From: Candidatus Peregrinibacteria bacterium
GTDB lineage: Bacteria; Patescibacteriota; Gracilibacteria; CAIRYL01; GCA-016699755
Assembly: GCA_016699755.1 (NCBI GenBank)
Contig: CP065009.1
Span: 298,098-362,097 of the forward strand
Length of the DNA stretch: 64,000 bases
Direction: 5' to 3'
The position numbers were made by a program, and so were the translations under genes. Of this stretch, positions 1 through 64,000 are shown piece by piece. Each line of letters opens with the position of its first letter. Positions within the stretch are counted from its first letter, which is position 1. Below the pieces are notes generated by a model. That model saw only the letters and a list, made by a program, of their open reading frames with translations, ran no database searches and was not told where the DNA came from.

Positions 1-906
1 AAAACAACGAAGGATCATGGCGTAGAATCTTTTCCTTTTCCACCATTTGGGCTTCGCTCACTCTTTCGTCCGTCTTCCTATTCTTTTTTTCGTCCGCTGA
101 GGCAGGCAAGTATTGTGTTTTTTGGTGGTGGTGGGCTTTTTCAAGATCGTGAACCTTTTGCAGTTCTCTTGTGGTCATACTTTTTGTTTCTTGTTCGCTG
201 TTTTGCAAAACGGAATACGAAAGTTCTTTTGGTTGGAAATTCCTTTGGTCCACTTCGATTTTTTTTCTCGCGTTTTCTCGTTCGTAAAGTGCTTCGAAAT
301 ATTCGTTTTTTCTCTGTTCGAGATACCGAGTCTAAAGAACTTCTTCAGAAAATAGCGCATCCAAATGCTATTATTGAGCAGGCAACTGATTTTGCATTTG
401 TACTTCCAAAACCGAGGTCTTTGAAAAGTCGAAAGGGAACCATTTTGGCTCTTCGGGGAGATGGGAATATCTCTCCAGAAAGAATACAAAAAGTGTTCAA
501 TATTCTTCCAAAACCAGTTAGTGTCATTGCTATGGACGAAATTGATCAGAAGTTTGCAGAGCGACTAGGCGTTCCAGTGGTGAATCCAAAAAATACTGCG
601 GAGCTTCTTCATGTATTTTCTCAGGCGAAATGTGTTGTTACTTCTCGTCTTCATGGGGGAATTTTATCGCTTATTGCAGAAACATCGTTTCTTATCTTTT
701 CCTCTGCTCCAAAAATTAACAGTTTTTTCTCTGATCGGAATCTTGCCGAACTTGTTCTTTCTGAAAAAGCTTCTCCGTTTATTATCCGAAAAAAAATAAA
801 AACAGTTCTCTCTTCTTCAGAAAAATGGCAAAAAGAGTTTCGACGTGTTCGAAAAGAAGAGCATCAAAAAAAAAGCCTTCTTTTTCCCCTTTTTCTCCAA
901 AAATGA
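1..906 (+). CDS. polysaccharide pyruvyl transferase family protein (CsaB-like); 5' end runs off the window
   Basis: Frame 1 is open from nt 1. 'FFGGGGLFQD' and 'VVTSRLHGGILSL' resemble the two conserved blocks of pyruvyl transferases. Stop TGA 904-906 overlaps the next ATG (ATGA). Confidence 0.55.
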   Translation, partial: KTTKDHGVESFPFPPFGLRSLFRPSSYSFFRPLRQASIVFFGGGGLFQDREPFAVLLWSYFLFLVRCFAKRNTKVLLVGNSFGPLRFFFSRFLVRKVLRNIRFFSVRDTESKELLQKIAHPNAIIEQATDFAFVLPKPRSLKSRKGTILALRGDGNISPERIQKVFNILPKPVSVIAMDEIDQKFAERLGVPVVNPKNTAELLHVFSQAKCVVTSRLHGGILSLIAETSFLIFSSAPKINSFFSDRNLAELVLSEKASPFIIRKKIKTVLSSSEKWQKEFRRVRKEEHQKKSLLFPLFLQK

Positions 907-1928
907 TCCACGGCACACCGATTGTTGGTCAGGAAAAAACGCTTGAAAAGTTGAAACGAATCCTTGCAAGAAAGCATCTTCCAAATGCCCTTCTTCTTTG
1001 GGGTCCGGCAGGAACCGGAAAGTTTCGTATGGTGCGAGAAATGGCAAAACTTCTCTTTGCAGATTATCCGAGTGAATTACGAGAAATCCAAAAAAATTGT
1101 TCCCGAAATGTTGTTTCTATAGGAGATCTTTGGCAAGCGGATCGTTTAACCGATTGGGATGTTATCTCGAAAACTTCTAATTTTAATCAACGCCATCGGC
1201 AGGGGACGGAAGGGGAGGTGGCAAAAAAAACTGATTCGATTGGTGTTCAGGATATTGCTTCCTTTTTGGAACCACTTTTTCTTCGTGACCAATACGATCG
1301 GAAAGTTGGTATTATTCGTGATGCCGAACGCATGACAAATGAAGCGGCAAATGCACTTTTAAAAACTCTTGAAGAACCTCCTCAGGGTCTTGTTTTCTTT
1401 CTTACGACATCGCATTTTCAAAAACTTCCTCAGACTATTGTTTCTCGATGTGAGATGATTCCGGTTCCTCTTGCTTCTCGGGACACGCTTCAGAATTACA
1501 TGAAATCCGTTGCTCTTTCAGAAGATTCTGCGGAAGAAATGGTGACCATTGCACAAGGGCGAGGGGAATATTTGATAAAACTCCTCAATGATTCTCACTT
1601 TTTTGAGCAGGAGCAAGAGCAGTTTCAGGAGATTGCTCGCATTCTTTCTGAACGAAAAAGCGGAAAGCGTTTGAAGTGGGCGACACACTTTTCCTTTCCA
1701 GAGCACGCGCATAAAGCGACACTTTTCCTCGAAAATTTTCAACGTTTTCTTCGGAGTTTACTTCTTGAAAAAATTCGACAGAAAAAGGAATTTCCCCTTT
1801 CTGAAAACATTCTCTTTTCTGATATTTTGCGAATATACTCCCTTCTTCAGGAAACAGAAAAAGGACTCTCTGGAAACGCAAATAAAAAACTTCTCTTTGA
1901 GTCTTTTTTTCTTTCTCTTTTCCCATAA
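903..1928 (+). CDS. holB: DNA polymerase III delta' subunit
   Basis: Walker A-like 'LLLWGPAGTGK', 'EAANALLKTLEEPP', 'SRC' motif. I chose ATG 903 (ATGA coupling with the upstream gene) over the longer ORF start at 825. Confidence 0.8.
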   Translation: MIHGTPIVGQEKTLEKLKRILARKHLPNALLLWGPAGTGKFRMVREMAKLLFADYPSELREIQKNCSRNVVSIGDLWQADRLTDWDVISKTSNFNQRHRQGTEGEVAKKTDSIGVQDIASFLEPLFLRDQYDRKVGIIRDAERMTNEAANALLKTLEEPPQGLVFFLTTSHFQKLPQTIVSRCEMIPVPLASRDTLQNYMKSVALSEDSAEEMVTIAQGRGEYLIKLLNDSHFFEQEQEQFQEIARILSERKSGKRLKWATHFSFPEHAHKATLFLENFQRFLRSLLLEKIRQKKEFPLSENILFSDILRIYSLLQETEKGLSGNANKKLLFESFFLSLFP

Positions 1929-1988
1929 TAAAATCTCGACTTTTTTTTGAGAAACCGGAAGAATGGGGAAAGGTTTTTCAGAACATTC

Positions 1989-2873
1989 ATGGCAATTACC
2001 ATTGGTTTTTGGCTTTTCTACCTTTCGGTGTTTGGCATGCTAATTCTCTCTGTTTCCAGAGTGGGAATGGTATTATTCTCAAAGATACTTCCACATTTTC
2101 AGCGAGTACGAGCGGTGACTCAGGTACGCAAAAAGATACAACTTTCAACACCTGCTCCTGATGAAATTTCTGAGGAAGAAAAAGAAGTTTCGGAAAAAAC
2201 TCTTCAAGATGTACCTCTGTCAAATGAGGAGGCGGTAACGGAAGATGTGGAAGAAAAGACATCTCAAAAATCCTCCGAGAAAAAAGATGTTGTTCCACAA
2301 GAAATATATACCCTCCTTCATCGTGCAGAGGCTCTTATTTCTCGCAAGGAATATGAGGAGGCAAAACGAATGCTTATCAAAATACTCTCTTGGGATGATG
2401 ATCATGCGGGGGCAAATGAGCATCTTGCGTTTGTGTATTTGCAAACAGGAGAGTACTCACGTGCCGAAAATATTTTTCGAAAAGTTATCGAGACTCGACC
2501 AAGGGATCCATCACTTCTTACGAATTTTGCCCTTTCTGTTTTTCATCAAAACAAGTCATCGGAAGAAATGGATGAGTCTCTTTTGGCGCTTCGACGTGCG
2601 GCAGAGATTGATTCTAAAAATCCAGTTCGGTTTGCCAACCTTGGACAATCACTTTTTTCGGCGGGAGACATTGTTTCTGCTGCAGAATCATTTGAGAAAG
2701 CGCTTCGCTTTTCTCCGCGAAATATTGAATACCTCTTTTTTTTGGCAGACAGCTATCTTATGCTTGAGCGTTTTGCGGAAGCAAAACAGGTATTTTCTAA
2801 AATTCTCGATATTTCTCCACTCAATGAAGATGCTCGTCGAGAGCATGAGGAGTTGCGTAAGAAAGGGTTTTAA
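1989..2873 (+). CDS. membrane-anchored tetratricopeptide (TPR) repeat protein
   Basis: N-terminal hydrophobic helix, acidic linker, then several 34-aa TPR-like units (e.g. 'AFVYLQTGEYSRAENIFRKVIE'). Start could also be 1947. Confidence 0.65.
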   Translation: MAITIGFWLFYLSVFGMLILSVSRVGMVLFSKILPHFQRVRAVTQVRKKIQLSTPAPDEISEEEKEVSEKTLQDVPLSNEEAVTEDVEEKTSQKSSEKKDVVPQEIYTLLHRAEALISRKEYEEAKRMLIKILSWDDDHAGANEHLAFVYLQTGEYSRAENIFRKVIETRPRDPSLLTNFALSVFHQNKSSEEMDESLLALRRAAEIDSKNPVRFANLGQSLFSAGDIVSAAESFEKALRFSPRNIEYLFFLADSYLMLERFAEAKQVFSKILDISPLNEDARREHEELRKKGF

Positions 2874-2893
2874 TGGGAAAAACGATAAGGGGC

Positions 2894-3979
2894 TTATAGT
2901 TCCAATACTGGGAAATCAATACCCTCCCATTCTTTTTGTGGAATGTCTGTGGCGGTAATAATGGTTTGCTGTTTTTTGATGAATTCAAAAAGATGTCCTC
3001 GTCGCTGTTCATCAAGCTCCGAAAAAACATCATCCAAAAGAAGAATGGGACGTATGCTAGAAATCTCTTCTGCATACTCTATTTCTGCCATTTTGAGTGA
3101 AATAAGTGCGCTACGTACCTCTCCGCGAGATCCAGCTTCTGAGAGAGGTTGTTCTCGAAGAAGAAACGAAAAATCATCTACATGTGCGCCTATGCTAGTG
3201 GCTCCCCGACAAATGTCTTTCTGTTGATGCTTTTTGAGTTTCTGGAGTGTTTCCGAACGAGAGCTTGGATGAAAGATAATCTGAAAATTATCTTGTTTTC
3301 CAGAAATGGTTTGATAGTTTTTTGAAAGAGATTTTTGGAGTGACGTAAAAAGCTTTTCCCTTGTTTTACTGATTTCTTCTGAACTTTTTGCAAATTCTTC
3401 ATCGTAAAAACCCAATTCTTCCGCCGACGCTTTCCCTTCTCCAATTCTCTTTAAGAGCGCATTTCGAGAAAAGAGAATTTTTTCAAAGCGATGTAAAAGC
3501 GAAAGATGTTCAGGGAAAAGTGGAGAAAGAAAACGATTAAGGTATTTTCTTCTCATAAGTGGTGAGACAAAGGGGAGTAACAGATCGTCTGGAGAAAAGA
3601 GGGTGACCAAAAAGTTTTTCTTCCGAAGAATTTCAGATGTTCCCATAAGGACATCATTTCGTCGAAAGGCAGTTTTTCGGATTGGCGCAATTTGCCAGCG
3701 ATAGAGGAGATTTTCCTTTTCTGTTGTTCCTTCTATCTCCATCCATTCTTGTTCTTGTTCTATAATGGGGGCAATGTTTGTTGATCGGAACGATTTTGTA
3801 AGAGAGAGGAGCGAGAGCGCCTCAAGAATACTTGTTTTTCCAGAGCCATTTCTTCCCACAATAAGCATCCCTTTTTTCGGAATATCGTATGAAAAAGAGG
3901 TGTGGTTTCGAAAGTGTTGAAGGTGAAGATGGGTGAGCATTTTTTCTATTGATTTCTCATAAAATGTTGTAAAAGCCAT
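2894..3979 (-). CDS. recF: DNA replication and repair protein RecF
   Basis: 'LHLQHFRNH...IVGRNGSGKTSILEAL' N-terminus and 'LLLDDVFSELD' Walker B/signature region typical of RecF. Confidence 0.9.
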   Translation of the reverse strand: MAFTTFYEKSIEKMLTHLHLQHFRNHTSFSYDIPKKGMLIVGRNGSGKTSILEALSLLSLTKSFRSTNIAPIIEQEQEWMEIEGTTEKENLLYRWQIAPIRKTAFRRNDVLMGTSEILRKKNFLVTLFSPDDLLLPFVSPLMRRKYLNRFLSPLFPEHLSLLHRFEKILFSRNALLKRIGEGKASAEELGFYDEEFAKSSEEISKTREKLFTSLQKSLSKNYQTISGKQDNFQIIFHPSSRSETLQKLKKHQQKDICRGATSIGAHVDDFSFLLREQPLSEAGSRGEVRSALISLKMAEIEYAEEISSIRPILLLDDVFSELDEQRRGHLFEFIKKQQTIITATDIPQKEWEGIDFPVLEL

Positions 3980-4003
3980 TCCCTTTTTCGGGGGGGAATT
4001 TCT

Positions 4004-4489
4004 TTAATCCTCGAGCATTGCCTTTGCCCATTCTCGCATGAGGTGCTTCAGGCGATATTCATAAAACTTTTGACAAACGAATCCAACGAGTCCCCCGAGG
4101 AGCGCAGAAGTCGCGACCAGAAAAATGAGGCGGATGGATGTATCTTTTTGAAAGAAAAAAAGCCCAAGTATACAAATAAGAAATCCGATAGAAAGGGGGA
4201 TCATCCAATATTTTCTTTGTTCATCTGTCACAGGAAGGTCTTTTGTGCGAGCAAGTTTTAAAATGGTATTTGTTTCAAGGATAATTTCTTCACGCCCATT
4301 TTTCGAAAGGATTTCACTAATATCTTTTGTACGAACGGTTTCTGCAATTTCTTCGAGCGAAACAGCCGCATATTTACTGCTAATGGTCATCTTCCCAGAG
4401 AGGTCGTTTGGAAGAGAAATTGGTTCTAAATGAATCGGTTCTTTTCCCCCAAGATCAATGGGACGAATGCGAAAAGGAATCTGTTGCAT
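4004..4489 (-). CDS. hypothetical membrane protein
   Basis: 161-aa ORF with two C-terminal hydrophobic helices. No recognisable family. Confidence 0.45.
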   Translation of the reverse strand: MQQIPFRIRPIDLGGKEPIHLEPISLPNDLSGKMTISSKYAAVSLEEIAETVRTKDISEILSKNGREEIILETNTILKLARTKDLPVTDEQRKYWMIPLSIGFLICILGLFFFQKDTSIRLIFLVATSALLGGLVGFVCQKFYEYRLKHLMREWAKAMLED

Positions 4490-4546
4490 GGGAAAAGCTC
4501 CAAAATATGCAGAAAAATCCTCGCATATTTTCGAAAAAAAGGCAAA

Positions 4547-5389
4547 ATGGGAACTATGAAAAAAGTACTTCTCTTTGGGTCACAAGGGCTTCTTGGACAA
4601 AGTCTGTTTGAAAGATTGTCTCAAGAATCGAATATCCAGTTGGTGCCACTCTCGCGTTTTAATTACGACCTCTTTTTTCCTGAGGAAATTTTTCGCGCTC
4701 TCGATGATCATACGCCGGATATTCTCTTGAATGCTGTTGCTTTTGCGAATGTTGATGCGGCAGAAAAACCAGAAAACGAAAATGAAGTCTTTTATCTGAA
4801 TGCTGATTTTCCCAAACTTCTCGCAGAGGAGTCGCACAAGAGAAAAATATCTCTCATCCATTTTTCTACCGATTTCGTCTTTTCTGGAGAAGGAGATTTT
4901 TACGATGAGCAATCTCTTCCCGATCCAATAAATATATATGGGGCTTCGAAAGTAGAAGGAGAAGAGGGGATTTGGGAAAACACTGAGAATGCTCTTGTTA
5001 TTCGCACGAGTCGACTTTATGGAAAGGGAAAGGAAAATTTTGTTTCAAAAATCGTACATCTAGCAAAGCGAAATAAACCCATTTCTGCTCTTTTTGATGA
5101 ACAAGGAAATTTTACGTTTACGGATGATTTGGCAAATCGCATTGCGGAATTTCTTAAACGAGAAGCCCTTCCAGTAGGAACTCTTCATGTGGCAGGAGAA
5201 GAAATGGCTTCACCAGCAAAAGTGGCACGAGAAATTGTTCGCCTTACGAATTCACAATCTGTGGTCACCGAAATTTCCTCCGATTCTCTCAGTCGTCCTG
5301 CACCAAGACCAAAGCATCCAAAATTGGTGAGTTGTCGAGAAAACATGCTCCTCGGTTTTCGTGATGCGTTGCCGAGATTTTTGGCTTAG
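4547..5389 (+). CDS. rfbD: dTDP-4-dehydrorhamnose reductase
   Basis: 'KVLLFGSQGLLG' Rossmann start, 'NAVAFANVDAAE', 'HFSTDFVFSG', 'YGASKVEGE' catalytic YxxxK. ATG 4547 or 4556 preferred over 4430. Confidence 0.85.
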   Translation: MGTMKKVLLFGSQGLLGQSLFERLSQESNIQLVPLSRFNYDLFFPEEIFRALDDHTPDILLNAVAFANVDAAEKPENENEVFYLNADFPKLLAEESHKRKISLIHFSTDFVFSGEGDFYDEQSLPDPINIYGASKVEGEEGIWENTENALVIRTSRLYGKGKENFVSKIVHLAKRNKPISALFDEQGNFTFTDDLANRIAEFLKREALPVGTLHVAGEEMASPAKVAREIVRLTNSQSVVTEISSDSLSRPAPRPKHPKLVSCRENMLLGFRDALPRFLA

Positions 5390-5613
5390 TGGATTTCTTG
5401 GAAAGAGTCAGCCGGTATATCAAGAATTTTTCCATTTATAAGAAGAGGAATAGTGTTTTCTAACGGAAGTAGAAGTCCTCGTATTTCTCTTATTCGCTGT
5501 CCGTTTTTTTCTGAAGTTACAATGATGATATCGTGTACATTTTCGTCCTTTTCATCTTGGAACGAGAGTGCAAATTGTATCACTTTCTCTGGAAATGCCT
5601 TGGCATTCTTCAT
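5386..5613 (-). CDS. hypothetical small protein
   Basis: 75-aa ORF convergent with rfbD. No motif recognised. Confidence 0.3.
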   Translation of the reverse strand: MKNAKAFPEKVIQFALSFQDEKDENVHDIIIVTSEKNGQRIREIRGLLLPLENTIPLLINGKILDIPADSFQEIH

Positions 5614-5689
5614 TATGTTTGATAAAAAAGGAGGCTACTTTATTGCTTTTCTTTTTTTTTATCAAGCGTATAATTCCAACCGTAAAAGG

Positions 5690-5880
5690 CGTTTGACTTT
5701 GGAAATCACCAGAGGAGCTGCGGGAAGAAAATCCATCTCGGATGAGTAGAACCCACCAAAATCGGTTTGTTATTACCGAAAAGAAAGTGTTTCGTATCTC
5801 TACGAAAAACCAGGGTGGTACCGCCCTTTCCCATAAAAAGGGTCCCTGGAAGGCAGAAATTCTGTTTTCCTATTTTTGTG
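5690..5880 (+). promoter_or_regulatory. T-box-like tRNA-sensing leader upstream of ileS
   Basis: 'AACCAGGGTGGTACCGCC' (5808-5825) matches the T-box consensus AGGGUGGUACCGCG. It folds as a classic antiterminator: CCAGGG 5810-5815 pairs with CCCTGG 5844-5849. The bulge is TGGTACCG. The inner helix is CCCTTT 5824-5829 with AAAGGG 5837-5842. A competing hairpin follows (GGAAGGCAG 5848-5856 with CTGTTTTCC 5862-5870), then TATTTTTG. An AGUAG-type motif lies at 5743-5748. TATAAT at 5669-5674. Several AUC triplets are present, so the specifier is not resolved. Confidence 0.6.
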
Positions 5881-5883
5881 TAT

Positions 5884-8800
5884 ATGTCCTCATTCCAGCC
5901 CGTTGATCCAAAAGCATCGTTTCCAAAGCTTGAAGAAGAAATCCTTGCCTTTTGGAAAGAGAACAATTCTTTTCGAAAATCTTTAGAAAATCGGGAAAAT
6001 GCTCCACTCTACACCTTTAACGATGGTCCACCGTTTGCGACCGGTCTGCCACACTATGGGCATATTATTGCGGGAACGATAAAAGATGTTATTCCACGCT
6101 ACCAAACGATGCGAGGGAAATATGTTCCACGTCGTTTCGGGTGGGATTGCCATGGGGTTCCTGTGGAACACGAAATGGAGAAACAGCTGGGCTTTAAAAA
6201 CCGAGATGATATTGAGGAATATGGTGTTCAAAATTTTTGCGAGGCATGCCGAGGAATTGTACTCAAATACACTTCGGAATGGGAAAAATCGGTGGAACGA
6301 ATGGGACGTTGGGTTGATTTTAAAAACGATTATAAAACCATGGACCCTGAGTACATGGAAAAAATTATTGGGGTGTTTGGAAAACTCTGGGATAAAGGAA
6401 TGATTTATGAAGGAAAAAAAGTGGTGGCGTATTCGCCAAAACTTGCTTCGACATTGAGCAACTTTGAGGCGAATTTGAATTACAAAGACATTGATGATCC
6501 GGCGGTAACAGTAAAATTTGAGTTGGAAGAAGAGCCAAATACTTATTTTCTCGCATGGACAACCACTCCATGGACACTTCCAAGCAATTTGGGGCTTTGT
6601 GTTCATCCAGAATTGGAATATGTACGATTTGAAATTCAAAGTGATAACGAGGATTTGCAAAAGAGATTTGGACTAAAAAAAGGTGATCGTTACATAGTAG
6701 CAAAGGGAATTTTTGAAAGAGCACGTGATGAACAAATAGGGTTGCTACGTGATCTTTTTCTTTATCAAGAAACTGGAGAATTTGAAGCATCCTATCGGGA
6801 TCCGCTTGTGATTCAAACGTTAAAGGGCTCCAATCTTATTGGAAAACACTATAAATCGCTTTTTCCATTTCTCAAAGATCTTCACGGAAAAGGCAATCTC
6901 GATTTCTCAAGCGCCTTTCAGGTGTTTGGTGACGATTTTGTCTCCGATGCCGAGGGAACAGGAATCGTTCACCTTGCGCCAACTGGAGAAGACGATGCAC
7001 GTATTCTTACAGCGAACAAGGTTCCGCTTATTTATCCATTCACCGAAACGTGTTATTTTGACGAAACTATTCCACCGCTTGCCGGAAAGTATTTTCGGGT
7101 TGATCCGGTAGTAGAAGGCTCAAAAGAAGATAATGCAAACGATTGGGTTATTGATGCTCTCAAAGAATCTGGAAAATTAATGAAGCGCGAGCAGATTCGG
7201 CACAGCTATCCACACTGTTGGCGAACGGATTGTGCGCTTATGTATCGCGGTATTCACACGTTTTTTGTGGATGTGCAATCCATTAAATCGAAGATGCTCA
7301 AAAATAATGAAGACATTCATTGGGTTCCTGATCATATTCAGCATGGTCGATTTGGAAAAATTCTCGAAAATGCACCCGATTGGGCGATTTCTCGAAGTCG
7401 TTATTGGGGTGCACCAATTCCGGTATGGAAATGTGAATTGTGTCAAAAACGGGAGGTGGCAAATTCTGTTGAAGAAATTGCGAAAAAAGCAAAAAAGAAC
7501 GGAACCCTTTTTGTCGCTCGACATGGTGAGGCAAGCCATAATGTTCGGAGAATTGTTTCTTGTGTTCAAGACGATTCTGTTTCGCTCACCGATGAGGGGA
7601 GAAAACAGGCAGAAAAGCTCGCTGAGAAGATTCAATCTGAAAATATAGAATATATTTTTTGTTCGCCATTACACCGAACACGGCAAACAGCGGAGATCAT
7701 TAAAAAGTATGCCAACATTCCGGTGGAAATTGTGATAGATAACCGTTTGCGAGAAATAGATTTTGGCATAATGGAGGGAAAAACAGCAGAAGAATGGAAG
7801 TCACAGTTTTCCACCGTTTCTGAGAGATATTCCACAAATCCCCATGGCGGAGAGACCTCTGCAGAGGTTGTGGAACGAACTTTTGAGTTTCTTTCGGAAG
7901 TTCGAACAAAATATGTGAACAATAAAGTTCTTATCATTACTCATGGAGAGCTTGTACGGCATTTTCAACAATATTTTTGGAGTGCTTCTGGAGAGCCGCT
8001 CACCCTTAATCCCCCAGAAACAGGAAGTCTTTTTGAGTTTTCTTTTTCTGCTCGTCCAGAAAATTCCAATGGTGAGATTGATCTTCACCGTCCCTATATC
8101 GATAAAATCGTTTTTAACTGTGCATGTGGAGGAGAAATGCATCGCGTTCCAGATGTGCTCGATTGCTGGTTTGAAAGCGGATCAATGCCATACGCGAGTG
8201 TTAGTAGTGAGGAGTATCAGAAGGGGGGCTCATTAAAAATGAAACCTGCTGAGACTCCAGAGGAATTTCATCAGTATCACCAAATTCGGAAAAAAGAGAT
8301 TTTTGATCGATATCATCCAGATATTGTATATGACTTTGATCATCCGGATGAAAAAGATCTCGAGAGTCATCCTTTTGTTCTTATTTTTCAAGAAGAAATT
8401 ATTGGAACCCTTCGCCTCGATGAGCTTGATGGTGAAACAATTGCTCTCCGTGTATTTGCTATTTCCGAAAAATATCAAAATCAAAGATTTGGAAGACAAA
8501 CATTAGATCTTGTGGAGCAATTTGCAAGGGAGAAAGGGTGTTATAGGATTGTTCTTAATGCAAATTGTAATGCCATCTCTTTTTATGAGAGATGTGGATA
8601 TAAAAAAGGATTTTGGGAAGGCGATAGTACTTCTGGGGCAATCCCAATGGGAAAAAATATTTCTTTAAAAAAAGGATTTCCTGCCGATTTTATTGCCGAA
8701 GGTCTCGATCAAACTCGCGGATGGTTTTATACACTTCATGTTCTTGCGAATGCGCTTTACGATTCTCCTGCGTTTCGAAATGTGATTGTGAACGGTATTA

Positions 8801-10140
8801 TTTTGGCGGAAGATGGGCAGAAGATGAGTAAATCGAAAAAGAATTATCCTGATCCTCAGATTATTTTTGATAAATTTGGAGCAGACGCCATGCGGTTTTA
8901 TCTTCTCAGTTCTCCTGCGGTTCGTGCCGAAGATCTTCGCTTTTCTGAAAATGGGGTAGAAGAAGTAGTGCGAAAGGTTCTTTTGCCACTCTGGAACGCC
9001 TATTCCTTTTTTGTGACCTACGCAAATATCGATTCTTGGACACCAGATGAAACCTTCAAAAAAAGTGATCACCTGCTCGATAAATGGGTGCTCTCGGAGC
9101 TTTCTGCCTTTATTCGTGATGTGCAAAATGCTTTTGACGCGTATGAGCTCGATAGTGCCTGCCGAAAAATTCCAGAGTTTCTCGAAAAACTGACAAATTT
9201 TTACATTCGCCGAAGTCGTCGTCGATTCTGGAAATCAGAAACCGATGACGATAAAAATGCTGCATTTCAAACGCTGTTTACCGTTCTTACGGAAACAGTA
9301 AAAGTTATTGCGCCCGCTATGCCATTTATATCGGAAGCAATTTGGCAAAATCTTCGACAGAAAAATAACGTATCTTCGGTGCATCATTCGGATTTTCCAA
9401 ATGCCGATGCATTTCCAGAAGATCGGGAGCTCGTGGAATCTCTCTCTGCAGTGCGTACTATTGTTTCACTGGCGTTGGCACTTCGTGCGCGCGAGAAGCA
9501 AAGAGTTCGTCAACCGCTTGCGCTTCTTAAAGTGGCGCTTCCGTCACGGTTCTCATCTGATATTCTTACGAAATACGAAGATATTCTTCTTGAAGAAGTG
9601 AATGTAAAAAAAGTGGAAGCAGTGCAAAACCCAGAGGAAATAGCGGAAAAATTTGCCAAACCCGATGCGCGAAAAATTGGTCCGAAATACGGAAAGGAGG
9701 TTCAGGAAATTATCCGTGAAGCAAAAAGCGGAAACTTTATCGAGCATGAAGATGGTTCGTGCACGGTTGCTGAAAAATGGGAACTTACTGCGGAAGAAAT
9801 TGAGATTGGCTTTTTGGGAAAAGAGGGGCTTTCTGCTCTTTCCGAAGCAGGAATTGTGGTGGCACTCGATACTATTGTTACACCAGATCTTTTACTGGAG
9901 GGGCACGCACGCGAACTCATTCGTAATATTCAAGAGCTTCGTAAAGAAGCGGAGTATGATATTTCCGACCGTATTTTACTCGGCATCTCTGGCGCAGATG
10001 ATATTCTTGCTCTTTTTGGCGAAATGATCGCTACGGAAACATTAGCGACGGAAATTTTGAAAGAAATTCCCTCTGCTGATATTGAAAAAACGATTTCGCT
10101 TGAAGGGAAAGATATCCATCTTTCATTATTATGGAAGTAG
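5884..10140 (+). CDS. ileS: isoleucyl-tRNA synthetase with inserted histidine-phosphatase and GNAT domains
   Basis: 'PHYGHIIAG' (HIGH), 'TTTPWTLPSN' editing domain, 'KMSKSKKN' (KMSKS), 'LDQTRGWFY'. Insert 1 is about 7504-8088 ('ARHGEASHN...CSPLHRTRQT...ITHGE'). Insert 2 is about 8197-8676 (GNAT: 'ISEKYQNQRFGRQTL...NAISFYERCGYKK'). ATG 5884 chosen ('MSSFQPVDPK'). Confidence 0.95.
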   Translation: MSSFQPVDPKASFPKLEEEILAFWKENNSFRKSLENRENAPLYTFNDGPPFATGLPHYGHIIAGTIKDVIPRYQTMRGKYVPRRFGWDCHGVPVEHEMEKQLGFKNRDDIEEYGVQNFCEACRGIVLKYTSEWEKSVERMGRWVDFKNDYKTMDPEYMEKIIGVFGKLWDKGMIYEGKKVVAYSPKLASTLSNFEANLNYKDIDDPAVTVKFELEEEPNTYFLAWTTTPWTLPSNLGLCVHPELEYVRFEIQSDNEDLQKRFGLKKGDRYIVAKGIFERARDEQIGLLRDLFLYQETGEFEASYRDPLVIQTLKGSNLIGKHYKSLFPFLKDLHGKGNLDFSSAFQVFGDDFVSDAEGTGIVHLAPTGEDDARILTANKVPLIYPFTETCYFDETIPPLAGKYFRVDPVVEGSKEDNANDWVIDALKESGKLMKREQIRHSYPHCWRTDCALMYRGIHTFFVDVQSIKSKMLKNNEDIHWVPDHIQHGRFGKILENAPDWAISRSRYWGAPIPVWKCELCQKREVANSVEEIAKKAKKNGTLFVARHGEASHNVRRIVSCVQDDSVSLTDEGRKQAEKLAEKIQSENIEYIFCSPLHRTRQTAEIIKKYANIPVEIVIDNRLREIDFGIMEGKTAEEWKSQFSTVSERYSTNPHGGETSAEVVERTFEFLSEVRTKYVNNKVLIITHGELVRHFQQYFWSASGEPLTLNPPETGSLFEFSFSARPENSNGEIDLHRPYIDKIVFNCACGGEMHRVPDVLDCWFESGSMPYASVSSEEYQKGGSLKMKPAETPEEFHQYHQIRKKEIFDRYHPDIVYDFDHPDEKDLESHPFVLIFQEEIIGTLRLDELDGETIALRVFAISEKYQNQRFGRQTLDLVEQFAREKGCYRIVLNANCNAISFYERCGYKKGFWEGDSTSGAIPMGKNISLKKGFPADFIAEGLDQTRGWFYTLHVLANALYDSPAFRNVIVNGIILAEDGQKMSKSKKNYPDPQIIFDKFGADAMRFYLLSSPAVRAEDLRFSENGVEEVVRKVLLPLWNAYSFFVTYANIDSWTPDETFKKSDHLLDKWVLSELSAFIRDVQNAFDAYELDSACRKIPEFLEKLTNFYIRRSRRRFWKSETDDDKNAAFQTLFTVLTETVKVIAPAMPFISEAIWQNLRQKNNVSSVHHSDFPNADAFPEDRELVESLSAVRTIVSLALALRAREKQRVRQPLALLKVALPSRFSSDILTKYEDILLEEVNVKKVEAVQNPEEIAEKFAKPDARKIGPKYGKEVQEIIREAKSGNFIEHEDGSCTVAEKWELTAEEIEIGFLGKEGLSALSEAGIVVALDTIVTPDLLLEGHARELIRNIQELRKEAEYDISDRILLGISGADDILALFGEMIATETLATEILKEIPSADIEKTISLEGKDIHLSLLWK

Positions 10141-10176
10141 GGATATTTCGTGATCTGCCATATAGGATGAACATAA

Positions 10177-10204
10177 AAAACCCCTTCTAAATAGGAGGGG
10201 TTTT
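10177..10204. terminator. bidirectional intrinsic terminator between convergent ileS and pilin-like gene
   Basis: AAAACCCCT-tctaaat-AGGGGTTTT: a GC stem flanked by an A-run and a T-run, so it reads as hairpin plus U-tract on both strands. Confidence 0.6.
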
Positions 10205-10229
10205 CGAAAACTTATTACAAATTAAGTTC

Positions 10230-10886
10230 TTAAATATTGGTGAAATAATCCATAACGAATCCAATAAGACCCGCAGCGAGTACTCCAACAAGCACTCCAA
10301 TAATTGCTCCAAGCATGGCTTTTCGTGCTTTTCGAATTTTTTCATCATCTCCGGCAGCAGTGGCATACATAATACCACCCCAGATGAGAACGGCAGTAGA
10401 AACAGCTACAACAAGCCATCCGAGAAAGCTGATAATTTTTTCGACAAGCCCCATAACATCAAAGGAGTTCGCGCTATCATCAATACCATCACAGTTTTCG
10501 TCAATTCCATTGCTTGGAATTTCTGCTGCATTTGGATGGAACGCAGATCCTGAAAATGACCGACCACTATATTTGTTGGTATCAATAATTTCGCTAATTT
10601 CTGGGACTGTCAGCTGATGATCATCCCCAAGGGTGTCACATCCACGACCTTCACGAAGTGTTGGGCAGTCACAAATAGCGGGTTCGTACCCTTTTACACC
10701 AAAGAAATTATTTCCATCACAACGGTTTTCTACTTCGTGCCCTGCTCCTAACACTGTAAAAGTACTATCTGAAAAGTATCCGTCATGATCGCTATCGGTG
10801 AGTGAACACGTTGCCGCATGTGCAGGAATTATTCCAACTCCTACCACAAAAAAAGGGAGGAGAAGAGATATGATATATTTTTTCAT
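10230..10886 (-). CDS. secreted Cys/Asp-rich protein with C-terminal TrbC/VirB2-type pilin-like membrane hairpin
   Basis: Signal peptide 'MKKYIISLLLPFFVVGVGIIPAHA', D-rich 'DSDHDGY' and 'NGIDENCDGIDD'. C-terminus 'VLIWGGIMYATAAGDDEKIRKARKAMLGAIIGVLVGV' is TM, charged loop, TM. Confidence 0.6.
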   Translation of the reverse strand: MKKYIISLLLPFFVVGVGIIPAHAATCSLTDSDHDGYFSDSTFTVLGAGHEVENRCDGNNFFGVKGYEPAICDCPTLREGRGCDTLGDDHQLTVPEISEIIDTNKYSGRSFSGSAFHPNAAEIPSNGIDENCDGIDDSANSFDVMGLVEKIISFLGWLVVAVSTAVLIWGGIMYATAAGDDEKIRKARKAMLGAIIGVLVGVLAAGLIGFVMDYFTNI

Positions 10887-11013
10887 GATTCTTTGGGAGA
10901 AGAAAACCAAGTTCTATTGTATCACAAGCCTCTTCCTCTGCGCAAATTTTCTCTTCTTCATGAGTGATGTTTTAAATGAATTTTAAAAAATTGATTGGAA
11001 AAGCCTGAGAAAT

Positions 11014-13383
11014 ATGAAAAGATGCTCTGGCATGGAAAAAACGATACGCGCCGCTGCCGTGGCGAAGCACATTGGCATTACTTCTCAGGATCTCCGAAAA
11101 ATGCTTTCGGAAGTAAATTTTGGTGTAAAACCAAACGATCGCGAATTTCCCGAATCGCTTGCATCTGGTATTGTGCGTTTTGCGGCACGTCGTCTTAACA
11201 GAGAGATTCCGCCACTTCCTGTTCATTATGATGAGGAAGATGACGAAGAGGAGGAGGAAGAGAGAGAAGATGACGAAGAGGAGGAGCAAGAAGATTTGTT
11301 AGAGCCCAAAAAAGAGACAGCATTTGATCGACTGAATCGTCTTGCAAAAACTCCATCTCAACGAGAAGAGAAGAAGATTGATCAAGAAGTAAAACCTCCT
11401 TCAGAAGAGGTTGCTGTTCCTGCGAAAGAGCAATCAGCAAAAGTAACACCCGCTATTTTTCGAAAAATAGAGGTTTCCCCAGAAGAGGCGGCGGCGGCGA
11501 AAAAACGCCACGAGGAAGAAGTACAAAAGTCTAAAGAAGACCGAGAGCAAGAAGCACTCGAGAAAAAAGCCATGGAGCGCCGAAAAAAGCGTGGTCATGT
11601 GCTTGTCAAAAAAGAAGGAGAAGTAGAAATTCCTGCTACTATTTCTATAAAAGAGTTTTCCGAAAAAGTGGGAGTTCCCGCAGGAGAAATAATCTCTGTC
11701 CTCCTCAAAAATGGAGTTATGGTGACCATGACACAGACACTCGACTTTGATACCTATGCGATTATTGCGCCAGAAATTGATGTTCAGATTCGCAGGGCAG
11801 AAGAAACAGGAAGCGCTGAAGCGCTGAAGGGTCGAAATCTTTTGGAACTGTTGGCAGATGAAAAAGAAAATCTTGTTCCTCGTCCTCCAGTTATTGTTGT
11901 TATGGGGCATGTTGATCATGGAAAAACAAAGATTCTTGATGCCATTCGTCAAACAAAAGTAGCAGAAGGAGAAGCTGGTGGAATTACACAGCATATTGGT
12001 GCTTATCAAATTGAAAAAAAAGGTCATCTACTTACCTTTCTCGATACCCCCGGACATGAGGCATTTACTGCAATGCGTGCTCGTGGTGCAAAAACAGCGG
12101 ATATCGCAATTCTCGTGGTTGCCGCAGATGAAGGTGTAAAACCACAAACTATTGAGGCAATTCACCATGCGCAGGAGGCGGGACTTCCCATTATTGTTGC
12201 CGTTAACAAAATTGACAAACCCGATGCAAATATTGAGAAGGTAAAAGGGGAGCTTGCGGTACACAGTCTTACTTCAGAAGATTGGGGTGGAGATACAGTG
12301 TTTGTTCCCGTTTCCGCTCTTCAAAATCAAGGAATTAGTGATCTTCTTGATATGGTTATTTTGCGATCTGAGTTTTTGGAGCTTACGGCAAACCCAAAAC
12401 GCCTTGCTATAGGAACAATCATCGAATCAAATCTTGATCATTCTCTTGGTCCTGTGGCGACAATTTTAGTGAATACTGGAACACTCTCCGTGGGGAATGA
12501 TTTTATTTTGGGTGAAGAGGGTGGACGCATAAAAACGATGCTCAATGATGAAGGAAAGAAAGTACAATTTGCTCTTCCTGGAATGCCGGTTCGTATTTCG
12601 GGTCTTTCGGAAGTTCCATCAACAGGGGAAATTTTGCAGGTGCTTCCCAATGCGAAGGCAGTTCGTGAGAAAAGAGAAGAACTCCGTTCCCTTCACGACG
12701 AAGAAAAGGCGGCAGGAGCGAGTTTGACTGAGATTATGGCAGGCTTACAGCAGGGATCTATAAAATTCCTGAAGCTCGTGCTCAAAACCGATACAGAAGG
12801 GTCGCTTGAGGCGGTACGACAAGCGATTGAAAAAATTGAAAGCAAAGAGGTTCGTCCAAAAATTATTCATGCGGCGGTCGGAGGGGTAACAGAGACAGAT
12901 ATTATGATGGCGGCGGCAAGTCAGGGAATTGTATTTGGCTTCCATGTTGCCGTTTCTCCAAGGGTGCGTCGTATTGCTGAGAAAGAAAAAGTGGAAGTAC
13001 AAAACTATGAAATCATTTATCAGTTGGTAGATGACATTAGGCAAATTCTTTCAGGACTTTTGGAGCCAGAAGTGGTGGAAGAGGTGTTAGGACAAATTGA
13101 CGTGAAGCAGATTTTCTACACAAAAAAGAAGATGATGATTGTAGGATGTCGCATTCGAAAAGGATATGCCGAAAATGGCGCTCTTGTTCGTATTTTTCGT
13201 GGCGAGAATCAAGAAGAGCCAGTGGGACAAGGAAAAATTGCTTCTTTGCAACATTTCGAAAAGAAAGTGCAAAAAATAGAAGAAAATCAAGATTGTGGTA
13301 TTCAGTTTGAAGGAAAAATTTCCATAGAAGAAGGAGATCGCCTTGAGGTCTACAAGCTTGAAGAACGTATGCGAACACTCTAA
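11014..13383 (+). CDS. infB: translation initiation factor IF-2
   Basis: '[18 protein letters not shown]', 'DTPGHEAF', 'NKIDK' GTPase motifs and an acidic/lysine-rich N-terminal region. Start may be 11032. Confidence 0.95.
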
Positions 13384-13874
13384 AAAATCTTTAAGTGTAG
13401 AAAATGTATAGTGGATGATGTCTTTGTGGGCATATATCCTTTTCTCTTAATGGAGAGTCGAGCGATCCTCATCTTTGCTATTGTAAAATGTGTCAGAGTT
13501 GGTCGGAAGCGCCGGTTGTTGCATGGGTAATTTTTCCTCTTTCGTCTACTACCTATAAAGGTGAATAGTCAAAACTCTATCGCTCTTCACAAAATACACA
13601 GCGTTGATTTTGTCCTCACTGTGGGAGCGCTCTTTTTGCGCTAGGTGACGGAAGCGATATAATTTGTATGACGACTTCTGTTCTGAATGAGAAAGACACT
13701 ATTTTTCCAAAACTTGAGAGTTTTCCTGAAAGCGCGCCGCATGTAAATGAGTACAATAAAGTCTTTTTTCAGAGTCGTTCCGAATTGAAAAAGAGTGTTT
13801 CATCTACCTGGAAAGGATAAAAATATATCTGAAAATCTAAAAACTCACTTTTGACAATTCTTTGTATCAAGAGG

Positions 13875-14195
13875 ATGATGTGGATGATGAAACCTGTTCA
13901 GCTTCTTCATCTTCTCCGGCACGTAGAGCAAACGACAGTCTGTCCACAATGCAGTGCTTCTGTGTTACCGGAAAACGTCCATGTTCTCTCTTCTGTTGGA
14001 AATTCCGCCGTGCTTCAGCTTTCGTGTCCGCAGTGTCATCACGATTTTTTTGCAAATATTTTTCTTCATCATTCGGATGTGTATTCAGAACTTTCTTCTG
14101 AACAGGAAGGGGAAAGAGAAATCCTAGAGATGAATTATGCGCATGATGTTCTTTCTCGCGACGTTGTGAACGTATCAGAACTTTTTTCTTCTTAA
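13875..14195 (+). CDS. hypothetical zinc-ribbon-like protein
   Basis: Two CxxC pairs ('CPQCSA...CPQCHH'). Start ambiguous (13851-13887). Confidence 0.4.
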   Translation: MMWMMKPVQLLHLLRHVEQTTVCPQCSASVLPENVHVLSSVGNSAVLQLSCPQCHHDFFANIFLHHSDVYSELSSEQEGEREILEMNYAHDVLSRDVVNVSELFSS

Positions 14196-14197
14196 TC

Positions 14198-14725
14198 GTG
14201 AGATATACCCTCCTTCTCTTTTCACTTCTTCTTCTTTCTGCGTGTGCGTTGTTTCCTGATTCAGCGCAAGAAAAATTGACGATTGTGGGAGATCAAACAA
14301 AAGAAACACTCGGAAAGGGGAAGGAGGCCGCAAAAAAACTTGAAGTAAATGCTCTAAAAATTCGTGATGATGTTCAGCAAAAGGTAGGAGAATTTCAAAA
14401 AGCTGTTCGTGAAGTTCAAGAAGCGCAGGATGCAATTTCCACACTTCTTGGCTCAAATCAATCTTCCTCAGATGTTCCTTTTGATCTTTGTACTGTTGAT
14501 GAAGATTGTATTCTTGTTTCCTATGAGGGGTGCTGTTCTTCAGTAATTTCGATAAATCGAAGTTTTGTTTCTAAATATAACGCCCATCCAGAATGGAGTG
14601 GAAAAAACAATACTCCTTCTTGTGTACAAGAGAGGTGTTTAGGAATGTTTGACGAAAATTCTCTTCCGGTGTGTCAGTCAGATGGAGATGGCAAGAAAAG
14701 GTGTGGTCTTATGCCCCCTCCATAA
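14198..14725 (+). CDS. putative lipoprotein
   Basis: GTG start, lipobox-like 'LLLLSAC', Cys-rich C-terminal half. Confidence 0.55.
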   Translation: MRYTLLLFSLLLLSACALFPDSAQEKLTIVGDQTKETLGKGKEAAKKLEVNALKIRDDVQQKVGEFQKAVREVQEAQDAISTLLGSNQSSSDVPFDLCTVDEDCILVSYEGCCSSVISINRSFVSKYNAHPEWSGKNNTPSCVQERCLGMFDENSLPVCQSDGDGKKRCGLMPPP

Positions 14726-15005
14726 CACTTGATTTTTGTTTTATCCCAAAAGAGCTTAGGAGTTTTACTGTCATGGAAAATCCAGTGAGAGCAAAAAGAA
14801 TTTGCATTGCTCCAAAGAACATCAACACCAAGTAAAATGCCGGATGAAAAACGATCCCCAAAAAGATAAAAATAAAATTAGTCGCTCCACTTATTAAAAA
14901 AAGGAATCGTTCGATGTACCACTTATCGAGTGGCCAGTCGAATCCCTCTATGGGTTCAGTTGCTTTTTTTTCAACATCAGCAATAATTTCTGTTATTTTC
15001 TTCAT
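14709..15005 (-). CDS. small two-helix membrane protein
   Basis: 98 aa with two long hydrophobic segments. Family not recognised with confidence. Confidence 0.45.
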   Translation of the reverse strand: MKKITEIIADVEKKATEPIEGFDWPLDKWYIERFLFLISGATNFIFIFLGIVFHPAFYLVLMFFGAMQILFALTGFSMTVKLLSSFGIKQKSSVMEGA

Positions 15006-15116
15006 TGTATTTTTGGAAAGACATTCTGTACTATATCATTTTTTTAGTGATTTTTAAATGCCAACAGTTGACATTTATTTTTTAAGGTATTAAAAGGGAA
15101 TTCATATCAATTTTCT

Positions 15117-15932
15117 ATGAAAAGAAATGGGAGTTCTCTCAGAAATCTTCTTCTATTTTCACTTCTTCTTTTTCTCTTGAGCTTCTTTTTGAGAGGAGTG
15201 TCATTGGGAGAGGAGGGTAATTTTCAAAAGAGTGCTAAAAATGGTGTTTTCGATTCCGTGCTCTTTTTTCATCAATTTCAACAGCAAATTCCTCTTTTTT
15301 CTGCTCTCTCTGGAGTTCGGGAGAGCTCAATTCTCGTTTCTGTTTTGAATAATGCAAATTTTTCTTCCGCTTTTTTGGGAGTTCAAGATTCAGTTAGTCT
15401 TTCTACTTTGCCACTTGAAAGCCCAGACATCTTTTCGGAAGAATTTGCTTTTCTACGGTCTGCGCAAAATCTTCTTCGACTTGATATTCGAAATGAAATT
15501 CTCTCTACTCCATATCGGACTAATCGTTTTCAGCGCTTAGAAACTGATTTTCAAACATCCTTATCTCGCGGAAACTATCTCTTCCAACGTTTACAACAAC
15601 AAGAATCGCGCTTAAGATCTCTTTCTGAGTCTTCTCGACAAGAATCTGAGCAATTTCGAAAAGAATTTTCTCAACGTATGGAGGCACTTGATGCAAAAGG
15701 AGTTCAGCAGGCAATAACAAACTTTACGGATTCTGATAAAAATATTATCGAAAAGAACGCAGAGCTTGTTCGAATTATTCGTCTTGAAGAGCAAATTTCT
15801 CCGCTTCTTTCTGCTCTTCAGGTTCGTGAATCGGCGATGCTCAAAAATCGTGATGCCCTTCTTGCTGGAGTTCAAATGGATGCACAAACAGCTCGTTCCC
15901 TCGGACTCTTTTTTTCTGAATCAGAAAAATAA
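15117..15932 (+). CDS. secreted coiled-coil-like hypothetical protein
   Basis: Signal/anchor 'LLLFSLLLFLLSFFL', Q/E/R/S-rich remainder. Confidence 0.5.
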   Translation: MKRNGSSLRNLLLFSLLLFLLSFFLRGVSLGEEGNFQKSAKNGVFDSVLFFHQFQQQIPLFSALSGVRESSILVSVLNNANFSSAFLGVQDSVSLSTLPLESPDIFSEEFAFLRSAQNLLRLDIRNEILSTPYRTNRFQRLETDFQTSLSRGNYLFQRLQQQESRLRSLSESSRQESEQFRKEFSQRMEALDAKGVQQAITNFTDSDKNIIEKNAELVRIIRLEEQISPLLSALQVRESAMLKNRDALLAGVQMDAQTARSLGLFFSESEK

Positions 15933-16004
15933 TATATTTTTTACCATTAGTGATGAATTTTATCACATAAAATAGTTTTCCACTTTTTACTATTACTCAG
16001 CAGA

Positions 16005-17984
16005 ATGCCGTTTCTGAGTGATAAAAAAAGAAAAGAAACAGAAGAAAAACCAAGACTTGTTTTTTTTAGAGAAAGCAGAGAAAATGTGAAACGATTCTTT
16101 TTTTGGTGCATGGGATTTAAGGTATTTTCAGCACTTCGTCAGGAGGAAAAGGGGGGAGCATTTGTTCGGGTGTTTGAGAAAAAAGTTGGAGATCAACAGC
16201 TTTGGGTTGTTGGTCATTTTCCTGAGTCTAGCCACATGGCGGATGAAGTTCTTCGAGTCATTCGTGATATTGCTGTTTCAAAGATTCTCGATGACCATAT
16301 TGGTGATGAGCAGGACATGTTTGAGTCTGTTCTCAAGGTGGTAAATGAGAAGCTTTCAGAAATGCTTTCAGAAGAAGAGGCGGAGAGTATTTTACGAAAT
16401 GGGAGTATGCTCATTTCCTTTCTCTCTGGAGACCTTCTCCTTCTCTCAAATTACGGTCAAGGGGAGGTATTCCTTCTTCGTGAGAGTGCGCTTCTTGAGG
16501 TTTCTGAGGGGATTTCTCCCGTGATGACTGGAACTGATTTTTTCCAAAATGTAAGTAGTGGTGATCTCCAAAATGGAGATCGTATTGTTATTTCTACTGT
16601 TCGTTTACAGAGATTTGTAACAGAGCGCCATCTTTCTCGAATTCTTTCGGACGGGGGAGTGACAGAGTCGCTTGAGAGTATATCCTCTTGTATTGATCCT
16701 CAGGAAGGATACGGGCTTTTGGTGATGAATATCAAAACGGCTGATCCGCTTCCTTTCCCAGAAGAGCGCTCTATGAATGATCGCACTTCCATTTCCCCAG
16801 GGAGAAGAACGAGCCCCGTTACCCAATTTTCAGAAATTGCCAATCGTTTTTCTGAAGATGTTTTGCAACGTGCAAAGGCACTTCCTTCTTCTCTGCTTTT
16901 GTTGGGAGGTGCTGTTATTTTGGCGCTCCTCCTTCTTTTTCTCTTTTTTTCTCTTCTTTCAAAAGAGCAGGATACACGTCAATCGAGTGAGTTTTCTGAG
17001 TTTGTAAAAAATGTGGAACAAGATTTTTCCAATGTAGACACACGAGTTATTGAAGGAAAAACTGATCAGGCGAATCTTCTTCTTGATGCCATTGAGCAAA
17101 ATGCTCGAAAAATGTTGGAACAACGTGTTGACCTCGCAAATGCGGAAAAAATACTCACACATGTTCAGGAGCAACGAGAAAGTGTGAACCATATTATGCG
17201 GATTACAAATCCAGAGGTATTTTCTGATCTTCGTCCACTAAAATCTGATATTTCTACAAAGGGCATCTCCTTTTTAAAGAACGAATTTTTAGTATACGAC
17301 AAAAATTCTCTTTATCGTATTCTTGCTTCTACTACCCATCCTGAAAATGTTGGTGTGCTAAGCGCTTCTGATAAGGTTCAGTTTTTGACCGCCCTTTCTT
17401 CAAAAGATGAACTTGTTTTTGTTACGGAAAACGGAAGCGTTTTTGAGTGGCAAAATGGTCAAGTGATTTCTGCTGATACGGCAGATAAAACGTGGAAAAC
17501 GGCGAGTGATATTGGTGTTTTTAGTAAGTTTCTCTATTTTTTGAGCCCTTCTGACAATCAGATATGGAAATACGAACGTCGAGAGAGTGGATTTACTATC
17601 CCTGAGGGGTGGATAACCGATGAAACAGTGAATATTTCTGATGCCATTTCCTTTGCTATTGACGGAAGTGTTTTTGTTCTCCTGAAGGATGGAACAATTC
17701 AGAAATACCATCGAGGAGAGTCGCAACCATACGAAGTAAAGGGAACTCCCGGAGGAGCGCTTTTGGGAAGCAAAATCTTTACGAATGACACACTTGCGTC
17801 GCTGTTTGTTCTCGATCCTAAGGAGAAACGAATATTTATTTATGAGAAATACGAAAATGAGGCAGTATACAAGAAACAAATCGTCATTGAGAATACTGAA
17901 CCGATTGTCGATTTTTATGTTGTCGGGAATACAATTTATCTTCTTGGACAACAACAAATATATAGTGTCACCATTCCTGAGTAG
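16005..17984 (+). CDS. membrane protein with degenerate PP2C-like N-domain and large extracytoplasmic C-domain
   Basis: 'MLISFLSGDLLLLSNYGQGEVFLLRE' and 'LQNGDRIVISTVRLQRFV' mimic PP2C blocks, but the metal-binding GDSR reads GQGE. One TM ('LLLLGGAVILALLLLFLFFSLL'), then a beta-rich C-terminus. Confidence 0.45.
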   Translation: MPFLSDKKRKETEEKPRLVFFRESRENVKRFFFWCMGFKVFSALRQEEKGGAFVRVFEKKVGDQQLWVVGHFPESSHMADEVLRVIRDIAVSKILDDHIGDEQDMFESVLKVVNEKLSEMLSEEEAESILRNGSMLISFLSGDLLLLSNYGQGEVFLLRESALLEVSEGISPVMTGTDFFQNVSSGDLQNGDRIVISTVRLQRFVTERHLSRILSDGGVTESLESISSCIDPQEGYGLLVMNIKTADPLPFPEERSMNDRTSISPGRRTSPVTQFSEIANRFSEDVLQRAKALPSSLLLLGGAVILALLLLFLFFSLLSKEQDTRQSSEFSEFVKNVEQDFSNVDTRVIEGKTDQANLLLDAIEQNARKMLEQRVDLANAEKILTHVQEQRESVNHIMRITNPEVFSDLRPLKSDISTKGISFLKNEFLVYDKNSLYRILASTTHPENVGVLSASDKVQFLTALSSKDELVFVTENGSVFEWQNGQVISADTADKTWKTASDIGVFSKFLYFLSPSDNQIWKYERRESGFTIPEGWITDETVNISDAISFAIDGSVFVLLKDGTIQKYHRGESQPYEVKGTPGGALLGSKIFTNDTLASLFVLDPKEKRIFIYEKYENEAVYKKQIVIENTEPIVDFYVVGNTIYLLGQQQIYSVTIPE

Positions 17985-18030
17985 GTTTTGGAAAATCTCT
18001 GATATTTCTTGAGAAGAAAATAGCGATAGA

Positions 18031-19428
18031 CTACGTTCTTTTCTCAAGAAGTGCTACGGTCTCTACGTGTGGAGTGTTTGGAAAGAGGTCGTGAGGACGA
18101 GCTTTTGTGAGTTTCCATCCAAATTCGTTTGCTTCTAAAATATCTCGGGCAAGTGTTGCGGGATTACATGAAACAAGGATTATTTTTTTTGCAGAAGTGG
18201 AGAAGAGGCTTTTCCGAACTTTTTTTGGGAGTCCGTTTCGTGGGGGGTCAGTCACTACGACATGCGGTGCAAAGTCGATAAGTGTTTCAGGGAGAATGCT
18301 TTCTACCGAACCAACGATAAATTCGGTATTATTGATGGCATTCCTTTTTGCATTTTCTCTGGCATTTTGAATTGCCTCCGGAATAACCTCTACTCCTAAG
18401 ACGCGTTTTGCAGAAGATGCGAGTGCGAGTGCAATGCTTCCTGTTCCACAAAATGCATCAAGAACCCTTTCTCCTTCTTGTATATCTGCGCATTCCTTAA
18501 TGCTTTCCATAAGTTTTTCAGCAGATTCTGTATTCACCTGAAAAAATGCGTTTCCTGAAATGCGAAAATGAGTGCCACACCATATTTCTTCTAATACGTC
18601 TTCTCCAAAAAGTGTTTCGGTTGGCGCATCAAAGCCAGCAACTGAAACCCCCGAATGAAGCACAACAGCTATTCCTGAAATGTTTGGAATTTCCTTTAAT
18701 AAAGCAGAAACAATCGGATTCCAGAATGATCTTTCCTTTTTTTCTGATACGACAATACGCACCAAAATATTCCCTGTTCGTTCTGAATTTCGAAGAATAA
18801 GATTCCGCCAAAATCCTTTATGTATAATGGGGTTCCAGACAGGAAGCTCTGAAGAGAGCGCAAATTCCTCTATTTTTTGAACAATTTTTGAGAAAATTTC
18901 TGGTGAAAGACAGGTACCTAAGCATCGTACAATTTCCCTCCAGTTTCCGCGTTTATGGAGACCAAGACCAGGATTTTCATCGTGATGCTTAATAGATCCG
19001 TCTGAAAGAATCTCTTTTCGCATTCGGGAATATCCAAATGAGAATTCCATTTTATTTCGATAACGAAATATTTTGGGACTGGGAACAATGGGGTCGACAA
19101 TACTGTTTTTCTGTTTTGCAATACGTTCTAGAGAATCTTTTACAAATTGTGCTTTCCAGTGCAATTGTTCGTCGTAGGCAATGTGTTGCCATGGAGCACC
19201 TCCTGAAAGGGGAAATTCTGCATCGCAAGGAGGAATATAATGTGGCGATTCTTCGAGCACCTCCTGAATTTCTCCAAAAAACGCTTGTTTTTTTCGATGA
19301 GTGATGCGAAAGCGGACAATCTGTCCTGGAATACCAAGAGGAAGAAAAATAACCTTTTCTTCATGTTTGACAATACCACTTCCATCTGAAGAAAGTCCTA
19401 TAACTTGTGATTTCATGTTGTTTTCCAT
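18031..19428 (-). CDS. TRAM-domain RNA (uracil-5-)-methyltransferase (RumA/TrmA family)
   Basis: N-terminal TRAM-like barrel, 'FFQVN', 'LDAFCGTGSIALALA' SAM motif, 'VVTDPPRNG', 'ILVSCNPATLARD'. Confidence 0.85.
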   Translation of the reverse strand: MENNMKSQVIGLSSDGSGIVKHEEKVIFLPLGIPGQIVRFRITHRKKQAFFGEIQEVLEESPHYIPPCDAEFPLSGGAPWQHIAYDEQLHWKAQFVKDSLERIAKQKNSIVDPIVPSPKIFRYRNKMEFSFGYSRMRKEILSDGSIKHHDENPGLGLHKRGNWREIVRCLGTCLSPEIFSKIVQKIEEFALSSELPVWNPIIHKGFWRNLILRNSERTGNILVRIVVSEKKERSFWNPIVSALLKEIPNISGIAVVLHSGVSVAGFDAPTETLFGEDVLEEIWCGTHFRISGNAFFQVNTESAEKLMESIKECADIQEGERVLDAFCGTGSIALALASSAKRVLGVEVIPEAIQNARENAKRNAINNTEFIVGSVESILPETLIDFAPHVVVTDPPRNGLPKKVRKSLFSTSAKKIILVSCNPATLARDILEANEFGWKLTKARPHDLFPNTPHVETVALLEKRT

Positions 19429-19467
19429 TCTTTTTGTGGAGAGATATATGACAAGTTTTGGGAGTGA

Positions 19468-20913
19468 CTAAAAGTTCACTAAAAAGAGAACGACAAGACC
19501 TATGGTCACGAGTGATCCAAAAGAGTATCCCAATATTTTCCCATGTGAAAGCCGTACGTGAATAGTAAGTCCGGCAAAAATAAGGAACACAGATCCTGTG
19601 ATCATAAAAGGAAATGAGCTTGTAACCGATCGCCATAAAAAATCATAGAACGAAGATTCATTTCCCCATTTCACAAGGGCAAAAACAGTTATATAAAAAA
19701 AAGAAACATAGAAAGCAAGAAGCCATCCAAAAAAGAGACGAAGTTCTCGAAAAAACCGATATGAAAGATTTATGTGGTAGTCGCGTTGTTCCTCTTTTTT
19801 TTTATTTTCCTCCTCTTTCATTGTTTCCTCCTGTTCCGCATTCATTTTTTCTCCTTTCGCAATGAGTTTTGCTCTTGAGGCACTAACAACATCTGAGAGC
19901 TCTTGAAATGTCTCGACGAGACTATGAAGATGTTCTTTTCGGGCGGCATTACTCTTTGTAAAAATAATGCGCCGTATCGTTCGAAAAATTTTTCGAGTTG
20001 AATGAATGATGAGTTTTGTCCGAATGGCGGCAGGGTTTGTTTGAAGAAACCCTTGTGGTTTTTCCTCTCTGTGCTTTTGTTTTTTCCCGAGTGCTTTTGC
20101 GAGGCGTTCGGAGAGTTTTCCGAGACGCGATGTTGTTCCCGCATTTTTTGATCTGAGGTAATAGTCTTCAACATTTACTTCTTGTTTTTCACGCTCCTCT
20201 TTTTCTCCTCTTATGCCACCCTCTTCACTCACCTCTGTGCCCCCATGCTCCTGCTGAGCCTTATCAATAAGATCGAGGAGTTCATCTGCAAGATCTTGAA
20301 TATATTTTAGGTTATTACTGAGGCGAAGACGCATAAGATTATCTACGCGGATTTTGATTTCGTGGTACTCGTTTCCCGTCATCTGATCCTGATAGCCCTT
20401 CATTACCTCCTCTGCCCTTTTGGCGATTTTTTCTACACTTTTAATAAGTTCTTTTTTTGTTTGTAAAAAATATTCATTCTTCTTCTCGTCCGATCCTGCC
20501 AAATCATTTTCCGGTTCTTTTGGGGCAATACCATATTTCTCAAAAACCTCATCAGAAAGTTCTTTAAGCCCCTCCTTTCCTTTTTCTTCTCGAAGTTGTT
20601 CTGGAACACTTGTTTCACAAAGCGATATGACCCGAAAGCCATATTCTGAGATAAGGCGAATGTATGCGGTTTCACGAGATTTTGCATTAATGGTTCCTGC
20701 AGTTTCTTTCCCTTTAACATCGACAACATGAAAGTAGAACGACATTGATCCTGTTTCTTCTTCTGCAATTTCTTCGTTTGTTTTCTCAATAAAAACTACA
20801 GAAAGCCCCATAGCATGAAGTTTTGCTCGTGCTTCTTTTTCGTCTTTTGCCGCTAAAACTCCTGTAAGTTTTCGGTTTTCTTGGTTGAGGGTGATATACT
20901 TAAACTTTTCCAT
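19468..20913 (-). CDS. hypothetical membrane protein with two GspF/PilC-N-terminal-like repeats
   Basis: 'FKYITLNQENRKLTGVLAAKDEKEARAKLHAMGLSVVFIE' and 'FYFHVVDVKGKETAGTINAKSRETAYIRLISEYGFRVISL' resemble the repeated cytoplasmic module of T2SS/T4P platform proteins. Charged middle, C-terminal TM bundle. Confidence 0.45.
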   Translation of the reverse strand: MEKFKYITLNQENRKLTGVLAAKDEKEARAKLHAMGLSVVFIEKTNEEIAEEETGSMSFYFHVVDVKGKETAGTINAKSRETAYIRLISEYGFRVISLCETSVPEQLREEKGKEGLKELSDEVFEKYGIAPKEPENDLAGSDEKKNEYFLQTKKELIKSVEKIAKRAEEVMKGYQDQMTGNEYHEIKIRVDNLMRLRLSNNLKYIQDLADELLDLIDKAQQEHGGTEVSEEGGIRGEKEEREKQEVNVEDYYLRSKNAGTTSRLGKLSERLAKALGKKQKHREEKPQGFLQTNPAAIRTKLIIHSTRKIFRTIRRIIFTKSNAARKEHLHSLVETFQELSDVVSASRAKLIAKGEKMNAEQEETMKEEENKKKEEQRDYHINLSYRFFRELRLFFGWLLAFYVSFFYITVFALVKWGNESSFYDFLWRSVTSSFPFMITGSVFLIFAGLTIHVRLSHGKILGYSFGSLVTIGLVVLFLVNF

Positions 20914-20942
20914 GTGACTCGGGAAATTTTCTTTTTCCTATT

Positions 20943-22013
20943 TTAACGATTTTGTTCGGAAAAGGAAAAGAGGGGATTTTGGTTTTTATTTTGAGGGGAG
21001 GAAAGACCAATATGATGAAATGCCTGATCTTGAAGAACCCTTCCTTGAGGAGTGCGTGCTAAGAAACCAATTTGCAAAAGATACGGTTCTCGAATATCTT
21101 CAATGGTTTCGCGTTCCTCCGAAATTGCCGCTGAAAGTGTTGAGAGCCCTACCGGTCCACCGGAAAACTGTTCGGCTACAATGCGAAGAAAACGTCGATC
21201 TCCTTCGTTTAGACCAAGTTTATCTATGCCAAGCTCAAAAAGTGCTTTTTCTGCAATCGGTAACGAAATTTCGTCCAAATGTTCTACATGTGCAAAATCG
21301 CGAAGACGATGGAGAAGTCTATTGGCAATGCGTGGCGTTCCTCGACTAGAGCGCGCAATAAGGCTTGCGGAATCTGGATGGATAGCAACATCAAGCTTTT
21401 TTGCGTTTGCGTGTACGATGGTTTCCAGATCTTTTGGATCATAGAATTCAAGTCGAAAACTTTCCCCAAAACGGTCTCGAAGCGGAGATGAAAGTCCTCC
21501 GAGTTTTGTGGTTGCTGCGATAAAGGTGAATTTTGGAAGCTGAATGCGAAGTGACCTTGCTCCTGGACCTTTTCCGACGATGATATCAAGTGCAAAATCT
21601 TCAAGTGCAGAGTAGAGCATTTCTTCTACAGGACGCCTGAGTCGATGAATTTCATCCAAGAAAAAGACATCTCCTTCTTCAAGATTGCTTAAGAGTGCGG
21701 CGAGATCACCGGATTTTTCAATAGTAGGTCCAGATGTGATCCGAAGTGATCCACCCATTTCTGTTGCTATAATACTGGCGAGTGTTGTTTTTCCAAGCCC
21801 TGGTGGACCGTAAAAAAGAAGATGCGGTGCGGTTTCTTGTCGTTTTTTTGCGGCAGTTAAAATAACATTAAGTGTGCGCTTGAGTTGGTTCTGCCCGACA
21901 AAATCGACGAGTGTTTTTGGTCGAAGTGCACTGTGAAGGAGATCCTCTGAGAGAGGAGTATTCTGCGTATTTCCTCCAGAAATTGATGATGACTCGGAAC
22001 GAACAATGGCCAC
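20943..22013 (-). CDS. ruvB: Holliday junction branch migration helicase RuvB
   Basis: 'LLFYGPPGLGKTTLA', 'FLDEIHRL', 'GTPRIANRLLRR'-type block. Confidence 0.95.
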   Translation of the reverse strand: MAIVRSESSSISGGNTQNTPLSEDLLHSALRPKTLVDFVGQNQLKRTLNVILTAAKKRQETAPHLLFYGPPGLGKTTLASIIATEMGGSLRITSGPTIEKSGDLAALLSNLEEGDVFFLDEIHRLRRPVEEMLYSALEDFALDIIVGKGPGARSLRIQLPKFTFIAATTKLGGLSSPLRDRFGESFRLEFYDPKDLETIVHANAKKLDVAIHPDSASLIARSSRGTPRIANRLLHRLRDFAHVEHLDEISLPIAEKALFELGIDKLGLNEGDRRFLRIVAEQFSGGPVGLSTLSAAISEERETIEDIREPYLLQIGFLARTPQGRVLQDQAFHHIGLSSPQNKNQNPLFSFSEQNR

Positions 22014-22139
22014 AGAAGAATCGGAAATAAAATCTCTTCCATTGTGGTTTTTTTTAGCGAGAAGAGCAAGGAGGCTATTTTTGGTATGAGAATGATGGAA
22101 GAATAATTTTTTTGTTCAAAAATGGAAAATATAAATATC

Positions 22140-22982
22140 CTAAAGTGAGAAGTTGGTTTTTATAATTTCTCCAATACGTGGAAGTCCCGAAAGATCGGGG
22201 TACATTTTCCCCTGAGAAGTGGGAAAAAATCGCGTTGCTATCTCTTCGAGTGCTTTTTGTTGTGGTGGATGGAATTCAAAGAGGAGTACATCGAATTCAA
22301 TATTTTTCAGAAGAGGAAAAAGTCTTTTATAATGCAAAAGCCCATCTTTTCCTGAATACAATGCACTTTGTGGCTCTTGGCGTGTACTTGAATGCGCTTC
22401 TCCCTCTGGAACATACGGAAGGTTTGCGGCAATAATAAGAGGACGAGGAAGTTTAGAAAATAGTATTCCGGTTGGCAAAAGATCGCCCTGTAGAAATTGT
22501 ATGGAGCGTTTGTGGAGTCTGGCATTTTTTCGTGCGATAAGAAGGGCTTTTGGAGAAATATCTACTCCAATAATTTTGTGAGGCTTTGCATTGTGTGCTA
22601 CAGAAATGGCAATACACCCCGATCCGGTACCAATATCGAGGAGGGTTCCTCCTCCTTTTTGTAAAAAAGAAATAGCACGTTCCACAAGAAGCTCTGTTTC
22701 TGGGCGAGGAATAAGGACATCAGGTGTCACAAGAAAGGGGAGTCCATAAAATTCTTGCATTCCAGTAAGATATGCAAGAGGTGTTCCTGTTCGTCGTTTT
22801 TGAATAAGTATTCCTGCTTCTTGCTGTTGTTTGGTGGAGAGTTGATATTCGGGGTGAGCTATGAGAAATGAACAAGGTTTTGCAAGAACATGAGCAAGAA
22901 TAAGCTCTGCTTCGAGTTTTGGGCACTCGGAAATTTCGGTAAAAAGACGCGAAGCATATTCTAAAAATGCGTAAATATTCAT
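22140..22982 (-). CDS. prmC: release factor glutamine N5-methyltransferase
   Basis: 'LLDIGTGSGCIAIS' SAM motif and 'ANLPYV' (NPPY-type) motif. HemK architecture. Confidence 0.8.
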   Translation of the reverse strand: MNIYAFLEYASRLFTEISECPKLEAELILAHVLAKPCSFLIAHPEYQLSTKQQQEAGILIQKRRTGTPLAYLTGMQEFYGLPFLVTPDVLIPRPETELLVERAISFLQKGGGTLLDIGTGSGCIAISVAHNAKPHKIIGVDISPKALLIARKNARLHKRSIQFLQGDLLPTGILFSKLPRPLIIAANLPYVPEGEAHSSTRQEPQSALYSGKDGLLHYKRLFPLLKNIEFDVLLFEFHPPQQKALEEIATRFFPTSQGKMYPDLSGLPRIGEIIKTNFSL

Positions 22983-23052
22983 AGGAATTGAAAAAAAAGG
23001 AAAAAACTGGTAGTATTATGGGAAAAAATTTCTCCGTTCCGAAACAAAAAAT

Positions 23053-23661
23053 ATGCCAAAGATTTTTTCCTCATTCCTTCATCTCTTTTCCGGTGTTATT
23101 TGGCGTTCTTTTGTTTGGGGATTCTTTTTTATTCTCATCTCCTCTACTGTACGAGCGGATACGGAAATTACCGATCTTGGTGCGGTGCAAACATTTAATG
23201 AGTATATTTCTGTCGTGTGGGCATGGGCGGCAAATATCATCCTTCTTCTTGCAGTGGCAGGTGTAGTGGTAGGAGGAATACTCCTCACCCTTTCTGCCGG
23301 AAATGAAAATCGTGCGGATATGGGGCGCACTACAATTCGAGGAAGTATTATTGGTATGAGTATTGTGCTTCTTTCGGGAACCATTCGTATTTTTATTTTC
23401 AACATTGTTCCTGAAAACCAAGATTCACAAAACTTAGGAGGGGCATTTGAGGCACTCCACTCACTCATTAATGGGCTTCTTGGTTTAGTTGGCGGTGCAG
23501 CGGCAGTAGGTATCATTATTTCTGGCATAAAGTACATGACATCTTCTGGGGATTTCGAAAAGCTCGATTCCTCTAGGCGGTCACTTAAACTCTCACTCTG
23601 GGGACTTGGAATTGCCTTAGGAGCTTGGGGAATTTTGGCGTATGTCGTCAATATTTTTTAA
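23053..23661 (+). CDS. TrbC/VirB2-type pilin-like membrane protein
   Basis: Signal/TM N-terminus. C-terminus 'VGIIISGIKYMTSSGDFEKLDSSRRSLKLSLWGLGIALGAWGI' has the same TM-loop-TM pattern as 10230-10886 and 23676-24377. Confidence 0.6.
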   Translation: MPKIFSSFLHLFSGVIWRSFVWGFFFILISSTVRADTEITDLGAVQTFNEYISVVWAWAANIILLLAVAGVVVGGILLTLSAGNENRADMGRTTIRGSIIGMSIVLLSGTIRIFIFNIVPENQDSQNLGGAFEALHSLINGLLGLVGGAAAVGIIISGIKYMTSSGDFEKLDSSRRSLKLSLWGLGIALGAWGILAYVVNIF

Positions 23662-23675
23662 TCTTTTGTGTTTTT

Positions 23676-24377
23676 ATGAGTATCCCATTAAAAGCTTTCG
23701 GAAAATTTTTCTGCTTTCTTCTTTCTTTTTTTCTTTTTACTCCGGCATTTGCTGTTGCTCCTTCATCTGTAAACGAAGGAAGTATTATCGTAAAAACTTT
23801 TTCTTCGGGAAGTGCTCGTATTTCGTGGACTTCTGTTCCGGGGGCAGACCGCTACCTGATCGATTATGGAATGGAGTCTGGGGTATACGGAGATCGAGAA
23901 GACACTCCAAATATTTCTGTGGATCTCGTTGGGCTTACGCTCAATACCGATTATTATTTTACCATCACCTCCGTGAGTGTTCTCTCGGAAGAATCCCCTC
24001 CAACTTCTGAGCAAACATTTCGTATTAACTCGCCTGTTTCACGTTCGTATATTCCAAATGGTGTTGAGGGGAGTGACTTTGGCAATTTAGTACAGGATCA
24101 AATTGAGGCAGATCCTATTGTATCACCATCATTTCTTGGGAATTATACTCCGCAAGAAGCCCTTTCGTCATTCGTGAATGCATTAATGGGAATTTCTATA
24201 AGCATCGCAACCATGGCACTTCTGTGGGGGGGAATTTTGCGCGCTACATCGGCAGGAGATGAGGAAAAAATTGAAAAATCAAAGAAATTTTTCTTTTGGT
24301 CGATTGTCGGATTTTGTATAAGTTTTTCTGCATGGGGAATTGTAGCACTCGTTCGGGACTTTTTCCCCGCTTCATAA
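23676..24377 (+). CDS. FN3-like domain protein with C-terminal TrbC/VirB2-type pilin-like hairpin
   Basis: Signal peptide, 'ARISWTSVPGADRYLIDYG...YYFTITSV' (fibronectin-III-like), then 'MALLWGGILRATSAGDEEKIEKSKKFFFWSIVGFCISFSAWGI'. Confidence 0.6.
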   Translation: MSIPLKAFGKFFCFLLSFFLFTPAFAVAPSSVNEGSIIVKTFSSGSARISWTSVPGADRYLIDYGMESGVYGDREDTPNISVDLVGLTLNTDYYFTITSVSVLSEESPPTSEQTFRINSPVSRSYIPNGVEGSDFGNLVQDQIEADPIVSPSFLGNYTPQEALSSFVNALMGISISIATMALLWGGILRATSAGDEEKIEKSKKFFFWSIVGFCISFSAWGIVALVRDFFPAS

Positions 24378-24470
24378 ACGGAAATTTTTTTTCTAGAGTG
24401 TTCTTTTCTGACATTTACTTGCGAAAACACTGTTCCTTTTGAAAGAATCGGAAACAGTTTTTTTGTTTTC

Positions 24471-26321
24471 GTGAAAAAAGAATTTGAGCAGTCTTGTGGA
24501 TACCATATCCAATGTGTTTCGTGCGGTAAACGGTGGAAAGAAGAAGAGACCATTACGAACTGTCTTGATTGCGGAAACGCACTTGAAGTTGTGATGAATC
24601 TTGAAAAAATAGCACTCCAAGTCAATCGTTTTGCGCTGACGCATACACCGCTTTCTGCGGCAAAATATCTCGATTTTTATCCCATTTGTGATCGTTCAAA
24701 AGTGGTAACTCTTTCAGAAGGAAATACACCGCTTTACCGTGCGGAACGCTTAGGAAAATCTCTTGGGTTTTCCCAACTTTTTATTAAAGACGAAGGAGCA
24801 AATCCAACCGGAGTTTTTAAAGACCGTGGAAGTTTAGTAGAAATTACAAAAGCGCTTGAAATGGGGGCAACAGCAATATGTGTTGCGAGCACAGGGAATA
24901 TGGCGGCATCGGTTTCTGCGTATGCAAGTCGTGCAGGATTACCTTGTTACGTCCTTGTTCCTGAGGGAACTCCTATTGGGAAACTCGCGCAAACGCTGAG
25001 TTATGGAGGGAAGCTTATTCAGATTCGGGGAACATACGCCGATTGTGTGCGACTTTCGGATGAGCTCTCTCGAAAAAATAATTTTTATCTTGCAGGAGAC
25101 TATGCATTTCGTGCGGAGGGTGCCAAATCCACCGCATTTGAAATTCTCGAACAGCTCCACTGGAAAGTACCAGATGCTGTTTTGGTTCCCGTGGGATGTG
25201 GAACAAATCTCGCCGGCATTGCAAAAGGATTTCGAGAGTTTTTTGAATTGGGATACGTGAACACAATTCCGCGAATGATTGCCGTTCAGCCGGAGGGGTG
25301 TAATACGGTATGTGAAGCATTTCACTCTGGTGCCGATCGCTTTACTCCAGTGGATAAGCCAAAAACAGTAGCGAGTGCGGTTGGAATTGGATTTCCGCTT
25401 GATGATATAAAGTGTCTCTGTGCGCTCAAACAATCTGGTGGAACCGCAGAAACTGCTTCTGATGAAGATATTCTATTGGCACAATATCAACTTTCGAAAC
25501 AGGAATCTGTTTTTACAGAACCTTCTGGGGCAATTCCGATAGCGGTTTTGCCAAAGCTCCTCGAAAAAGGATTGCTCAAAGCAGACGAAATAGTAGTTTG
25601 TATCGCTACTGGAACAGGACTCAAAGATCCAAAAGCCGCTATTCAGTCTTTTGCAGAGCCTTCTACTATAAGTGCTCAAATTGAAGATATTGAACGCTTT
25701 CTTCAAAGTGGAGCATCAGACATGCGCCCTTCCCGACAATCACAAAAGGAAGAAGAAGTGTTTCAGGCTCTTCCCTCTGGAATGGAGCTTCGAATATTTT
25801 TAGAAAAAGAATTTTCCCATTCCCCTGACGATATTGTTCTTGAAAATGTTCTCCAAGAAATTGATTCTTTTTTTCGTCGAGGGAAAACGATTACGAAAGC
25901 GGATCTTTTAAATATGTTAGAAGAAGCTATTGAAAATACAAATATTCCTGAATTTCCTTTGAGTATTACTGATTTTTCTGTCGAAGATTCTTTTCAAAAA
26001 TCTCCATTTGCTCAGGTATTACTCGATTTTTCAGGAGATTCCTGTTCAGGGCAATCAATAGGAGTTGGACCAGTGGATGCTCTTATTAAAGCAATGAAAA
26101 ACGCACTTTCTTCTGTAAGTGATTTTTGGCCGGAGCTTGCCGACTTTCATGTGGAAATAATAACGAGCAAAGAAAGCGCTATTGCAAAGGTTTTTATGGC
26201 AATGCAGGATGGAGAGGGGAATCAAGTACACGCAAAAGCAAGTAGCCCCGATGTTATTGTTGCGGCACTCCACGCATTTATAAAAGGATTTAACCTCCTT
26301 TTTGATCATCGGAAAAAATAG
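24471..26321 (+). CDS. thrC: threonine synthase-like PLP enzyme fused to a LeuA-type allosteric (LeuA_dimer-like) C-terminal domain
   Basis: N-terminal Cys4 ribbon ('CVSCG...CLDCG'), PLP-lysine block 'GVFKDRGS', 'STGNMAAS'. C-terminal about 120 aa (about 25947-26318) 'GVGPVDALIKAM...LADFHVEII...AIAKVFM...SPDVIVAALHAFIKGFN' matches the LeuA regulatory-domain pattern. GTG start. Confidence 0.75.
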   Translation: MKKEFEQSCGYHIQCVSCGKRWKEEETITNCLDCGNALEVVMNLEKIALQVNRFALTHTPLSAAKYLDFYPICDRSKVVTLSEGNTPLYRAERLGKSLGFSQLFIKDEGANPTGVFKDRGSLVEITKALEMGATAICVASTGNMAASVSAYASRAGLPCYVLVPEGTPIGKLAQTLSYGGKLIQIRGTYADCVRLSDELSRKNNFYLAGDYAFRAEGAKSTAFEILEQLHWKVPDAVLVPVGCGTNLAGIAKGFREFFELGYVNTIPRMIAVQPEGCNTVCEAFHSGADRFTPVDKPKTVASAVGIGFPLDDIKCLCALKQSGGTAETASDEDILLAQYQLSKQESVFTEPSGAIPIAVLPKLLEKGLLKADEIVVCIATGTGLKDPKAAIQSFAEPSTISAQIEDIERFLQSGASDMRPSRQSQKEEEVFQALPSGMELRIFLEKEFSHSPDDIVLENVLQEIDSFFRRGKTITKADLLNMLEEAIENTNIPEFPLSITDFSVEDSFQKSPFAQVLLDFSGDSCSGQSIGVGPVDALIKAMKNALSSVSDFWPELADFHVEIITSKESAIAKVFMAMQDGEGNQVHAKASSPDVIVAALHAFIKGFNLLFDHRKK

Positions 26322-26361
26322 GAAAGTGAATTTCATTATTTCCCATATCCTCCCTACTTAT

Positions 26362-27330
26362 TTACCCCCGGTACACGAGGAAGATCATATACACAACATA
26401 TATTCCTATGAATATTCCTGCTTGCCAACGTTCGAGGAGGTGCTTTTTCCCAATGAAGAAGATGGCAAAAAGAAAAATAGTAGCGAGTCCAGTCATTCCG
26501 ATATCTATGTTCAAATGAGGATTGAGTGGAAGCGGGCGAATAATGGAGCTGATGCCCAAAATCCAAAATATATTGAAAATATTTGAACCAACGACATTCC
26601 CGACAGCAATATCTGACTCTTTTCGCAGAGCCGCAATAATTGAGGTAACGAGCTCTGGAAGGGATGTTCCAATGGCGACAATTGTGAGCCCGATAAGTGC
26701 CTCTGAAAGTCCAAAAAGTTTTGCAATGGTAATTGATTGAGAAACAAAAAGTTGTCCTCCCACGAAGAGTCCAAAGAGGCCTGCAAGAACAAAGCCGATA
26801 GAAACTGAAGCAGAGTACATTTGTATTTCTTCTTCTCCTTCTTCTGCTGTGCTATTGTTTTGAAGACCCCAAACATAGTACATAAAAAGGAGAAAAAGGC
26901 TTAAAAGGGCAATTCCATCACTCCGAGAAATTTCATTAAATCCGCGCCCCTCAAGAAGCGTATCGTTTCCAAAAAGAAAAATGAGTGCTACTCCGAGAAA
27001 AGCAAACGGAATTTCTTTCCACACTGTATTGCTCTTCACGGCAAGCGGGTACACAAGTCCTGCACACCCAAGAATAAGAAGAATGTTTGCAATGTTGCTT
27101 CCCAGTATGTTTCCAATTGCGATGTCAGTATTCCCTTTTACGGCGGCAAAAATATTCACAATAAGCTCTGGCGCAGAAGTGCCAAACGCGACGACGGTAA
27201 GTCCGACAACAAAAGGTGAAATGCCAAAAACCCTCGCAAGAGATGAAGAACCACGAACAAGAAATTCTCCTCCGACAATGAGAATGACAAGCCCTATAAA
27301 AAGAAAGAGGAAGGGGAGAAAAATATCCAT
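26362..27330 (-). CDS. Ca2+/Na+ antiporter (CaCA/YrbG family)
   Basis: Duplicated alpha-repeats 'GTSAPELIVNI...GNILGSNIANILLILG' and 'GTSLPELVTSI...GNVVGSNIFNIFWILG'. ATG 27330 chosen because the longer ORF overlaps the ftsB-like gene. Confidence 0.85.
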   Translation of the reverse strand: MDIFLPFLFLFIGLVILIVGGEFLVRGSSSLARVFGISPFVVGLTVVAFGTSAPELIVNIFAAVKGNTDIAIGNILGSNIANILLILGCAGLVYPLAVKSNTVWKEIPFAFLGVALIFLFGNDTLLEGRGFNEISRSDGIALLSLFLLFMYYVWGLQNNSTAEEGEEEIQMYSASVSIGFVLAGLFGLFVGGQLFVSQSITIAKLFGLSEALIGLTIVAIGTSLPELVTSIIAALRKESDIAVGNVVGSNIFNIFWILGISSIIRPLPLNPHLNIDIGMTGLATIFLFAIFFIGKKHLLERWQAGIFIGIYVVYMIFLVYRG

Positions 27331-27476
27331 TATGTTGAAAAAATCCCACCCATTCTTCTCTGTTTTTGGAGTGGCGTAAAGCATATTCCTCTGAAAAATA
27401 TCCTCTTCTTCTGTTGGAAATTGGATTGTCGCAAGAAGTGAGACAATCCAATTTGCTCCTAAAAACCGTTTGCTTT

Positions 27477-27941
27477 CTATTTTGCTTCTGGAGTTTCTTC
27501 TTGTATGTTTGTCTTTTCGAGGAGCAATGCTGGTGAAGTCTCTCCAAAAAAGAACCATTTCCACTGATCTCGTTTCGGACGTCGAAGAAGAATTTCTCGC
27601 TCGAGAATATTTTTATTTGGTGCTGTTTCAAGATTATCTTCTGCCAGAGGAGGTTCTATATACATTACTTTTTCTCTTGGTTGCATGAGCCCTTCGTGCT
27701 CCTTCGCCCATTTGTCACGATATTGCGGAGAGCGAAGATATACGAGTTGCTGTTCCAAGTTTTTATTTTCCTCTTCAAGCATCTCAATATTATGCTGAAA
27801 ATCGCCTATCTCTCGTTCGAGTGTTGTGTGTTTAAGGAGGGAATTTCCCCAAGAAAATGCGAGGAGAAGTGAGATAAAAAGGCTTCCAATGATAGTCACA
27901 CTTGTTCCGAGGGATGTTTCGTTAAGGTGATTTTTCCGCAT
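27477..27941 (-). CDS. septum formation initiator (FtsB/DivIC-like)
   Basis: Single N-terminal TM followed by a leucine-zipper-like coiled coil 'IEMLEEENKNLEQQLVYLRSPQY'. Confidence 0.6.
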   Translation of the reverse strand: MRKNHLNETSLGTSVTIIGSLFISLLLAFSWGNSLLKHTTLEREIGDFQHNIEMLEEENKNLEQQLVYLRSPQYRDKWAKEHEGLMQPREKVMYIEPPLAEDNLETAPNKNILEREILLRRPKRDQWKWFFFGETSPALLLEKTNIQEETPEAK

Positions 27942-27970
27942 ATTGCTCTCAAAAAAACAGCTTTTGGAGA

Positions 27971-29242
27971 TTATTTTTTCTTTCTTACATGTTTTTTTTC
28001 TGAGAAAAGGCGTAAAGAGCGAATTTTATGTCCATCCATTTTTTCAATAACAGCATATATTTGTGGAGTAAGATGAATCGTTTCTCCGCGTTTTGGAAAT
28101 CGTCCGATATTCTCGAGAATTGCCTTTGCAATGCGATCTGCTTCTTCTCCGGGAACTTCTAATCCTGTTGCTTCTTGAATATCTTCTAAATAGGCATTTC
28201 CTGAAACAAGAAAACTTCCATCGGGAAGTTGTCGAATTTCTTCTTCTTTTTTGTCGGTTTCGTCTTCTATTTCTCCAAATACTTCTTCCAGAAGATCTTC
28301 GAGTGTCACGAGCCCCGCGGTTCCTCCGTGTTCGTCAATGACAATTGCCATGTGTGTTCTTCTCCACTTCATCTCTTTCATCACGTCTTCGAGGAGCATG
28401 CTGACAGGAACAGTGAGTGGCGGATTTTTAGGAAGGTCACAAATTTCTGTGTGTGTTGGAAAGCTCTGTTCGTATTTCAAAATGTTTTTCAGAGTTATAA
28501 TACTTGTAATGCGATCGATTGTTTCCGAAAAAACCGGAATACGACTATGAGTTTTTTCAAGAAAAAACCGAATTGCTTCTTCAAGCGTTGTATCATCTGA
28601 AAGAGCATCCATGTTTGGACGAGGTGTCATTACCTCTTCGGCAGTGGTTTCTCCAAATTCTAATACATTTTCAATGCGCTCTCGTTCATCTGCCTCAAGC
28701 GCGCCTTCTCGTTCTCCAATTTCCGCAAGTGCAAGGAGCTCTTCATCGGAAAAAATTTTTTCAGGGCTTTTGTTTTTACTGAGAGAATGAATGAGTTTTT
28801 CGAGTGGCCATATAAGTGGCAAGAAAATTTGTGAAAGCCAGTAGATGATGGGAGCAGTGAGGAGCGCAATGGGATCGGCGTGTTTTTGGGCAAATGATTT
28901 TGGAAGAACTTCACCAAAAAGAAGGAGGATAAGTGTTAAAATTCCGGTCATAAGACCAATAACAGTATTTCCAAAGAGTTGTGTAAAAAGAACAGTAGAG
29001 AGAACGGGAATAAGAATATTGACGAGGTTGTTTCCAATAAGAATGGTAATAAGAAGCCTATCTGGATGATTTTTAAGAAATTCAAGTGCATGCGCTCCTC
29101 GTTTTTTTTGCACCACAAAAGAACGTGCTCTTGCTTTTGAAACAGAGACGAGCGAGACCTCTGATCCAGAAAAGAATCCAGAAAAGAGGAGAAGGACAAA
29201 GAGAACAAGGAAAGAGAATAACGAAGGGTCTTCCGGATCCAT
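27971..29242 (-). CDS. CNNM/HlyC-CorC family transporter (DUF21-CBS pair-CorC_HlyC)
   Basis: Four N-terminal TMs, 'VMTPR' CBS start, 'HMAIVIDEHGGTAGLVTLEDLLEEVFGEI', C-terminal CorC domain. Confidence 0.85.
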   Translation of the reverse strand: MDPEDPSLFSFLVLFVLLLFSGFFSGSEVSLVSVSKARARSFVVQKKRGAHALEFLKNHPDRLLITILIGNNLVNILIPVLSTVLFTQLFGNTVIGLMTGILTLILLLFGEVLPKSFAQKHADPIALLTAPIIYWLSQIFLPLIWPLEKLIHSLSKNKSPEKIFSDEELLALAEIGEREGALEADERERIENVLEFGETTAEEVMTPRPNMDALSDDTTLEEAIRFFLEKTHSRIPVFSETIDRITSIITLKNILKYEQSFPTHTEICDLPKNPPLTVPVSMLLEDVMKEMKWRRTHMAIVIDEHGGTAGLVTLEDLLEEVFGEIEDETDKKEEEIRQLPDGSFLVSGNAYLEDIQEATGLEVPGEEADRIAKAILENIGRFPKRGETIHLTPQIYAVIEKMDGHKIRSLRLFSEKKHVRKKK

Positions 29243-29344
29243 AGTGGAGTTTTATCTGAGAAAATCCGTCCTATTATTCTTTCTTTTTTTTCGTTCGGCA
29301 AGTAGATTTTTTTCGAAAATTCTTTATGATAGCGAAAGAGGTAT

Positions 29345-30139
29345 ATGAATGCTGTTTTTTCTCCACAGTCGGCAACTATTCTTCGCACAGAGGAGCTCAA
29401 TAAGAGTACGCGACTCTTTGTGCTCGATATTTCTTTTGGCGCAAAGCCAGGACAGTTTGTAAATATTTGGATTCCAAACCTTGATGAAAAGCCGTTTTCT
29501 GTAGCAAGTGATGATGGCAAAACGATGAGTATTGTTGTTTCTGCGGTTGGACCTTTCTCAACTGCTTTTTTCGAAAAAAATTCAGGAGAAAAAGTGGGCA
29601 TTCGTGGTCCTTTTGGAAATACATTTTCCGTTCAAAAGAACAAAAAAATTGTTCTTGTCGGAGGTGGCTTTGGAACTGCACCTCTCCATTTTTTAGGAAC
29701 AAAATCACAAGCAGAAGAATGTAAAATTACTGCTATTATTGGTGCTCGTACAAAAGACCTTCTTCTTTTTACTGATTGGTGCGAGAAGTCTGGTTTTCGC
29801 ACACTTTGCACGACAAATGATGGTTCTGCCGGAACAGAAGGATTGGTAACCAATGTTTTGGAAAAGCTTCTTGAGACGGAAAAAATTGATCTTGTTCAGT
29901 CGTGTGGACCAGAAAAGATGATGGAGGCAGTGGCAAAACTCTGCCAGTCAAAAGGTGTTCCTTCGGAGCTTTCCCTCGAACGCTACATGAAATGCGGATT
30001 TGGACTCTGCGGACAGTGTTCGTGCGATGGGACCCTTGTCTGCCGAGAGGGGACTGTTTTTTCTGGCGAAAAGGCACTCTCTTTACAAGATTTTGGAAAA
30101 TTTCACCGCGATGCAGAAGGACGAAAGAGGTATTGGTAA
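29345..30139 (+). CDS. PyrK-like FAD/NAD(P)-binding oxidoreductase with C-terminal 2Fe-2S motif
   Basis: 'GQFVNIW...KPFSV', 'VLVGGGFGTAPL', 'CGFGLCGQCSCDGTLVC'. No pyrD partner in the window. Confidence 0.7.
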   Translation: MNAVFSPQSATILRTEELNKSTRLFVLDISFGAKPGQFVNIWIPNLDEKPFSVASDDGKTMSIVVSAVGPFSTAFFEKNSGEKVGIRGPFGNTFSVQKNKKIVLVGGGFGTAPLHFLGTKSQAEECKITAIIGARTKDLLLFTDWCEKSGFRTLCTTNDGSAGTEGLVTNVLEKLLETEKIDLVQSCGPEKMMEAVAKLCQSKGVPSELSLERYMKCGFGLCGQCSCDGTLVCREGTVFSGEKALSLQDFGKFHRDAEGRKRYW

Positions 30140-30145
30140 GCGTGC

Positions 30146-30517
30146 TTAGATCATGGAATGAATTCCAATATGATTTCCTTCGGTATCCATAACAATGCTT
30201 ATAAAGCCATGTTCATCAATATTTTTTCTTGGGAGAATCACTTGTCCACCATGTTTTACTACCAATTCTTCGTCGCTGTTTAAATTTCCGCTTGGTGAAG
30301 TGAAGTAGATGGGTACACCAAGAAGGTTTCGTATTCTCATGTTTTACAAGCGAACCTGTGGAGCCGTAATCCTTGTTTTCCATAGGGAACCATGCAATAT
30401 CTCAATGACTCACTTTGTGCCGTTCGAGTGTTTTTCCGAAAACACCTTCATAAAAACTAACGGCGGGTTTCATACTGATTACCGGAATTTCGAACCATCC
30501 AACGACATTATTTTGCA
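30146..30517 (-). pseudogene. VOC/glyoxalase-family gene disrupted by an in-frame TGA and a frameshift
   Basis: From ATG 30517: 'MQNNVVGWFEIPVISMKPAVSFYEGVFGKTLERHKVSH', then TGA, then the same frame continues 'DIAWFPMENKDYGSTGSLVKHENTKPSW'. The conserved C-terminus 'GVPIYFTSPSG...DTEGNHIGIHS' is in another frame (ORF 30146-30340). Confidence 0.55.
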
Positions 30518-30703
30518 TAAAAATAGGGATAATATACTCCCAACGTATACTTGCGATTTGGAAAAAACAGTTGTTTTTTTTGGCATCTTTTTCTTCAAAA
30601 AATTGATGTGGAGTTTTTCTTATAAAAAAGACGAATTCTCAAAAAATGTTCTTGAAAAAATCTTTAATAAGTGATATTATTTCATGATATAAAAACAAAT
30701 CAA

Positions 30704-31927
30704 ATGCCACTCCTCATGCTTGGTTGGGAATTTCCACCGCTTCATTCTGGAGGACTCGGGGTTGCCACCCGGAATATCGCCCTCTCTCTTTCACGTCGCG
30801 GTGTTCCCGTATGCTTTGCTCTTCCTCATTTTGTTCATTCTCAATGGAGAAAAAAGGGAGGAATAGAGCACGAGTTTGAGGTCGCTTCTCAAAATATGAA
30901 TATTGAGATTGCGCGTATTTCTTCTTCCATTGTTACTCCGTATGCCACAGTAGAAGGATATTCTGAATGGGTTCGAGAAATGGGACCCACAGAATCGATG
31001 CTCTACGGAAAAAATCTCTTTGCAGAAATTGATCGCTTTTCAGAAGAAGTCGCAAGGATGGCAGAGAAACGCTCGTTTAATCTTGTCCATGCGCATGACT
31101 GGATCACTTTTCCTAGTGCAATACGGGTGAAAGAAAAACAGGGAACTCCGTTTGTGGCGCATGTTCATGCTACAGAACTCGATCGAACAGGATGGAATCC
31201 AAATGAAGAAATTTATCGTCGAGAGCGTGCTGGCATGGAGCGAGCTGATCGCATTCTTGCAGTGAGTCGCCACACAAAAAATGTCATTCAAAAAGACTAT
31301 GGCATTCCCGAGCATAAAATTGGTGTGGTTCATAACGGTGCCGAATCGGTACATCATCGTCTTGAGTATGTTTCTCCTCGGTTTCGTCACCAAAAAACCA
31401 TTCTCTTTCTTGGGCGTCTAACAGTACAAAAGGGTCCCGATTGGCTCATAAAAATTGCAAAAAAAGTGCTCGAAAAAGATCAAAATGTACAATTTCTCAT
31501 TGCCGGAACGGGGCACATGCTTCCACAGCTTCTTCACGAAATTACAACTTCTGGACTTTCTCAGCACGTTATTCCACTAGGGTTTCTCAATGATTCTGAA
31601 CGAGAAAAAGCATTTAAAAATACCGATCTCTACATTATGCCGTCGGTTTCTGAGCCCTTTGGGCTTTCGGCAATTGAGGCGGCTCAACGCGGAATTCCTG
31701 TTATTATGAGTAAGCAATCTGGAGCAAAAGAAGTACTTTCGAACTCTCTTCTTGCAGATTTTTGGGATGTAGACAAAATGGCGCACCTTGTTCTTGCGGC
31801 GCTCCATTATCATCCGCTTCACCAAACTCTTTCAGAAAAAGCGCATGGAGAAATCAAACACTTGACGTGGGACAGGCAAGCAGAGAAAATTTGTCATGAA
31901 TACAAAGCGCTGACTTCCGCGTTCTGA
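30704..31927 (+). CDS. glycosyltransferase, glycogen/alpha-glucan synthase-like (GT4/GT5 fold)
   Basis: 'LMLGWEFPPLHSGGLGVA' N-terminus, 'HAHDW', 'PSVSEPFGLSAIEAAQRGIPVI' EX7E-type block. Confidence 0.7.
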   Translation: MPLLMLGWEFPPLHSGGLGVATRNIALSLSRRGVPVCFALPHFVHSQWRKKGGIEHEFEVASQNMNIEIARISSSIVTPYATVEGYSEWVREMGPTESMLYGKNLFAEIDRFSEEVARMAEKRSFNLVHAHDWITFPSAIRVKEKQGTPFVAHVHATELDRTGWNPNEEIYRRERAGMERADRILAVSRHTKNVIQKDYGIPEHKIGVVHNGAESVHHRLEYVSPRFRHQKTILFLGRLTVQKGPDWLIKIAKKVLEKDQNVQFLIAGTGHMLPQLLHEITTSGLSQHVIPLGFLNDSEREKAFKNTDLYIMPSVSEPFGLSAIEAAQRGIPVIMSKQSGAKEVLSNSLLADFWDVDKMAHLVLAALHYHPLHQTLSEKAHGEIKHLTWDRQAEKICHEYKALTSAF

Positions 31928-31955
31928 TTTCTTCTTTCCCTTCTCCCTTTCTCCC

Positions 31956-33266
31956 ATGTCAAAAGAGACTCCGCACAAGGCGGTCTGCCTCTATTTTCAG
32001 GTCCACCAACCCTTTCGTTTGCGAGAGGTTTCATTTTTCGAAGATCATCCGCAGGATATTTTCCGTGGACCAGATGAATATAAAAACGAGGATATTTTTA
32101 ACAAGGTTGCCGATAAGTGCTATCTTCCGGCGACAAAACTTTTTCTCCATCTCGCAGAAACACGTCCTGAATTTCGTGTCTCTTTTTCACTCTCGGGGGT
32201 ATTTCTTGAGCAGTGCGACCTTTTTCCCGCAAAAGGAAAAGAGATTTTACGCCTCTTTCAACAGCTCGCGAAAACGGGGAAATGTGAATTTCTTTCGGAA
32301 ACTTACGCCCATTCTCTTTCTTTTCTCTACTCCAAAGAGGAGTACGCAGAACAAATTCTTCTCCACCGAAAGGCAGTGGAAGAGCGTTTTGGCGTAAAAC
32401 CAACTGTTTTCCGAAATACAGAACTTATCTATCGCAATGATATTGGCGAATTTATCCGACAAATGGGATTTTCGGGAATGATTGTTGAAGGTTGGGATCA
32501 CTACCTGCATGGCTCTAATCCACACGATGTTCGTGTAGCAACGCCTATGGAAATCCACAAGGAAGACGAAAGAATCGCTCAGAAGTACGCTATTTCCAAA
32601 AAATTACAGAAAACACTTCCACTTCTTTTGAAGAGCTATCAGTTTTCTGATGATGTTGCGTTCCGTTTTGGAAATAAGACATGGGAAGAGTGGCCACTCA
32701 CCACCGGAAAATATGCCGGTTGGCTTGATGCGGTATATGGCGAAACCATTAATCTCTTTATGGATTACGAAACCATTGGGGAGCACCAGTGGGAAGACAC
32801 GGGAATTTTCTCGTTTTTTGAGCATCTTCCGCATGAACTTGCGGCACGTGGTATCGGATTTCGAACACCATCCGAAACGATAGCGCAGTGTGATCATCGT
32901 GCGGAGTACAATGTTCCACACTTTCTTTCGTGGGCAGATACAGAACGAGATCTCTCTGCATGGGTTGAGAATGGCATTCAGCATTCTGCACTCGAGGAAC
33001 TTGGACGACTTGAACAGCTTGTTCATGATCTGAAGACCTCAAAAAAACCAGAAGTTTTAGAACTTCTCGACGCTTTTCGAAAAATCCAAACCTCCGATCA
33101 TCTCTACTATATGTGTACGAAATATTGGAGTGATGGTGATGTTCACAAGTACTTTTCTCCCTACGAATCACCGTATGAGGCATACATCACCTTTATGAAT
33201 GCTATGCGTTCGCTTCATTCTCGTGCGAAACATCTTCGAGAGGCAGAAGGTTTTTCTCCGCTCTAA
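31956..33266 (+). CDS. glycoside hydrolase family 57 (alpha-amylase/branching-type)
   Basis: 'LYFQVHQPFRLR' N-terminal signature and 'LFMDYETIGEH' catalytic-region pattern of GH57. Confidence 0.75.
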   Translation: MSKETPHKAVCLYFQVHQPFRLREVSFFEDHPQDIFRGPDEYKNEDIFNKVADKCYLPATKLFLHLAETRPEFRVSFSLSGVFLEQCDLFPAKGKEILRLFQQLAKTGKCEFLSETYAHSLSFLYSKEEYAEQILLHRKAVEERFGVKPTVFRNTELIYRNDIGEFIRQMGFSGMIVEGWDHYLHGSNPHDVRVATPMEIHKEDERIAQKYAISKKLQKTLPLLLKSYQFSDDVAFRFGNKTWEEWPLTTGKYAGWLDAVYGETINLFMDYETIGEHQWEDTGIFSFFEHLPHELAARGIGFRTPSETIAQCDHRAEYNVPHFLSWADTERDLSAWVENGIQHSALEELGRLEQLVHDLKTSKKPEVLELLDAFRKIQTSDHLYYMCTKYWSDGDVHKYFSPYESPYEAYITFMNAMRSLHSRAKHLREAEGFSPL

Positions 33267-33278
33267 TATCCACCTCTT

Positions 33279-35315
33279 ATGCCACGATCTCTTGTTCTTG
33301 GAAACGGAAATGTTCTCGTTACCTTTGACAATCATCTTCAGCTTCGAGACATGTACTATCCTTTTGTTGGACAAGAAGATCATACTGGATACGACAATGT
33401 TCACAGAGTTGGATTTTGGGTAAATGGTCAATTTCTCTGGCTTGATGATCCTTCGTGGCGTATTACTATCGATTATGAAGAAGGAACTTTGGTTGGAAAT
33501 GGATATGCAGAAAATTATCGTCTTGGAATTGCTGTTACCTTTCACGATTTTGTTTCGCTGACGGAAGACATTTTTTTTCGGTCGCTCGAAATTACGAATC
33601 TTTCGGGAGAAGAAAAAGAGGTGCGTGTTTTTTTTCATCACGATTTTCATATTTATGGAGAAAAGAGCAAAGACACAGCACTGTATGAGCCAGATTTAAA
33701 CTCCATTTTGCATTATCGGGGTCGGCGATATTTTCTTGTTGGCGGACAATGGGGGAGTGGTGAACAATCAAATCAGTATACTATGGGAGAAAAGGCGCTC
33801 CTTTTTGGTCACGAAGGAGAGGGAATGGGAATGGATGAATATACGGTAGGGAAGAGTAAATATCACGAAAAAGAGGGAACATTTCGCGATGCGGAAGACG
33901 GCACACTTCAGAAGAATCCTATCGATCAGGGGTCGGTCGATTCTACAGTTCGATTTTCGATACACATTTCTCCTGGAAAAACGAAACAGCTTTTTCTGTG
34001 GATTGCTTTTGGAAAAACCTACCAATCGGTTCTTAAGAAAAATGAGCATATTCGTGAGGTTGGTGCTGAGCGCATTCGGAACCATGTTCGCGGGTATTGG
34101 CGCGAATGGCTTGCGACGTTTTCTGGAGATATCTCTTCTCTTCCGAGTTCTGTTCAGCATCTCTTTCAAAAAAGTCTCCTTATTCTTCGGACACAAATTG
34201 ATAATCGAGGAGCCATTTTAGCGGCGAATGATTCTGATGTTATGGCGACAAATCGTGATAATTACAGCTATATGTGGCCACGCGATGCGTCACTTTGCGC
34301 TATGACACTTGCAAAAGTTGGCTTTGAAGAGCCGTGTCGGAATTTTTTTCAGTTTTGTGAAGAGATTATCACTCCCGAAGGATATTTTCTCCACAAGTAC
34401 AATCCCGATGGTTCCCTTGGTTCTTCGTGGCATCCAAAAATAGTAAACGGTGAAAAAAGACTCCCAATTCAAGAAGACGAGTCTGCTCTTGTACTTGTGG
34501 CACTTGATCAGTATTTTTCCTCTTTTCATTCGCTTGAAGTAATTCAGCGATTTTTTCCAACGCTCATTCTCCCCCTTGGAAATTGGCTACAGAGTTATGT
34601 TGATCCCAGTTTTTCTCTTCCGCTTCCATCATACGATTTATGGGAACAGAGTTGGGCAACATCAAGTTATACCGCTTCGTGTGTGTACGCTGGGCTTCTC
34701 GCCGCCGCGCGTCTTTCGGAAGCGACAGGGCATCAGCAGAGTGCAGATTCTTTTCGGGAATCGGCGACGTGTTTACAAACATCTATAGCGAATCACCTTT
34801 TTTCTTCTGAACAGAATCGTTTTCTTCGAAGTATCGAAATTCGAGATGGCGTTATTACCAAAAAAGATGATGGCATCGATTCCTCACTTGTGTTTCTTTG
34901 GAAAATGGGGGTTTTTGCGCCGGATGATCCGCGGATTCAAAGCACAATGAAGGTGATACACGAAACGCTTACCATTCCGGGAAACATTGGTGGACTTGCA
35001 CGATTCGCACGCGATCCGTATCAGTTCGATCACCAGCTTTCTTATGAACGATACACAGGAAATCCTTGGATTATTACTACTCTTTGGGAAGCGGAATATC
35101 GTATTAAAATGGCAAAAACAAAAGACGATCTTGCCGAAGCAGAAAAAACGCTTTTGTGGGCAACCGAGCGAGCGAGTAGCGCAGGAATGCTTCCCGAGCA
35201 AGTGCATCCCGAAACTGGAGAACACCTCTTTGTTTCTCCGCTCACATGGAGTCATGCTACTTTTATTGATACCGTGCTGGCATTTGCAGAGAAGGCAAAA
35301 AAACTGAAGAAATAG
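33279..35315 (+). CDS. glycoside hydrolase family 15 (glucoamylase/glucodextranase-like)
   Basis: 'YSYMWPRDAS', 'LPEQVHP', 'PLTWSHATFI' blocks typical of the GH15 (alpha/alpha)6 domain. N-terminal beta-sandwich. Confidence 0.85.
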   Translation: MPRSLVLGNGNVLVTFDNHLQLRDMYYPFVGQEDHTGYDNVHRVGFWVNGQFLWLDDPSWRITIDYEEGTLVGNGYAENYRLGIAVTFHDFVSLTEDIFFRSLEITNLSGEEKEVRVFFHHDFHIYGEKSKDTALYEPDLNSILHYRGRRYFLVGGQWGSGEQSNQYTMGEKALLFGHEGEGMGMDEYTVGKSKYHEKEGTFRDAEDGTLQKNPIDQGSVDSTVRFSIHISPGKTKQLFLWIAFGKTYQSVLKKNEHIREVGAERIRNHVRGYWREWLATFSGDISSLPSSVQHLFQKSLLILRTQIDNRGAILAANDSDVMATNRDNYSYMWPRDASLCAMTLAKVGFEEPCRNFFQFCEEIITPEGYFLHKYNPDGSLGSSWHPKIVNGEKRLPIQEDESALVLVALDQYFSSFHSLEVIQRFFPTLILPLGNWLQSYVDPSFSLPLPSYDLWEQSWATSSYTASCVYAGLLAAARLSEATGHQQSADSFRESATCLQTSIANHLFSSEQNRFLRSIEIRDGVITKKDDGIDSSLVFLWKMGVFAPDDPRIQSTMKVIHETLTIPGNIGGLARFARDPYQFDHQLSYERYTGNPWIITTLWEAEYRIKMAKTKDDLAEAEKTLLWATERASSAGMLPEQVHPETGEHLFVSPLTWSHATFIDTVLAFAEKAKKLKK

Positions 35316-35595
35316 TATTTAAGAGTGATTTATATCTCGTAAAAGGAGGATGACATTCTTTTTTTGTGTTTCTTTATCACAATAGTTCTTTTTGTCTATA
35401 AATCAAAAATTTTTGTCAGAAAGAAGAAATCATGAGAAAATAGGGGTGCGGTTTTTTTACCTATTTTTCTCCGAACCTGAATTTTCTGTTGTGTCTCGAC
35501 TAGATTAGGGGAGATAAGGTCTCTAAAGTCTAGTTATGAACTTTTTTAATAACTATAGCTCTTGCCCAGAATAGAAATTTCTCTATCTTGGAAGT

Positions 35596-36241
35596 ATGTT
35601 CTACAAAGCTAAATTATCGGAATATAAGATCAAAAAAATATTGAAGTGTTTTTGCGAAGATATAAATGCCATAACTTCCACTCGTCTCTTGGGATTAAAC
35701 AGAAAAACTATTGATCATTATTACAATCTTTTTCGAGAAAGAATGACTCAGAATTCACTGGAACAAAGTGGTGATTTTGGAGAGTTTGAACTCGATGAGA
35801 GTTATTGTGGAGCAAAAAGAGTTCGAGGCAAAAGAGGGAGAGGAGCAGTAGAAAAAACACCAGTATTTGGACTCCTCAAACGAAATGGAAAGGTCTATGT
35901 CACCATAGTAAAAAAATGTAGCAGAGAGGAATTACTGCCCATAACATAGGGAAAGATATTCGAAGGCTCCACTATCCATACCGACGGATGGAGAGTGTAT
36001 GATGGACTTCTTTTGAATAGGCATAATCATTACTGTCCGTGTCCATCATTCACATGATGAATTTGCCAGAGGAAAATGTCATGTAAATGGAATAGAATCC
36101 TTCTGGTCATTTGCCAAGAGAAAGCTTTCTAAATTCAACGGTATTGCTTCTCATAAGTTTAATCTTCATCTGAAAGAATGTGAATTCCGTTGGAACCATA
36201 GAAATGAAAATATCTATGCTTATACTATTAAAAATCCTTAA
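35596..36241 (+). pseudogene. IS1595-family DDE transposase, interrupted
   Basis: 'ELDESYCGAKRVRGKRGRGA..KTPVFGLLKRNGKVY' up to TAG 35947-35949, then 'IHTDGWRVYDGL'. After a frameshift it continues 'VRVHHSHDEFARGKCHVNGIESFWSFAKRKLSKFNGI...LKECEFRWNHR'. Confidence 0.7.
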
Positions 36242-36271
36242 ATATCTATGCTATACTATTAAAAATCCTTA
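36209..36271 (+). repeat. tandem duplication (32 + 31 nt) at the 3' end of the IS1595 transposase
   Basis: 'aatatctatgcttatactattaaaaatcctta' is followed immediately by the same string lacking one t. Confidence 0.8.
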
Positions 36272-36320
36272 AGAATTCTTAAGTCTTCTGGGCAAGGGCC
36301 TTATTTTTAATACAAACATT

Positions 36321-37250
36321 ATGAGTATTGAAGATCCAGCAACACAACAAGAACATGTTGAAAAAATTGTTCAAGAAGGATCAAGCGAATTAGCAAGTAA
36401 TTTAGCAGAGCCTAAAGAAAAAATTGAAAAAGTGGAAGAAGTTATGGCTGACTTGCAAGTAATCATGAATATTGAAGACCCCGAAATACAAAAACAGGCA
36501 ATGCAAGTATTTGTCGAAAAAAGATTGAAAGAATTAGAAAAAGAAGTTCAAGAAAAACAAAACACATTATCACTTGTTGGGAATAGGGCCGAAAGTCAAT
36601 TTATTAACCCTGAAACGGAGATTAAAAGAAGTTGGATAGTTGATGGTTTTAAAGTCAATGATCCAGAAATTTATTCTATTTTATTGGATAATTTTAGGAA
36701 ATTTTATAAACATTGGAATAAACCAAATCTAAGATCAATAATAGGATATTCCGTTATTTATGCTCTAGGTGAATACTTTGGAAATCATTTTGGGACACAA
36801 AACACAGACACAAGAAATCGTGAATTTTACTCAGACCACACTACTGCCGATTCTGAAACCATAAATCTATCAGAATTAAAAGGAAAAAATTTAGCAGTTT
36901 GTGCTGAAAAAGCTACGGTAGCACATAATTATTTGAAATTTTTAGGAATAGATTCACATGTTGTTTTTTCAAATAGTTGTAAATTAGGAGATTCTACAGA
37001 TGGTCATGCCTATCTTATATTTCCAACAAAAAATGGTAGATTTATATTTGATCCAACCAATCCAATTTTAGTAGAAGACAATGAAGGTAAGATGAATTCT
37101 ATTAATCCAGCTTTATATAAAATATCGGAAGAAGATTATAATCATTTATTAAACAGAGATAATCATCAAGTCGTAGTTCAACACATAGATCAGAAATTAG
37201 ATAATGGAAAATACACTCCTCAAGAACCTCAAAATAGAACATATGGATAA
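36321..37250 (+). CDS. hypothetical protein with transglutaminase-like Cys-His-Asp core
   Basis: 'AVCAEKATVAHNYLKFLGIDSHVVFS...DGHAYLIFPTKNGRFIFDPTN' fits the C...H...D papain/transglutaminase-like arrangement. A-rich codon usage unlike the backbone genes. Confidence 0.45.
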   Translation: MSIEDPATQQEHVEKIVQEGSSELASNLAEPKEKIEKVEEVMADLQVIMNIEDPEIQKQAMQVFVEKRLKELEKEVQEKQNTLSLVGNRAESQFINPETEIKRSWIVDGFKVNDPEIYSILLDNFRKFYKHWNKPNLRSIIGYSVIYALGEYFGNHFGTQNTDTRNREFYSDHTTADSETINLSELKGKNLAVCAEKATVAHNYLKFLGIDSHVVFSNSCKLGDSTDGHAYLIFPTKNGRFIFDPTNPILVEDNEGKMNSINPALYKISEEDYNHLLNRDNHQVVVQHIDQKLDNGKYTPQEPQNRTYG

Positions 37251-37394
37251 TAGATGTTTTGGGCTACGAGCATTCACTCCTTTGGTGCCCCTCTGTCCTT
37301 CGCCCAAAACGAAAATTTTTCACTCGAACAAATGATAAAAGAGACTTAGAAATACACTAAAGCTACATTGCATTATCGCTTCGTTCGGGTCGCC

Positions 37395-38215
37395 TAACAC
37401 AGTATATCTGGCTCGCTCGTGCCCTCGCTCGACCCATATTTTCCAAAAACTGATAGACTTTTACAGGAGTTTCGTAGTCGAGAGATTGATGAGGCCGTTC
37501 ATTATTGTAGAAATAAAAGTGTTCCTTGAGACACTGTTGTGTGTCCAGTGGAGATTCATATTGTTTGAGATAAATATCTTCATATTTTACTGATATCCAG
37601 AGTCTTCAGTAAAGATATTATCGAGACATCTTCCTTTTCCGTCTATAGAGATCTGGATATTTTTCTTCTCAAGTTTTTCCGTAAATTCTGGACTAGTGAA
37701 TTGAAATCCTTGATCTGTATTAAAAATCTCTGGTGTGTTTATTCGAAGAGGTTCTTCAAGAACTTCTATTTCATAAGACGAATATCTTCTGTATTGATGA
37801 TCGGGGTGTAGTACACTGATCCTTGCGTAATACCAAGGAATTCACACTATCTTTTGATGCTTAAATTCTTTTGATGATTTTCAAGGAGCAGTTTCTTTTT
37901 ATGAGGAGGAAGGGAATCCAACTTTTTTTGAGCCAGTCCACTTCTGCTTTGGACTGACCTACTTGTTTATAGAGTTCTTCTATGACTTCATCCTTTTCTT
38001 TCTTTCTCAGAGAAGAGTTCGGAAGCTTTCTTTAGGAATTCTGCTTTCTATTTTGATATCTGTATGAGGTGGAATTCATATTTTGTTGCCAATTCTGACA
38101 TGGTGCTTACTTTTGAGAGTGCTTCGATTATTATTTGAGCCTTAAATTTTGCGCTGAATTGCCCTCGTTTTTTTGGTTAGAGAAAAGTTTGGTTTCTAAC
38201 CTTAACATGGTATTC
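37395..38215 (-). mobile_element. heavily decayed IS3-family element (OrfA/OrfB remnants)
   Basis: The minus strand reads 'RGQFSAKFKAQIIIEALSKVSTMSELATKYEFHLIQISK*KAEFL' (OrfA HTH with an in-frame TAG). It also reads 'TDQGFQFTSPEFTEKLEKKNIQISIDGKGRCLDNIFTE' and 'FYNNERPHQSLDYETPVKVY' (rve integrase core). Multiple stops and frameshifts; only about 0.8 kb remains. Confidence 0.65.
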
Positions 38216-38325
38216 AATTTCTGGGGACCATTATAATCTCTCGGCTACGATAATAGTACAGTCCTTCCGCTTTGCGAAGGATGCTGTATCACTGAGAAAC
38301 AGTTTGCTTCTTTGTCATCCTCATT

Positions 38326-38383
38326 TGTCATCCTGAACTTGATTCAGAATTTCAAGAGATTCCGTGTCAAGCACGGAATGACA
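38326..38383. repeat. compound palindromic (REP/MITE-like) element
   Basis: TGTCAT-CCTGAA-cttga-TTCAG...ATTCCGTG-tcaag-CACGGAAT-GACA: two adjacent hairpins enclosed by TGTCAT/ATGACA. 'tgtcatcc' is also duplicated at 38312. Confidence 0.45.
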
Positions 38384-38600
38384 TCTCACAAGGAGATTGC
38401 GAATTACGTCTGCAATGAAAAAGGAGAAAAGCTAAGAGTCCATAATGATAAGTTCCTCCCCCTTCCATCCCCCCAAAGGAGGCTGTGACGATATACATTT
38501 TCGGGAAAAATGATTGCATAAACAAGGAAATGTTGGGGATGGAAAGGTTATGAGAAAATTGTAGGAAAACACATTACAGAGAAAGTAATCTCATCCAATT

Positions 38601-39131
38601 CTAAAGTCCCGGATAGCCTTTCTCCCACCATTTCGATTCGAGTGCCTTGTTCTTGTAATAATCTACCACTTCGCGTTTGACTCCGAGTTTCTCTAAGGCA
38701 TCTGCTTGTACCTGAATGCATTCTTGTTCCATTTGCGCCTCACTCATATCTGGTACTCTCCCCTCGTGAAACTGTTTTCCGTGGCACGCTTCGTGTGCTA
38801 AAAATCCAGCGTGCATGAGTACGTCTTGTTTAGATCCATCCTTGAGAATGGTAACTTTTACTTCTCCATTATCGCCAAACTCTGTATAGCCGGAATAAAA
38901 CGTATCGAGCTGAATTTCTACAAATAAATATCGAACAGTGTCTATGTTGTTTGTGACGAGCTCAAAATATTCCGGTGCTTCTCGACGAAGGTACACAAGG
39001 GCTTCTCTTGTTTGTTTTATGGTGCTTGATCCTCCCTTGACATGAATGCCAAACGGAGTGGAGTACCATGACCACCCTCCAACAACAAGGAGGAAAATGC
39101 CGAGTATTTTTGCAATATTTGAGAGCCCCAT
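38601..39131 (-). CDS. membrane-anchored putative zinc metalloprotease-like protein
   Basis: N-terminal TM 'ILGIFLLVVGGW' and 'FLAHEACHG' (HExxH). Confidence 0.45.
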   Translation of the reverse strand: MGLSNIAKILGIFLLVVGGWSWYSTPFGIHVKGGSSTIKQTREALVYLRREAPEYFELVTNNIDTVRYLFVEIQLDTFYSGYTEFGDNGEVKVTILKDGSKQDVLMHAGFLAHEACHGKQFHEGRVPDMSEAQMEQECIQVQADALEKLGVKREVVDYYKNKALESKWWEKGYPGL

Positions 39132-39200
39132 TTCGTTTTTGTATCATATTTATTATAAAATATTATTAATTTATTTGCAATTTTCGAAAATTGTGATTCA

Positions 39201-40178
39201 ATGGTTTTTATGAAGGATAAAAACTATTTTGTATCGGTTGTCGTTCCGCTTTTTGAAGAGGCGGAAAATGTGCAGGAACTTCATAAAAAAATTGTGGTTG
39301 CCCTTACGAAATGGGGAAAACCGTTCGAAATTATTTTTGTAGATGATGGCTCTTTCGATGCGACATCTAAAATTTGCCGAGAGCTTTCTCCACTCACACT
39401 TATCCGTTTTCGGAAAAATGCGGGGCAGACTGCCGCGTTTGATGCTGGTATTCACTCTGCGAAAGGAGAGTATATTGTCACTATGGATGGAGATCTCCAA
39501 AACGATCCAGAGGATATTCCGCGGCTTTTTCATCATCTCGAAAAAAATTCTCTCGATGTGGTTTCTGGTTGGCGTGTGTACCGGAAAGATCCATTTTTGA
39601 AACGATTTTTTTCTCGTGGGGCGCATTTTCTTCGTCACATTCTTCTGCGAGACGGTATTCATGATTCTGGATGTTCACTTAAAATCTACAAGCGAGAGTG
39701 CTTTGAAGGATTACGCCTCTATGGAGAAATACACCGGTTTATTCCGGCGCTTCTGAAAATGCGCGGATTTCGTATTGGAGAACTTCCTGTGTCGCATTAT
39801 CCACGTAAGAATGGGCAAACGAAATATAATTGGAAACGAGCATTTAAAGGGCTTCTTGACATGTTTGTCGTGTGGTTTTGGCAGAAATATTTTCGACGTC
39901 CACTTCATTTTTTGGGAGGAGTTGGACTCCTCCTCTGGTTTTTTGGCTTTCTTTGTCTACTCTTTATTCTCTTCCTCAAGATTTCGCAAGGAAACGATCT
40001 TTCTGACAATGCCCTCACGACACTCGCCCTTTTTTGTTTCTTTTTTGGACTTCAATTTCTTTTTCTTGGAGTGCTCTTTGATGCGATCATAAAAATTTAT
40101 TATTCCCGTTCAGAAGAAACTCCCTATTTTATTGCTGAGAGACGGGAAAATGAAAAAGAAGAAGACGTGAATCATTAG
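39201..40178 (+). CDS. GT2 polyprenol-phosphate glycosyltransferase (DPM1/ArnC-like)
   Basis: 'VSVVVPLFEEAENV', 'FEIIFVDDGSFD', 'DGDLQNDPEDI', two C-terminal TMs. Confidence 0.85.
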   Translation: MVFMKDKNYFVSVVVPLFEEAENVQELHKKIVVALTKWGKPFEIIFVDDGSFDATSKICRELSPLTLIRFRKNAGQTAAFDAGIHSAKGEYIVTMDGDLQNDPEDIPRLFHHLEKNSLDVVSGWRVYRKDPFLKRFFSRGAHFLRHILLRDGIHDSGCSLKIYKRECFEGLRLYGEIHRFIPALLKMRGFRIGELPVSHYPRKNGQTKYNWKRAFKGLLDMFVVWFWQKYFRRPLHFLGGVGLLLWFFGFLCLLFILFLKISQGNDLSDNALTTLALFCFFFGLQFLFLGVLFDAIIKIYYSRSEETPYFIAERRENEKEEDVNH

Positions 40179-41842
40179 TAACCCCTTCTTCTCCCGAAAA
40201 CGGTGAAATGCGCTCTGTATTTGCTTCTAAGAATCCTGCCGACTCCAGAGGAATTCGCTCTAAGGCAAAACTATCGAGAAGAACGTATCCCGACTGACTT
40301 CGAAGAATTTTTTCAAATTCTTTTTGAGAAGTGATGTGTGGACGATTCATATATTGGGCACGTTCAACATCTTCCCAGTTTTTTGCTTTGCGATTCCAAT
40401 CGAAGAGCAAAACAATATCTGTCTCAAGTCCATAGAAATAGGAAATTTCTGGATAAGGAGTAATAAAAATCTCGTTCGGTTTTTTTCTTTCCGTGAGAAA
40501 ATGAAACGCAGTTCGAAAATCAGGTTGTGGAGTATAAAAACGGTATCCGGCACGTGGCATGTCTGCCTCAAGCGCGTAGGGAGCATTTGGAGCAAGAATC
40601 CATTCTGAAGCAAGGAATCCGAATTGTGCAACGACACACATCATCGTTATAATAATGCCCTGCGATTTTTCTACAACAGGTATCCATAAAAATCCGAGGA
40701 GAAGAAGGATGGGAAAAAGCGGAAAAAGGTAACGATAATTCACAGCAGAAATAAAGAGTCCAATCACCAAAAAAGGGATGAGAAAAGCCACAACAAGAAA
40801 GAGGAGAAAATATCGATTGCGACGTTCGCCACTCCACAATAGAAAAATGCTGGAGATAGTGGCACTTATAAGTACGACACTGTGCTGTTCCCAAAGAAAT
40901 CGAAGATGATAAAAAAGCGAAAGCGAAAGACCATCTCTCACGAGAAACATAATGAGATCAAATTTCCAGAAGAGAAAAAGAAGAATAAGAAAGAAAAAGA
41001 GAGTGAGCTGAACCCATCGTCTGTACACAGCAAAAAAAGGTGGAAGAAAAAAAGAATTTCCTCTTCGAATTCCCAAAACGAGAAAAAACAAGGGAAAGAG
41101 AATGCTTCCGAATGGATGTGTAAACGAGGCGCAAAGTGAAAAGAAAAAGAAGGGAAAGAGCATTCTCGTATCCGAAAAGGATCTCCAGAGAAAAAAGAGA
41201 GGAGACCAAAAAAAGGGTCTGAAGCATTTGGTACATTCTTCCCTGTATCGACCACACGATTTCCCACGAAGAAAACGCAATGGCAACTGCAAAAACAAAA
41301 GGAAGTATGCTTTTTGGAAAAAGCTTTCGCATTCCAAAGAACGACAAGAGAATAAGGAGAACTCCAAACAAAAAAGAGGGGAGTCGCAATGCCCATTCCG
41401 ATATACCAAAAAGACTCATGCTTCCTGCCTGCAACGCATGAAAGAGCATGCTGTTTTTTCCATATTTAAAGCCGGTTTCTAGCGTTATACCAAGAGTTTT
41501 TCGAAAGGTGTCTGCGGCAAGGAATGAATATCCCTCATCCATCCAAAGCGAAGCCACAGAAATGGCGTTCCAACGCAAAAAAATGCCCCAAAAAATGAGC
41601 AACAAAAAAATACCAACCCCACAAAGAGAGAAAAAGAAGTTTCGATGGAAAGAACGGAGTATACGTTTCAATTTTATGGCAGATTGTTTTTTTCTTGAAA
41701 ATTCTCTCAAAAAATTTGCTTTTTTCAAAAGACATTTTCTAATATTCAAAGGAAGGTATTTTTTCGGTAATATTTCATGATATACAAAAGAGTATTGTTT
41801 TTGGTGTTTCTTGTGTTTGGGATGTTTTTTGTCCAAGGACAT
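40129..41842 (-). pseudogene. ArnT/PMT_2-like (GT39/GT83) polytopic glycosyltransferase split into two overlapping frames
   Basis: ORF 40958-41842 carries the N-terminal 'LWMDEGYSFLAA...EWALRLPSFLFG' block. ORF 40129-41409 carries the remaining TM bundle and periplasmic domain. The frames overlap in a region with T/A homopolymer runs (about 41030-41200). True frameshift versus assembly error is unresolved, and the 5' start is uncertain. Confidence 0.55.
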
Positions 41843-42664
41843 GCCTCTGCCTCTTTTCTTTTTGAGAGCACTGCTGGGTACGGTGGTAGTGCATGTGACG
41901 ATCCAATTTTCTCTAATGTGAGCCCTGCTCCCAATACAGAGATCTCTTCTTTGGCACAGGTTTCCTTTTTTGTTCCACTCAAAACACCAAACGAGACTAT
42001 TCGTGTAGAGGTTAATGAAACCTTTGTTTCAAACCTTTCTTTTCAGGAGATTTCTGGAAAAAAGCTTGTCACTGCCATTCTTCCCTCTCGGATTGTTGCG
42101 ACTGGAACTATTCGCATTTCTCTCTTCGCCTCTCTTTCTGAAGAGTGTCCAAAATCTTTTGTATATGATATTTCTATTGTTGTTCCACCTCCACCTTTAC
42201 AGCCGACGTGCACGCTCAATGCTTTTCCAAAAGAAGTTTTTGCAGGAGAAAAGGCAACACTAGAATGGCATGCCGAAAATGCAGATTGGGCAGTGCTCGA
42301 AGGGGAATCTGTTTCTCCAGCAGGAGGGGAGCGATACATTTTTCCGCAACAAACAACTCTATATAAAATGAGTGTGGGAAAAGCGAAAGAAACTTCAACA
42401 TGTGAAGTACGTGTGACTGTACATCCTCTTCCTTTGCCCTCCTGCACACTTACTGCCTCACCAAATAAGGTTCGATTTGGAAAAAGTACAACACTTTCGT
42501 GGGAAACGCATTATGCCGATTCTGCTTGGTTTTTGCGGAAGCCTGTTTCTGTGCCAACGGGATCGAAGGTGGTTTTTCCCTTTTGGACGAACTTCTACGT
42601 TCTCGCCGTCTTTAATTCGAGAGGAATGGGAATGTGTACAGAATTCGTTCGAGTAGGTTGGTAA
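41777..42664 (+). CDS. secreted protein with two tandem Ig-like repeats
   Basis: Signal peptide 'VLFLVFLVFGMFFVQGHASA'. Repeats 'CTLNAFPKEVFAGEKATLEWHAENADWA...' and 'CTLTASPNKVRFGKSTTLSWETHYADSA...'. Confidence 0.5.
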   Translation: MIYKRVLFLVFLVFGMFFVQGHASASFLFESTAGYGGSACDDPIFSNVSPAPNTEISSLAQVSFFVPLKTPNETIRVEVNETFVSNLSFQEISGKKLVTAILPSRIVATGTIRISLFASLSEECPKSFVYDISIVVPPPPLQPTCTLNAFPKEVFAGEKATLEWHAENADWAVLEGESVSPAGGERYIFPQQTTLYKMSVGKAKETSTCEVRVTVHPLPLPSCTLTASPNKVRFGKSTTLSWETHYADSAWFLRKPVSVPTGSKVVFPFWTNFYVLAVFNSRGMGMCTEFVRVGW

Positions 42665-42796
42665 GAAAAAATATAGAGAAAAGAGCTTTTTTATTTTAAA
42701 AAATATTTCTGTCAATACAAAAAAAATTGATTTTTCTGTATTTCTTGCCTGTTTTGCTGACAAGGTGATAGCTTTCTCTTATATAGGAAAATAAGA

Positions 42797-43753
42797 ATGA
42801 ATATGAGAGAGGCTGTTCCATTACGGCAGTTTTCGGTATTTCAAGTGGGGGGACCTGCTGATTATTTTGTTCAAATAAAAGAACGCAACGATCTTCTCAA
42901 TGCTATAGAATTTTCCGAGAAGAAAAAACTCCCCATTTTTGTTATGGGAGATGCAACCAATATTCTCTTTTCTGAAAAAGGATTTCGAGGACTCGTTATA
43001 AAAATGGAAAATGATAAGGTTCATGAAGAAAAAAGAGAAGCATTTTTTGTGGAATCGGGAAAGAGAAACAGCATTCTTTGCCAAGAACTTCAGGAGAAAG
43101 GGCGTGATTTTTCAAGTTTTTTTACCGTCCCCGGAACCATTGGCGGTGCTATTGCTGGAAATGCGGGGCTTTGGGGAGCGAGTATCGAGCAATATCTTGA
43201 GGAGGTTGAAGTTTGTGATGTGCGAGAGAAAAAATTCCGAAAAATTCCGGCAGATTTCTTTCGTTTTGAGCATCGGAGAACCGTTTTTCACGATGAACCA
43301 GATTTACGAGGAAGGGTCGTTATTTGGTCCGCTGTATTACGCTTTCCAAAGGGGTCTCCCAAAGATATTTTCGAGCGAGCAGAGTCTATTCTTAATATGC
43401 GTCGAGAAGAAGACGCATGGGGAGAGAGAGGAGGAAGTATTTTTCGAAGCCTTCCCGATGGGGATATTCGCGTGTATCTTGATCTTTTTCGAGGAAAACA
43501 GTGGGAAAACATCTCTGTTTCTGAGAAAAATCCAAATTTTTTTCGAAATGAAGGAGGTGCTCTCCAGAAAGATTTTCTTTTGGTAGCTCGAGAGATTGCT
43601 GTGGAAGTTGATCGTGTCTATGGAATCCGTTTGCAAACAGAAGTACGAATTATTGATGAGTTTGGTCTTGAGATTCCTCTTTTTAAGGATGATATCCACA
43701 AGGGTCTTCAATGTACATACACGATTTCTTCATTGGAAGTCCCCTTACTATGA
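42797..43753 (+). CDS. murB: UDP-N-acetylenolpyruvoylglucosamine reductase (copy 1)
   Basis: 'FQVGGPADYFV', 'PIFVMGDATNILF', 'PGTIGGAIAGNAG', 'GGSIFRS', 'EVRIIDEFG'. Confidence 0.85.
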   Translation: MNMREAVPLRQFSVFQVGGPADYFVQIKERNDLLNAIEFSEKKKLPIFVMGDATNILFSEKGFRGLVIKMENDKVHEEKREAFFVESGKRNSILCQELQEKGRDFSSFFTVPGTIGGAIAGNAGLWGASIEQYLEEVEVCDVREKKFRKIPADFFRFEHRRTVFHDEPDLRGRVVIWSAVLRFPKGSPKDIFERAESILNMRREEDAWGERGGSIFRSLPDGDIRVYLDLFRGKQWENISVSEKNPNFFRNEGGALQKDFLLVAREIAVEVDRVYGIRLQTEVRIIDEFGLEIPLFKDDIHKGLQCTYTISSLEVPLL

Positions 43754-44658
43754 AGATGCGCCACGATGTTCCGCTCTCTCAGTTTTCTACCTTTCGTATT
43801 GGTGGTCCGGCGGACTTTTTGATATTTGCAGAGACGAAAGATCATGTAGAGGAAGCCCTTCAATTTGCTGAAGAGAAGCATCTTCCTGTGTTTTTTTTGG
43901 GTGGAGGAAGCAACGTGCTTTTTTCTGATTTTGGTTTTCGTGGACTCGTTATTTGTCTTAAAAATCGAAATGTAATCGAAGAATCGCCTGGGATTTTTTG
44001 TGTTGAAGCAGGAGTACCAAATGTTCTTTTTTACGCTTATGCAAAAGAGCGACACCGCGATTTTTCCCCATTTTTTACCATTCCCGGAACCATTGGTGGT
44101 GCCATTGCTGGAAATGCAGGAGTGCCTCAAGGGGAAATAAAAGACGTTCTTCTTTCTGCGGAGGTATTTCACATTTCCCAAAAGAAATGGGAAGAAGTGT
44201 CCACTTCCTTCTTTCGTTTTTCGTATCGTCATTCCTGTTTTCATGAAGATCCTGCTCTTTGTAAAGAAATCCTTATTTGGTCAGCTCGGGTTTCGCTTCC
44301 GGAAAAATTGCCAAATGAAATAGAACAGACAGCACATGCTTTTCTTCAGAAGCGAAAAGAAACTCAACCATGGGGAATGACTGGTGGTAGTTTTTTTCGA
44401 AATCCTTCAGAAGGAGCTGCCGGTTTTTTCTTGGAACAATCGGGAATGAAGGGGCAGCAAGTTGGAGATGCATTTTTTTCTGAAAAACACGCTAATTTTC
44501 TTATGAATGCGGGAAGAGCAACACAACGAGATATTATTGATCTCGCCAAAATGGGAATATCTGCGGTTTGGAAAAGCTTTTCTATATTGCTCTCTCCTGA
44601 GGTTCGTATTCTCGATGAATTTGGAAACGAAGTTCCTCTTTCGCTAGAACATTTATAG
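43750..44658 (+). CDS. murB: UDP-N-acetylenolpyruvoylglucosamine reductase (copy 2)
   Basis: 'FRIGGPADFLI', 'PVFFLGGGSNVLF', 'PGTIGGAIAGNAG', 'GGSFFRNP', 'EVRILDEFG'. ATGA overlap with copy 1. Confidence 0.85.
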   Translation: MKMRHDVPLSQFSTFRIGGPADFLIFAETKDHVEEALQFAEEKHLPVFFLGGGSNVLFSDFGFRGLVICLKNRNVIEESPGIFCVEAGVPNVLFYAYAKERHRDFSPFFTIPGTIGGAIAGNAGVPQGEIKDVLLSAEVFHISQKKWEEVSTSFFRFSYRHSCFHEDPALCKEILIWSARVSLPEKLPNEIEQTAHAFLQKRKETQPWGMTGGSFFRNPSEGAAGFFLEQSGMKGQQVGDAFFSEKHANFLMNAGRATQRDIIDLAKMGISAVWKSFSILLSPEVRILDEFGNEVPLSLEHL

Positions 44659-46050
44659 AAAGTAGGATCGGAATTTTGTTTGATTCAAATAAAGAGCCCA
44701 TTTTTTGGTTGCCTGTTTTTTTCGAGAGAAGGAAAAAGAAACGCTATCTCCATTGCGAACCGAACTCGCGAGTTCTTCCAGCCGACCATTGAGCCGTACT
44801 TCCTTTATAAAAGCGGATCTTTTTTTGTAGAGAAGACATGCCACATCAAGAAGTGTGGCAGGAGCATCAATCGTATGCGGAGTATTTTCTTTGTCGAAAA
44901 TAATAATATGCCTTTCTCGAATAGCAGATTTGAGTAATTGTTCAAAGTGTTCTGGTGATTTTACCTCTGCTCGAAGATGGAGAAGTCCTCGTTCAAGGTT
45001 TCCCAGCATCTTCCCTTTTGTGAGCGCGTATTTTGCATTTTTATAGCGAGCATGAGAAGCGAGACCAAATTCATCTTGAGAATGCATACGATGTGTTCGA
45101 ATTTGCACTTCAATGCGTTGTGGGTTTTCTCCTGGAAATGGAGAAACGAGAGTGTGAAGCGATTGGTATCCATTTTCCTTTGGAGCGGCAATGTAGTCTC
45201 GAAACCCCTCAAATGAAGGCGGAAAAAGTCGGTGCACAATACCGAGAATGTGGTAACAGTCCTTTTCATTTTCTGTGATGATACGAATAGCAATTCGATC
45301 TGGAATTTCACGAAAGGATTGGTGGTGAAGGAGGAGTTTTTTATAGGTGGAATAGATTCCTTTCATTCTCTTGTGAATCTGGGCGGGAATGTTTTCTCTT
45401 TGCATCTTTTCTCGGAGAATTGTTTCTGTTTTTTCGAGAAGCGCATTGTCAAAACGAGAAGAAGCACTGAATGATTTCAGAACTTTTTGGAAATAACGAG
45501 GATGAAGCACAGAAAAAGAGATATCTTCCAATTCTCGCCGCCAAGCAGAAATACCAAGACTTCCTGCAATGACTCCATAAAGAAAGAGTGTTTCTCGAGA
45601 GATTGTTTTTTGAAGTCTCAAAAGAAAACGTGTTATGTGGCGAATATCGTTAACGCGGTGAGCGAGGCGGAGAAGGGCAATGTCGGCATTTTCAAGAAAT
45701 GATTGAATGGCAAATTCAAGATCGTCCGTATTTTCATCAACATGAAGTCGGCGGAGTTGATGCATGCTTCTGATGATATTCCGCTCTGATTCAGAAAAAA
45801 AAGATTTTCGTAAAATCTCTTCTCCACGAGGATGAAGATGGATATCGTGGCATAAGGCACATGCGATGAGTGAAGGGTTTTTTGTTCGTTCAAAGGTGAC
45901 ACACGCAACTTCCTCTCCGTGTTTTGCGTAGCTTTCTCCAGTTCGTCGCATAATTGTTGAAAGGTGTGTATTTGCTAATTCATGGGCGGCACGTATGACA
46001 TATTTCTGTCCTGAAGAATCAAAGAATGACAAGATCTCTGCGAAGGTCAC
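44653..46050 (-). CDS. RelA/SpoT homologue, (p)ppGpp synthetase/hydrolase
   Basis: HD domain ('HGEEVA...ALCHDI'), synthetase block 'YQSLHTLV...IEVQIRTHRMH', C-terminal TGS-like 'IFDKENTPHTIDAPATLLDVA'. GTG start. Confidence 0.85.
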   Translation of the reverse strand: MTFAEILSFFDSSGQKYVIRAAHELANTHLSTIMRRTGESYAKHGEEVACVTFERTKNPSLIACALCHDIHLHPRGEEILRKSFFSESERNIIRSMHQLRRLHVDENTDDLEFAIQSFLENADIALLRLAHRVNDIRHITRFLLRLQKTISRETLFLYGVIAGSLGISAWRRELEDISFSVLHPRYFQKVLKSFSASSRFDNALLEKTETILREKMQRENIPAQIHKRMKGIYSTYKKLLLHHQSFREIPDRIAIRIITENEKDCYHILGIVHRLFPPSFEGFRDYIAAPKENGYQSLHTLVSPFPGENPQRIEVQIRTHRMHSQDEFGLASHARYKNAKYALTKGKMLGNLERGLLHLRAEVKSPEHFEQLLKSAIRERHIIIFDKENTPHTIDAPATLLDVACLLYKKRSAFIKEVRLNGRLEELASSVRNGDSVSFSFSRKKQATKKWALYLNQTKFRSYFL

Positions 46051-47345
46051 TATTTCATTTCGTCAAGAGAAAGTGTTATCTCTTCCTCCTCTTCATTTCG
46101 TAAAAAACGAATATGAATGGTTTCTCCTGGAAGTTTTTTCTGAAGAAGAGATTGAAGATCATTTCTATCGGAAATGCTTTCACCATCAATTTCCGTGAGA
46201 ATGTCTCCTGCTTGCAATCCTGCTTTTTCTGCTGGTGAATTTGGCACAATGGGGGAGTCTTCTCCCGATTGTGGCGGTACAATATATGCTCCAGAATTCA
46301 CGGAGAGGTGAAGTTGGTTGGCAATATCTTCTGTGAGCGGAATATAGCGAATGCCGAGAAATGGTCGCACAATTTTCCCAGATTTTTTTACAGAGGCAAC
46401 AAGAGATTGCAAATCGCTTGCAGGAATAGCAAATCCAATTCCATTCGCACCGGAGGCGATAGCAGTGTTCATTCCAATAACTTTTCCGTCGAGGGTGACA
46501 AGCGGACCGCCAGAATTCCCAGGATTAATGGCAGCATCCGTTTGAATAAGATTTCGTATCTCTTCTTGAGAGCCATGTCCACTTGCTGTAATTGTTCTTC
46601 CGAGTCCTGAAATGATTCCTGTGGTCACGGTATTTTGAAACTCTGCGAGTGCATTTCCAATGGCAATAACTCGTTGTCCCACTCGAAGTGCGTCTGAGTC
46701 CCCCAGTTCTAAGGGAAAGAGGCGTTTTGTAACTTCTGGATCATCTTTGTTGACACGAAGAACAGCAACATCCAAAAAAACATCCCGATCGACTACTTCT
46801 GCTTCAGTTTCATATCCATCAGGAAAAACAACGGAGTATTCTGAATCCATCTCAGAAACAACATGTCGATTCGTAAGAATAAGACCATCTTCTGAAATTA
46901 TAAAGCCACTTCCGCCTCCAATTTCTACTTCTTTCGTCTGAGGAGTTGTTGATTTTGGGAGGAGAAAAGCATCCTGAAATGGGTCGTAGTAAAGCACTCC
47001 GCGTCTTCCAGAAACAGAAACATTACGCCGCTCAATAACGCTTACTACTGAAGGGCGTGTTTTTTCTACAGTGTTGATAAGATCAGATTCCTCAATATGC
47101 GTTTCGGTAACAATATGTTCAGACTCTTGTTTTTGAGAATTATTCAAGTCTGTTTCCTTACCATTTTCTGGAGAAAATTTAGAGCGCAATTCTGCTATCT
47201 GCGCACGGAGAACGTCAATTTCCGCAGAGCGAAGATGAATAAAAAATGCCCCTGTGCCAAGGGAGAGGAGGAGGGCGAATCCAAGAAAAAGAGAAAGAAT
47301 ACGTTGAAACATTTTCTTACACAAAAAGCACTTCCACTGAATCAC
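46050..47345 (-). CDS. HtrA/DegP-family serine protease with PDZ domain
   Basis: 'LTNRHV', 'DVAVLRV', 'GNSGGPLV' triad blocks and a PDZ 'AEKAGLQAGDILTEIDG'. N-terminal anchor. Start may be 47312. Confidence 0.9.
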   Translation of the reverse strand: MIQWKCFLCKKMFQRILSLFLGFALLLSLGTGAFFIHLRSAEIDVLRAQIAELRSKFSPENGKETDLNNSQKQESEHIVTETHIEESDLINTVEKTRPSVVSVIERRNVSVSGRRGVLYYDPFQDAFLLPKSTTPQTKEVEIGGGSGFIISEDGLILTNRHVVSEMDSEYSVVFPDGYETEAEVVDRDVFLDVAVLRVNKDDPEVTKRLFPLELGDSDALRVGQRVIAIGNALAEFQNTVTTGIISGLGRTITASGHGSQEEIRNLIQTDAAINPGNSGGPLVTLDGKVIGMNTAIASGANGIGFAIPASDLQSLVASVKKSGKIVRPFLGIRYIPLTEDIANQLHLSVNSGAYIVPPQSGEDSPIVPNSPAEKAGLQAGDILTEIDGESISDRNDLQSLLQKKLPGETIHIRFLRNEEEEEITLSLDEMK

Positions 47346-47504
47346 ACCTTTTTCTCTTTCGCAATATTTTTTTTTGTGTTTGTAATTTAATTATTATATG
47401 TTATAATAGCAACAAGAACACAAGAACAGAAAAGGATTTCAAAAACATAAAATGATAAACAGAAAACCTCTCTGCTCACAGATTCTCTTTCTTTTTCGGC
47501 TTTT

Positions 47505-49676
47505 ATGAAACTCTCCCGAGTAAAAGCACTTGCGATACATCCTGTTTCGCTTTTTCTTTTTCTGCTGAGCCTTGGTGCTCTTCTTTTTCTTTTACAGGTT
47601 TCCTTACGAGGATTTTCTGCTTCTCTTACACACCTTCAATCGTTTTCTAACGGTGACAATGGTGCGCAGCTTCTTGGCGCAGAATCAGTATTTGTAGATG
47701 GAGATTACGCTTATGTTGTTTCTCGTTTTTCTGATTCACTTGAAATTATTGATGTCTCTGATCTCTTAACGCCTACTCGAGTAGGACACCTCATTGACGG
47801 AGAAGGAGGCGCAGAGCTAAATGGTCCTTCTTCTGTTGTTGTTCAGGATGGATATGCTTATATTACCGCCAATTACGGAGATGCTCTTGAGGTAGTAGAT
47901 GTTTCTGATCCAACAACGCCAGTGCATGTTGGCTCACTTACACACGGAGAGGGTGGCGCAATACTTGATGGTGCGCTTTCCGTGAAAGTCTCTGGAAATT
48001 ATGCCTATGTCGCTTCTTATGTTGGGGATGCATTGGAAATTATTGATATTTCTGATCCGAGTAATCCAAGACATGCTGGTGTTTTGAGAGATACTCTAGG
48101 TGGAGCACAACTCGATGGTGCTTCTGATGTTGCTGTCTCTGGAAATTATGCCTATGTTGCCTCACAATTCTCCGCGGCATTCCAAATTATTAATATTTCT
48201 GATCCGAGCAATCCAGTAGCAGTTGGTATTCTTCAGGATTCTCGAAAACTGCGACAAATCCGATCTGTTACTCTTGAGGGGAATTATGCGTATGTAACAG
48301 CACGAAGTGCGCTTGCTTTTCATATTATTGATATTTCTGATCCAACGAATCCCGATTATGTCGGCAATGTTCGAAATGGTGCTGGTGGAGCAAAACTTAA
48401 TGATCCGCGATCAGTAGTGATTTATGGAGGAAAGGCGTATATTGCTTCTTTTCGATCTGATGCTGTTGAGGTTGTTGACCTCACCAATAAAGGTGTTCCA
48501 GCACATTCTGGATATTTGAACAAGAGCAAAGAAGAGGATGATTTGAAATTCCCTACTTCACTCTTTATGAAAAATGGAGTTCTTTTTGTGACATCTTTTC
48601 TTTCCCCCGGATCTCTTGAAATTATCGGAGTCGATCCACAGCCGGATGTTTCGGTAACTCCTGTGCCATACGATTTTCTTGATCTTCCCATAGGAGAGAC
48701 GAATATTCAGACCTTTACCGTCAAAAATTCTGGCTACGATACACTTGCCATTGGAAACGTGACGCTAGAAGGAGAAGGAACCAATTTTGAAATTATAAAT
48801 GACGGATGTTCACTCGGAACCCTTGAGCCTCGAGAAGAGTGTTATCTTGATGTCTCATTCTCTCCAGAATTTGGAGGAGAACAATTTGCCACTCTTTCTG
48901 TTGAAACGAATGTCCCCTCAAAAACAGAGTTCTCTTTGAGCATTCTCGGGACAGGAGGAATAACAGTGGGAGATGACGATGATGACGACAATGATGTTGG
49001 TTCTTCTGAATTTGTTGCCATTTGTCATATTCCTCCCGGAAATACTGAAAACAAACAGCGTATTACCGTTCCAGAATCTGCTCTTTCTGCTCATCTCGCG
49101 CATGGAGACAACATTGGTCCATGTGAAGAAAGATCCACAGAAGAGTTTCCTGCAGAAATTAACGGAAACGGTAGTTTCACTACAAACGCAGATTCAAATA
49201 TGACTATTCGTGTACTTGGTACGGAAATTACTTATGGAGCTGGCGGTCCAGATGTTCCGGTGGAACTGGAAGCACGTGTCGGGAATGACACCTATACTAT
49301 TTTCTCTGGAACTTCTGTCGATGTTGCGGGAGCCGAACCACTTGTTCTAGAAAATGTTCCCGTTGGAACTACAGCACACTTTAAGGGGACATCATATCAT
49401 CCCTATCAAACAACTCGAAAACTCTACAGTCAAACTACCCAAAGCGGATCTGCACTCATTATTGTGCTTCGTAATGGAGATTCGCTTCCAAATGCAACGC
49501 CATACGGACAGCAACCTGCCATCTCAGATATTCTTTCGGACTACATCAACGAAGAGGGAATCGTCACTATTGGTAACAACGAGGTCATCTATCTCTTTGA
49601 GCTTGGCACAAATAGCCCATCGTCTAGCTCTGCCGATTTTCAGGATGCCGCTCTTCTTGTTACCTTTCCTGAATAA
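47505..49676 (+). CDS. secreted LVIVD-repeat beta-propeller protein
   Basis: Signal peptide, then at least 7 repeats of 'G.YAYV....d.LEIIDISDP.NP..VG', a poly-Asp linker 'GDDDDDDND', and a C-terminal domain. Confidence 0.75.
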   Translation: MKLSRVKALAIHPVSLFLFLLSLGALLFLLQVSLRGFSASLTHLQSFSNGDNGAQLLGAESVFVDGDYAYVVSRFSDSLEIIDVSDLLTPTRVGHLIDGEGGAELNGPSSVVVQDGYAYITANYGDALEVVDVSDPTTPVHVGSLTHGEGGAILDGALSVKVSGNYAYVASYVGDALEIIDISDPSNPRHAGVLRDTLGGAQLDGASDVAVSGNYAYVASQFSAAFQIINISDPSNPVAVGILQDSRKLRQIRSVTLEGNYAYVTARSALAFHIIDISDPTNPDYVGNVRNGAGGAKLNDPRSVVIYGGKAYIASFRSDAVEVVDLTNKGVPAHSGYLNKSKEEDDLKFPTSLFMKNGVLFVTSFLSPGSLEIIGVDPQPDVSVTPVPYDFLDLPIGETNIQTFTVKNSGYDTLAIGNVTLEGEGTNFEIINDGCSLGTLEPREECYLDVSFSPEFGGEQFATLSVETNVPSKTEFSLSILGTGGITVGDDDDDDNDVGSSEFVAICHIPPGNTENKQRITVPESALSAHLAHGDNIGPCEERSTEEFPAEINGNGSFTTNADSNMTIRVLGTEITYGAGGPDVPVELEARVGNDTYTIFSGTSVDVAGAEPLVLENVPVGTTAHFKGTSYHPYQTTRKLYSQTTQSGSALIIVLRNGDSLPNATPYGQQPAISDILSDYINEEGIVTIGNNEVIYLFELGTNSPSSSSADFQDAALLVTFPE

Positions 49677-49700
49677 AAAAACATCTCTGTTTCTCAAAAA

Positions 49701-49731
49701 GCGACCGAATTCCCTTTTGGTCGCTTTTTTT
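49701..49731 (+). terminator. intrinsic terminator
   Basis: GCGACC-gaattccctttt-GGTCGC followed by TTTTTTT. Confidence 0.7.
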
Positions 49732-49766
49732 GTATGATGCCACTTGTCTCTTTATCCCTCTAAATC

Positions 49767-50849
49767 GTGCTTTCTGATGCTTTGCAAAAGATGCTTTCTG
49801 AAATTTCTGATGAGCAGAAAATGCTTGAAAACGAGCTATTGCTTCCTGAAGTCATGAATAGTCCCGCGAAAATTCGGAGTCTTTCCGAGCGACTTTCAGA
49901 AATCCGCGAGCCAGTGGAAAAATTTCAGCAATGGAATATCGCTCAATCTGCTCTTGCTGAAGCAAAACTGCTTCTCACTGATCCAGAAATGAAAGAGCTT
50001 GCACGAGAAGAAGTGGACACAAACACTATTCTTCTTGAGGGAATTGAAAAAGAGCTTCACATTCTTCTTATTCCGCGAGATCCAAACGATAATCGCGAAG
50101 CAATTATTGAAATTCGCCCTGGAGCAGGAGGGGAAGAATCTGCTCTTTTTGCGGGAGAACTTATGCGCGCCTATTTTCGTTTTGCGGAAAAAGAAGGGAT
50201 CCCCATAGAAATTATGGACAAAAATGAATCTGAAGGCGGTGGCATAAAAGAGGCGATATTTGAAGTGCACAGGAGTGGTGCATATGGAAAATTCAAATTT
50301 GAAGGAGGTGTACATCGAGTACAACGGATTCCTGCAACGGAATCACAAGGGCGTATTCATACCTCTGCAGTATCTGTTGTGGTGCTTCCCAAAGTGGAGG
50401 AGGCAGAATTTGTTATTGAAGAGAAGGATATAAAAGTAGATGTTTTTCGCTCGAGCGGTCCGGGTGGACAATCGGTCAATACAACTGATTCTGCGGTGCG
50501 TATTACACACATTCCCACTGGAACAGTGGTCACTTGCCAAGATGAAAAAAGTCAGTTAAAAAACAAGGTCAAAGCACTCTCAGTACTCCGAAGTCGTCTT
50601 TCTGCGGCAGAAACGGAACGAAAAGCAAAAGAAGCAGGGGAAAAACGTCTTGCACAAATTGGCTCCGGTGATCGTTCGGATAAAATTCGCACGTACAATT
50701 TTCCACAAGATCGTGTTACTGATCATCGTCTTTCGGGCGGACAGAAAAACTTTTCGAATATTTCTGGCATTATGGCAGGAAATTTACTTCCCATTATAGA
50801 GGCTCTGCGAGAAGAGGAATCGGCATTATTTTCGAATGAGAATTTATAA
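49767..50849 (+). CDS. prfA: peptide chain release factor 1
   Basis: 'RIPATESQGRIHTSA' (PxT = RF1 tripeptide) and 'SGPGGQSVN' (GGQ). GTG start. Confidence 0.9.
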   Translation: MLSDALQKMLSEISDEQKMLENELLLPEVMNSPAKIRSLSERLSEIREPVEKFQQWNIAQSALAEAKLLLTDPEMKELAREEVDTNTILLEGIEKELHILLIPRDPNDNREAIIEIRPGAGGEESALFAGELMRAYFRFAEKEGIPIEIMDKNESEGGGIKEAIFEVHRSGAYGKFKFEGGVHRVQRIPATESQGRIHTSAVSVVVLPKVEEAEFVIEEKDIKVDVFRSSGPGGQSVNTTDSAVRITHIPTGTVVTCQDEKSQLKNKVKALSVLRSRLSAAETERKAKEAGEKRLAQIGSGDRSDKIRTYNFPQDRVTDHRLSGGQKNFSNISGIMAGNLLPIIEALREEESALFSNENL

Positions 50850-50955
50850 CCATTGCATGTCTTTCCTATGGAAAATGGTTTTTTTCGTCGTTGTCTTGTA
50901 AAAAAGAACTTGGTTTGACCAGAACCCTCATTCTATGACAAAATGCCCGAGCTAT

Positions 50956-51031
50956 GCCACCATAGCTCAGCTGGTAGAGCGGTCGCTTCGTAAGCGATAG
51001 GTCACCGGTTCAAGTCCGGTTGGTGGCTCCA
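50956..51031 (+). tRNA. tRNA-Thr (anticodon CGU), CCA encoded
   Basis: Hand-folded cloverleaf: acceptor GCCACCA/TGGTGGC, D arm GCTC/GAGC, anticodon stem GTCGC/GCGAT with loop TTCGTAA, T arm ACCGG-TTCAAGT-CCGGT. Confidence 0.9.
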
Positions 51032-51097
51032 GCTTTTTCTTCACTCTCGAAGTTGTTGCTGGTAAGCCATCCAACATGGTACAAACATCATTGTTTC

Positions 51098-51172
51098 GCC
51101 GCCTTAGCTCAGTGGTAGAGCACTGCCATGGTAAGGCAGGGGTCTCGGGTTCAAGTCCCGAAGGCGGCTCCA
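51098..51172 (+). tRNA. tRNA-Thr (anticodon GGU), CCA encoded
   Basis: Acceptor GCCGCCT/AGGCGGC, D arm GCTC/GAGC, anticodon stem CTGCC/GGCAG with loop ATGGTAA, T arm TCGGG-TTCAAGT-CCCGA. Confidence 0.9.
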
Positions 51173-51366
51173 GTTTCATTATCTTTTCTTTCATAAGAAG
51201 AGGGCTTATTTTCGTATTCACTGGCATTCTTCATTATATTTCGGATGTTGTTTTTCATCATAAAAAATAATCTTCTCTTTTTCTTCAGTTTCTTCTGCCC
51301 CAGTGGGCATTTTGTTTGACAAATATCTTAATATTCTTTTATAATAACAAGAGAAAATAAAAAAAA

Positions 51367-52491
51367 ATGACAGACACCCTCCCCCCTTCACCGACTTCAT
51401 CAGACGATAGTCTTCGTGAGAAAGTTCGTAATGCCATTCTTGTAGAAATGGAAAAAGGACGAACACCAGAAGAAATTCTTGACCTTGCGGTTCGCGCAGG
51501 AGCACCAAAAGAGCTCATTGTGGAAGAGCTGGCGAATGTACCAGTAGAAGCACCAAAAAAGAAGGGTATTTCTTTGAATTGGAAATGGTTTGCATATGGA
51601 GGCATGGGGTTTGCATCTGTTGTTGGGGGAATTGCTTTCGCTCTCTGGCTTCCCGAAAAAGAAAGCACCTCTAATGACTTGCCTATAAGCACTCCGCCTG
51701 TTGTTCAAAAAGAACATGCCGTTGCGGAAGAAGAGAAAACAGAAGGGGATGAAAAAAAATCAGAGCAAGAGTCGGAAGGAATAAAGGAGGGTACAAAAGA
51801 GGCTCTTCCTCAAGAAGAGGAAAAAGAAACAGAAAATGCAGAAGATCTTGCTACCACCACCAAGGAGACAGAAAATACAGAAGAGCCTTCTCCAGAGCAA
51901 AAAGAAAGCAAAGATACTCAAGAGACAATTGCAGAAAAGAATGATCCCGAAATCTCAGAAACAGAGAAATCATCCGAATCCACAAAAGAAGAAGCTGTCA
52001 AGGCAGAGCAATCTTCAATAGTTGAGGAGGATGCTCTTCCTCTTTTTCTTCGTCTTCCTGAGCAGATTCTGCTTGCCTCTGGAGAATATTCTATTTTGAG
52101 TTCCGATCCGAGTCGTTTGAATATTACCCTAAATGGCTCTGCTCTTTCTCTAACTGGATATGAGCCCGGAATGGCAACGGTAACGCTTGTGGAAAAGGCT
52201 TCCTCCCAAAAATTCTCCTTTTCGGTCAACGTTCTTGCAGAAGAGGTGACGGAGCGAAAAATCCCTCTCACTCTGAATGTAGGGAAGAAAAAGTATATCC
52301 GAAGTTATGTCGATCAAAAAGTGGAGGCAATGAGTTCTGATGAATCGGTTGCTTCTGCAAAAGTATCGGGAAGTGGAATTCTTGTGATTACTGCGGAGAA
52401 GCAGGGGGAAATAGAAATTTCTGTGACGAACACCGAAAAAAAGCTCACAACGGTGTATGAGCTTTCTGTTGTAGGAGAAAAAACCAAATGA
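51367..52491 (+). CDS. hypothetical single-pass membrane protein with acidic linker and Ig-like C-terminal repeats
   Basis: TM 'GGMGFASVVGGIAFALWL', E/K/T-rich low-complexity region, two beta-rich modules. Confidence 0.5.
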   Translation: MTDTLPPSPTSSDDSLREKVRNAILVEMEKGRTPEEILDLAVRAGAPKELIVEELANVPVEAPKKKGISLNWKWFAYGGMGFASVVGGIAFALWLPEKESTSNDLPISTPPVVQKEHAVAEEEKTEGDEKKSEQESEGIKEGTKEALPQEEEKETENAEDLATTTKETENTEEPSPEQKESKDTQETIAEKNDPEISETEKSSESTKEEAVKAEQSSIVEEDALPLFLRLPEQILLASGEYSILSSDPSRLNITLNGSALSLTGYEPGMATVTLVEKASSQKFSFSVNVLAEEVTERKIPLTLNVGKKKYIRSYVDQKVEAMSSDESVASAKVSGSGILVITAEKQGEIEISVTNTEKKLTTVYELSVVGEKTK

Positions 52492-52495
52492 GCTA

Positions 52496-52936
52496 CTAGG
52501 TTTCTATTCCTTCCGGAAGGGTGTTGAGGAAATTTCCTACCCTCTCTCTTATCTCATCAGGAACAGAACAGTGGGCTAAGAGTGCCTTCGCAAAACTTTT
52601 TAAGACAACAATATTTTTTTCAGGAGGAGTGTCGTTACAAGAAAGAGTTGGGTTGCCTTCTGAGAGAAACATGTTTACGTCTCCGGCACGAAGAACCACT
52701 CCGGTTTTTTTCACTTCTGCGCTTGAAGGAGTCTCTCTGTCTGTAAGATAAAAAGACATATTCACCTCGTTTGGTATATGTGCCAGAATATTCTTGATGT
52801 GTTTTAGAATGCTCGAAATTTGTTGTGAAAAAAGATTTTCTCTTTCTGCTATTCTTTCTTTTGGATAACATTGCTCTGTCATTATACGAAGAAAAATGAA
52901 GAGTGCATTTTTTCTCAAAAAGAATATTCTTGTCAA
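52496..52936 (-). CDS. hypothetical protein
   Basis: 146-aa ORF convergent with the previous gene. No motif recognised. Confidence 0.4.
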   Translation of the reverse strand: MTRIFFLRKNALFIFLRIMTEQCYPKERIAERENLFSQQISSILKHIKNILAHIPNEVNMSFYLTDRETPSSAEVKKTGVVLRAGDVNMFLSEGNPTLSCNDTPPEKNIVVLKSFAKALLAHCSVPDEIRERVGNFLNTLPEGIET

Positions 52937-53031
52937 TTATTTTTCGTTTTTGCTAAAGGAAGAGGGGAATCTGCTTGATGAATACTCCGAAGTCAAAACA
53001 CCTTATTTCATTCCTTCGCCGGAGTGGGTGT

Positions 53032-53070
53032 GGAGGAGTCCCTTGCAGGAGACTCCAGCAGGAGAAAAAA
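53032..53070 (+). repeat. GGAGTC...GACTCC quasi-palindromic element, copy R1
   Basis: 'ggagtcccttGcaggagactccagcaggagaaaaa' is 34/35 identical to R3 (54146-54180) in direct orientation. Confidence 0.85.
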
Positions 53071-53185
53071 TAGGAAAAAAACAGAATATAGTTATTTCCC
53101 TTTACAGCAGTCCTCTCGCTCGTCTAAGTCTTCGTCTTTCGCCATAAACATTCGCAAATCTCACCTTGTTTTGCAAAACCTCAAA

Positions 53186-53230
53186 GAGAGACTTGGACGC
53201 AAAAAGTATAAATGAGCGTCCGAGTCTCTC
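53186..53230 (-). terminator. 15-bp stem-loop, second possible terminator behind the minus-strand gene
   Basis: GAGAGACTTGGACGC (53186-53200) pairs with GCGTCCGAGTCTCTC (53216-53230) with one G-U pair. On the minus strand a U-rich tract follows. Confidence 0.4.
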
Positions 53231-53278
53231 TTCACTCGACTCTTTTTGACTCGACCCTTTTGACTTCTCTCAAAAAGT

Positions 53279-53301
53279 GGCGAAGTCCAAGAGACTTCGC
53301 C
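53279..53301 (-). terminator. intrinsic terminator of the 53317-53919 gene
   Basis: Perfect 9-bp stem GGCGAAGTC/GACTTCGCC with a 5-nt loop. On the minus strand it is followed by ACTTTTTGAG, 16 nt after the stop codon. Confidence 0.6.
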
Positions 53302-53316
53302 AAACAAGGTACTTGC

Positions 53317-53919
53317 TCACTGACATTCGGATAAAATGGAACGAAGTTTCTTAGCGTTTTGTTCGGAGCTTTCTATCAAACTGCGATAACGAGAGTTCAG
53401 AAAGACATCAAAACTATCTATGTAATGTAAGTTCTGATTTTTATCCAAAACAACATTTTCTTCTCCATTATCTGATAAATCAAGCACCTTTCCTTTTGCA
53501 AGCCATTCATCAAAGGCATCAAGAAGATCTTCTAACTGTTGGCGTGTTTGAGGATTAGATTTTAATACTTCCAAAATATACGGTTTATTTTCTTCGGAGA
53601 GCATATCAGTTGTAATTTTTATCGGTTCTGCCAGAACCAAAGCACCAAGAGTTTGTCCGACTTTTGCCCTTATATAAGTCGCATTTGGTACTATCTCACC
53701 AAGTCTTAATTTGATTTCATCGTACTCTTTTTTGTACCTATTCAAATCATCATCTGAAATAAGGCTAAAAGATTTTTTGACATAGGTATGAGCAGTTTTG
53801 TCTCCCTGTGTGTAAGCGTGATAATTTTCACAATGACTGCCATTACGTGTATTTTTACGAATAGAAGCTTTGGGGGAGATACAAGGTACTTCTTCTGACA
53901 AGTTGGGACTTTTAGCCAT
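53317..53919 (-). CDS. hypothetical protein, weak kinase-fold-like catalytic-loop signature
   Basis: 200 aa. 'VLDLSDNGEENVVLDKNQNLHYIDSFDV' resembles the D-x4-N catalytic loop plus the (I/V)D metal-binding strand of RIO/Kdo-type small kinases. No glycine loop seen. Confidence 0.45.
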   Translation of the reverse strand: MAKSPNLSEEVPCISPKASIRKNTRNGSHCENYHAYTQGDKTAHTYVKKSFSLISDDDLNRYKKEYDEIKLRLGEIVPNATYIRAKVGQTLGALVLAEPIKITTDMLSEENKPYILEVLKSNPQTRQQLEDLLDAFDEWLAKGKVLDLSDNGEENVVLDKNQNLHYIDSFDVFLNSRYRSLIESSEQNAKKLRSILSECQ

Positions 53920-54008
53920 TGATAACGAAAGTGAAAGAAAATGTAGTTTTATTTTATTATAAAATATTTCAAGTCTAATGGCAAAATGATTCTGAAAGAT
54001 ATAAACTT

Positions 54009-54044
54009 CCTCCCGCTGGAGTCTCTCGTCAGAGGACTCCGGCG
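54009..54044 (+). repeat. GGAGTC...GACTCC quasi-palindromic element, copy R2 (inverted relative to R1/R3)
   Basis: 'ctcccGCTGGAGTCTC-tcgtcaga-GGACTCCGGC' compared with the reverse complement of R3, 'ctcctGCTGGAGTCTC-ctgaaag-GGACTCCGGC'. The arms are 15/16 and 10/10 identical and the loops are unrelated. Confidence 0.85.
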
Positions 54045-54140
54045 TTAATTGAGATATTCTGGAAATATCCTCATTCTACTGCCTTGAGTTATGGGCAATA
54101 TGATGTTGATGTTTTACATGAATGAGAACGTACCATAGAT

Positions 54141-54175
54141 CTGCCGGAGTCCCTTTCAGGAGACTCCAGCAGGAG
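54141..54175 (+). repeat. GGAGTC...GACTCC quasi-palindromic element, copy R3
   Basis: 'ctgccGGAGTCcctttcaggaGACTCCagcaggag', 96 nt downstream of R2 and fully complementary to its arms. Confidence 0.85.
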
Positions 54176-54306
54176 AAAAATGGCTCCCGCTTGTCATTAC
54201 TTTTTATTTTTGATACATTCATTTCCGATCCATTTTCTAAAATGGAATTGCATCGAGGGTTAGGCTAGAGATGTGAAAACATATCAAAGAGCCAACACCA
54301 TCCGCG

Positions 54307-54512
54307 CTCCTCCTGTCTGGGGAGGAAAAGGAGGTACTCACTGGAAACAGAGAACTATCTCTACCAGAATAGGAAAGTTTTGGATAACTTTCTGAAAAAG
54401 GGAGTCAGGGGAGGAAACAAACCTGACTTCGTGCCCAGAAATAATACTTCAAAACATTCTGAAATCGAAATCAAGGCTTTTATGAGAATTTTCTTCAAAA
54501 AGTCTTGATTTC
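54307..54512 (+). other. hairpin-rich untranslated region directly 5' of the RT (candidate ncRNA/leader)
   Basis: Five hand-folded stem-loops: 54309-54325, 54341-54367, 54373-54392, 54401-54430 (9 bp, starts with GGAGTC) and 54467-54512 (15 bp). Confidence 0.35.
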
Positions 54513-55752
54513 TCCATCCTCTTTTTATTTTACATTGTTATTAAACGAAGTAGCAGAAATAAATAGGCTTAAAAAGTGCTGGATGAGTATTTATGCCAGT
54601 AAATCTGAAGACATTAGAAAAATGTCAAAAGGAATTGACAATGTAACCCTTGAGGATTTTAAAAAGGATGATGATCAAAATTTAAAAGATATACATACTC
54701 AAATAGCAACAGGGAAATTTGAATTTGATGAAATTAAATCTATCCCCAAAAAGAAAAGTAATGGGAAAATTCGTCTTATATCTGCTCCAACTGTGCGGGA
54801 TCGAGTCGTTCATAAATCTATCTTAAGTATTTTAAGTGATGCCTTGTACGATCATATCAATACTGGTGTGAGTTACTGTGGTGTAAAAAAGGATTTTTGG
54901 AAAAAGGAAAAAGACGGACTGAGCATAAAAAGGGCTATTGAACAGTTAGTTACTTATGTGAAGAGACGCAACTATTGGATATTTGAAACAGATATTAAAG
55001 GTTTTTTTGATCATGTTCCCAAAGAAAAAATATTAAAAAAAGTATGCGAAGTGTTACCAGACAGATCGTTGGAAAAGTATCTCAAACAAATAATTTTTTT
55101 TGACATTGGGAATGAGAGTGAACTACTAAAAAAAGAAATCGAAATACCAAATAAAATTAACGGCTTGGCTCAAGGTTCTTCACTTTCACCATTATTCGCC
55201 AATCTTTTTCTTGCTGAATTTGATAATTACATGAAGAGCAAATACGGATTTAGGTATATTCGTTACGTGGATGATTTTATTGTAGTTTGTGAATCTGAAG
55301 AGGAAGCAAAAGAAGCGGAATTGGATTCGACCACAGAATTAAAAAAAGAAAATCTTGAATTATCAAAAGATAAGACCCATATTTTAGATTTGAATCGAAG
55401 TAGTTTGAAATTTTTAGGGGTTCATGTCGATAAATTCTGTATAAAACCCAAGAAAACAACTGGAAAAATAAGGGATTGGCTTGTTAGTGAAGTTTTAAAT
55501 ACTAAATCGTACAAAGTAGTTTTGAGGGCCGGAAAAGAAGTTTCCGTTATAGAACAAATAAATGAGAAAATTCAGGGTTGGGGAAACTTTTACAGGTATT
55601 ATCATGCACAAGAATTGTTTGAAAGTTTGGATGAATTTATCCTCAAAAGAAAAAAAGGGGATAAAAACCTCAAAGACATACTTCTACTCAAAGAAGTGAA
55701 GCTAGAAACAATTGTAAGTCAAGAAGAGTGGCAATCATATTTTAAGGAATAA
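54505..55752 (+). CDS. reverse transcriptase, group-II-intron-like (RT plus maturase-type thumb), free-standing
   Basis: Palm motifs: 'GKIRLISAPTVRDRVVHKSI', 'IFETDIKGFFDHV', 'GLAQGSSLSPLFANLFL', 'IRYVDDFIVV' (YxDD), 'SKDKTHI', 'LKFLGVHV'. Thumb: 'INEKIQGWGNFYRYY...LFESLDEFI'. No endonuclease or DNA-binding tail. TTG 54505 start is provisional (ATG 54583 would cut off the RT0-like 'AEINRLKKCW'). Confidence 0.85.
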   Translation: MISPSSFYFTLLLNEVAEINRLKKCWMSIYASKSEDIRKMSKGIDNVTLEDFKKDDDQNLKDIHTQIATGKFEFDEIKSIPKKKSNGKIRLISAPTVRDRVVHKSILSILSDALYDHINTGVSYCGVKKDFWKKEKDGLSIKRAIEQLVTYVKRRNYWIFETDIKGFFDHVPKEKILKKVCEVLPDRSLEKYLKQIIFFDIGNESELLKKEIEIPNKINGLAQGSSLSPLFANLFLAEFDNYMKSKYGFRYIRYVDDFIVVCESEEEAKEAELDSTTELKKENLELSKDKTHILDLNRSSLKFLGVHVDKFCIKPKKTTGKIRDWLVSEVLNTKSYKVVLRAGKEVSVIEQINEKIQGWGNFYRYYHAQELFESLDEFILKRKKGDKNLKDILLLKEVKLETIVSQEEWQSYFKE

Positions 55753-55930
55753 AATTTCTCCATCCGGTTCGCATGCACGGTATTTATTAGTGGCTGAATT
55801 ATAAGCCTATAAGGTTATTTTTTGCGCCGGACGGGGTGTTCGCGGAGGGTATTGGTGAGGAGCGACAACCCCCTTCATGACGTTTCTTCTTTTAAAAACT
55901 ATACATTTAAGGCAGGTCATGAATTCCCTT

Positions 55931-55962
55931 TCCGCTGGAGTCCGCTACAAGAGGCAGTCTTC
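55931..55962 (+). repeat. degenerate copy R4 of the GGAGTC element (R2 orientation)
   Basis: 'CCGCTGGAGTC' is identical to R2 for 11 nt and the 'AGAGG' core is retained. The distal arm has diverged ('cagtcttcc'). Confidence 0.55.
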
Positions 55963-56001
55963 CTACCTCCCTATTCGGATTTTTTGGCTTACACAAAACG
56001 T

Positions 56002-56076
56002 TGGCTCTCCTTATGTATGGAAGTTCGAACTGTTTTAAGGGAAGAAGAGGGTTTTGTGATGCTAGAAATTCCATAA
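56002..56076 (+). repeat. 75-nt direct repeat, copy A
   Basis: 'tggctctccttatgtatggaagttcgaactgtttt...' aligns without gaps to 61312-61386. By hand count 58/75 are identical, and 32/35 over the first 35 nt. Confidence 0.85.
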
Positions 56077-56136
56077 AGAAAGAAGGGTATTTTTTATGGG
56101 AAAATATAATTTGACATAAATAATAAAATCAATAAA

Positions 56137-57060
56137 ATGCTCTCTTATTTTATAATAATGAGGATTTTAGAAGGGAATAATATTTTTAGTAACATACAGC
56201 AGCTTCCACCTTTCTTAGGCAAAGAGGATGAAAGCAATATAATGCGACAGCAAGAATTAGGTATGTGGATCAATTCTCAGTCGGTGCAATTTGGAGAGCT
56301 TGCAGAACAAATAAAGGAGGGTGTTCATTGTACAAATTCTACTCCAGTGGTACTAAAAAACACGGGTATTCAATCTGTTTCAAAAGAAAGCAGAACAGCA
56401 ATAATGATAGGATTTTCTACTTTGTTGGGGCGACCCACCCCAACAGATAAGAGAAATAAAAAAGTTGCGTGGCCGATATCCGTTCCCAAAAATGCGGATA
56501 AAATAAATTTTCGTACTTTTTCAGAACATAATCAGGAAGCAAAACTGCATACAGATTCCCAATACCTTCAGTGTCCAGAGCAAGCGATATCTCTTTGGTC
56601 CATTCATCCTGATGGCTCAGGGGAAGGTTTATCCTATTGTGCAAGTGCACAGGACATTCTTCATGAAATGACGGCTCATTCAGCAGGACAAGAGTCGTTG
56701 CAAATTCTTCAAAGAGAGGATGTTCCATTTCGAGTGCCTTCATCATTTATGCAAGATCCTAATAGTAATCAAACAGAGGTGATTTTCGGGAAAATATTTG
56801 GTCAAAATCCAGTAATGAGATATCGAGAAGATACAATTCATGCAGGCTATGATGCTATCAATCAGATTATGCCTCCTGAAATTGAAAAAGCATTGCAAGA
56901 TATATCTACGGCAATGAACAAGGTGCAAAGTGATTTTTTTCTACTGGAAGCAGGTGATGTACTCTGGATTAATAATCACGATCATCTTCACGCAAGAACT
57001 CCCTTTTCTGATTTAGAGAGATTGCTCTTTAGAATTCGTTATAACTTTTCCCAGCAATAA
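56137..57060 (+). CDS. Fe(II)/2-oxoglutarate dioxygenase, TauD/TfdA (clavaminate-synthase-like) family
   Basis: 'AKLHTDSQY' (HxD) and distal 'WINNHDHLHARTPF' with a trailing Arg, the facial-triad layout of this family. Confidence 0.6.
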   Translation: MLSYFIIMRILEGNNIFSNIQQLPPFLGKEDESNIMRQQELGMWINSQSVQFGELAEQIKEGVHCTNSTPVVLKNTGIQSVSKESRTAIMIGFSTLLGRPTPTDKRNKKVAWPISVPKNADKINFRTFSEHNQEAKLHTDSQYLQCPEQAISLWSIHPDGSGEGLSYCASAQDILHEMTAHSAGQESLQILQREDVPFRVPSSFMQDPNSNQTEVIFGKIFGQNPVMRYREDTIHAGYDAINQIMPPEIEKALQDISTAMNKVQSDFFLLEAGDVLWINNHDHLHARTPFSDLERLLFRIRYNFSQQ

Positions 57061-57809
57061 TGAAATCAATACTCGTTACTGGCGCATCAAGAGGATTGGG
57101 GAAAGGGATTTCTCAATATCTGGACAAAGAAGGACACCGTGTTATCGCTACAGGAAGAGACACTGATTCCCTTCAGACATTGGCTGATCACGGAAATAGC
57201 ATTGAGATATTTACAGCAGATATTTCTACTGCCGAAGGCATAGATACTGTTGTTCAACAAGGAATTCAGCATCAGGTAGATGTCGTGATAAACAATGCTG
57301 GATTTGGGGTTGTTGGAAAACTAAAAGAAATTTCTCGAGAATCCTTACTGAGAATCTTAGAAACAAATTTGGTTGCCCCCATAGAAATCACAAAGGGACT
57401 GCGAAACCAGATAGCAAAAAAACAAGGAAGTTTTGGTTACATTACTTCATTAGCTGGAAAAATGGGATTCCCTGATATGATATCGTACTCTGCTTCAAAA
57501 TTTGGACTTGAAGGAGCAATCGAAAGCCTTCGATATGAATTAGAACCCTTGGGCATAGGATTGACAGTTGTTCGCCCTGGGATGGTTGATACCGATTTTT
57601 TTGATACTGCTGGTTTAACGGAACAAGTAGAGGGAGCAAAGTCAGATGGTTTACTAAAACAGCCCGAAGAAATCGCTCAAGAAATATGTGAAGGAATCCT
57701 GACCAAACAAAGAGAAGTTGTTATCGGGAGTGATAAAGACTTCTTGAGACGATTGCCAAATATCTCTTTTGATGAACGATTAAAAGTTCTCGGAGAAATG
57801 TCTTCATAA
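57060..57809 (+). CDS. short-chain dehydrogenase/reductase (SDR)
   Basis: 'ILVTGASRGLGKGI', 'NNAG', 'YSASK'. Start overlaps the previous stop (TAATG). Confidence 0.85.
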   Translation: MKSILVTGASRGLGKGISQYLDKEGHRVIATGRDTDSLQTLADHGNSIEIFTADISTAEGIDTVVQQGIQHQVDVVINNAGFGVVGKLKEISRESLLRILETNLVAPIEITKGLRNQIAKKQGSFGYITSLAGKMGFPDMISYSASKFGLEGAIESLRYELEPLGIGLTVVRPGMVDTDFFDTAGLTEQVEGAKSDGLLKQPEEIAQEICEGILTKQREVVIGSDKDFLRRLPNISFDERLKVLGEMSS

Positions 57810-57825
57810 TTTTTTTACTTTTGAT

Positions 57826-58836
57826 ATGAATAAAACCATAGATCGACGACTCAAGCCAGAAGAGTATATTGTTACTGGTCAAGAACCCACAGACGAAGAA
57901 GCATATGCAAAATTTTTACACGACCTTACTGATGTTCCGGAATCCCAACCACTCAATGCTATTCCTATTGACCGTGCAGGGATAGCAAACCAATCAAGCA
58001 TCATTCAAATTCGAGATTTTTTTGGAAATACGTTCTCTCATGTTCCTGTAACAATGAAATTAGGAGCAAGCTTAGAAGATCATCGAGGGGTCCACATGTC
58101 TCGTTTTGAAGAAGCATTATTTGCCGCATCAAGAAAAAAATATGACAGTATTGATGAATTTACTCAGGCAATGGCTGAAGAGATTCGCTCTCGACAAAAT
58201 TCAGATACCGCATATGTAAATGCACAGGGGGAATACTTGCACCCACGAAAAACGCGTAAAAGCGAAAAATTCTCTCACGATAAAGTACATCTCTCTAGTA
58301 CTACCGAAAGTATTGGTGACGAATTGCATCAAATAACAGGAGTAAGGGCATACAATATGACCGCCTGCCCTTGTACAAAAACTCATACGAAATATGTTAC
58401 CGTTCCGGCTTTGCGAGAAATGGGGCTTAGTGTTGAGCAAATAAATAAAGTTTTAAATGTGGCACTTACAGGGACTCACACCCAAAGAGGAGAAATCAGT
58501 TTGGTTTTGGATAAAACATCTGATGCCATAACACAAGAAGACATTTATGGTATTTTGGATGATAAAGCACACCTTGTGTATGAATTGCTCAAACGACCTG
58601 ATGAGCACGACCTTGTTATTAGAGCATTGCAAAAACCTCAATTTACTGAGGATGTGGCAAGAGATGTGGCATTGGGAGCATTTGAGTTTTTTGATAAAAA
58701 AGCCCCTGATAATACGAGAGTATGGGTTGAATCAACCCTCAACGACAGCATCCATATTCACGATGTACAGACAGCGATAAATAGTAGCCTTGGACAAATC
58801 AGAAAAGCATTAGCCAACTCTCAACAATCACTATGA
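57826..58836 (+). CDS. GTP cyclohydrolase, FolE2/MptA (COG1469) family
   Basis: 'HRGVHMSRFEE', 'MTACPCTK' and 'GTHTQRGEISL' correspond, as far as I recall, to the conserved HMSRF, CPCS and HNQR blocks of the family. Confidence 0.6.
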   Translation: MNKTIDRRLKPEEYIVTGQEPTDEEAYAKFLHDLTDVPESQPLNAIPIDRAGIANQSSIIQIRDFFGNTFSHVPVTMKLGASLEDHRGVHMSRFEEALFAASRKKYDSIDEFTQAMAEEIRSRQNSDTAYVNAQGEYLHPRKTRKSEKFSHDKVHLSSTTESIGDELHQITGVRAYNMTACPCTKTHTKYVTVPALREMGLSVEQINKVLNVALTGTHTQRGEISLVLDKTSDAITQEDIYGILDDKAHLVYELLKRPDEHDLVIRALQKPQFTEDVARDVALGAFEFFDKKAPDNTRVWVESTLNDSIHIHDVQTAINSSLGQIRKALANSQQSL

Positions 58837-60026
58837 TACCAAAGAATCAACCTGCACAAATTTATGACCTTAATATAGGGGCAAGTATAGTCGGGAGAAA
58901 TGCCTCTCCATATCTTACAAATGAAGACAGAAGAGCATTACAACGCTTAATGTCAGAATTCTCAAATATGTTTCAGGATACAAGAGGAGAAAAACCAGCA
59001 TTGGTAAATACTGATGAATCTTCCTTCAAGCAGGCTACGGCGTTTAGCGAAAGAATAAGAAGACAGTTAGAGGGCCTTCAAGACTATCCAAAAGAGGTAG
59101 TAGTGAGATTGAGAGAATGTCTTGATCAATTTGATGCTCAGGCCCGAAAAGAACATCTAGATAGAGATGGTTTAACGCTGGACAAAGAGCAAGTTGTTCA
59201 TTTATTAGATATTCCAGAGATCCTAGATACATCTCTGTTAAATGAAATAGTTCATAACGAGAGTCAGTGGACCGAGCAACACCATCCTGATGTATTGTCA
59301 CAACTCAGAAATAGGATTGATGCCACTCAGACCCGAGAACTTATACAGGCTTGTGTACAATCTCTGTTTAGAGAAAATATTGATGTTTCTGCGGATATTT
59401 ATACTCAAGATACAGTAGATAGATATTATCTATATTGGTCTACTAATGGTAATGGACTTGATTATGCAACACCATCTCAATACGAACTTGCAACACAGCT
59501 TTCCTTTGATATTCCCCATAATGCAGCTCATTTATTACACTTATCATTTGCTGGTGAACATTCTGTCGAGCAATATATAGACCGGATGAAAGAGAGAACA
59601 TATACAGAAGCTATTGCGGTATTGTCTGAACACCAGATGTACGAACAAGCAGCAGAACAAGGAGAGGTAATAAGAAGCTTTTCTGAGATTCTCAGTATTC
59701 CTATTGATCAACTGTCAGAATGGATAAAACAGGACAGGTCATATGAGTTTCGTCTCCGTCTCGCTCGTCTCTTGTCTGATATAAATACCTTCAATGGAAA
59801 ATCATTTATAGAAAATGTCGCTGCAATTGAAGAAAAACTGTATATCTCACAAAAAGATGCTACCGCAGAAGCCCAGAAATATTATGCTTGGACAGGTTTA
59901 GGAGCAGCCTATACATTGGGATATAATCGGCTCTTATCGCATGGAATACAAAACGCACGAGATGCAATGGCACTCCAAAGTGGAGAATTATTATTTTCGT
60001 GGGAGGATTTTCTTGATTCGAAATAG
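58833..60026 (+). CDS. hypothetical protein (weak DUF885-like C-terminal pattern)
   Basis: ATGA-coupled to the FolE2-like gene. 'DIPHNAAHLLHLSFAGEH' His-rich block, and 'KYYAWTGLGAAYTLGYNRL' resembles the DUF885 'PGQA.sY.iG' block. Low confidence. Confidence 0.35.
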   Translation: MIPKNQPAQIYDLNIGASIVGRNASPYLTNEDRRALQRLMSEFSNMFQDTRGEKPALVNTDESSFKQATAFSERIRRQLEGLQDYPKEVVVRLRECLDQFDAQARKEHLDRDGLTLDKEQVVHLLDIPEILDTSLLNEIVHNESQWTEQHHPDVLSQLRNRIDATQTRELIQACVQSLFRENIDVSADIYTQDTVDRYYLYWSTNGNGLDYATPSQYELATQLSFDIPHNAAHLLHLSFAGEHSVEQYIDRMKERTYTEAIAVLSEHQMYEQAAEQGEVIRSFSEILSIPIDQLSEWIKQDRSYEFRLRLARLLSDINTFNGKSFIENVAAIEEKLYISQKDATAEAQKYYAWTGLGAAYTLGYNRLLSHGIQNARDAMALQSGELLFSWEDFLDSK

Positions 60027-61148
60027 ACTCCATAAAAATAAAATGGCAGCAGCAATTTTTATTCCCAATATAAAATAAATAGCATATTCAATAGTTTCAT
60101 CTAAAAGTATTCCAATAGGTATCTTCGTAAAAAGCAATAGCAATGCTCCCCCTAGGCTTACAATTGAAAAAGAACTCGTAAGCCATTTTTTGGGGACGGT
60201 ATCAGCAATGATACTTTTATAGGCTACTCGATAGATATTTTCCACGAAAAAAAAGAGAAAGAGTGCGAGTGCGGAAAAAATCGGATGAAGAAAAAGTAAG
60301 AAAAAAAATATTGTTGCCTGCATGAGTGCGCCCCATATCAGAATTTTATCTTTTCCCAAAAGAAAAAGAAAAAATGTGCTGAAGTAACTCCCAAGTAGTG
60401 AGCCGATCTTTGCAACGGCATACACTACTCCAAAAAATCCAATAGCGATGCCGGATTGTTCTAATCCGATTTGGAATACACTTTCCCCGCGCTCTTGCAT
60501 TAGCCCCCCTGCGAGTATAAATATCACTGCCAATGGCAATAGTATTTTTGCCTTCATTCCTGTACTATTTTTTCTTACCCATTGCCGTTCACTAGTCCCC
60601 TTGTCATTTGGTAGAAAAAATACGATTGTAATCGAGAAAAGCACTAATAGAAAACCAACAATAAAAGTATGTTGAATATTAATATGAAGAAGTGAGAGAA
60701 ACATATAACTCAATATCATTCCTCCTATCGTCCCAACTTCATCAGCTATTTGAAACTCTCGAAGTAATAATTCAGTCTTTTTTGAATGGAATGTAGAGAG
60801 GAGGAAAGATTCTTCTGTGCCAGAAAGAGATGATAGTCCAAGAGCAAAAAATATTTCGCTGATTAAAAATGTAAAAAAATTATCAGCAAAAGAGAGAATG
60901 AAAAATGATATTCCTAGGGAAAGTAACCCCAATATCATAACCTTTTTTTTGTTCCAAATATCAGCCGCATATGAGCTTGGTATTTCAGAAAGAAGAAGGG
61001 TGATAAATCCTATTGACTGAATAAGGCTTATCTCTAAAAAGGAAAGACCTTGAGAATGTTGAAAAATTATCAATACAGGTATGAGCAATCCGATTGCTCC
61101 ATGTTGCAAGCCTATCCCACAGTAAAATAAATTCCTAGAAAAATTCAT
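59991..61148 (-). CDS. MFS transporter
   Basis: 385 aa, about 12 hydrophobic helices. Convergent 36-nt overlap with the previous gene. Confidence 0.7.
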   Translation of the reverse strand: MNFSRNLFYCGIGLQHGAIGLLIPVLIIFQHSQGLSFLEISLIQSIGFITLLLSEIPSSYAADIWNKKKVMILGLLSLGISFFILSFADNFFTFLISEIFFALGLSSLSGTEESFLLSTFHSKKTELLLREFQIADEVGTIGGMILSYMFLSLLHINIQHTFIVGFLLVLFSITIVFFLPNDKGTSERQWVRKNSTGMKAKILLPLAVIFILAGGLMQERGESVFQIGLEQSGIAIGFFGVVYAVAKIGSLLGSYFSTFFLFLLGKDKILIWGALMQATIFFFLLFLHPIFSALALFLFFFVENIYRVAYKSIIADTVPKKWLTSSFSIVSLGGALLLLFTKIPIGILLDETIEYAIYFILGIKIAAAILFLWSLFRIKKILPRK

Positions 61149-61311
61149 CTTTAATCACTTATTAGTATGCATCACTATCGTAGCACTATATGTTATTGGA
61201 ATGGAACATAATTCACCATATCGTCATAAAGTGACTCCTCAAGTCTACACTTTGAGAATATAAGATCCTATGAAAACTTATTTATGGCTTTATATAGGCA
61301 TAAAACGAGCA

Positions 61312-61386
61312 TGGCTCCCCTTGTGTATGGAAGTTCGAACTATTTTGTTGGAAGAATCAGATTTTGTGGTGCCAAAGATTGTATAG
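61312..61386 (+). repeat. 75-nt direct repeat, copy B
   Basis: 'tggctccccttgtgtatggaagttcgaactatttt...', see copy A. Both copies end with a stop codon at the same aligned position in the same frame. Confidence 0.85.
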
Positions 61387-61447
61387 TTTTTGAAATCTTC
61401 TTTTGCTCTCTGCTGGATCATGCCTGGCAATAGATATTTTTTCTGCT

Positions 61448-62011
61448 TCATAATTTTTCAAGTTCTTTCATGATTGTAAATACCACAGATTCAGCGTTAA
61501 ACTGATCTGTATCTACAGAAAAGACATTTGAATCGAGAAATTCTTTTTGATAATCACAATTCCATAATCGATAGTTTCTATTTATATATTCTTGCACATC
61601 ATCTTTGGAAACATTTCGATACTTTCTTCTATCATCATTACAGGAGCGCTTGAGAAGAGACTCCTTTGAAGCATGGAGATCAAGAATAACTGAAGTATTT
61701 CCGGACTTCTTTATTTGTTGAAACAGATTTCGATATAAAACCATGTATTGTTTAGAATTTCGGTCTAACACTTGTGTGGTAATAAGTACCCCCTCACCCA
61801 CATCGATAAATGATTGTAAGAGATGTTTTCGCAAAGCAAAAATTGAGTTTTTTGCTGCAGTCGTTTTAAAGTCAAAAAGTTCAGTGACGACATCTACAAG
61901 GGCATGATTATGTAAAAAATGAGCATTTGGAATTTGTTTTAAAAGCAGCCTGCCGATAGTGTTTTTTCCTGATGCAGGTGGACCAAAGATACAAATGAGT
62001 TTGACTTTCAT
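61448..62011 (-). CDS. P-loop kinase-like ATPase (AAA_33/shikimate-kinase-like fold)
   Basis: 'CIFGPPASGKNTIGRLL' Walker A. Small single-domain size. Confidence 0.55.
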   Translation of the reverse strand: MKVKLICIFGPPASGKNTIGRLLLKQIPNAHFLHNHALVDVVTELFDFKTTAAKNSIFALRKHLLQSFIDVGEGVLITTQVLDRNSKQYMVLYRNLFQQIKKSGNTSVILDLHASKESLLKRSCNDDRRKYRNVSKDDVQEYINRNYRLWNCDYQKEFLDSNVFSVDTDQFNAESVVFTIMKELEKL

Positions 62012-62051
62012 ATTTTTATTAATAAAATAATATTCTATATTTTATTGAGAA

Positions 62052-62777
62052 ATGCAAACAAATCGTATCGTTACATTTCCAGAATGGGAAATCAATGTTT
62101 CTGATGAGGGTCGGCAAAAAATAAATGCAGTACGTTCAGAGTGTCAAAAAAATCAAAATGTAAATGCACTTTTTTTACAAGGTTCAGCCCTGAGGGGCGA
62201 GGGTGGGGTAAGAAGTGATATTGATTTTATCATCCTGTTTGATTCTGTGTCCGAAAAGGTACATGACTTTGTTCGTAAGTTGTTTGCTGAATTTTCAGAT
62301 ACAGATTATTTTTATTCTTCTATTAGAGAATATCAATCGTATCCTGTTGGTCTAAGGTTTCAGTTCTTTTTATCTCAACAAATTTATGGAGAGCCAGAAA
62401 TACTTGGGCAACCGCCAACAAGCCAAGATCTTTCACAGGTTCTCGCTTATTACTCTTCTTCTTTAAAAGATCAATTGAGGCCTTTGATTTTCCGAAATGA
62501 TTTGTCTGATATTGAGCTTTTCAATAGGGCATATTCTTTATTAAAAAGAGTTGATGACTGTATTATTCGTGTTCAAGATGCTATACAGACAGGAATTTAC
62601 CCTAAACAAAGAGCTCTGATACAAACAGAACCAAATCAAGATGGTCAGCATCTCCTTGAGCTGTTAGATAAATGGCAATCCCAAGGGCATCAACCTGATT
62701 CTCAAGAAATTCGCCAATCAGTTTCTACTATTGATACATTTTTGAGGGAATTTATTGAAAAACATCTGAATACATAA
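62052..62777 (+). CDS. nucleotidyltransferase-domain protein (ANT/AadA-like architecture)
   Basis: 'LFLQGSALRGEGGVRSDIDFIILFD' (GS-x10-DxD Pol-beta NTase motif) plus a helical C-terminal domain. Confidence 0.6.
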   Translation: MQTNRIVTFPEWEINVSDEGRQKINAVRSECQKNQNVNALFLQGSALRGEGGVRSDIDFIILFDSVSEKVHDFVRKLFAEFSDTDYFYSSIREYQSYPVGLRFQFFLSQQIYGEPEILGQPPTSQDLSQVLAYYSSSLKDQLRPLIFRNDLSDIELFNRAYSLLKRVDDCIIRVQDAIQTGIYPKQRALIQTEPNQDGQHLLELLDKWQSQGHQPDSQEIRQSVSTIDTFLREFIEKHLNT

Positions 62778-62833
62778 AAGAAATACTGCTAATTATAAAT
62801 ATTTTATGGCTTTAATAAGCCATAAAATAAGAT

Positions 62834-62908
62834 TGGCTCGGGAGGAAGGATTCGAACCTTCGAATGACGGATTCAGAGTCCGTTGCCTTACCACTTGGCG
62901 ACTCCCGA
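62834..62908 (-). tRNA. tRNA-Gln (anticodon CUG), CCA encoded
   Basis: Minus strand: acceptor TCGGGAG/CTCCCGA, 3-bp D stem GCC-AAGTGGTAA-GGC, anticodon stem ACGGA/TCCGT with loop CTCTGAA, T arm GAAGG-TTCGAAT-CCTTC, then G-CCA. Confidence 0.9.
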
Positions 62909-62936
62909 CCAGATTAAAAAACACTTCAACAGTATG

Positions 62937-63536
62937 TCAGGACATCTTTTGTTTTTCAAACCAATTTTTGATAATTTCCTCAATTTTTTGTGTGACAAAG
63001 CGTGGGTTTCCATCTTGCGTTTGTATCTGAAAATTGCATTCCGGGGCGATTTTCATTTCTTTTTCCATGCTTTCAAGACGGTGTTTCAGCTCTTCTTCCG
63101 AAATAGGTGCTCGTGCCTGTATTCGTTCTATAAGCTGTTTTTTTGTCGGTGGAAGGAGAAATACAGAGAGAAGGTGTTCTGGTGGAATAAACTTTTGAAT
63201 CTCCAAAAAACCCTGAACATCCACTTCTCGAAGGACAACTTTTCCTTCTTTTAAAGAGGGGAGAACCTCCGATTTTAAAACTCCGTATTGATCCTTGCTG
63301 TGTACCAAAGCCCATTCCAAAAAGGCTCCTTCTTGCTTTTTTTCTTCAAATTCCTGGGGTGTCAGGAAGTAGTACGTTTTTCCAGCGGTTTCTCCCTTAC
63401 GAATGGATCGGGTAGTTGCAGACACCGGATATTTCCATTCGGGGTGTTCTTCACGCAGAAAATTGATGGCAGTTCCTTTTCCTACTCCTGAAGGTCCAAT
63501 GATGAGAATGAGGACGCCGCGGAAAAAGCTTGACAT
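62937..63536 (-). CDS. gmk: guanylate kinase
   Basis: 'LILIIGPSGVGKGT', 'ATTRSIRKGETAGKTYYFL', 'ALVHSKDQYG'. ATG 63536 preferred over 63596. Confidence 0.85.
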   Translation of the reverse strand: MSSFFRGVLILIIGPSGVGKGTAINFLREEHPEWKYPVSATTRSIRKGETAGKTYYFLTPQEFEEKKQEGAFLEWALVHSKDQYGVLKSEVLPSLKEGKVVLREVDVQGFLEIQKFIPPEHLLSVFLLPPTKKQLIERIQARAPISEEELKHRLESMEKEMKIAPECNFQIQTQDGNPRFVTQKIEEIIKNWFEKQKMS

Positions 63537-64000
63537 ATTTTTAAAATATTTTTTAAAATTAATTTCGATAGTGAGGAATCGGAAGAAGTTTTCCATGTCA
63601 ACGTACAGGGAAAGAGTTGAAGAATCAAGAATAGTCTGCTATACTTGCCAGAATAGTTCCTTAACACCAAAAGAAAAAGTCGAGAGAGGACAGAACGTAA
63701 AGAGATGATATCTTCTTGAGTTTGCTGCTTGTCCCCTCCCTACTTTTTGATGGCCGATTCGACTCCGGCCGACCACCAAAAAACACCCTCTCTCTCTTAT
63801 ATCTTTAAGAGTGGCAGGGCTAAAAAAAACAAACACAAACCACACACTTTTCTTCTCTTTCAGAAGAAAACAAAATTCCAACAAAAACAAATACAAATAC
63901 CGACCGTTGGAATCGTGAAATGCTTTTAAAAAAGCGAAGGGATTCCAAAGAGGGTAGGGAGAACACGGTATCATGCCAGAGTCGACACGATACCACACGC

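Follow-up and report, generated by a model that had tools for sequence, protein, structure and literature searches.

What are two complete enzyme domains doing inside an isoleucyl-tRNA synthetase (IleRS)? The question is raised by the ileS gene of a Candidatus Peregrinibacteria bacterium, which lies in the window (the whole 64,000-nucleotide stretch of contig CP065009.1 that was analysed) and whose product carries a histidine phosphatase (HP) and a GNAT acetyltransferase in two separate loops of the synthetase body (Table 1). A first-pass annotation had speculated that these domains might act on the aminoacyl-adenylate or the charged tRNA, with the TacT/AtaT/ItaT class of toxins as the model, or alternatively that they could be moonlighting fusions in a reduced genome.

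Table 1. Features of the ileS locus, in nucleotide positions of the window; residues are numbered from the initiator methionine of the IleRS
Feature	Position (nt)	Residues (aa)	Strand	Remarks
ileS CDS	5884..10140		+	1418 aa plus stop; single unbroken frame; TIGR00392 above cutoff
N-terminal IleRS body	5884..7485		+	first Rossmann half, CP1 editing domain, first half of Zn knuckle
HYGH	6052-6063	57-60	+	class I signature, first Rossmann half
TTTPWT	6559-6576	226-231	+	CP1 editing motif
CELC	7432-7443		+	first half of Zn knuckle, in N-terminal body
Insert 1, HP domain	7486..8079	535-732	+	PhoE-like His_Phos_1 branch 1, between the CxxC and CxC Zn-knuckle halves
HP catalytic set	7519..7944		+	R546-H547, N553, R598, E624, H687
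RHGE	7519-7530		+	includes R546-H547; HP catalytic set
R598	7675-7677	598	+	HP catalytic set
E624	7753-7755	624	+	HP catalytic set
H687	7942-7944	687	+	HP catalytic set
Core segment between inserts	8080..8196		+	DLHRPYID, second Zn-knuckle half, WFESGSMPYA
CAC	8119-8127		+	second half of Zn knuckle, in inter-insert core
Insert 2, GNAT domain	8197..8667	772-928	+	SACOL1063/YjcF-like; whole small GNAT gene
GNAT acetyl-CoA loop and Tyr901	8476..8586		+	QNQRFG loop and FYE motif
QNQRFG	8476-8493		+	acetyl-CoA loop; first Gly of Q/RxxGxG/A is Arg
Tyr901 of FYE	8584-8586	901	+	invariant
Core after insert 2	8668..9078		+	FPADFIAEGLDQTRGWF, KMSKS, stem-contact region
FPADFIAEGLDQTRGWF	8677-8727		+	resumed IleRS core
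KMSKS	8821-8835	980-984	+	resumed IleRS core
Anticodon-binding helical domain and type-2 C-terminal domain	9079..10137		+	Anticodon_1, DUF5915

Judged by its sequence and predicted fold, the gene encodes a type-2 (eukaryote-like) IleRS whose body is complete. The protein scores 872.5 bits against the TIGR00392 ileS equivalog (cutoff 621.4), its best PDB sequence matches are IleRS2 and eukaryotic IleRS (E 1e-203 to 1e-218), and HYGH, KMSKS, the editing motif and the Zn ligands are all present or invariant. A Pfam search of the whole protein returned the tRNA-synt_1 match broken into three stretches, together with Anticodon_1 at aa 1066-1211 and DUF5915 at aa 1232-1413. The AF2 model of aa 1-1200 has a pLDDT of 88.3 and a pTM of 0.80, with most of the N-terminal body above 85, and compares with Thermus thermophilus IleRS (1ILE) at a target TM of 0.90. 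The entire core is shared with the type-2 enzymes of Priestia megaterium (IleRS2; 8C8U/8C8V), 1ILE and the yeast and human cytosolic proteins—the HUP/Rossmann fold with HYGH and KMSKS, CP1 editing domain, Zn knuckle, anticodon-binding domain and type-2 C-terminal domain (Foldseek target TM 0.70-0.90)—but in place of the 198- and 157-residue inserts of the window protein these enzymes have ~6-11 residues. The profiles of the mupirocin-resistant MupA and MupB IleRSs give 678 and 692 bits, well below their cutoff of 1900.

An architecture of this kind could be an artefact of assembly or gene calling, the domains being in truth separate genes, and the databases do contain, in related clusters, some members that are split into IleRS, PhoE and GNAT fragments. 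In the window, however, the frame is open on the + strand from 5767/5884 to 10140 without interruption, and translation from the ATG at 5884 yields a 1418-aa product identical to NCBI QQS59519.1. An independently assembled protein from Logan (P0310, 94% identical) carries both inserts and all four junctions exactly as in the window protein, which argues against a chimeric assembly. The nested architecture is common to >100 relatives from many sources, and a complete IleRS core requires joining the flanks across the inserts. We give the artefact practically no chance and have rejected it, since the independent assembly agrees. The first-pass annotation had described a frame that runs on through both inserts, and the window ORF confirms this; all of the motifs that it quoted are present in the translation, and its insert coordinates lie within ~20 nt of the boundaries refined by alignment.

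Those boundaries were taken from a global alignment to the insert-free relatives P0083, P0098 and P0099 (~1020 aa), which have ~7 residues at the position of insert 1 and ~11 at that of insert 2, the corresponding numbers for human IleRS being ~6 and ~9. The claim that normal IleRSs have only short linkers at both positions therefore holds for the insert-free relatives and the human enzyme, and the alignment, which had been proposed as a check, places the insertion points at the loops originally named. Both inserts are acidic. Neither is flanked by direct or inverted repeats beyond chance and no GC-rich hairpin occurs anywhere in the window, which thus bears no mobile-element signature; the PADLOC defence models found 0 families for either insert. 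Inteins and homing-endonuclease insertions resemble these inserts in lying in frame within essential proteins, at sites that are permissive or conserved, and the loops of relatives hold DUF559 nuclease-like and Y1-transposase domains. Unlike inteins, the window inserts would remain, folded as enzymes, part of the mature protein: the whole-protein Pfam search gave no match to the Hint/intein family and the junctions are without the Cys/Ser start and His-Asn end of a splice site. An intein was rejected on the grounds that the protein has no Hint domain.

Insert 1 matches His_Phos_1 (PF00300) at aa 542-705 in Pfam (E 1.6e-38; 132.8 bits against a cutoff of 21.7), and its AF2 model has a pLDDT of 90-97 over aa 541-700, followed by a low-confidence linker at aa 701-710. 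The branch 1 catalytic core of PF00300 (the RHG His, two Arg, the donor Glu and the second His) is present in full, and the catalytic positions are 97-100% conserved among 132 IleRS-embedded HP copies. With the family match above cutoff and the catalytic residues intact on alignment, the earlier recognition of a complete in-frame histidine phosphatase was correct. The nearest solved structure in a PDB sequence search is the broad-specificity phosphatase PhoE (1EBB/1H2E; E 1.5e-17), and the domain falls below every NCBIfam equivalog cutoff, be it dPGM_arch (89.7 vs 225), pgm_1 (38.9 vs 81.7), CobC (94.2 vs 162.9), SixA (37 vs 74.5) or PspA (86.7 vs 350). It shares the His_Phos_1 fold and catalytic residues with Geobacillus stearothermophilus PhoE, iPSP (4IJ5) and CobC, from which it differs in being nested in a Zn-knuckle loop rather than free-standing. 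The embedded HPs have a median pI of ~6. When the HP insert was used in a word-indexed homologue search, all matches were free-standing phosphatases (30-40% identity), the best of which has an uninformative genomic context.

Insert 2 corresponds, by sequence comparison, to an entire small acetyltransferase gene joined in frame to its host. Acetyltransf_1 (PF00583) matches at aa 806-906 (E 3.8e-16; 59.9 bits against a cutoff of 20.7), which bears out the complete in-frame GNAT first noticed at this loop, and the AF2 model (pLDDT 90.4) has GNAT topology, with a Foldseek probability of 1.00 to many GNATs. Most relatives have QxxGxG in the acetyl-CoA loop; the window protein has Q-N-Q-R-F-G, which keeps the second Gly, and it retains the Tyr of FYE. 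As Arg replaces the first Gly of this loop, acetyltransferase activity is less certain. The domain has a pI of 5.3, a net charge of -7 and a GC3 of 0.23, compared with 0.345 for the IleRS core. Its nearest neighbours by sequence and structure are SACOL1063, YjcF and PaiA. SACOL1063 and a homologue are monomeric and acetylate free amino acids (PMC10267138). The small GNATs SACOL1063 (5JPH), YjcF (1Q2Y) and Hpa2Ab, which are compact monomers, are the best matches, although the window GNAT is only ~23% identical to them, has QNQRFG in the CoA loop and is fused within another enzyme.

Closer relatives of this GNAT came from an exhaustive search of representatives, a word-indexed profile search having given one match. 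They include a free-standing homologue of 152 aa (P0162; 52% identity), to whose aa 8-150 the window GNAT aligns, and members of the same subfamily nested in UvrC (P0163, 46%; P0161, 41% identity), an arrangement seen on 5 contigs from 3 sources. In UvrC, too, the GNAT lies in frame within a domain of a large housekeeping protein, in this case the RNase H-like domain, but the host is another protein of another pathway. The UvrC-nested copies therefore argue against a role specific to IleRS.

The nested HP is not unique to the window and is found in the IleRS of many lineages of the candidate phyla radiation (CPR), in three alternative loops (site A, the Zn knuckle; site B; and site C, the start of the anticodon-binding domain) and in 1-3 copies per protein, one whole clade having it only at C. 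A contig scan with generic IleRS motifs found site-A HPs in Saccharibacteria, Paceibacterota, Taylorbacteria and Peregrinibacteria/Gracilibacteria, and none in the non-CPR type-2 IleRSs examined; an IleRS that has no HP at site A usually has one at C or B. The prevalence of 110 in 120 relatives is to be read in the light of a similarity ranking that favours proteins sharing the inserts, and insert-free IleRSs are present among the close relatives. The HP copies cluster strictly by insertion site, with 22-35% identity between sites even inside one protein, and HP distance tracks host-core distance (r = 0.75 at site A, 0.86 at site C). On this comparison the embedded HP is an old, vertically inherited family across CPR lineages, each site holding its own old family. 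As its position varies, the HP does not depend on a fixed arrangement with respect to the active site. The GNAT is patchy among the closest IleRS relatives and occupies site B, C or D depending on the IleRS.

The genes near insert-free ileS hold no obvious free-standing counterpart of the inserts: within 10 kb His_Phos_1 matches a single gene (L090), which encodes an ordinary dPGM with 28% identity to the embedded HPs, and the AAA_18 kinases encoded nearby show no match to the inserted ones. The survey of related genomes had a mixed outcome for the first-pass annotation: the architecture is common, and its domains appear in automated annotations, but no published description was found.

The same IleRS loops of relatives also hold unrelated domains, namely DUF559, a P-loop kinase (with a weak chloramphenicol-phosphotransferase-like match), a Y1 transposase and a MuF_C-like domain. 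Some cassettes at these sites in relatives are bounded by perfect GC-rich hairpins with the motif CCCCCCTGACAAGGGGGG, which suggests a route for in-frame insertion. The aaRSs are documented as preferred hosts for domain insertions (PMC13114784).

We favour, at slightly better than even odds (roughly 0.55), the reading that the two domains are autonomous small-molecule enzymes riding as passengers on a permissive IleRS, with no new tRNA chemistry. Two independently folding enzymes are looped out from the surface of the connective-peptide and second Rossmann-half region, the HP probably serving as a phosphomonoesterase that acts via phospho-His547 and the GNAT as a putative acetyl-CoA-dependent N-acetyltransferase of amino-acid-like amines. 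Both would be co-translated with IleRS and would take no part in aminoacylation, editing, or the modification of Ile-AMP or Ile-tRNA. IleRS itself would be a host whose loops tolerate cassettes, and the benefit would be assured expression and retention in a streamlined genome. The evidence fits the fallback of the first-pass annotation, moonlighting fusions, better than an activity directed at tRNA or adenylate. The passenger reading is weakened by the fixation of one family, the HP, at three sites with its catalytic residues always intact; such repeated fixation, sometimes in 2-3 copies, points tentatively to a dedicated partnership of HP and IleRS and away from chance hitch-hiking.

That partnership could mean that the HP is coupled to IleRS as a lineage-specific accessory catalytic domain acting on something that the synthetase binds or makes, with AMP/PPi turnover, a (pyro)phosphorylated tRNA 3' end, phospho-IleRS or a phosphorylated ligand as candidates. 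We consider this unlikely. The presence of the HP in three loops, its tandem and multi-site copies with intact catalytic residues, the usual occupation of C or B when A is vacant, the occurrence of site-A copies across several CPR lineages and their absence from non-CPR type-2 IleRS, and the co-divergence of HP and host all speak for a functional coupling. Its position is unfixed, however, falling in the CP region in some lineages and in the anticodon-binding domain in others; an acidic domain (median pI ~6) is unlike a tRNA-binding module; the phosphatase is a generic PhoE-like one that passes no equivalog cutoff; and close relatives include insert-free IleRSs, while the rankings are biased toward HP-bearing proteins. 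In the form in which the HP is a CPR-specific accessory domain recruited repeatedly for an IleRS-associated phosphorylated substrate, we hold the idea to be rather doubtful; candidates for the substrate are a blocked tRNA 3' end, phospho-IleRS, a nucleotide product or an inhibitor, and the hub so formed would have taken on the GNAT and the kinases as variable extras.

The remaining readings turn mainly on the GNAT. Some GNATs acetylate aminoacyl-tRNA, and ItaT targets Ile-tRNA; the existence of such enzymes is the sole support for supposing that Ile-tRNA(Ile) or Ile-AMP is a substrate of the window GNAT, as aminoacyl-tRNA is of TacT/AtaT/ItaT, with which it shares the GNAT fold and the use of acetyl-CoA. 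Neither the 17 PDB sequence matches at E<=0.01 nor the top 50 Foldseek neighbours include TacT, AtaT, ItaT or KacT, and the domain, acidic (pI 5.3, net charge -7) where the toxins present a basic surface, is nested in an essential enzyme whose product it would be self-toxic to block. No adjacent small antitoxin ORF that would make up a toxin-antitoxin operon is evident beside ileS in the window, and the GNAT occurs also in UvrC, on its own, and at site B, C or D of IleRS. With SACOL1063, YjcF and PaiA as the nearest neighbours and a patchy distribution, the toxin-like or adenylate-directed activity first put forward finds no support, and we regard it as very improbable. MccE and RimL acetylate processed microcin C, and the GNAT (with the kinases of relatives and possibly the HP) might likewise protect the cell by inactivating IleRS inhibitors, such as aminoacyl-adenylate mimics, at their target. 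Acetyltransferases, P-loop kinases and phosphatases are classic drug-modifying families and occupy the same IleRS loops, a patchy GNAT is what an arms-race trait would produce, and free amino acids are the substrates of the nearest GNATs to have been characterised. We nonetheless judge this self-protection improbable, given that the same GNAT in UvrC and in free-standing form is not target-specific, that the whole-protein Pfam search has no Acetyltransf_3 (PF13302, RimL/MccE-type) match at E<=0.01, that the top 50 Foldseek neighbours include neither MccE nor RimL, that PADLOC gives no match, and that no context of inhibitor biosynthesis or immunity shows up in the neighbourhood of ileS. Allostery often arises by domain insertion, and the inserts could be modules without catalytic activity, structural or allosteric, that respond to metabolites and adjust IleRS accordingly, a reading with which the deviant QNQRFG loop would agree. 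We judge it improbable too in view of the 97-100% conservation of HP catalytic residues in 132 diverged copies, the QxxGxG loop and invariant Tyr kept by most related GNATs, and the variable insertion sites, which argue against a tuned allosteric interface.

A curated precedent for a GNAT-carrying IleRS exists in NCBIfam NF040702 (ileS_w_GNAT). The window protein scores 302.8 bits against the cutoff of 1999, a match no stronger than its match to type-1 IleRS; NF040702 describes another IleRS lineage, and its profile of 1100 positions is too short for both HP and GNAT. The literature searched contained no published description of an HP/GNAT-nested IleRS, and a recent preprint on IleRS domain evolution (2026) names only CPs, ED, ARD1-3, ZBD and INS, with no mention of a phosphatase or acetyltransferase. 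The window protein is named 'GNAT family N-acetyltransferase' at NCBI and its relatives 'class I tRNA ligase family protein', and with such names automated reconstructions can overlook IleRS and give wrong numbers of phosphatases and acetyltransferases for CPR genomes.

Intact phosphatase and acetyltransferase active sites on an essential translation enzyme are unusual for bacteria. With an HP in three loops, a GNAT cassette held in common with UvrC and hairpin-bounded cassettes in relatives, IleRS offers a natural system in which to study how new domains become nested in essential proteins. Were the HP coupled to IleRS function, it would represent a new kind of aaRS accessory activity, and, as an accessory domain, a new enzymatic activity among the domains embedded in aaRSs.

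The first-pass annotation proposed that the isoleucyl-tRNA synthetase (IleRS) of the window carries two inserted enzyme domains in one frame, a histidine phosphatase (HP, insert 1) and a GNAT acetyltransferase (insert 2), and Pfam, NCBIfam, alignment and a single ORF agree in bearing this out. Translated from the ATG at 5884, ileS encodes a protein of 1418 aa that matches NCBI QQS59519.1, on a Candidatus Peregrinibacteria contig of 1.56 Mb, without a difference; the protein passes the NCBIfam ileS equivalog cutoff (872.5 vs 621.4 bits). In Pfam its class-I synthetase domain is split into three stretches, with Anticodon_1 and then DUF5915 C-terminal of the inserts. Insert boundaries were set by global alignment against insert-free relatives (~1020 aa), whose loops at the positions of inserts 1 and 2 hold ~7 and 11 residues, respectively; human IleRS has ~6 and 9. 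The concern that the assembly might be chimeric is answered by P0310, an independently assembled (Logan) protein of 94% identity in which both inserts and their junctions are identical. Given the frame, the domain matches, the alignment and the independent assembly, the observation is real, far beyond chance and no misassembly.

Coordinates of the IleRS gene, its domains, inserts and motifs, the insertion sites (A–E) and comparable features in relatives
Feature	Protein position (aa)	Nucleotide position	Strand	Remark
ileS ORF		5767-10140	+	ORF listing; single open frame
HYGH	57-60			motif present
TTTPWT	226-231			editing-site motif present
Zn-knuckle cysteines	CELC 517-520, CAC 746-748			all four present
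Insert 1	535-732	7486-8079		global alignment to insert-free relatives
His_Phos_1	542-705			Pfam, E 1.6e-38; between synthetase stretches
Insert 2	772-928	8197-8667		global alignment to insert-free relatives
Acetyltransf_1	806-906			Pfam, E 3.8e-16; between synthetase stretches
KMSKS	980-984			motif present
Site A				Zn knuckle
Site B				window GNAT site
Site C	~1055			start of anticodon-binding helical domain
Site D	~219			
Site E				in CP1
P0003 hairpins		gene nt 791, 1259, 3521, 4080		relative's IleRS, locus L088
P0163		8001-10313 of locus L085		UvrC with nested GNAT

The IleRS core is type-2 and eukaryote-like, its nearest solved relatives being human IARS1, P. megaterium IleRS2, yeast IleRS and T. 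thermophilus IleRS, and most of its core motifs fall in alignment columns without variation. The synthetase is complete. Modelled by AF2 from a 48-sequence alignment, aa 1-1200 (pLDDT 88.3, pTM 0.80) match 1ILE at a target-normalised TM of 0.90, and both inserts fold confidently as separate domains, the doubtful parts being short linkers only (aa 701-710 and 775-782). Insert 1 leaves the core downstream of the editing domain, where it separates the Zn-knuckle halves, and insert 2 leaves the second Rossmann half between WFESGSMPYA and FPADFIAEGLDQTRGWF. Nearly all differences between the window protein and P0310 fall in one patch at the CP1 (editing-domain) periphery (window 6604-6870, aa ~241-330), which is essentially non-homologous while the remainder is ~99-100% identical; the sequences suggest a local cassette-like replacement at hot spot E. 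An exact 12-nt repeat, AAAAAAGGATTT, encoding KKGF, occurs near the end of the GNAT (8602-8613) and at the junction where the core resumes (8668-8679), and is probably due to chance in A-rich sequence.

By aligning the 120 best IleRS homologues and building local HMMs from the window inserts, we found insertion hot spots at several IleRS loops (sites A–E). The nested architecture runs through the lineage, with a prevalence of 110 of the 120 homologues and 32 of 38 loci labelled candidate phyla radiation (CPR), both overestimates because the samples were ranked by similarity to an insert-containing query. In a scan of GTDB species genomes, Saccharibacteria, Paceibacterota, Taylorbacteria, Minisyncoccia and other Patescibacteria MAGs had an IleRS with HP at site A; site-A HP was missing from a few CPR genomes and from the type-2 IleRS of Victivallales, Lentisphaerae, Chlamydiae, Myxococcota, Fibrobacteria and archaea. 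The position of HP varies across lineages: among the 120 homologues site A carries it in 74 proteins and others hold it at C or B, some relatives (P0023, P0084) have it at all three sites, and in others (P0035, P0110, P0116, P0102) site A holds a tandem of two or three. HP copies cluster strictly by site, copies from different sites are just 22-35% identical even within one protein, and HP divergence follows host divergence (r = 0.75 at site A, 0.86 at site C); the HP insertions are therefore old, separately fixed and vertically inherited. GC3 of the window HP (0.32) matches that of the core (0.345).

The distribution of the GNAT is patchy. It is lacking in P0004, P0005, P0008 and P0009, which are among the closest relatives of the window protein (55-64% identity), two GNAT subgroups hold site B in sister sequences, and single relatives carry a GNAT at site C or D; its GC3 is 0.23 vs 0.345 for the core. 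When 1.84 billion representatives were searched exhaustively with a profile, only 15 clusters came up at E<=1e-30, including IleRS, free-standing GNATs of 149-154 aa and UvrC proteins. Residues 8-150 of the free-standing, 152-residue P0162 align to the window GNAT at 52% identity, so that a whole GNAT gene has been fused in frame into IleRS. The same module, 46% identical, is nested in the RNase H-like domain of the UvrC P0163, a form present on five contigs drawn from three sources (ENA, Logan and JGI), and another UvrC (P0161) has two nested copies of the subfamily.

Other occupants of these loops in relatives are DUF559 nuclease-like domains, AAA_33/AAA_18/Zeta-like P-loop kinases, an IS200-like Y1 transposase domain and a MuF_C-like domain. 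In P0003 (L088 1501-6762), perfect GC-rich hairpins stand on both sides of the DUF559 insert and of the kinase insert, the left one (CCCCCCTGACAAGGGGGG) identical for both and the right one being CTCCCCCTTATCAGGGGGAG or CCCCCTTATCAAGGGGG; the 5.2-kb gene has just these four, all bounding inserts. They read in frame as SPLTRGG, PPYQGEG and PLIKGEK, and the same peptides flank further DUF559 inserts as well as a single GNAT at site D. The P0003 inserts look like a hairpin-bounded cassette that inserts in frame, a possible mechanism of origin for such insertions. No HP copy is flanked by these peptides, the 64-kb window has no such GC-rich hairpin, and flanking repeats of the window inserts do not exceed chance; the window inserts look old and domesticated.

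Elsewhere in the window, 24471-26318 (+) encodes an unusual 616-aa fusion in which a PLP-dependent PALP domain is joined to a LeuA allosteric (LeuA_dimer) domain at the C-terminus; it may be a threonine dehydratase-like enzyme that has borrowed its regulatory domain. GT4/GT5 glycosyltransferase, GH57 and GH15 (glucoamylase-like) genes follow in series at 30671-35315 (+), a glycogen/starch-type cluster, and a 464-aa short RelA/SpoT homologue (HD_4 + RelA_SpoT; 44653-46047, -) adjoins an HtrA-like protease (46050-47342). Two large ORFs, at 16005-17984 (+, 659 aa) and 19468-20913 (-, 480 aa), have no Pfam match at E<=1e-5.

Nested domains are already known in aminoacyl-tRNA synthetases (aaRSs), namely CP1 and the INS insertion of IleRS2. 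The literature searched, which includes the latest IleRS domain-evolution study, holds no description of an HP or this GNAT inside IleRS, yet the domains appear in automated annotation (JGI: 'isoleucyl-tRNA synthetase/phosphohistidine phosphatase SixA/...GNAT'). The window protein falls outside the NCBI-curated 'IleRS with GNAT' family (302.8 bits vs a cutoff of 1999). NCBI has mislabelled the essential IleRS QQS59519.1 as 'GNAT family N-acetyltransferase' in GenBank, and its relatives go under 'class I tRNA ligase family protein' or 'hypothetical protein', an annotation hazard that the inserts create.

The HP is catalytically equipped, with the canonical set (R546, H547, N553, R598, E624, H687) 97-100% conserved over all 132 IleRS-embedded copies and intact throughout the multi-HP relatives. 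Among solved structures it comes closest to PhoE (1EBB/1H2E, E 1.5e-17), a broad-specificity phosphatase, and to 4IJ5, a metal-independent phosphoserine phosphatase, and it scores below the NCBIfam equivalog cutoffs of dPGM, CobC, SixA and PspA. In the GNAT, the acetyl-CoA loop reads QNQRFG vs mostly QxxGxG in relatives, with its second Gly and the FYE tyrosine conserved. The isolated GNAT model (pLDDT 90.4) lies nearest to SACOL1063, PaiA, HP0935 and YjcF among its best 50 structural neighbours; SACOL1063 and its homologue Hpa2Ab fold as compact monomers and use free amino acids as acetyl acceptors (PMC10267138). Both domains are acidic (pI 5.9 for HP, 5.3 for GNAT).

The first-pass suggestion of a TacT/ItaT-like activity of the GNAT now ranks very low, since no TacT, AtaT, ItaT or KacT chain is found among those 50 neighbours or among its PDB sequence matches. 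Chains of MccE and RimL are missing from both sets too. The main rival, a specific partnership between HP and IleRS, draws on the repeated fixation of one enzyme family at three loops with its catalytic set intact, and we consider it unlikely, at about one chance in four by our reckoning. That the inserts inactivate inhibitors while tethered to their target, or are dead or allosteric modules, seems improbable in either case, and an artefact is practically negligible against the independent assembly with the same inserts and junctions. We favour, at a probability of roughly 0.55, the reading that HP and GNAT are autonomous small-molecule enzymes that would be co-translated with IleRS and take no part in aminoacylation. 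IleRS would here serve as a permissive host protein for inserted domains; a preference of domain insertions for aaRSs is documented (PMC13114784).

Follow-up and report, generated by a model that had tools for sequence, protein, structure and literature searches.

Extragenic palindromes of the REP, BIME and REPIN type are imperfect palindromes of 20 to 40 nt that lie strictly between genes, as singlets or as inverted doublets with spacers of some tens of nucleotides, and that combine variable loops with conserved stems in which compensatory changes are found. MITEs and mobile insertion cassettes hold a self-contained gene unit within an inverted pair of ca. 35 bp, with left and right ends that are slightly different variants and no transposase inside. 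Around reverse transcriptases (RTs), retrons are hallmarked by an inverted pair upstream of the RT gene that closes the msr-msd region, and the ncRNA-templated defence RTs DRT2, DRT9 and DRT10/UG17 are free-standing enzymes with a structured ncRNA encoded beside them (PMC12632851, 10.64898/2026.04.29.721553). DRT10/UG17 joins an RT of the UG/Abi lineage to an adjacent SLATT gene and a ca. 137-nt ncRNA upstream of the latter (PMC12632851), and the G2L3-5 RTs have been described without an associated RNA (PMC2602772).

In the window analysed here, a 64-kb stretch of a Candidatus Peregrinibacteria genome, four copies of one ca. 38-bp DNA repeat (R1 to R4) flank an RT gene and its divergent neighbour; all four are intergenic and the repeat is a short imperfect palindrome. 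R1 (53031-53069, plus strand) consists of an outer stem, a GGAGTC/GACTCC core hairpin (53035-53056) and a purine tail (AGCAGGAGAAAAA, 53057-53069), and lies 247 nt past the stop codon of the minus-strand 200-aa gene, beyond the terminator of that gene. The inverted copy R2 (54007-54044, minus strand; core hairpin 54018-54040; tail AGCGGGAGGAA on the minus strand) is followed by a 96-nt spacer (54045-54140) with a small hairpin at 54053-54069 and then by R3 (54141-54180, plus strand), the fullest copy, in which an outer stem of 4 bp, a C/A mismatch, a core of 6 bp, a bulged A and an inner stem of 3 bp are followed by the tail. R4 (55924-55962, minus strand) begins 171 nt downstream of the RT stop codon and is degenerate, retaining the 3' arm and tail (GACTCCAGCGGAAAGGGAA on the minus strand) and, at 55934-55942, a 9-mer common to all copies.

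This four-copy layout had been claimed by an earlier, sequence-only reading of the locus and is borne out, including the direct repetition of R1 and R3 (34/35 nt identical, 97%; 53035-53069 versus 54146-54180), the inversion of R2 and the 96-nt spacer. The reverse complement of R2 matches R3 in both arms (GCCGGAGTCC, 10/10; AGAGACTCCAGC[G/A]GGAG, 15/16), and the loops are unrelated and differ by one nt in length (CTTTCAGG versus TCTGACGAG), so that R2 has a loop unlike that of R1 and R3 and an inner stem with compensatory changes. R4 shares with R2 the 11-nt stretch GACTCCAGCGG, again as read before, and in addition the purine-rich tail; its 5' arm has decayed, and it therefore forms no hairpin when folded. 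The copies alternate in orientation (+ - + -), with R1/R2 and R3/R4 forming the inverted pairs around each gene that had been proposed and with the tail of every copy facing inward to the gene it flanks. This purine-rich tail sits on one side of the hairpin with the consensus AGCRGGAGRAA, as AGCAGG in the plus-oriented R1 and R3 and as AGCGG in the minus-oriented R2 and R4. Identity between copies is uneven, with 25/26 positions in arms and tail against ca. 2-3/8 in the loop (Fisher p = 1e-3 to 1e-4).

Chance does not account for these copies: the 9-mer GACTCCAGC occurs four times in the 64 kb, each time at one of R1 to R4 (0.33 expected; four reached in 0/100 shuffles), the pattern GGAGTC-N6-14-GACTCC three times (0 expected) and a 25-nt pattern twice (0 expected). 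All four copies fall within 3 kb, and the remaining 61 kb of the window hold none. An earlier hand count of ten GAGTC/GACTC pentamers in 53030-54430 was reproduced, where the window as a whole averages 1.9 +/- 1.6 per 1.4 kb; the R copies themselves contribute six of the ten, and across the window the pentamer is not depleted (87 observed, 92 expected).

R1, R2 and R3 each fold into a stable hairpin (-14 to -20 kcal/mol, z -2.4 to -3.9) of 13 bp, in which the outer stem, C/A mismatch, GGAGTC/GACTCC core, bulged A and 3-bp inner stem follow one another. Between R3 and the reverse complement of R2, three base pairs have changed on both sides with pairing kept (in the outer stem U-A to C-G; in the inner stem C-G to U-A and U-A to C-G), and the bulged A is retained. 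The chance of these three compensatory changes is ca. 0.016-0.05; all pairs are Watson-Crick on either strand, with no G-U asymmetry. The interpretation drawn in the sequence-only reading is supported in part. The hairpins are stable and their three compensatory changes suggest hairpin maintenance, but the claim of selection on structure and not on primary sequence is not supported: core arms and tail are also conserved in sequence (25/26), which would indicate sequence-specific recognition.

Relative to transcription, all four copies appear to lie outside. A promoter-like site for the 200-aa gene is predicted at 53956-53984 on the minus strand (TTGCCA-17-TATAAT, 11/12 matches), with R2 ending 22 nt upstream of its -35 box, and another for the ncRNA/RT unit at 54191-54219 on the plus strand (TTGTCA-17-TACATT with TG), with R3 ending 10 nt upstream of its -35 box. 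These predictions are backed by homologous loci; for the ncRNA/RT unit, nine such loci have a promoter-like site at the equal position relative to the first RNA hairpin. A promoter scan found no site in the 96-nt spacer (54045-54140) and none that would place R2 and R3 on one plus-strand transcript. Between the 200-aa gene and R1 lies a structured 3' region (53184-53302, minus strand) with an intrinsic terminator at 53302-53278, followed by a 14-nt tandem repeat (53234-53265) and then by a 17-bp hairpin (53184-53232), a region in which strain L005 carries an 11-nt loop indel. With R2 and R3 upstream of the -35 boxes, R1 beyond terminators and R4 171 nt past the RT stop, all copies are thus outside both predicted transcription units.

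The RT gene (54535-55752, plus strand; 31% GC versus ca. 40% in its flanks) probably starts at TTG 54535; the mechanical ORF start, TTG 54505, was rejected because it falls inside a conserved terminal RNA hairpin and the N-termini of homologues align to TTG 54535. Judged by its profile matches, the enzyme is group-II-intron-like and not retron-type: it carries the RT plus X/maturase domains of group II introns (RVT_1, 1.3e-27; GIIM, 2.8e-07), its best NCBIfam match is a group II intron RT/maturase model (201 bits), the Retron_St85 model gives 50 bits versus a cut-off of 235, and in structure it comes closest, among PDB entries, to Cas6-RT-Cas1, G2L4 and group II intron RTs. Like G2L RTs (PMC2602772), it resembles group II intron RTs without an intron ribozyme, as no group II domains (D1-D4, DV/DVI) were found around the ORF (no Rfam match in the region at E<=5 or in eight homologous loci at E<=1), and in homologues only 2-54 nt separate the RT stop from the start of the next gene. 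Membership in DRT10/UG17 was considered and rejected, since the RT_UG17 model (143 bits) stays under the generic RT model PDLC01136 (186 bits), the PDB relatives are of group II type and a SLATT gene is absent from the window.

Directly upstream of the RT and abutting its start is a structured ncRNA of ca. 300 nt (about 54226-54534, plus strand; z=-6.6) that is conserved with the RT family and well supported as the RNA partner of this RT. It comprises a P1 hairpin (54229-54244), the motif GGTTAGG, a second hairpin, the box GCGCTCCTCC and a terminal hairpin (54467-54512), and a profile built without the window finds here a sole match, at 54225-54402 (E=5.5e-6). Among ten examined loci with homologous RTs, nine have a ca. 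230-320-nt structured ncRNA with its own promoter-like site directly upstream of the RT. RNAalifold gave no consensus on MAFFT alignments because the hairpins are out of register; the evidence comes instead from searching with the profile, from folding each locus separately and from testing the P1 hairpin against shuffled sequence. Internal direct repeats as template-jump signals were inconsistent across loci. Rfam returned tRNAs and noise only, both at the gathering threshold for the whole window and at relaxed E-values for the region and eight homologous loci, and this pairing of RT and ncRNA appears to be undescribed in Rfam and the searched literature. Metagenome and viral scans with the RT alignment found relatives at <=30% identity only, none with the ncRNA. 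The unit resembles DRT2, DRT9 and DRT10 in its structured ncRNA beside a free-standing RT, in defence-island-like and mobile contexts. It differs from these defence RTs in an RT outside the UG/Abi lineage, the lack of a conserved SLATT or other partner protein and an ncRNA of ca. 300 nt that runs directly up to the RT start and is without an Rfam match. This ncRNA begins after R3, ca. 46 nt downstream and behind its own predicted promoter, and R-like or analogous bracketing repeats were found at none of the ten homologous RT loci; the analysis shows that the R copies are not part of the RNA machinery of the RT.

The 200-aa gene (53317-53919, minus strand; kinase-like invariant residues K48, D147, N155 and D168) is an independent gene and no conserved partner of the RT, whose neighbours differ in every homologous locus. 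An 80%-identical homologue of the 200-aa gene (L006) adjoins a DDE transposase, with neither RT nor R; DNA homology with that locus covers the ORF and 50 nt only, including the -10 box and stopping at 53969. Since this homologous gene lacks R, the repeat does not belong intrinsically to the ends of the unit in which the gene moves. Pfam and PDB profile searches with the 200-aa protein gave no significant match, and its AlphaFold model (pLDDT 45) was too poor for a fold search. A PADLOC Cas6 match was weak (E=0.006) and taken as noise.

Our tentatively preferred reading, possible but by no means secure, is that R1 to R4 are DNA-level boundary repeats, similar to REP or MITE sequences, of a small mosaic island and are bound by a factor encoded elsewhere. 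The copies would mark the borders around two unrelated, independently mobile units, one a mini-kinase-like gene and the other the ncRNA with its group-II-like RT. A sequence-specific protein that binds hairpin or duplex and is encoded elsewhere would recognise the conserved arms; such a protein may have copied or recombined R locally, leaving seams where two cassettes were joined. For this reading speak the local clustering of the copies, their position outside the transcription units, the own ncRNA and promoter of the RT family and the independence of the two genes, with the lower GC of the RT gene, and further the Watson-Crick pairing on either strand and the tail variants shared by copies of like orientation. 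Conserved arms, a free loop and pairing kept through three double changes are also reminiscent of REP families and of the targets of hairpin-recognising DNA enzymes. We infer the boundary function itself from the position and sequence pattern of the copies. DNA-level sites had been the fallback of the sequence-only reading, and the DNA level is indeed what we favour, but two of its specific forms, recombination sites and operators, are rated lower.

The nearest analogues may be extragenic palindromes of the REP/BIME type, with R1 and R4 as singlets and R2-R3 as an inverted doublet, or the terminal inverted repeats of passenger cassettes without a transposase. All of the REP/BIME/REPIN properties given above are shared, but R differs in several ways: the other 61 kb are free of copies, a RAYT gene was not seen, a 5' motif of the GTAG type is missing, and a purine tail is conserved on one side. 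Families of REPs and MITEs are normally dispersed, and the empty 61 kb correspond to a density below about 77 copies per 1.56 Mb. Each R pair likewise encloses a self-contained gene unit as in MITEs and mobile insertion cassettes, with variant left and right ends that qualify as terminal inverted repeats. Here the differences are that the repeats themselves are hairpins, that no known IS family has such ends, that the gene homologous to the 200-aa gene lacks R and that target-site duplications are missing at either pair (flanks GTGTGGA|..|GGCGTTA and TCTGCC|..|TACCTC without direct repeat). It also counts against boundary repeats that no transposase, RAYT or recombinase gene was found within ca. 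8 kb of the copies. Scanning a genome collection that covers genomes other than that of the window gave five single matches to the R pattern in unrelated taxa, about the chance number; viral contigs gave only single matches read as chance, and a plasmid collection none.

It is unlikely, though worth weighing, that R acts at the RNA level, with R2 and R3 as hairpins in the 5' leaders of longer transcripts whose starts would be in the 96-nt spacer; there they could serve as 5' stabilisers or as binding sites of RT or RNase, and with R1 and R4 heading antisense RNAs or lying in 3' UTRs. The stable hairpins and their three compensatory changes would suit such roles, as would the co-orientation of R2 and R3 with their downstream genes, a loose likeness of the GGAGTC/GACTCC stem to the basal part of the terminal hairpin conserved in the ncRNA (GAAGTC..GACTTC) and a weak TTTACA-17-TAGATC match (54112-54140) that would start a transcript at the first G of R3. 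Yet the promoter scan of the spacer was negative and the best promoter-like sites, backed by homologous loci, lie downstream of R2 and R3; R is missing from every examined homologous RT locus and does not contain the CTTGAC that is invariant in the RT-proximal hairpin, R1 comes only after two terminator hairpins, and arm sequence is conserved, not pairing alone. We give a similarly low probability to functionless relics of a local duplication whose palindrome arms were homogenised by template switching, as could fit the decay of R4 and the restriction of the copies to one locus and one near-identical strain. The contrast between arms (25/26) and loop (ca. 2-3/8) would hardly arise unless there were constraint or targeted conversion, and the placement of the copies relative to both transcription units is orderly.

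Quite improbable in our view are operators, that is, palindromic sites (GGAGTC-N10/11-GACTCC) of a dimeric transcription factor that co-regulates both divergent promoters. R2 and R3 do sit immediately upstream of the two -35 boxes, with conserved half-sites and free sequence between them, but both the half-site spacing (10 versus 11 bp) and the distance to the -35 box (22 versus 10 nt) are unequal, R1 and R4 adjoin no predicted promoter, and no regulator gene was found nearby. Moreover, a factor bound to duplex DNA needs neither compensatory inner-stem changes nor a conserved one-sided tail. Hardly better is the prospect of site-specific recombination, in which the inverted R2 and R3 would flip the 96-bp spacer as a switch or the direct R1 and R3 would excise the 200-aa cassette. 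With the Xer/pdif modules of Acinetobacter plasmids R shares imperfectly palindromic sites with conserved arms and a variable centre in alternating orientation around self-contained modules, and its sequence allows a reading in which inverted arms of 11 bp flank a centre of 6-7 bp (GCCGGAGTCCC|TTTCAG|GAGACTCCAGC). R2 and R3 are unrelated in their central regions, however, so that strand exchange by a tyrosine recombinase would be blocked; there is no recombinase gene within ca. 8 kb, the scan finds no promoter in the spacer, and the arrangement is the same in the two available strains. Also unlike pdif are the tail conserved outside the arms, the 10-11-nt interval between hexamer cores, the chromosomal setting and the lack of any likeness to the conserved XerD arm of the dif consensus.

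An invertible promoter switch was rejected: 54045-54140 has no promoter-like site, and the genes scanned between 51.4 and 63.6 kb encode no recombinase domain. Integron attC sites are 57-141 nt long, have R''/R' cores (RYYYAAC / GTTRRRY) and occur once per co-oriented cassette; R, with ca. 38 nt, no GTTRRRY core, two copies per gene and alternating orientation, was rejected as one of these. CRISPR-like solitary repeats, dif, Tn3-type inverted repeats, target hairpins of class IIC introns and paired type IIS GAGTC sites were ruled out by sequence or layout. It would be a long shot that the R hairpins are cis sites of a hairpin-specific recombination system by which small genomes shuffle self-contained defence cassettes that bring along a promoter and a terminator of their own, an integron-like exchange without attC or IntI in which one cassette carries an undescribed ncRNA-guided group-II-like RT.

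Least credible, to the point of being nearly dismissed, is a retron-like element. The sequence-only reading had likened R2 and R3 to a1/a2 repeats, which would here enclose a 96-nt msr-msd template of the RT. The two copies do form an inverted pair upstream of the RT gene that could close a loop of ca. 100 nt, and in a folded plus-strand RNA they pair as had been predicted (-75.5 kcal/mol, z -6.6), but a promoter to drive that RNA was not found, the RT falls outside the retron clade, the RNA conserved with its family sits downstream of R3 and the R2/R3 pair, upstream of the ncRNA promoter, occurs at this locus only (0/10 homologous loci), an absence that the sequence-only reading had itself named as counting against its proposal.

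Examining R1 to R4 thus removes a tempting but wrong retron-like reading. As boundary repeats, they would show where a small mosaic island was pieced together, and they may be a sign that this organism, small as its genome is, has a DNA enzyme that recognises hairpins. For the RT family, the RNA is the conserved, structured ncRNA of ca. 300 nt with its own predicted promoter, which in defence-island and mobile contexts accompanies a free-standing group-II-like RT; if this RNA templates or guides the enzyme, it would tie group-II-like RTs mechanistically to the ncRNA-dependent defence RTs.

Four copies of a ca. 38-nt palindromic repeat with a GGAGTC/GACTCC core, R1 to R4, surround the plus-strand reverse transcriptase (RT) gene (54535-55752) and its divergent minus-strand neighbor encoding a 200-aa protein (53317-53919). 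R1 (53035-53069) and R3 (54146-54180) form a 35-nt direct repeat and differ at one position (two matches to a 25-nt pattern, none expected), R2 (54007-54044) is an inverted copy, and R4 (55924-55962, minus strand) has GACTCCAGCGG in common with R2, a purine-rich tail and a decayed 5' arm. The reverse complement of R2 is identical to R3 at 10/10 positions over GCCGGAGTCC and at 15/16 over AGAGACTCCAGC[G/A]GGAG, and its loop is one nucleotide longer than the R3 loop and unrelated to it. GGAGTC-N6-14-GACTCC occurs three times in the 64-kb window against none expected, and the 9-mer GACTCCAGC has exactly four occurrences there, none outside R1 to R4, against 0.33 expected. Orientations alternate (+ - + -), with each tail directed inward to the gene that it flanks. 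The sequence-only reading had described this four-copy layout and counted ten GAGTC/GACTC pentamers in 53030-54430, and both descriptions are correct; this is the densest stretch of the window, with 6/10 pentamers belonging to the R copies themselves. Within a 128-aa minus-strand ORF, 52715-52735 may contain a fifth copy in the form of a degenerate half, TTCTGCGCTTGAAGGAGTCTC; it has GGAGTCTCTC in common with R2, a 10-mer match expected by chance ca. 0.1 times.

R1, R2 and R3 share one hairpin fold (-14.1, -19.1 and -19.8 kcal/mol), in which a C/A mismatch separates a 3-4-bp outer stem from the GGAGTC/GACTCC core of 6 bp, and a bulged A separates this core from a 3-bp inner stem with a 3-4-nt loop; the hairpin leads into the unpaired tail AGCRGGAGRAA. 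R4 gave no hairpin on folding. Between R3 and the reverse complement of R2, three pairs are changed on both sides with pairing kept (U-A to C-G in the outer stem, C-G to U-A and U-A to C-G in the inner stem), which has a chance probability of ca. 0.016-0.05 and is suggestive of a maintained hairpin. Arms and tail are conserved at 25/26 positions versus ca. 2-3/8 in the loop (p of ca. 1e-3 to 1e-4), and because their sequence is thus also conserved, sequence-specific recognition is implied besides pairing. The earlier proposal that structure is selected rather than sequence is thereby not supported. Since the repeat pairs by Watson-Crick rules on both strands, neither is marked as the RNA strand.

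The 200-aa gene has a predicted near-consensus promoter (53984-53956, minus strand) and an intrinsic terminator (53302-53278, minus strand), past which lie a 17-bp hairpin (53184-53232) and a 14-nt tandem repeat (53234-53265). The RT gene and the noncoding RNA (ncRNA) upstream of it have a predicted promoter at 54191-54219 on the plus strand (TTGTCA-17-TACATT with TG), the sole plus-strand promoter-like site found between the 200-aa gene and the RT start. R2 ends 22 nt and R3 10 nt upstream of the -35 boxes of the respective predicted promoters, R1 lies past both terminator hairpins and R4 starts 171 nt past the RT stop, so that all four copies fall outside both promoter-to-terminator units. 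A second strain (99.5% identical) has an unchanged layout and R copies without any difference; the loop of the 53184-53232 hairpin carries an 11-nt indel between the two. The RT gene, the 200-aa gene and the TauD-like gene at 56137 all lack a preceding Shine-Dalgarno sequence.

The RT gene (ca. 54500-55700) has 31% GC compared to ca. 40% in its surroundings, consistent with horizontal acquisition, and the flanking genes are ordinary metabolic ones. Two tRNA-Thr genes (50956-51172) lie ca. 2 kb to the left of this island. A 74-nt direct repeat, 78-80% identical, occupies two intergenic regions (56002-56075, starting 40 nt right of R4, and 61312-61385); it starts like a tRNA 3' end (TGGCTC..GTTCGAAC) and is not called as a tRNA by ARAGORN or Rfam.

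The 200-aa protein is part of a small, uncharacterized family, with only two close and 27 remote relatives and no match in Pfam or PDB, and its AlphaFold model (pLDDT 45) is unusable. Its invariant residues (K48, D147, N155, D168) and motifs (VKK, IDLxGxxNLVL, YIDSF) look like a minimal protein-kinase catalytic core. At L006-L008, an 80%-identical homolog adjoins a DDE transposase without the RT or the repeat, and DNA homology to it is limited to 53316-53969, i.e., the ORF plus 50 nt. Judged by this homolog, the 200-aa gene and the RT are independent of each other.

The plus-strand ORF encodes a group-II-intron-like RT with matches to RVT_1 and GIIM. On the group II RT/maturase model it reaches 201 bits, under the model cut-off, and on retron and DRT models it stays far under the cut-off; its closest solved structures are Cas6-RT-Cas1, the G2L4 RT and group II intron RTs. 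The PADLOC RT_UG17 model scored it lower than a generic RT model, the DRT10 layout of ncRNA, SLATT and RT (PMC12632851; 10.64898/2026.04.29.721553) is absent at this locus, and Rfam searches detected no intron ribozyme around it. MAGs labelled Gracilibacteria, Margulisiibacteriota and Patescibacteria supplied homologs of 35-48% identity, and ten distinct loci served for comparison. Because the neighbors differ at each of them (including an SLFN-type helicase with MazG and MrcB_N, TIR with SLATT, HicA, resolvases, Mrr with methyltransferases, and PLD), the RT has no conserved protein partner and a defense-like or mobile context.

What is constant, at 9/10 loci, is 230-320 nt of noncoding sequence directly upstream of the RT, comprising in order a sigma70-like promoter, a 5' hairpin, GGTTAG, a second long hairpin, a AGAGCACCTCC box and a terminal hairpin (GAAGTCAAGG..CCTTGACTTC) that ends ca. 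20 nt ahead of the RT start codon. The 5' hairpin is present at 9/9 loci with 4-9 bp and a different sequence at each (summed log10 p of -14 versus shuffles). A profile of seven homologs that excluded the window gave one significant match in 64 kb (54225-54402, E=5.5e-6), and with the window included it recovered, among 183 loci, only those of this group-II-like RT family. The window ncRNA (54226-54534, plus strand) is strongly structured (z=-6.6); its counterparts lie at L001 3733-4000, L003 3708-4000, L009 3652-3901, L095 52-300, L096 2595-2904, L097 2768-3000, L099 1112-1336 and L101 805-1056. From its position and the sole plus-strand promoter-like site, the RNA partner of the RT starts ca. 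46 nt downstream of R3. We note two versions of the family terminal hairpin in the window, GGAGTCAGG..CCTGACTTC and GAAATCAAGG..TCTTGATTTC (54401-54432 and 54467-54512), the second followed by a T-run and resembling a terminator or attenuator ahead of the RT, and a 10-nt direct repeat, GGGGAGGAAA, at 54319 and 54408. The mechanical RT ORF start (TTG 54505) falls inside the terminal hairpin, and homolog N-termini align to TTG 54535.

The R copies play no part in the RT mechanism. They are real, non-random and orderly, and most likely belong, as a local case, to an already known type of element. Tentatively, we read them as REP/BIME- or MITE/TIR-like repeats acting at the DNA level; on this view they would sit at the seams of two cassettes acquired independently, and a factor encoded elsewhere would recognize them. 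The 64-kb window alone bounds their density at fewer than ca. 77 copies per 1.56 Mb. An RNA leader or RT-binding site is disfavored by the predicted promoter positions and by the ten homologous RT loci examined, where no R-like hairpin or analogous bracketing repeat was found, an outcome that the sequence-only reading had named as counting against its view. At L009, a TGGAGTA-N6-TACTCCA hairpin (3535-3554) ca. 100 nt upstream of the ncRNA promoter superficially resembles the R core and, as a single case, is probably coincidence. A duplex operator is disfavored as well, given half-site spacings of 10 versus 11 bp, unequal distances from R2 and R3 to the -35 boxes, two copies away from promoters and a compensatory inner stem. 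Against a recombination switch, likewise disfavored, stand the unrelated central regions and the absence of a recombinase gene within about 8 kb. The earlier analogy of R2 and R3 to retron a1/a2 repeats fails because the RT is of the wrong clade, the pair is not conserved with it, the conserved RNA lies elsewhere, downstream of R3, and no promoter-like site was found that would drive a plus-strand transcript across R2-R3, whose large pairing energy is a trivial consequence of their inverted-repeat arrangement.

Compared to the repeats, the conserved structured ncRNA of this group-II-like RT subfamily, which matched no Rfam family, was not found in the literature searched and has no counterpart noted in the original description of G2L3-5 RTs (PMC2602772), is an incidental result and the more interesting one.

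Follow-up and report, generated by a model that had tools for sequence, protein, structure and literature searches.

A free-standing group-II-like reverse transcriptase and its conserved upstream structured RNA: a candidate two-component module in Candidatus Peregrinibacteria

Within a stretch of 64,000 nucleotides of a Candidatus Peregrinibacteria genome (hereafter the window) we found a reverse transcriptase (RT) gene that belongs to the group II intron / G2L / CRISPR-RT supergroup and that is directly preceded, on the same strand, by a structured RNA that constitutes a new RNA family: conserved, covarying and specific for the clade of this RT. The reading that we favor, at a probability of roughly 0.55, is that the two are the components of an RT-ncRNA module of a new G2L clade, forming a cDNA-making ribonucleoprotein (RNP) with a likely defensive role. 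The original prediction had proposed an RT with an adjacent structured ncRNA, set between two hairpin-rich flanks; what stands of it are the approximately 300 nt upstream, which are conserved, covarying, clade-specific and equipped with a promoter-like site, and what falls outside the module are the 384 nt downstream and the far-upstream hairpins. The features are listed in Table 1.

Table 1. Features of the RT locus (positions within the window)
Feature	Position	Strand	Description
Promoter-like site	54191..54219	+	TTGTCA-17 nt-TACATT, TG before the -10; would place the transcription start at the RNA's 5' hairpin
Conserved structured RNA	54226..54522	+	~297 nt, co-oriented with the RT gene; fold z-score -6.5
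RNA 5' domain	54232..54319	+	P1 hairpin, three-tier P2 stem with AUGAA-type apical loop, CUCCUCC / 'CACCUCC' segment; covariance-model match
Central P3 helices	54341..54375	+	CUGG...CCAG around AGAG...CUCU, then the conserved AAUAGGAA motif; from sequences and folds
Internal hairpin	54402..54430	+	GAGUCAGG...CCUGACUUC, with UUUCUGAAA 5' of it; from sequence and fold
Terminal hairpin and tail	54467..54522	+	Arms 54467-54488 and 54491-54512, an inverted repeat; tail UCUCCAUCC
RT gene as annotated	54505..55752	+	415 aa from TTG 54505
RT gene, likelier start	54535..55752	+	405 aa from TTG 54535; YVDD-bearing fingers-palm and thumb/maturase domain; endonuclease domain lacking

The 415-aa ORF that had been described is present, and the YVDD palm and maturase-type thumb that had been read from its translation were recovered in a domain search as matches to RVT_1 (1.3e-27) and to the maturase thumb GIIM (2.8e-7); an endonuclease tail is absent, as had also been claimed. 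In an alignment with 19 homologues the catalytic residues D163, Y254, D256 and D257 (YVDD) are invariant. The annotated start codon falls within the conserved terminal hairpin of the upstream RNA, in its 3' arm, and alignment with the N-termini of the homologues favors the in-frame TTG 30 nt further on as the likelier start. The AF2 model of the protein has a pLDDT of 91.7, with residues 1-8 below 50. An identical protein on record is a hypothetical protein of Candidatus Peregrinibacteria. The idea that the segment SYCGVKK forms a special priming loop was dropped; it is presumably a variant of the group II RT motif 2 (SYGFRPGR).

The supergroup membership of the RT follows from sequence as well as structure comparisons. 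The best PDB matches of a profile of the RT family were Cas6-RT-Cas1, the G2L4 RT and group II RTs (126-157 bits), the G2L4 RT being matched over its full length and joint-best with 156 bits, and the structures closest to the AF2 model were those of the G2L4 RT (TM 0.72) and the GsI-IIC RT (0.68). The NCBIfam model of group II RT/maturases (TIGR04416) yielded 201 bits, with a cutoff of 300 bits. The RT is thus nearest to the group II RTs in sequence and structure and is devoid of intron RNA structure, which makes it a free-standing (G2L) RT on the basis of profile and structure matches. The scores for other classes were low: for DRT2, 77 bits with the NCBIfam model NF041746 (cutoff 390 bits) and 63 bits with the PDB chain; for DRT9, 43 bits; and for retron RTs, 50 bits with the St85 model NF038233 (cutoff 235 bits) and around 32 bits with the PDB chains. 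A Cas domain, as would identify a CRISPR-associated RT, is absent from the 405-415-aa protein, and no cas genes were found among the ORFs at 44-64 kb of the window or in the homologous loci. In the homologue search the family appeared as a discrete clade of around 22 clusters (35-49% identity), after which the scores drop from 241 to 129 bits. The clade is a small, previously unclassified group of the G2L type that occurs mostly in the CPR/Patescibacteria; literature searches returned no description of the clade or of its RNA, and close members were not found in IMG/VR.

The structured RNA is not that of a group II intron, in line with what had been claimed. The Rfam covariance search that had been proposed as a check returned no match in the whole window at the gathering score and none at E ≤ 10 between positions 53700 and 56300, for any family, those of group II included. 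The RNA folds far better than expected (0 of 200 shuffles fold as well) and the same architecture was recovered in separate folds of 14 loci, whose upstream regions share sequence motifs in a plain MAFFT alignment. Across the clade the RNA measures 230-300 nt and includes four or more covarying helices. The arms of P3 vary from locus to locus and yet stay complementary (CCUGA/UCAGG, CUUGA/UCAAG, GUCUGA/UCAGAC, UCUGAU/AUCAGA and CUGG/CCAG, as aligned by eye, without statistics). The terminal hairpin, with family consensus GAAGUCAAGG...CCUUGACUUC, has a base of conserved sequence and a covarying tip; by analogy it is a candidate RT-binding site. Together with its tail it ends 13 nt upstream of the likely start codon, and among the loci the RNA ends 8-25 nt upstream of the start. 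By sequence and fold, the internal hairpin resembles a duplicate of the terminal-hairpin module, and two modules of the type 'UUCCGAAA + hairpin' are also present in loci L003, L007, L011 and L012. The 'CACCUCC' segment resembles an anti-Shine-Dalgarno sequence; the idea of a functional mimic was set aside, as the segment apparently pairs inside the RNA (with P3 / GGAGG segments). In the RNA no template-like feature was recognised, be it a repeat, a homopolymer tract or, by eye, an A-B-A' motif, an observation that counts against the module.

The specificity and covariation of the RNA were evaluated with covariance models. Plain MAFFT alignments put the helices of the 5' domain out of register, so that RNAalifold gave no structure on them, and a model built from a single sequence and then iterated was used instead. 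The model built from locus L001 alone finds the window copy of the 5' domain at 21.9 bits, and the R2 model scores it at 66.3 bits (E = 2e-14), the sole match below E = 0.2 in the 64-kb window. Among the sequences examined, the model of the 5' domain found further matches only in 12 loci, in each case upstream of an RT of this clade; with a five-sequence model the matches to loci outside the training set (L173, 5e-7; L007, 2e-5; L012, 8e-4; L171, 2e-3; L008, 9e-3; L003, 0.02) were all located on the RT strand, directly upstream of the RT. Within the 0.53 Mb surrounding 100 more distant RTs there was one match, and that belonged to a truncated member of the clade (L102). The test of whether homologous loci share and covary in their flanks, which had been proposed earlier, thus turned out positive for the upstream RNA: in alignment A7 of the 5' domain 86% of the cells pair and 22 of the 26 pairs show compensatory change (reached in 0 of 500 shuffles), counts that are somewhat inflated as A7 was fitted to the model. 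For the terminal hairpin, the alignment (A2) was made on sequence only, and compensatory change was found in 10 of 10 pairs, with 87.9% of the cells pairing, as compared to 27-55% in slid controls and with 0 of 500 shuffles reaching the observed value. The 5' domain gave no covariance-model match in L010, L172, L013, L174 and L014; the terminal hairpin is visible by eye in L013 and L174, and the divergent subclade of L010 and L172 has a variant upstream block in which a GUCAAG...CUUGA hairpin is kept. Scanning viral contigs for the palindrome of the terminal hairpin produced many chance palindromes and was uninformative.

The 5' end of the RNA fits the placement of a predicted promoter. A -35/-10 pair is found at the same position relative to P1 in 12 of 12 loci tested, where the mean promoter score is 8.2 (of a maximum of 12), as compared to 4.1 ± 1.0 at random positions, and none of 500 random sets scored as high. 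A terminator-like site was not found between the RNA and the RT ORF, and the RNA is probably co-transcribed with the RT gene.

With respect to the wider flanks the picture is mixed. Stable structure had been claimed on both sides of the RT. Upstream this held for the RNA and also for the region before it (53920-54225, z = -5.5), which contains window-specific REP/MITE-like palindromes and the promoter of the neighboring gene; the GGAGTC hairpins in this region are absent from all fetched loci and were discarded as part of the module. Downstream (55753-56136) it did not hold: z equals 0.02, and 50 of the 100 shuffles reach an equally stable fold. The GC-rich hairpin that had been singled out there does exist, at 55833-55872 and not around 55845-55890, and it carries a 2-nt internal mismatch and lies outside the minimum-energy fold. 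As to the claim that this flank lacks a convincing ORF of at least 60 aa, the flank does hold an 84-aa ORF starting with TTG (55822-56076). The 384 nt were left out of the module, on the basis of their z-score and the lack of a conserved gap in the homologues, whose downstream gaps are mostly 2-55 nt; the upstream gene-free gap, on the other hand, measures at least 266 nt in each of the 16 homologous loci whose annotation or match coordinates were usable. Other gaps of 300-380 nt occur in the same low-GC island of the window (52937-53316 and 61149-61447). A 12-nt direct repeat that brackets the RT ORF was rejected as a conserved feature, being present in the window alone and absent from 10 other loci tested.

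No neighboring protein is conserved: in the 12 loci that were compared the neighbors are mutually unrelated, and this includes the 200-aa divergent gene. The homologous loci are often located amid restriction, TIR, Abi-like and toxin-antitoxin genes, and the defence-type neighbors encode: a ThsB-like TIR protein and SLATT, an AbiO/Nhi-like helicase, a type II restriction endonuclease with its methyltransferase, Mrr, a PLD nuclease and HicA. Several loci adjoin resolvases, recombinases or integrases. The RT in the window sits in a low-GC island bounded by tRNA genes, near a TauD-SDR-FolE2 operon and genes for proteins of unknown function; that its own neighbors are not defence genes counts against the module.

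As we envisage the module, a transcript would start at the predicted promoter and run through the structured RNA into the RT gene. The RT would bind the leader of its own transcript, with the terminal hairpin beside the start codon as the most likely site, comparable to the binding of the group II intron protein at domain IVa, and RT and leader RNA would form a stable RNP in which part of the RNA may serve as template or scaffold for cDNA. We infer binding, cDNA synthesis and defence. Anti-phage defence, without a dedicated protein effector, would be the most likely role, since retrons, DRT2, DRT9 and DRT10 offer an analogy and the homologous loci have defence-type neighbors.

The proposed module resembles various known systems in part. 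DRT2, DRT9 and DRT10 are class 2 UG/Abi RTs whose templates are ncRNAs encoded upstream; the DRT10 ncRNA has 137 nt and an A-B-A' template, the product is a tandem-repeat cDNA and a gene encoding a SLATT (SLATT-5) effector is adjacent. The clade shares with these systems the succession of promoter, structured ncRNA and RT on one strand and the tendency of its loci toward defence-gene neighborhoods, and with DRT2 and DRT9 the absence of a conserved protein partner; the RT lineage is different, however (63 and 43 bits to DRT2 and DRT9, versus 150-157 to G2L4 and group II RTs), and the RNA is of an unrelated family in which a template signature was not recognised. In retrons, msDNA is produced from an msr-msd RNA that is marked by the inverted repeats a1 and a2 and by a branching G. 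They are similar in having a structured ncRNA directly upstream of, and co-transcribed with, a small RT (co-transcription being predicted here) and a variable central stem between conserved elements, but their RT is of another class, the clade has no conserved effector gene, and a1/a2 repeats and a branching G were not noticed in its RNA. With the group II intron RNP the clade has in common the RT lineage, the maturase-type thumb and a conserved hairpin just upstream of, or overlapping, the RT start, whereas ribozyme domains I-VI, a downstream RNA, flanking exons and the endonuclease domain are all lacking. The G2L4 RT of Pseudomonas aeruginosa (PDB 9d4s/9d5x) is likewise a stand-alone protein of around 410 aa with fingers, palm and thumb and no intron RNA. 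The RT does not belong to the G2L4 subgroup, as the identity to 9d4s is only around 23% and YVDD is invariant in the clade, in contrast to the YIDD active site emphasised for G2L4 (10.1101/2022.03.14.484287); moreover, the clade has a conserved upstream structured RNA and G2L4 has no dedicated RNA. That G2L4, the closest characterised relative, acts in DNA repair without an RNA partner counts against the module.

A purely cis-regulatory leader would look alike, because the RNA abuts the start codon without a terminator. The RT, or another factor, would then autoregulate translation at the terminal hairpin, as LtrA does at domain IVa of its group II intron, and would have its substrates elsewhere (DNA repair, cellular or phage RNAs). 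The sequence conservation of the basal stem is what a protein-binding site would display, and the lack of an RNA partner in G2L4 fits as well. Nevertheless, we consider this explanation unlikely: a multi-domain RNA of this size, with its covarying helices, exceeds the needs of a translational operator, it has its own precisely placed predicted promoter and it strictly co-occurs with the clade. Moreover, all characterised bacterial pairs of an RT and an upstream RNA that we know of (retrons, DRT2, DRT9, DRT10; PMC12632851) use the RNA as a template.

Three further explanations start from the kinship of the RT. The unit could be a (formerly) mobile retroelement of an unrecognised type, whose RNA would be left over or derived from an intron-like RNA that serves retromobility and not the host. 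G2L RTs are thought to derive from group II introns (PMC8632793), the recombination genes mentioned above adjoin several homologous loci, and the window copy lies in its tRNA-bounded island bracketed by the 12-nt repeat and REP-like palindromes. This is nonetheless decidedly improbable, as there is no match to an Rfam group II domain even at E ≤ 10 and no endonuclease domain, an RNA part corresponding to domains V/VI and a conserved gap are both missing downstream, the repeat is absent from the other loci tested, IMG/VR lacks clade members and the window protein, the single member of its cluster on record (from three contigs), gives no sign of multiple copies. That the RNA domains of an ordinary or degenerate intron were simply overlooked has a next to negligible probability, even though group II RT/maturase models score the RT best and the GIIM thumb is present. 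An ordinary intron was rejected for lack of a match to the Rfam group II models in either flank; the RT stays below the equivalog cutoff of TIGR04416, domains IV-VI find no room because homologues mostly have just 2-55 nt after the stop codon, and the upstream RNA measures only 230-300 nt and its conserved architecture is a different one. The RT might, finally, be a divergent member of UG17/DRT10 that makes tandem-repeat cDNA from its ncRNA: UG17 was formerly classed as G2L3 (PMC8632793), DRT10 has its ncRNA upstream (PMC12632851), and the PADLOC RT_UG17 model yields 143 bits, with positions 26-352 of its 429-position profile matched. We regard this as very improbable and rejected the membership, since this partial match remains below that of a generic RT model (186 bits) and unrelated G2L-like RTs score 93-154 bits against UG17, which marks it as a generic cross-hit. 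In addition, the RNA is about twice as long as the ncRNA of DRT10 and lies directly upstream of the RT instead of a SLATT gene, and neither the window nor any homologous locus has a SLATT partner, except L003, where it is part of a convergent SLATT_1-TIR-HSP70 operon.

To our knowledge, all experimentally characterised bacterial systems of an RT and an ncRNA (retrons, DRT2, DRT3, DRT9, DRT10) employ RTs of the retron or UG/Abi class, and the free-standing group-II-like RTs that we know of either lack an RNA partner, like G2L4 in DNA repair, or are fused to CRISPR adaptation proteins. A large, specific and covarying RNA in a G2L-type clade would extend the RT-ncRNA principle to a third RT lineage, and the compact module of around 1.55 kb would lend itself to the search for a novel cDNA product or defence mode. 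Group-II-type RTs are prized tools for their processivity and template switching, and a natural RNA-guided one could be of interest to technology. A bolder and rather doubtful extension would be that a group-II-derived RT lineage kept or re-invented a non-ribozyme partner RNA, independently of the UG/Abi RTs, giving rise to an effector-less, cDNA-producing RNP that is an intermediate between intron and immune system, is largely confined to the CPR and makes a new kind of DNA product. The module occurs in the CPR bacteria, whose defence and retroelement biology is, as far as we know, almost unexplored, and it bears on the way in which intron RTs were domesticated.

The sequence analysis showed that a clade-specific, promoter-equipped and covarying RNA of ~300 nt directly precedes a reverse transcriptase (RT) of the group II intron-like (G2L) type, and that the unit has no conserved protein partner. 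The 415-aa RT ORF of the original prediction was recovered (the product is identical to the hypothetical protein IPN35_01560 on record), as were its palm motifs with the YVDD box (RVT_1, 1.3e-27), its maturase-type thumb (GIIM, 2.8e-7) and the lack of an endonuclease domain. Residues D163, Y254, D256 and D257 (YVDD) were invariant in the alignment of 19 homologues, and the RT is of G2L type and catalytically intact. The listed TTG start lies inside a conserved hairpin; an in-frame TTG at 54535 yields the N-terminus MLLNEVAEINRLKKCW, which the alignment places in register with the homologues, and residues 1-8 are disordered in the AF2 model (pLDDT 91.7).

The best curated model for the RT was group II intron RT/maturase (201 bits, below the 300-bit cutoff), and the Drt2, Drt3a, retron and Drt4 models (48-77 bits) remained far under their respective cutoffs. 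When the clade profile was run against all PDB chains, the highest scores were obtained for Cas6-RT-Cas1 and G2L4 RT (156.5 bits each, the latter match spanning the full length of G2L4), followed by group II intron RTs (126-150 bits); DRT2 (63 bits), UG15 (48), DRT9 (43) and the retrons (~32) scored low. The structures closest to the AF2 model were those of G2L4 RT (TM 0.72) and then GsI-IIC RT (0.68). Together ~22 clusters (35-49% identity) form a small, discrete clade, beyond which scores fall from 241 to 129 bits. Its hosts are Peregrinibacteria, Gracilibacteria, other Patescibacteria, Margulisiibacteriota and one Methylococcaceae MAG; no close member was found in IMG/VR.

Features of the RT locus (window positions)
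Feature	Position	Strand	Remark
RT ORF	54505-55752	+	415 aa; listed start TTG 54505
Conserved structured RNA, ~300 nt	54226-54522	RT strand	fold z-score, covariance model, alignment
Promoter-like site of the RNA	54191-54219		-35/-10-like pair
GGAGTC-loop-GACTCC repeat, REP/MITE-like	53035-53056, 54018-54040, 54146-54167; degenerate 55932-55960	both orientations
Divergent ORFs upstream of RT	53317-53919 (200 aa), 52496-52936 (146 aa)	-

A gene-free gap of at least 266 nt (range 266-1073 nt) precedes the RT in every fetched homologous locus. A plain MAFFT alignment of 14 such upstream regions contained the following shared motifs: a 5' hairpin with loop UAARRU, GCUCU..GGUUAG, an AUGAA-loop hairpin, AAGAGCACCUCC, AGAGAAC with AUCAGAAUAGGAA, UUCCGAAA, and a terminal hairpin GAAGUCAAGG...CCUUGACUUC that ends 8-25 nt 5' of the start codon. 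Independent minimum-energy folds gave a single architecture for the 5' domain, helix P1 followed by a three-tier P2; putative central helices (P3) and a second copy of the 'UUCCGAAA + hairpin' module are by-eye readings of the folds. The most conserved single-stranded-looking motif, (A)AGAGCACCUCC (54308-54314 and equivalents in homologues), includes CACCUCC, which is also the anti-Shine-Dalgarno sequence at the 3' end of 16S rRNA, and pairs in the folds with internal GGAGG/UAGGA segments.

A covariance model made from one homologous locus (L001) already recovered the window copy (54232-54319) and those of L005, L011 and L006. Rebuilt from these five sequences, it recovered further loci outside the training set, on the RT strand and immediately upstream of the RT: L173 (E = 5e-7), L007 (2e-5), L012 (8e-4), L171 (2e-3), L008 (9e-3), L003 (0.02) and L009 (0.5). 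The window copy (E = 2e-14) was the sole match under E = 0.2 in the 64 kb, and 0.53 Mb surrounding 100 more distant RTs yielded only L102, a contig-truncated clade member. In a 10-sequence alignment of the 5' domain 86% of cells pair and 22/26 pairs show compensatory changes, counts that are somewhat inflated because the alignment was fitted to the model (0/500 shuffles attain these values; slid controls 32-51%). For the terminal hairpin, aligned on sequence only, all 10 pairs are compensated and 87.9% of cells pair (0/500 shuffles; slid controls 27-55%). A -35/-10-like pair lies directly 5' of P1 in 12/12 loci (mean score 8.2 of 12 vs 4.1 ± 1.0 at random; 0/500 random sets as high), and no terminator-like site occurs between RNA and RT ORF. 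The five-sequence model did not detect the 5' domain in L013, L174, L014, L010 and L172. The last two, an 'SYCLPK' RT subclade, have a conserved upstream block of their own (L010 2740-2790, L172 1315-1370) with a GUCAAG...CUUGA hairpin; it consists of CCCCAAAGUCAAGYCCGA...UCGGACYUGA, located ~250 nt 5' of the start codon, and of ACUAYUUCAUYAUAAC, and may be a variant partner RNA.

Both flanks had been described as rich in stable hairpins. This applied to the upstream RNA (fold z = -6.5, far more stable than shuffles) and to 53920-54225 (z = -5.5), the latter because of two inverted copies of the palindromic repeat GGAGTC-loop-GACTCC, and not to the downstream flank (55753-56136), whose fold is no more stable than that of shuffles (z = 0.02). 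The repeat, often followed by AGCAGGAGAAAAA, is present as three exact copies against an expectation of 0.04; these all fall in a 3-kb region around the RT, and the repeat is absent from the remaining window and from the 174 loci searched; the inverted pair 54007-54045 / 54140-54178 forms an element of ~170 nt. Region 53920-54225 also carries what looks like a strong promoter of the divergent 200-aa gene. The GC-rich downstream hairpin, formerly put at ~55845-55890, maps to 55833-55872 and includes an internal mismatch, and the flank, claimed to be free of ORFs of at least 60 aa in any convincing frame, contains an 84-aa TTG ORF. Downstream gaps in homologous loci are mostly 2-55 nt, and this flank is outside the conserved module. 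The RT ORF is bracketed by an exact 12-nt direct repeat, ATTTCTCCATCC; the copy at 54510-54521 forms the tail of the terminal RNA hairpin, and that at 55754-55765 begins 2 nt past the stop codon. A match of this length was found in 0/300 random 100-nt windows, and the repeat was not seen in 10 homologous loci.

The RT neighbours in 12 loci have no similarity to one another, and therefore there is no conserved protein partner. Defence-related or mobile genes are nevertheless frequent among them. L001 has an AbiO/Nhi-like helicase together with MazG and McrB-like genes, L003 has HicA, and L009 has Mrr plus a DNA methylase. L171 combines a type II REase and its MTase with an integrase and a toxin-antitoxin pair, L173 has a PLD nuclease, and resolvases occur in L006 and L007. 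In the Gracilibacteria locus L003 (4281-7050; also L004) a convergent operon of SLATT_1/DUF4231, ThsB-like TIR and HSP70 follows the RT, with the only SLATT near any clade member. In the window, tRNA genes (50956-51169 and 62837-62908) bound a low-GC stretch that contains the RT. This stretch (51200-62800; GC 0.34-0.39 vs 0.40-0.44 elsewhere) also contains several proteins without family match, an MFS transporter, a deoxynucleoside-kinase-like gene and a nucleotidyltransferase, and looks like a variable island adjoining housekeeping genes (RF, RelA/SpoT, HtrA). The operon directly 3' of the RT (56137-60026) encodes a TauD-like dioxygenase, a short-chain dehydrogenase, a FolE2-type GTP cyclohydrolase I and a 397-aa protein without Pfam match; the operon contains no recognised defence gene. 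For the two divergent ORFs, Pfam, NCBIfam and PADLOC gave no convincing match, and neither ORF resembles RT neighbours in other loci. One G2L cluster has been reported among queuosine-pathway and GTP cyclohydrolase genes (PMC8632793); the homologous loci examined did not share the association with a GTP cyclohydrolase operon.

Several other explanations were weighed. An ordinary group II intron is extremely improbable: in the Rfam check proposed originally, 53700-56300 gave two chance-level matches and no group II intron RNA at E ≤ 10, the whole window gave three tRNAs only at gathering score, and the RT is without endonuclease domain. The PADLOC RT_UG17 match (143 bits) is non-specific, since 93-154 bits are reached by other G2L-like RTs too. 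UG17, formerly 'G2L3' (PMC8632793), is DRT10 and is defined by its SLATT partner (PMC12632851; 10.64898/2026.04.29.721553), which is absent at the window RT, so that a divergent DRT10 is very unlikely. That the unit is an unrecognised retroelement seems improbable, and that the RNA is a purely cis-regulatory leader is a somewhat less unlikely alternative.

In the RT-plus-ncRNA reading that we prefer, the RT would bind the upstream RNA, the terminal hairpin being the likeliest candidate site since its base is sequence-conserved, its tip covaries, it adjoins the start codon and the window RNA seems to contain a second copy of it. In group II introns domain IVa sits beside the start codon, and the terminal hairpin has a like position. 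The RNP would then make cDNA from part of the RNA; no template signature was recognised in it. The parallel with retrons, DRT2, DRT9 and DRT10, together with the neighbourhoods, suggests that the system may act in defence. The literature searched contained no description of the RT clade or its RNA, and Rfam 15 contains no matching family for the latter. The module as originally predicted is retained for the conserved, covarying upstream RNA, and loses the downstream flank and the far-upstream repeats. We classify it as an RT-plus-upstream-ncRNA module of known layout, whose RT is of the G2L lineage and whose RNA represents a new family.
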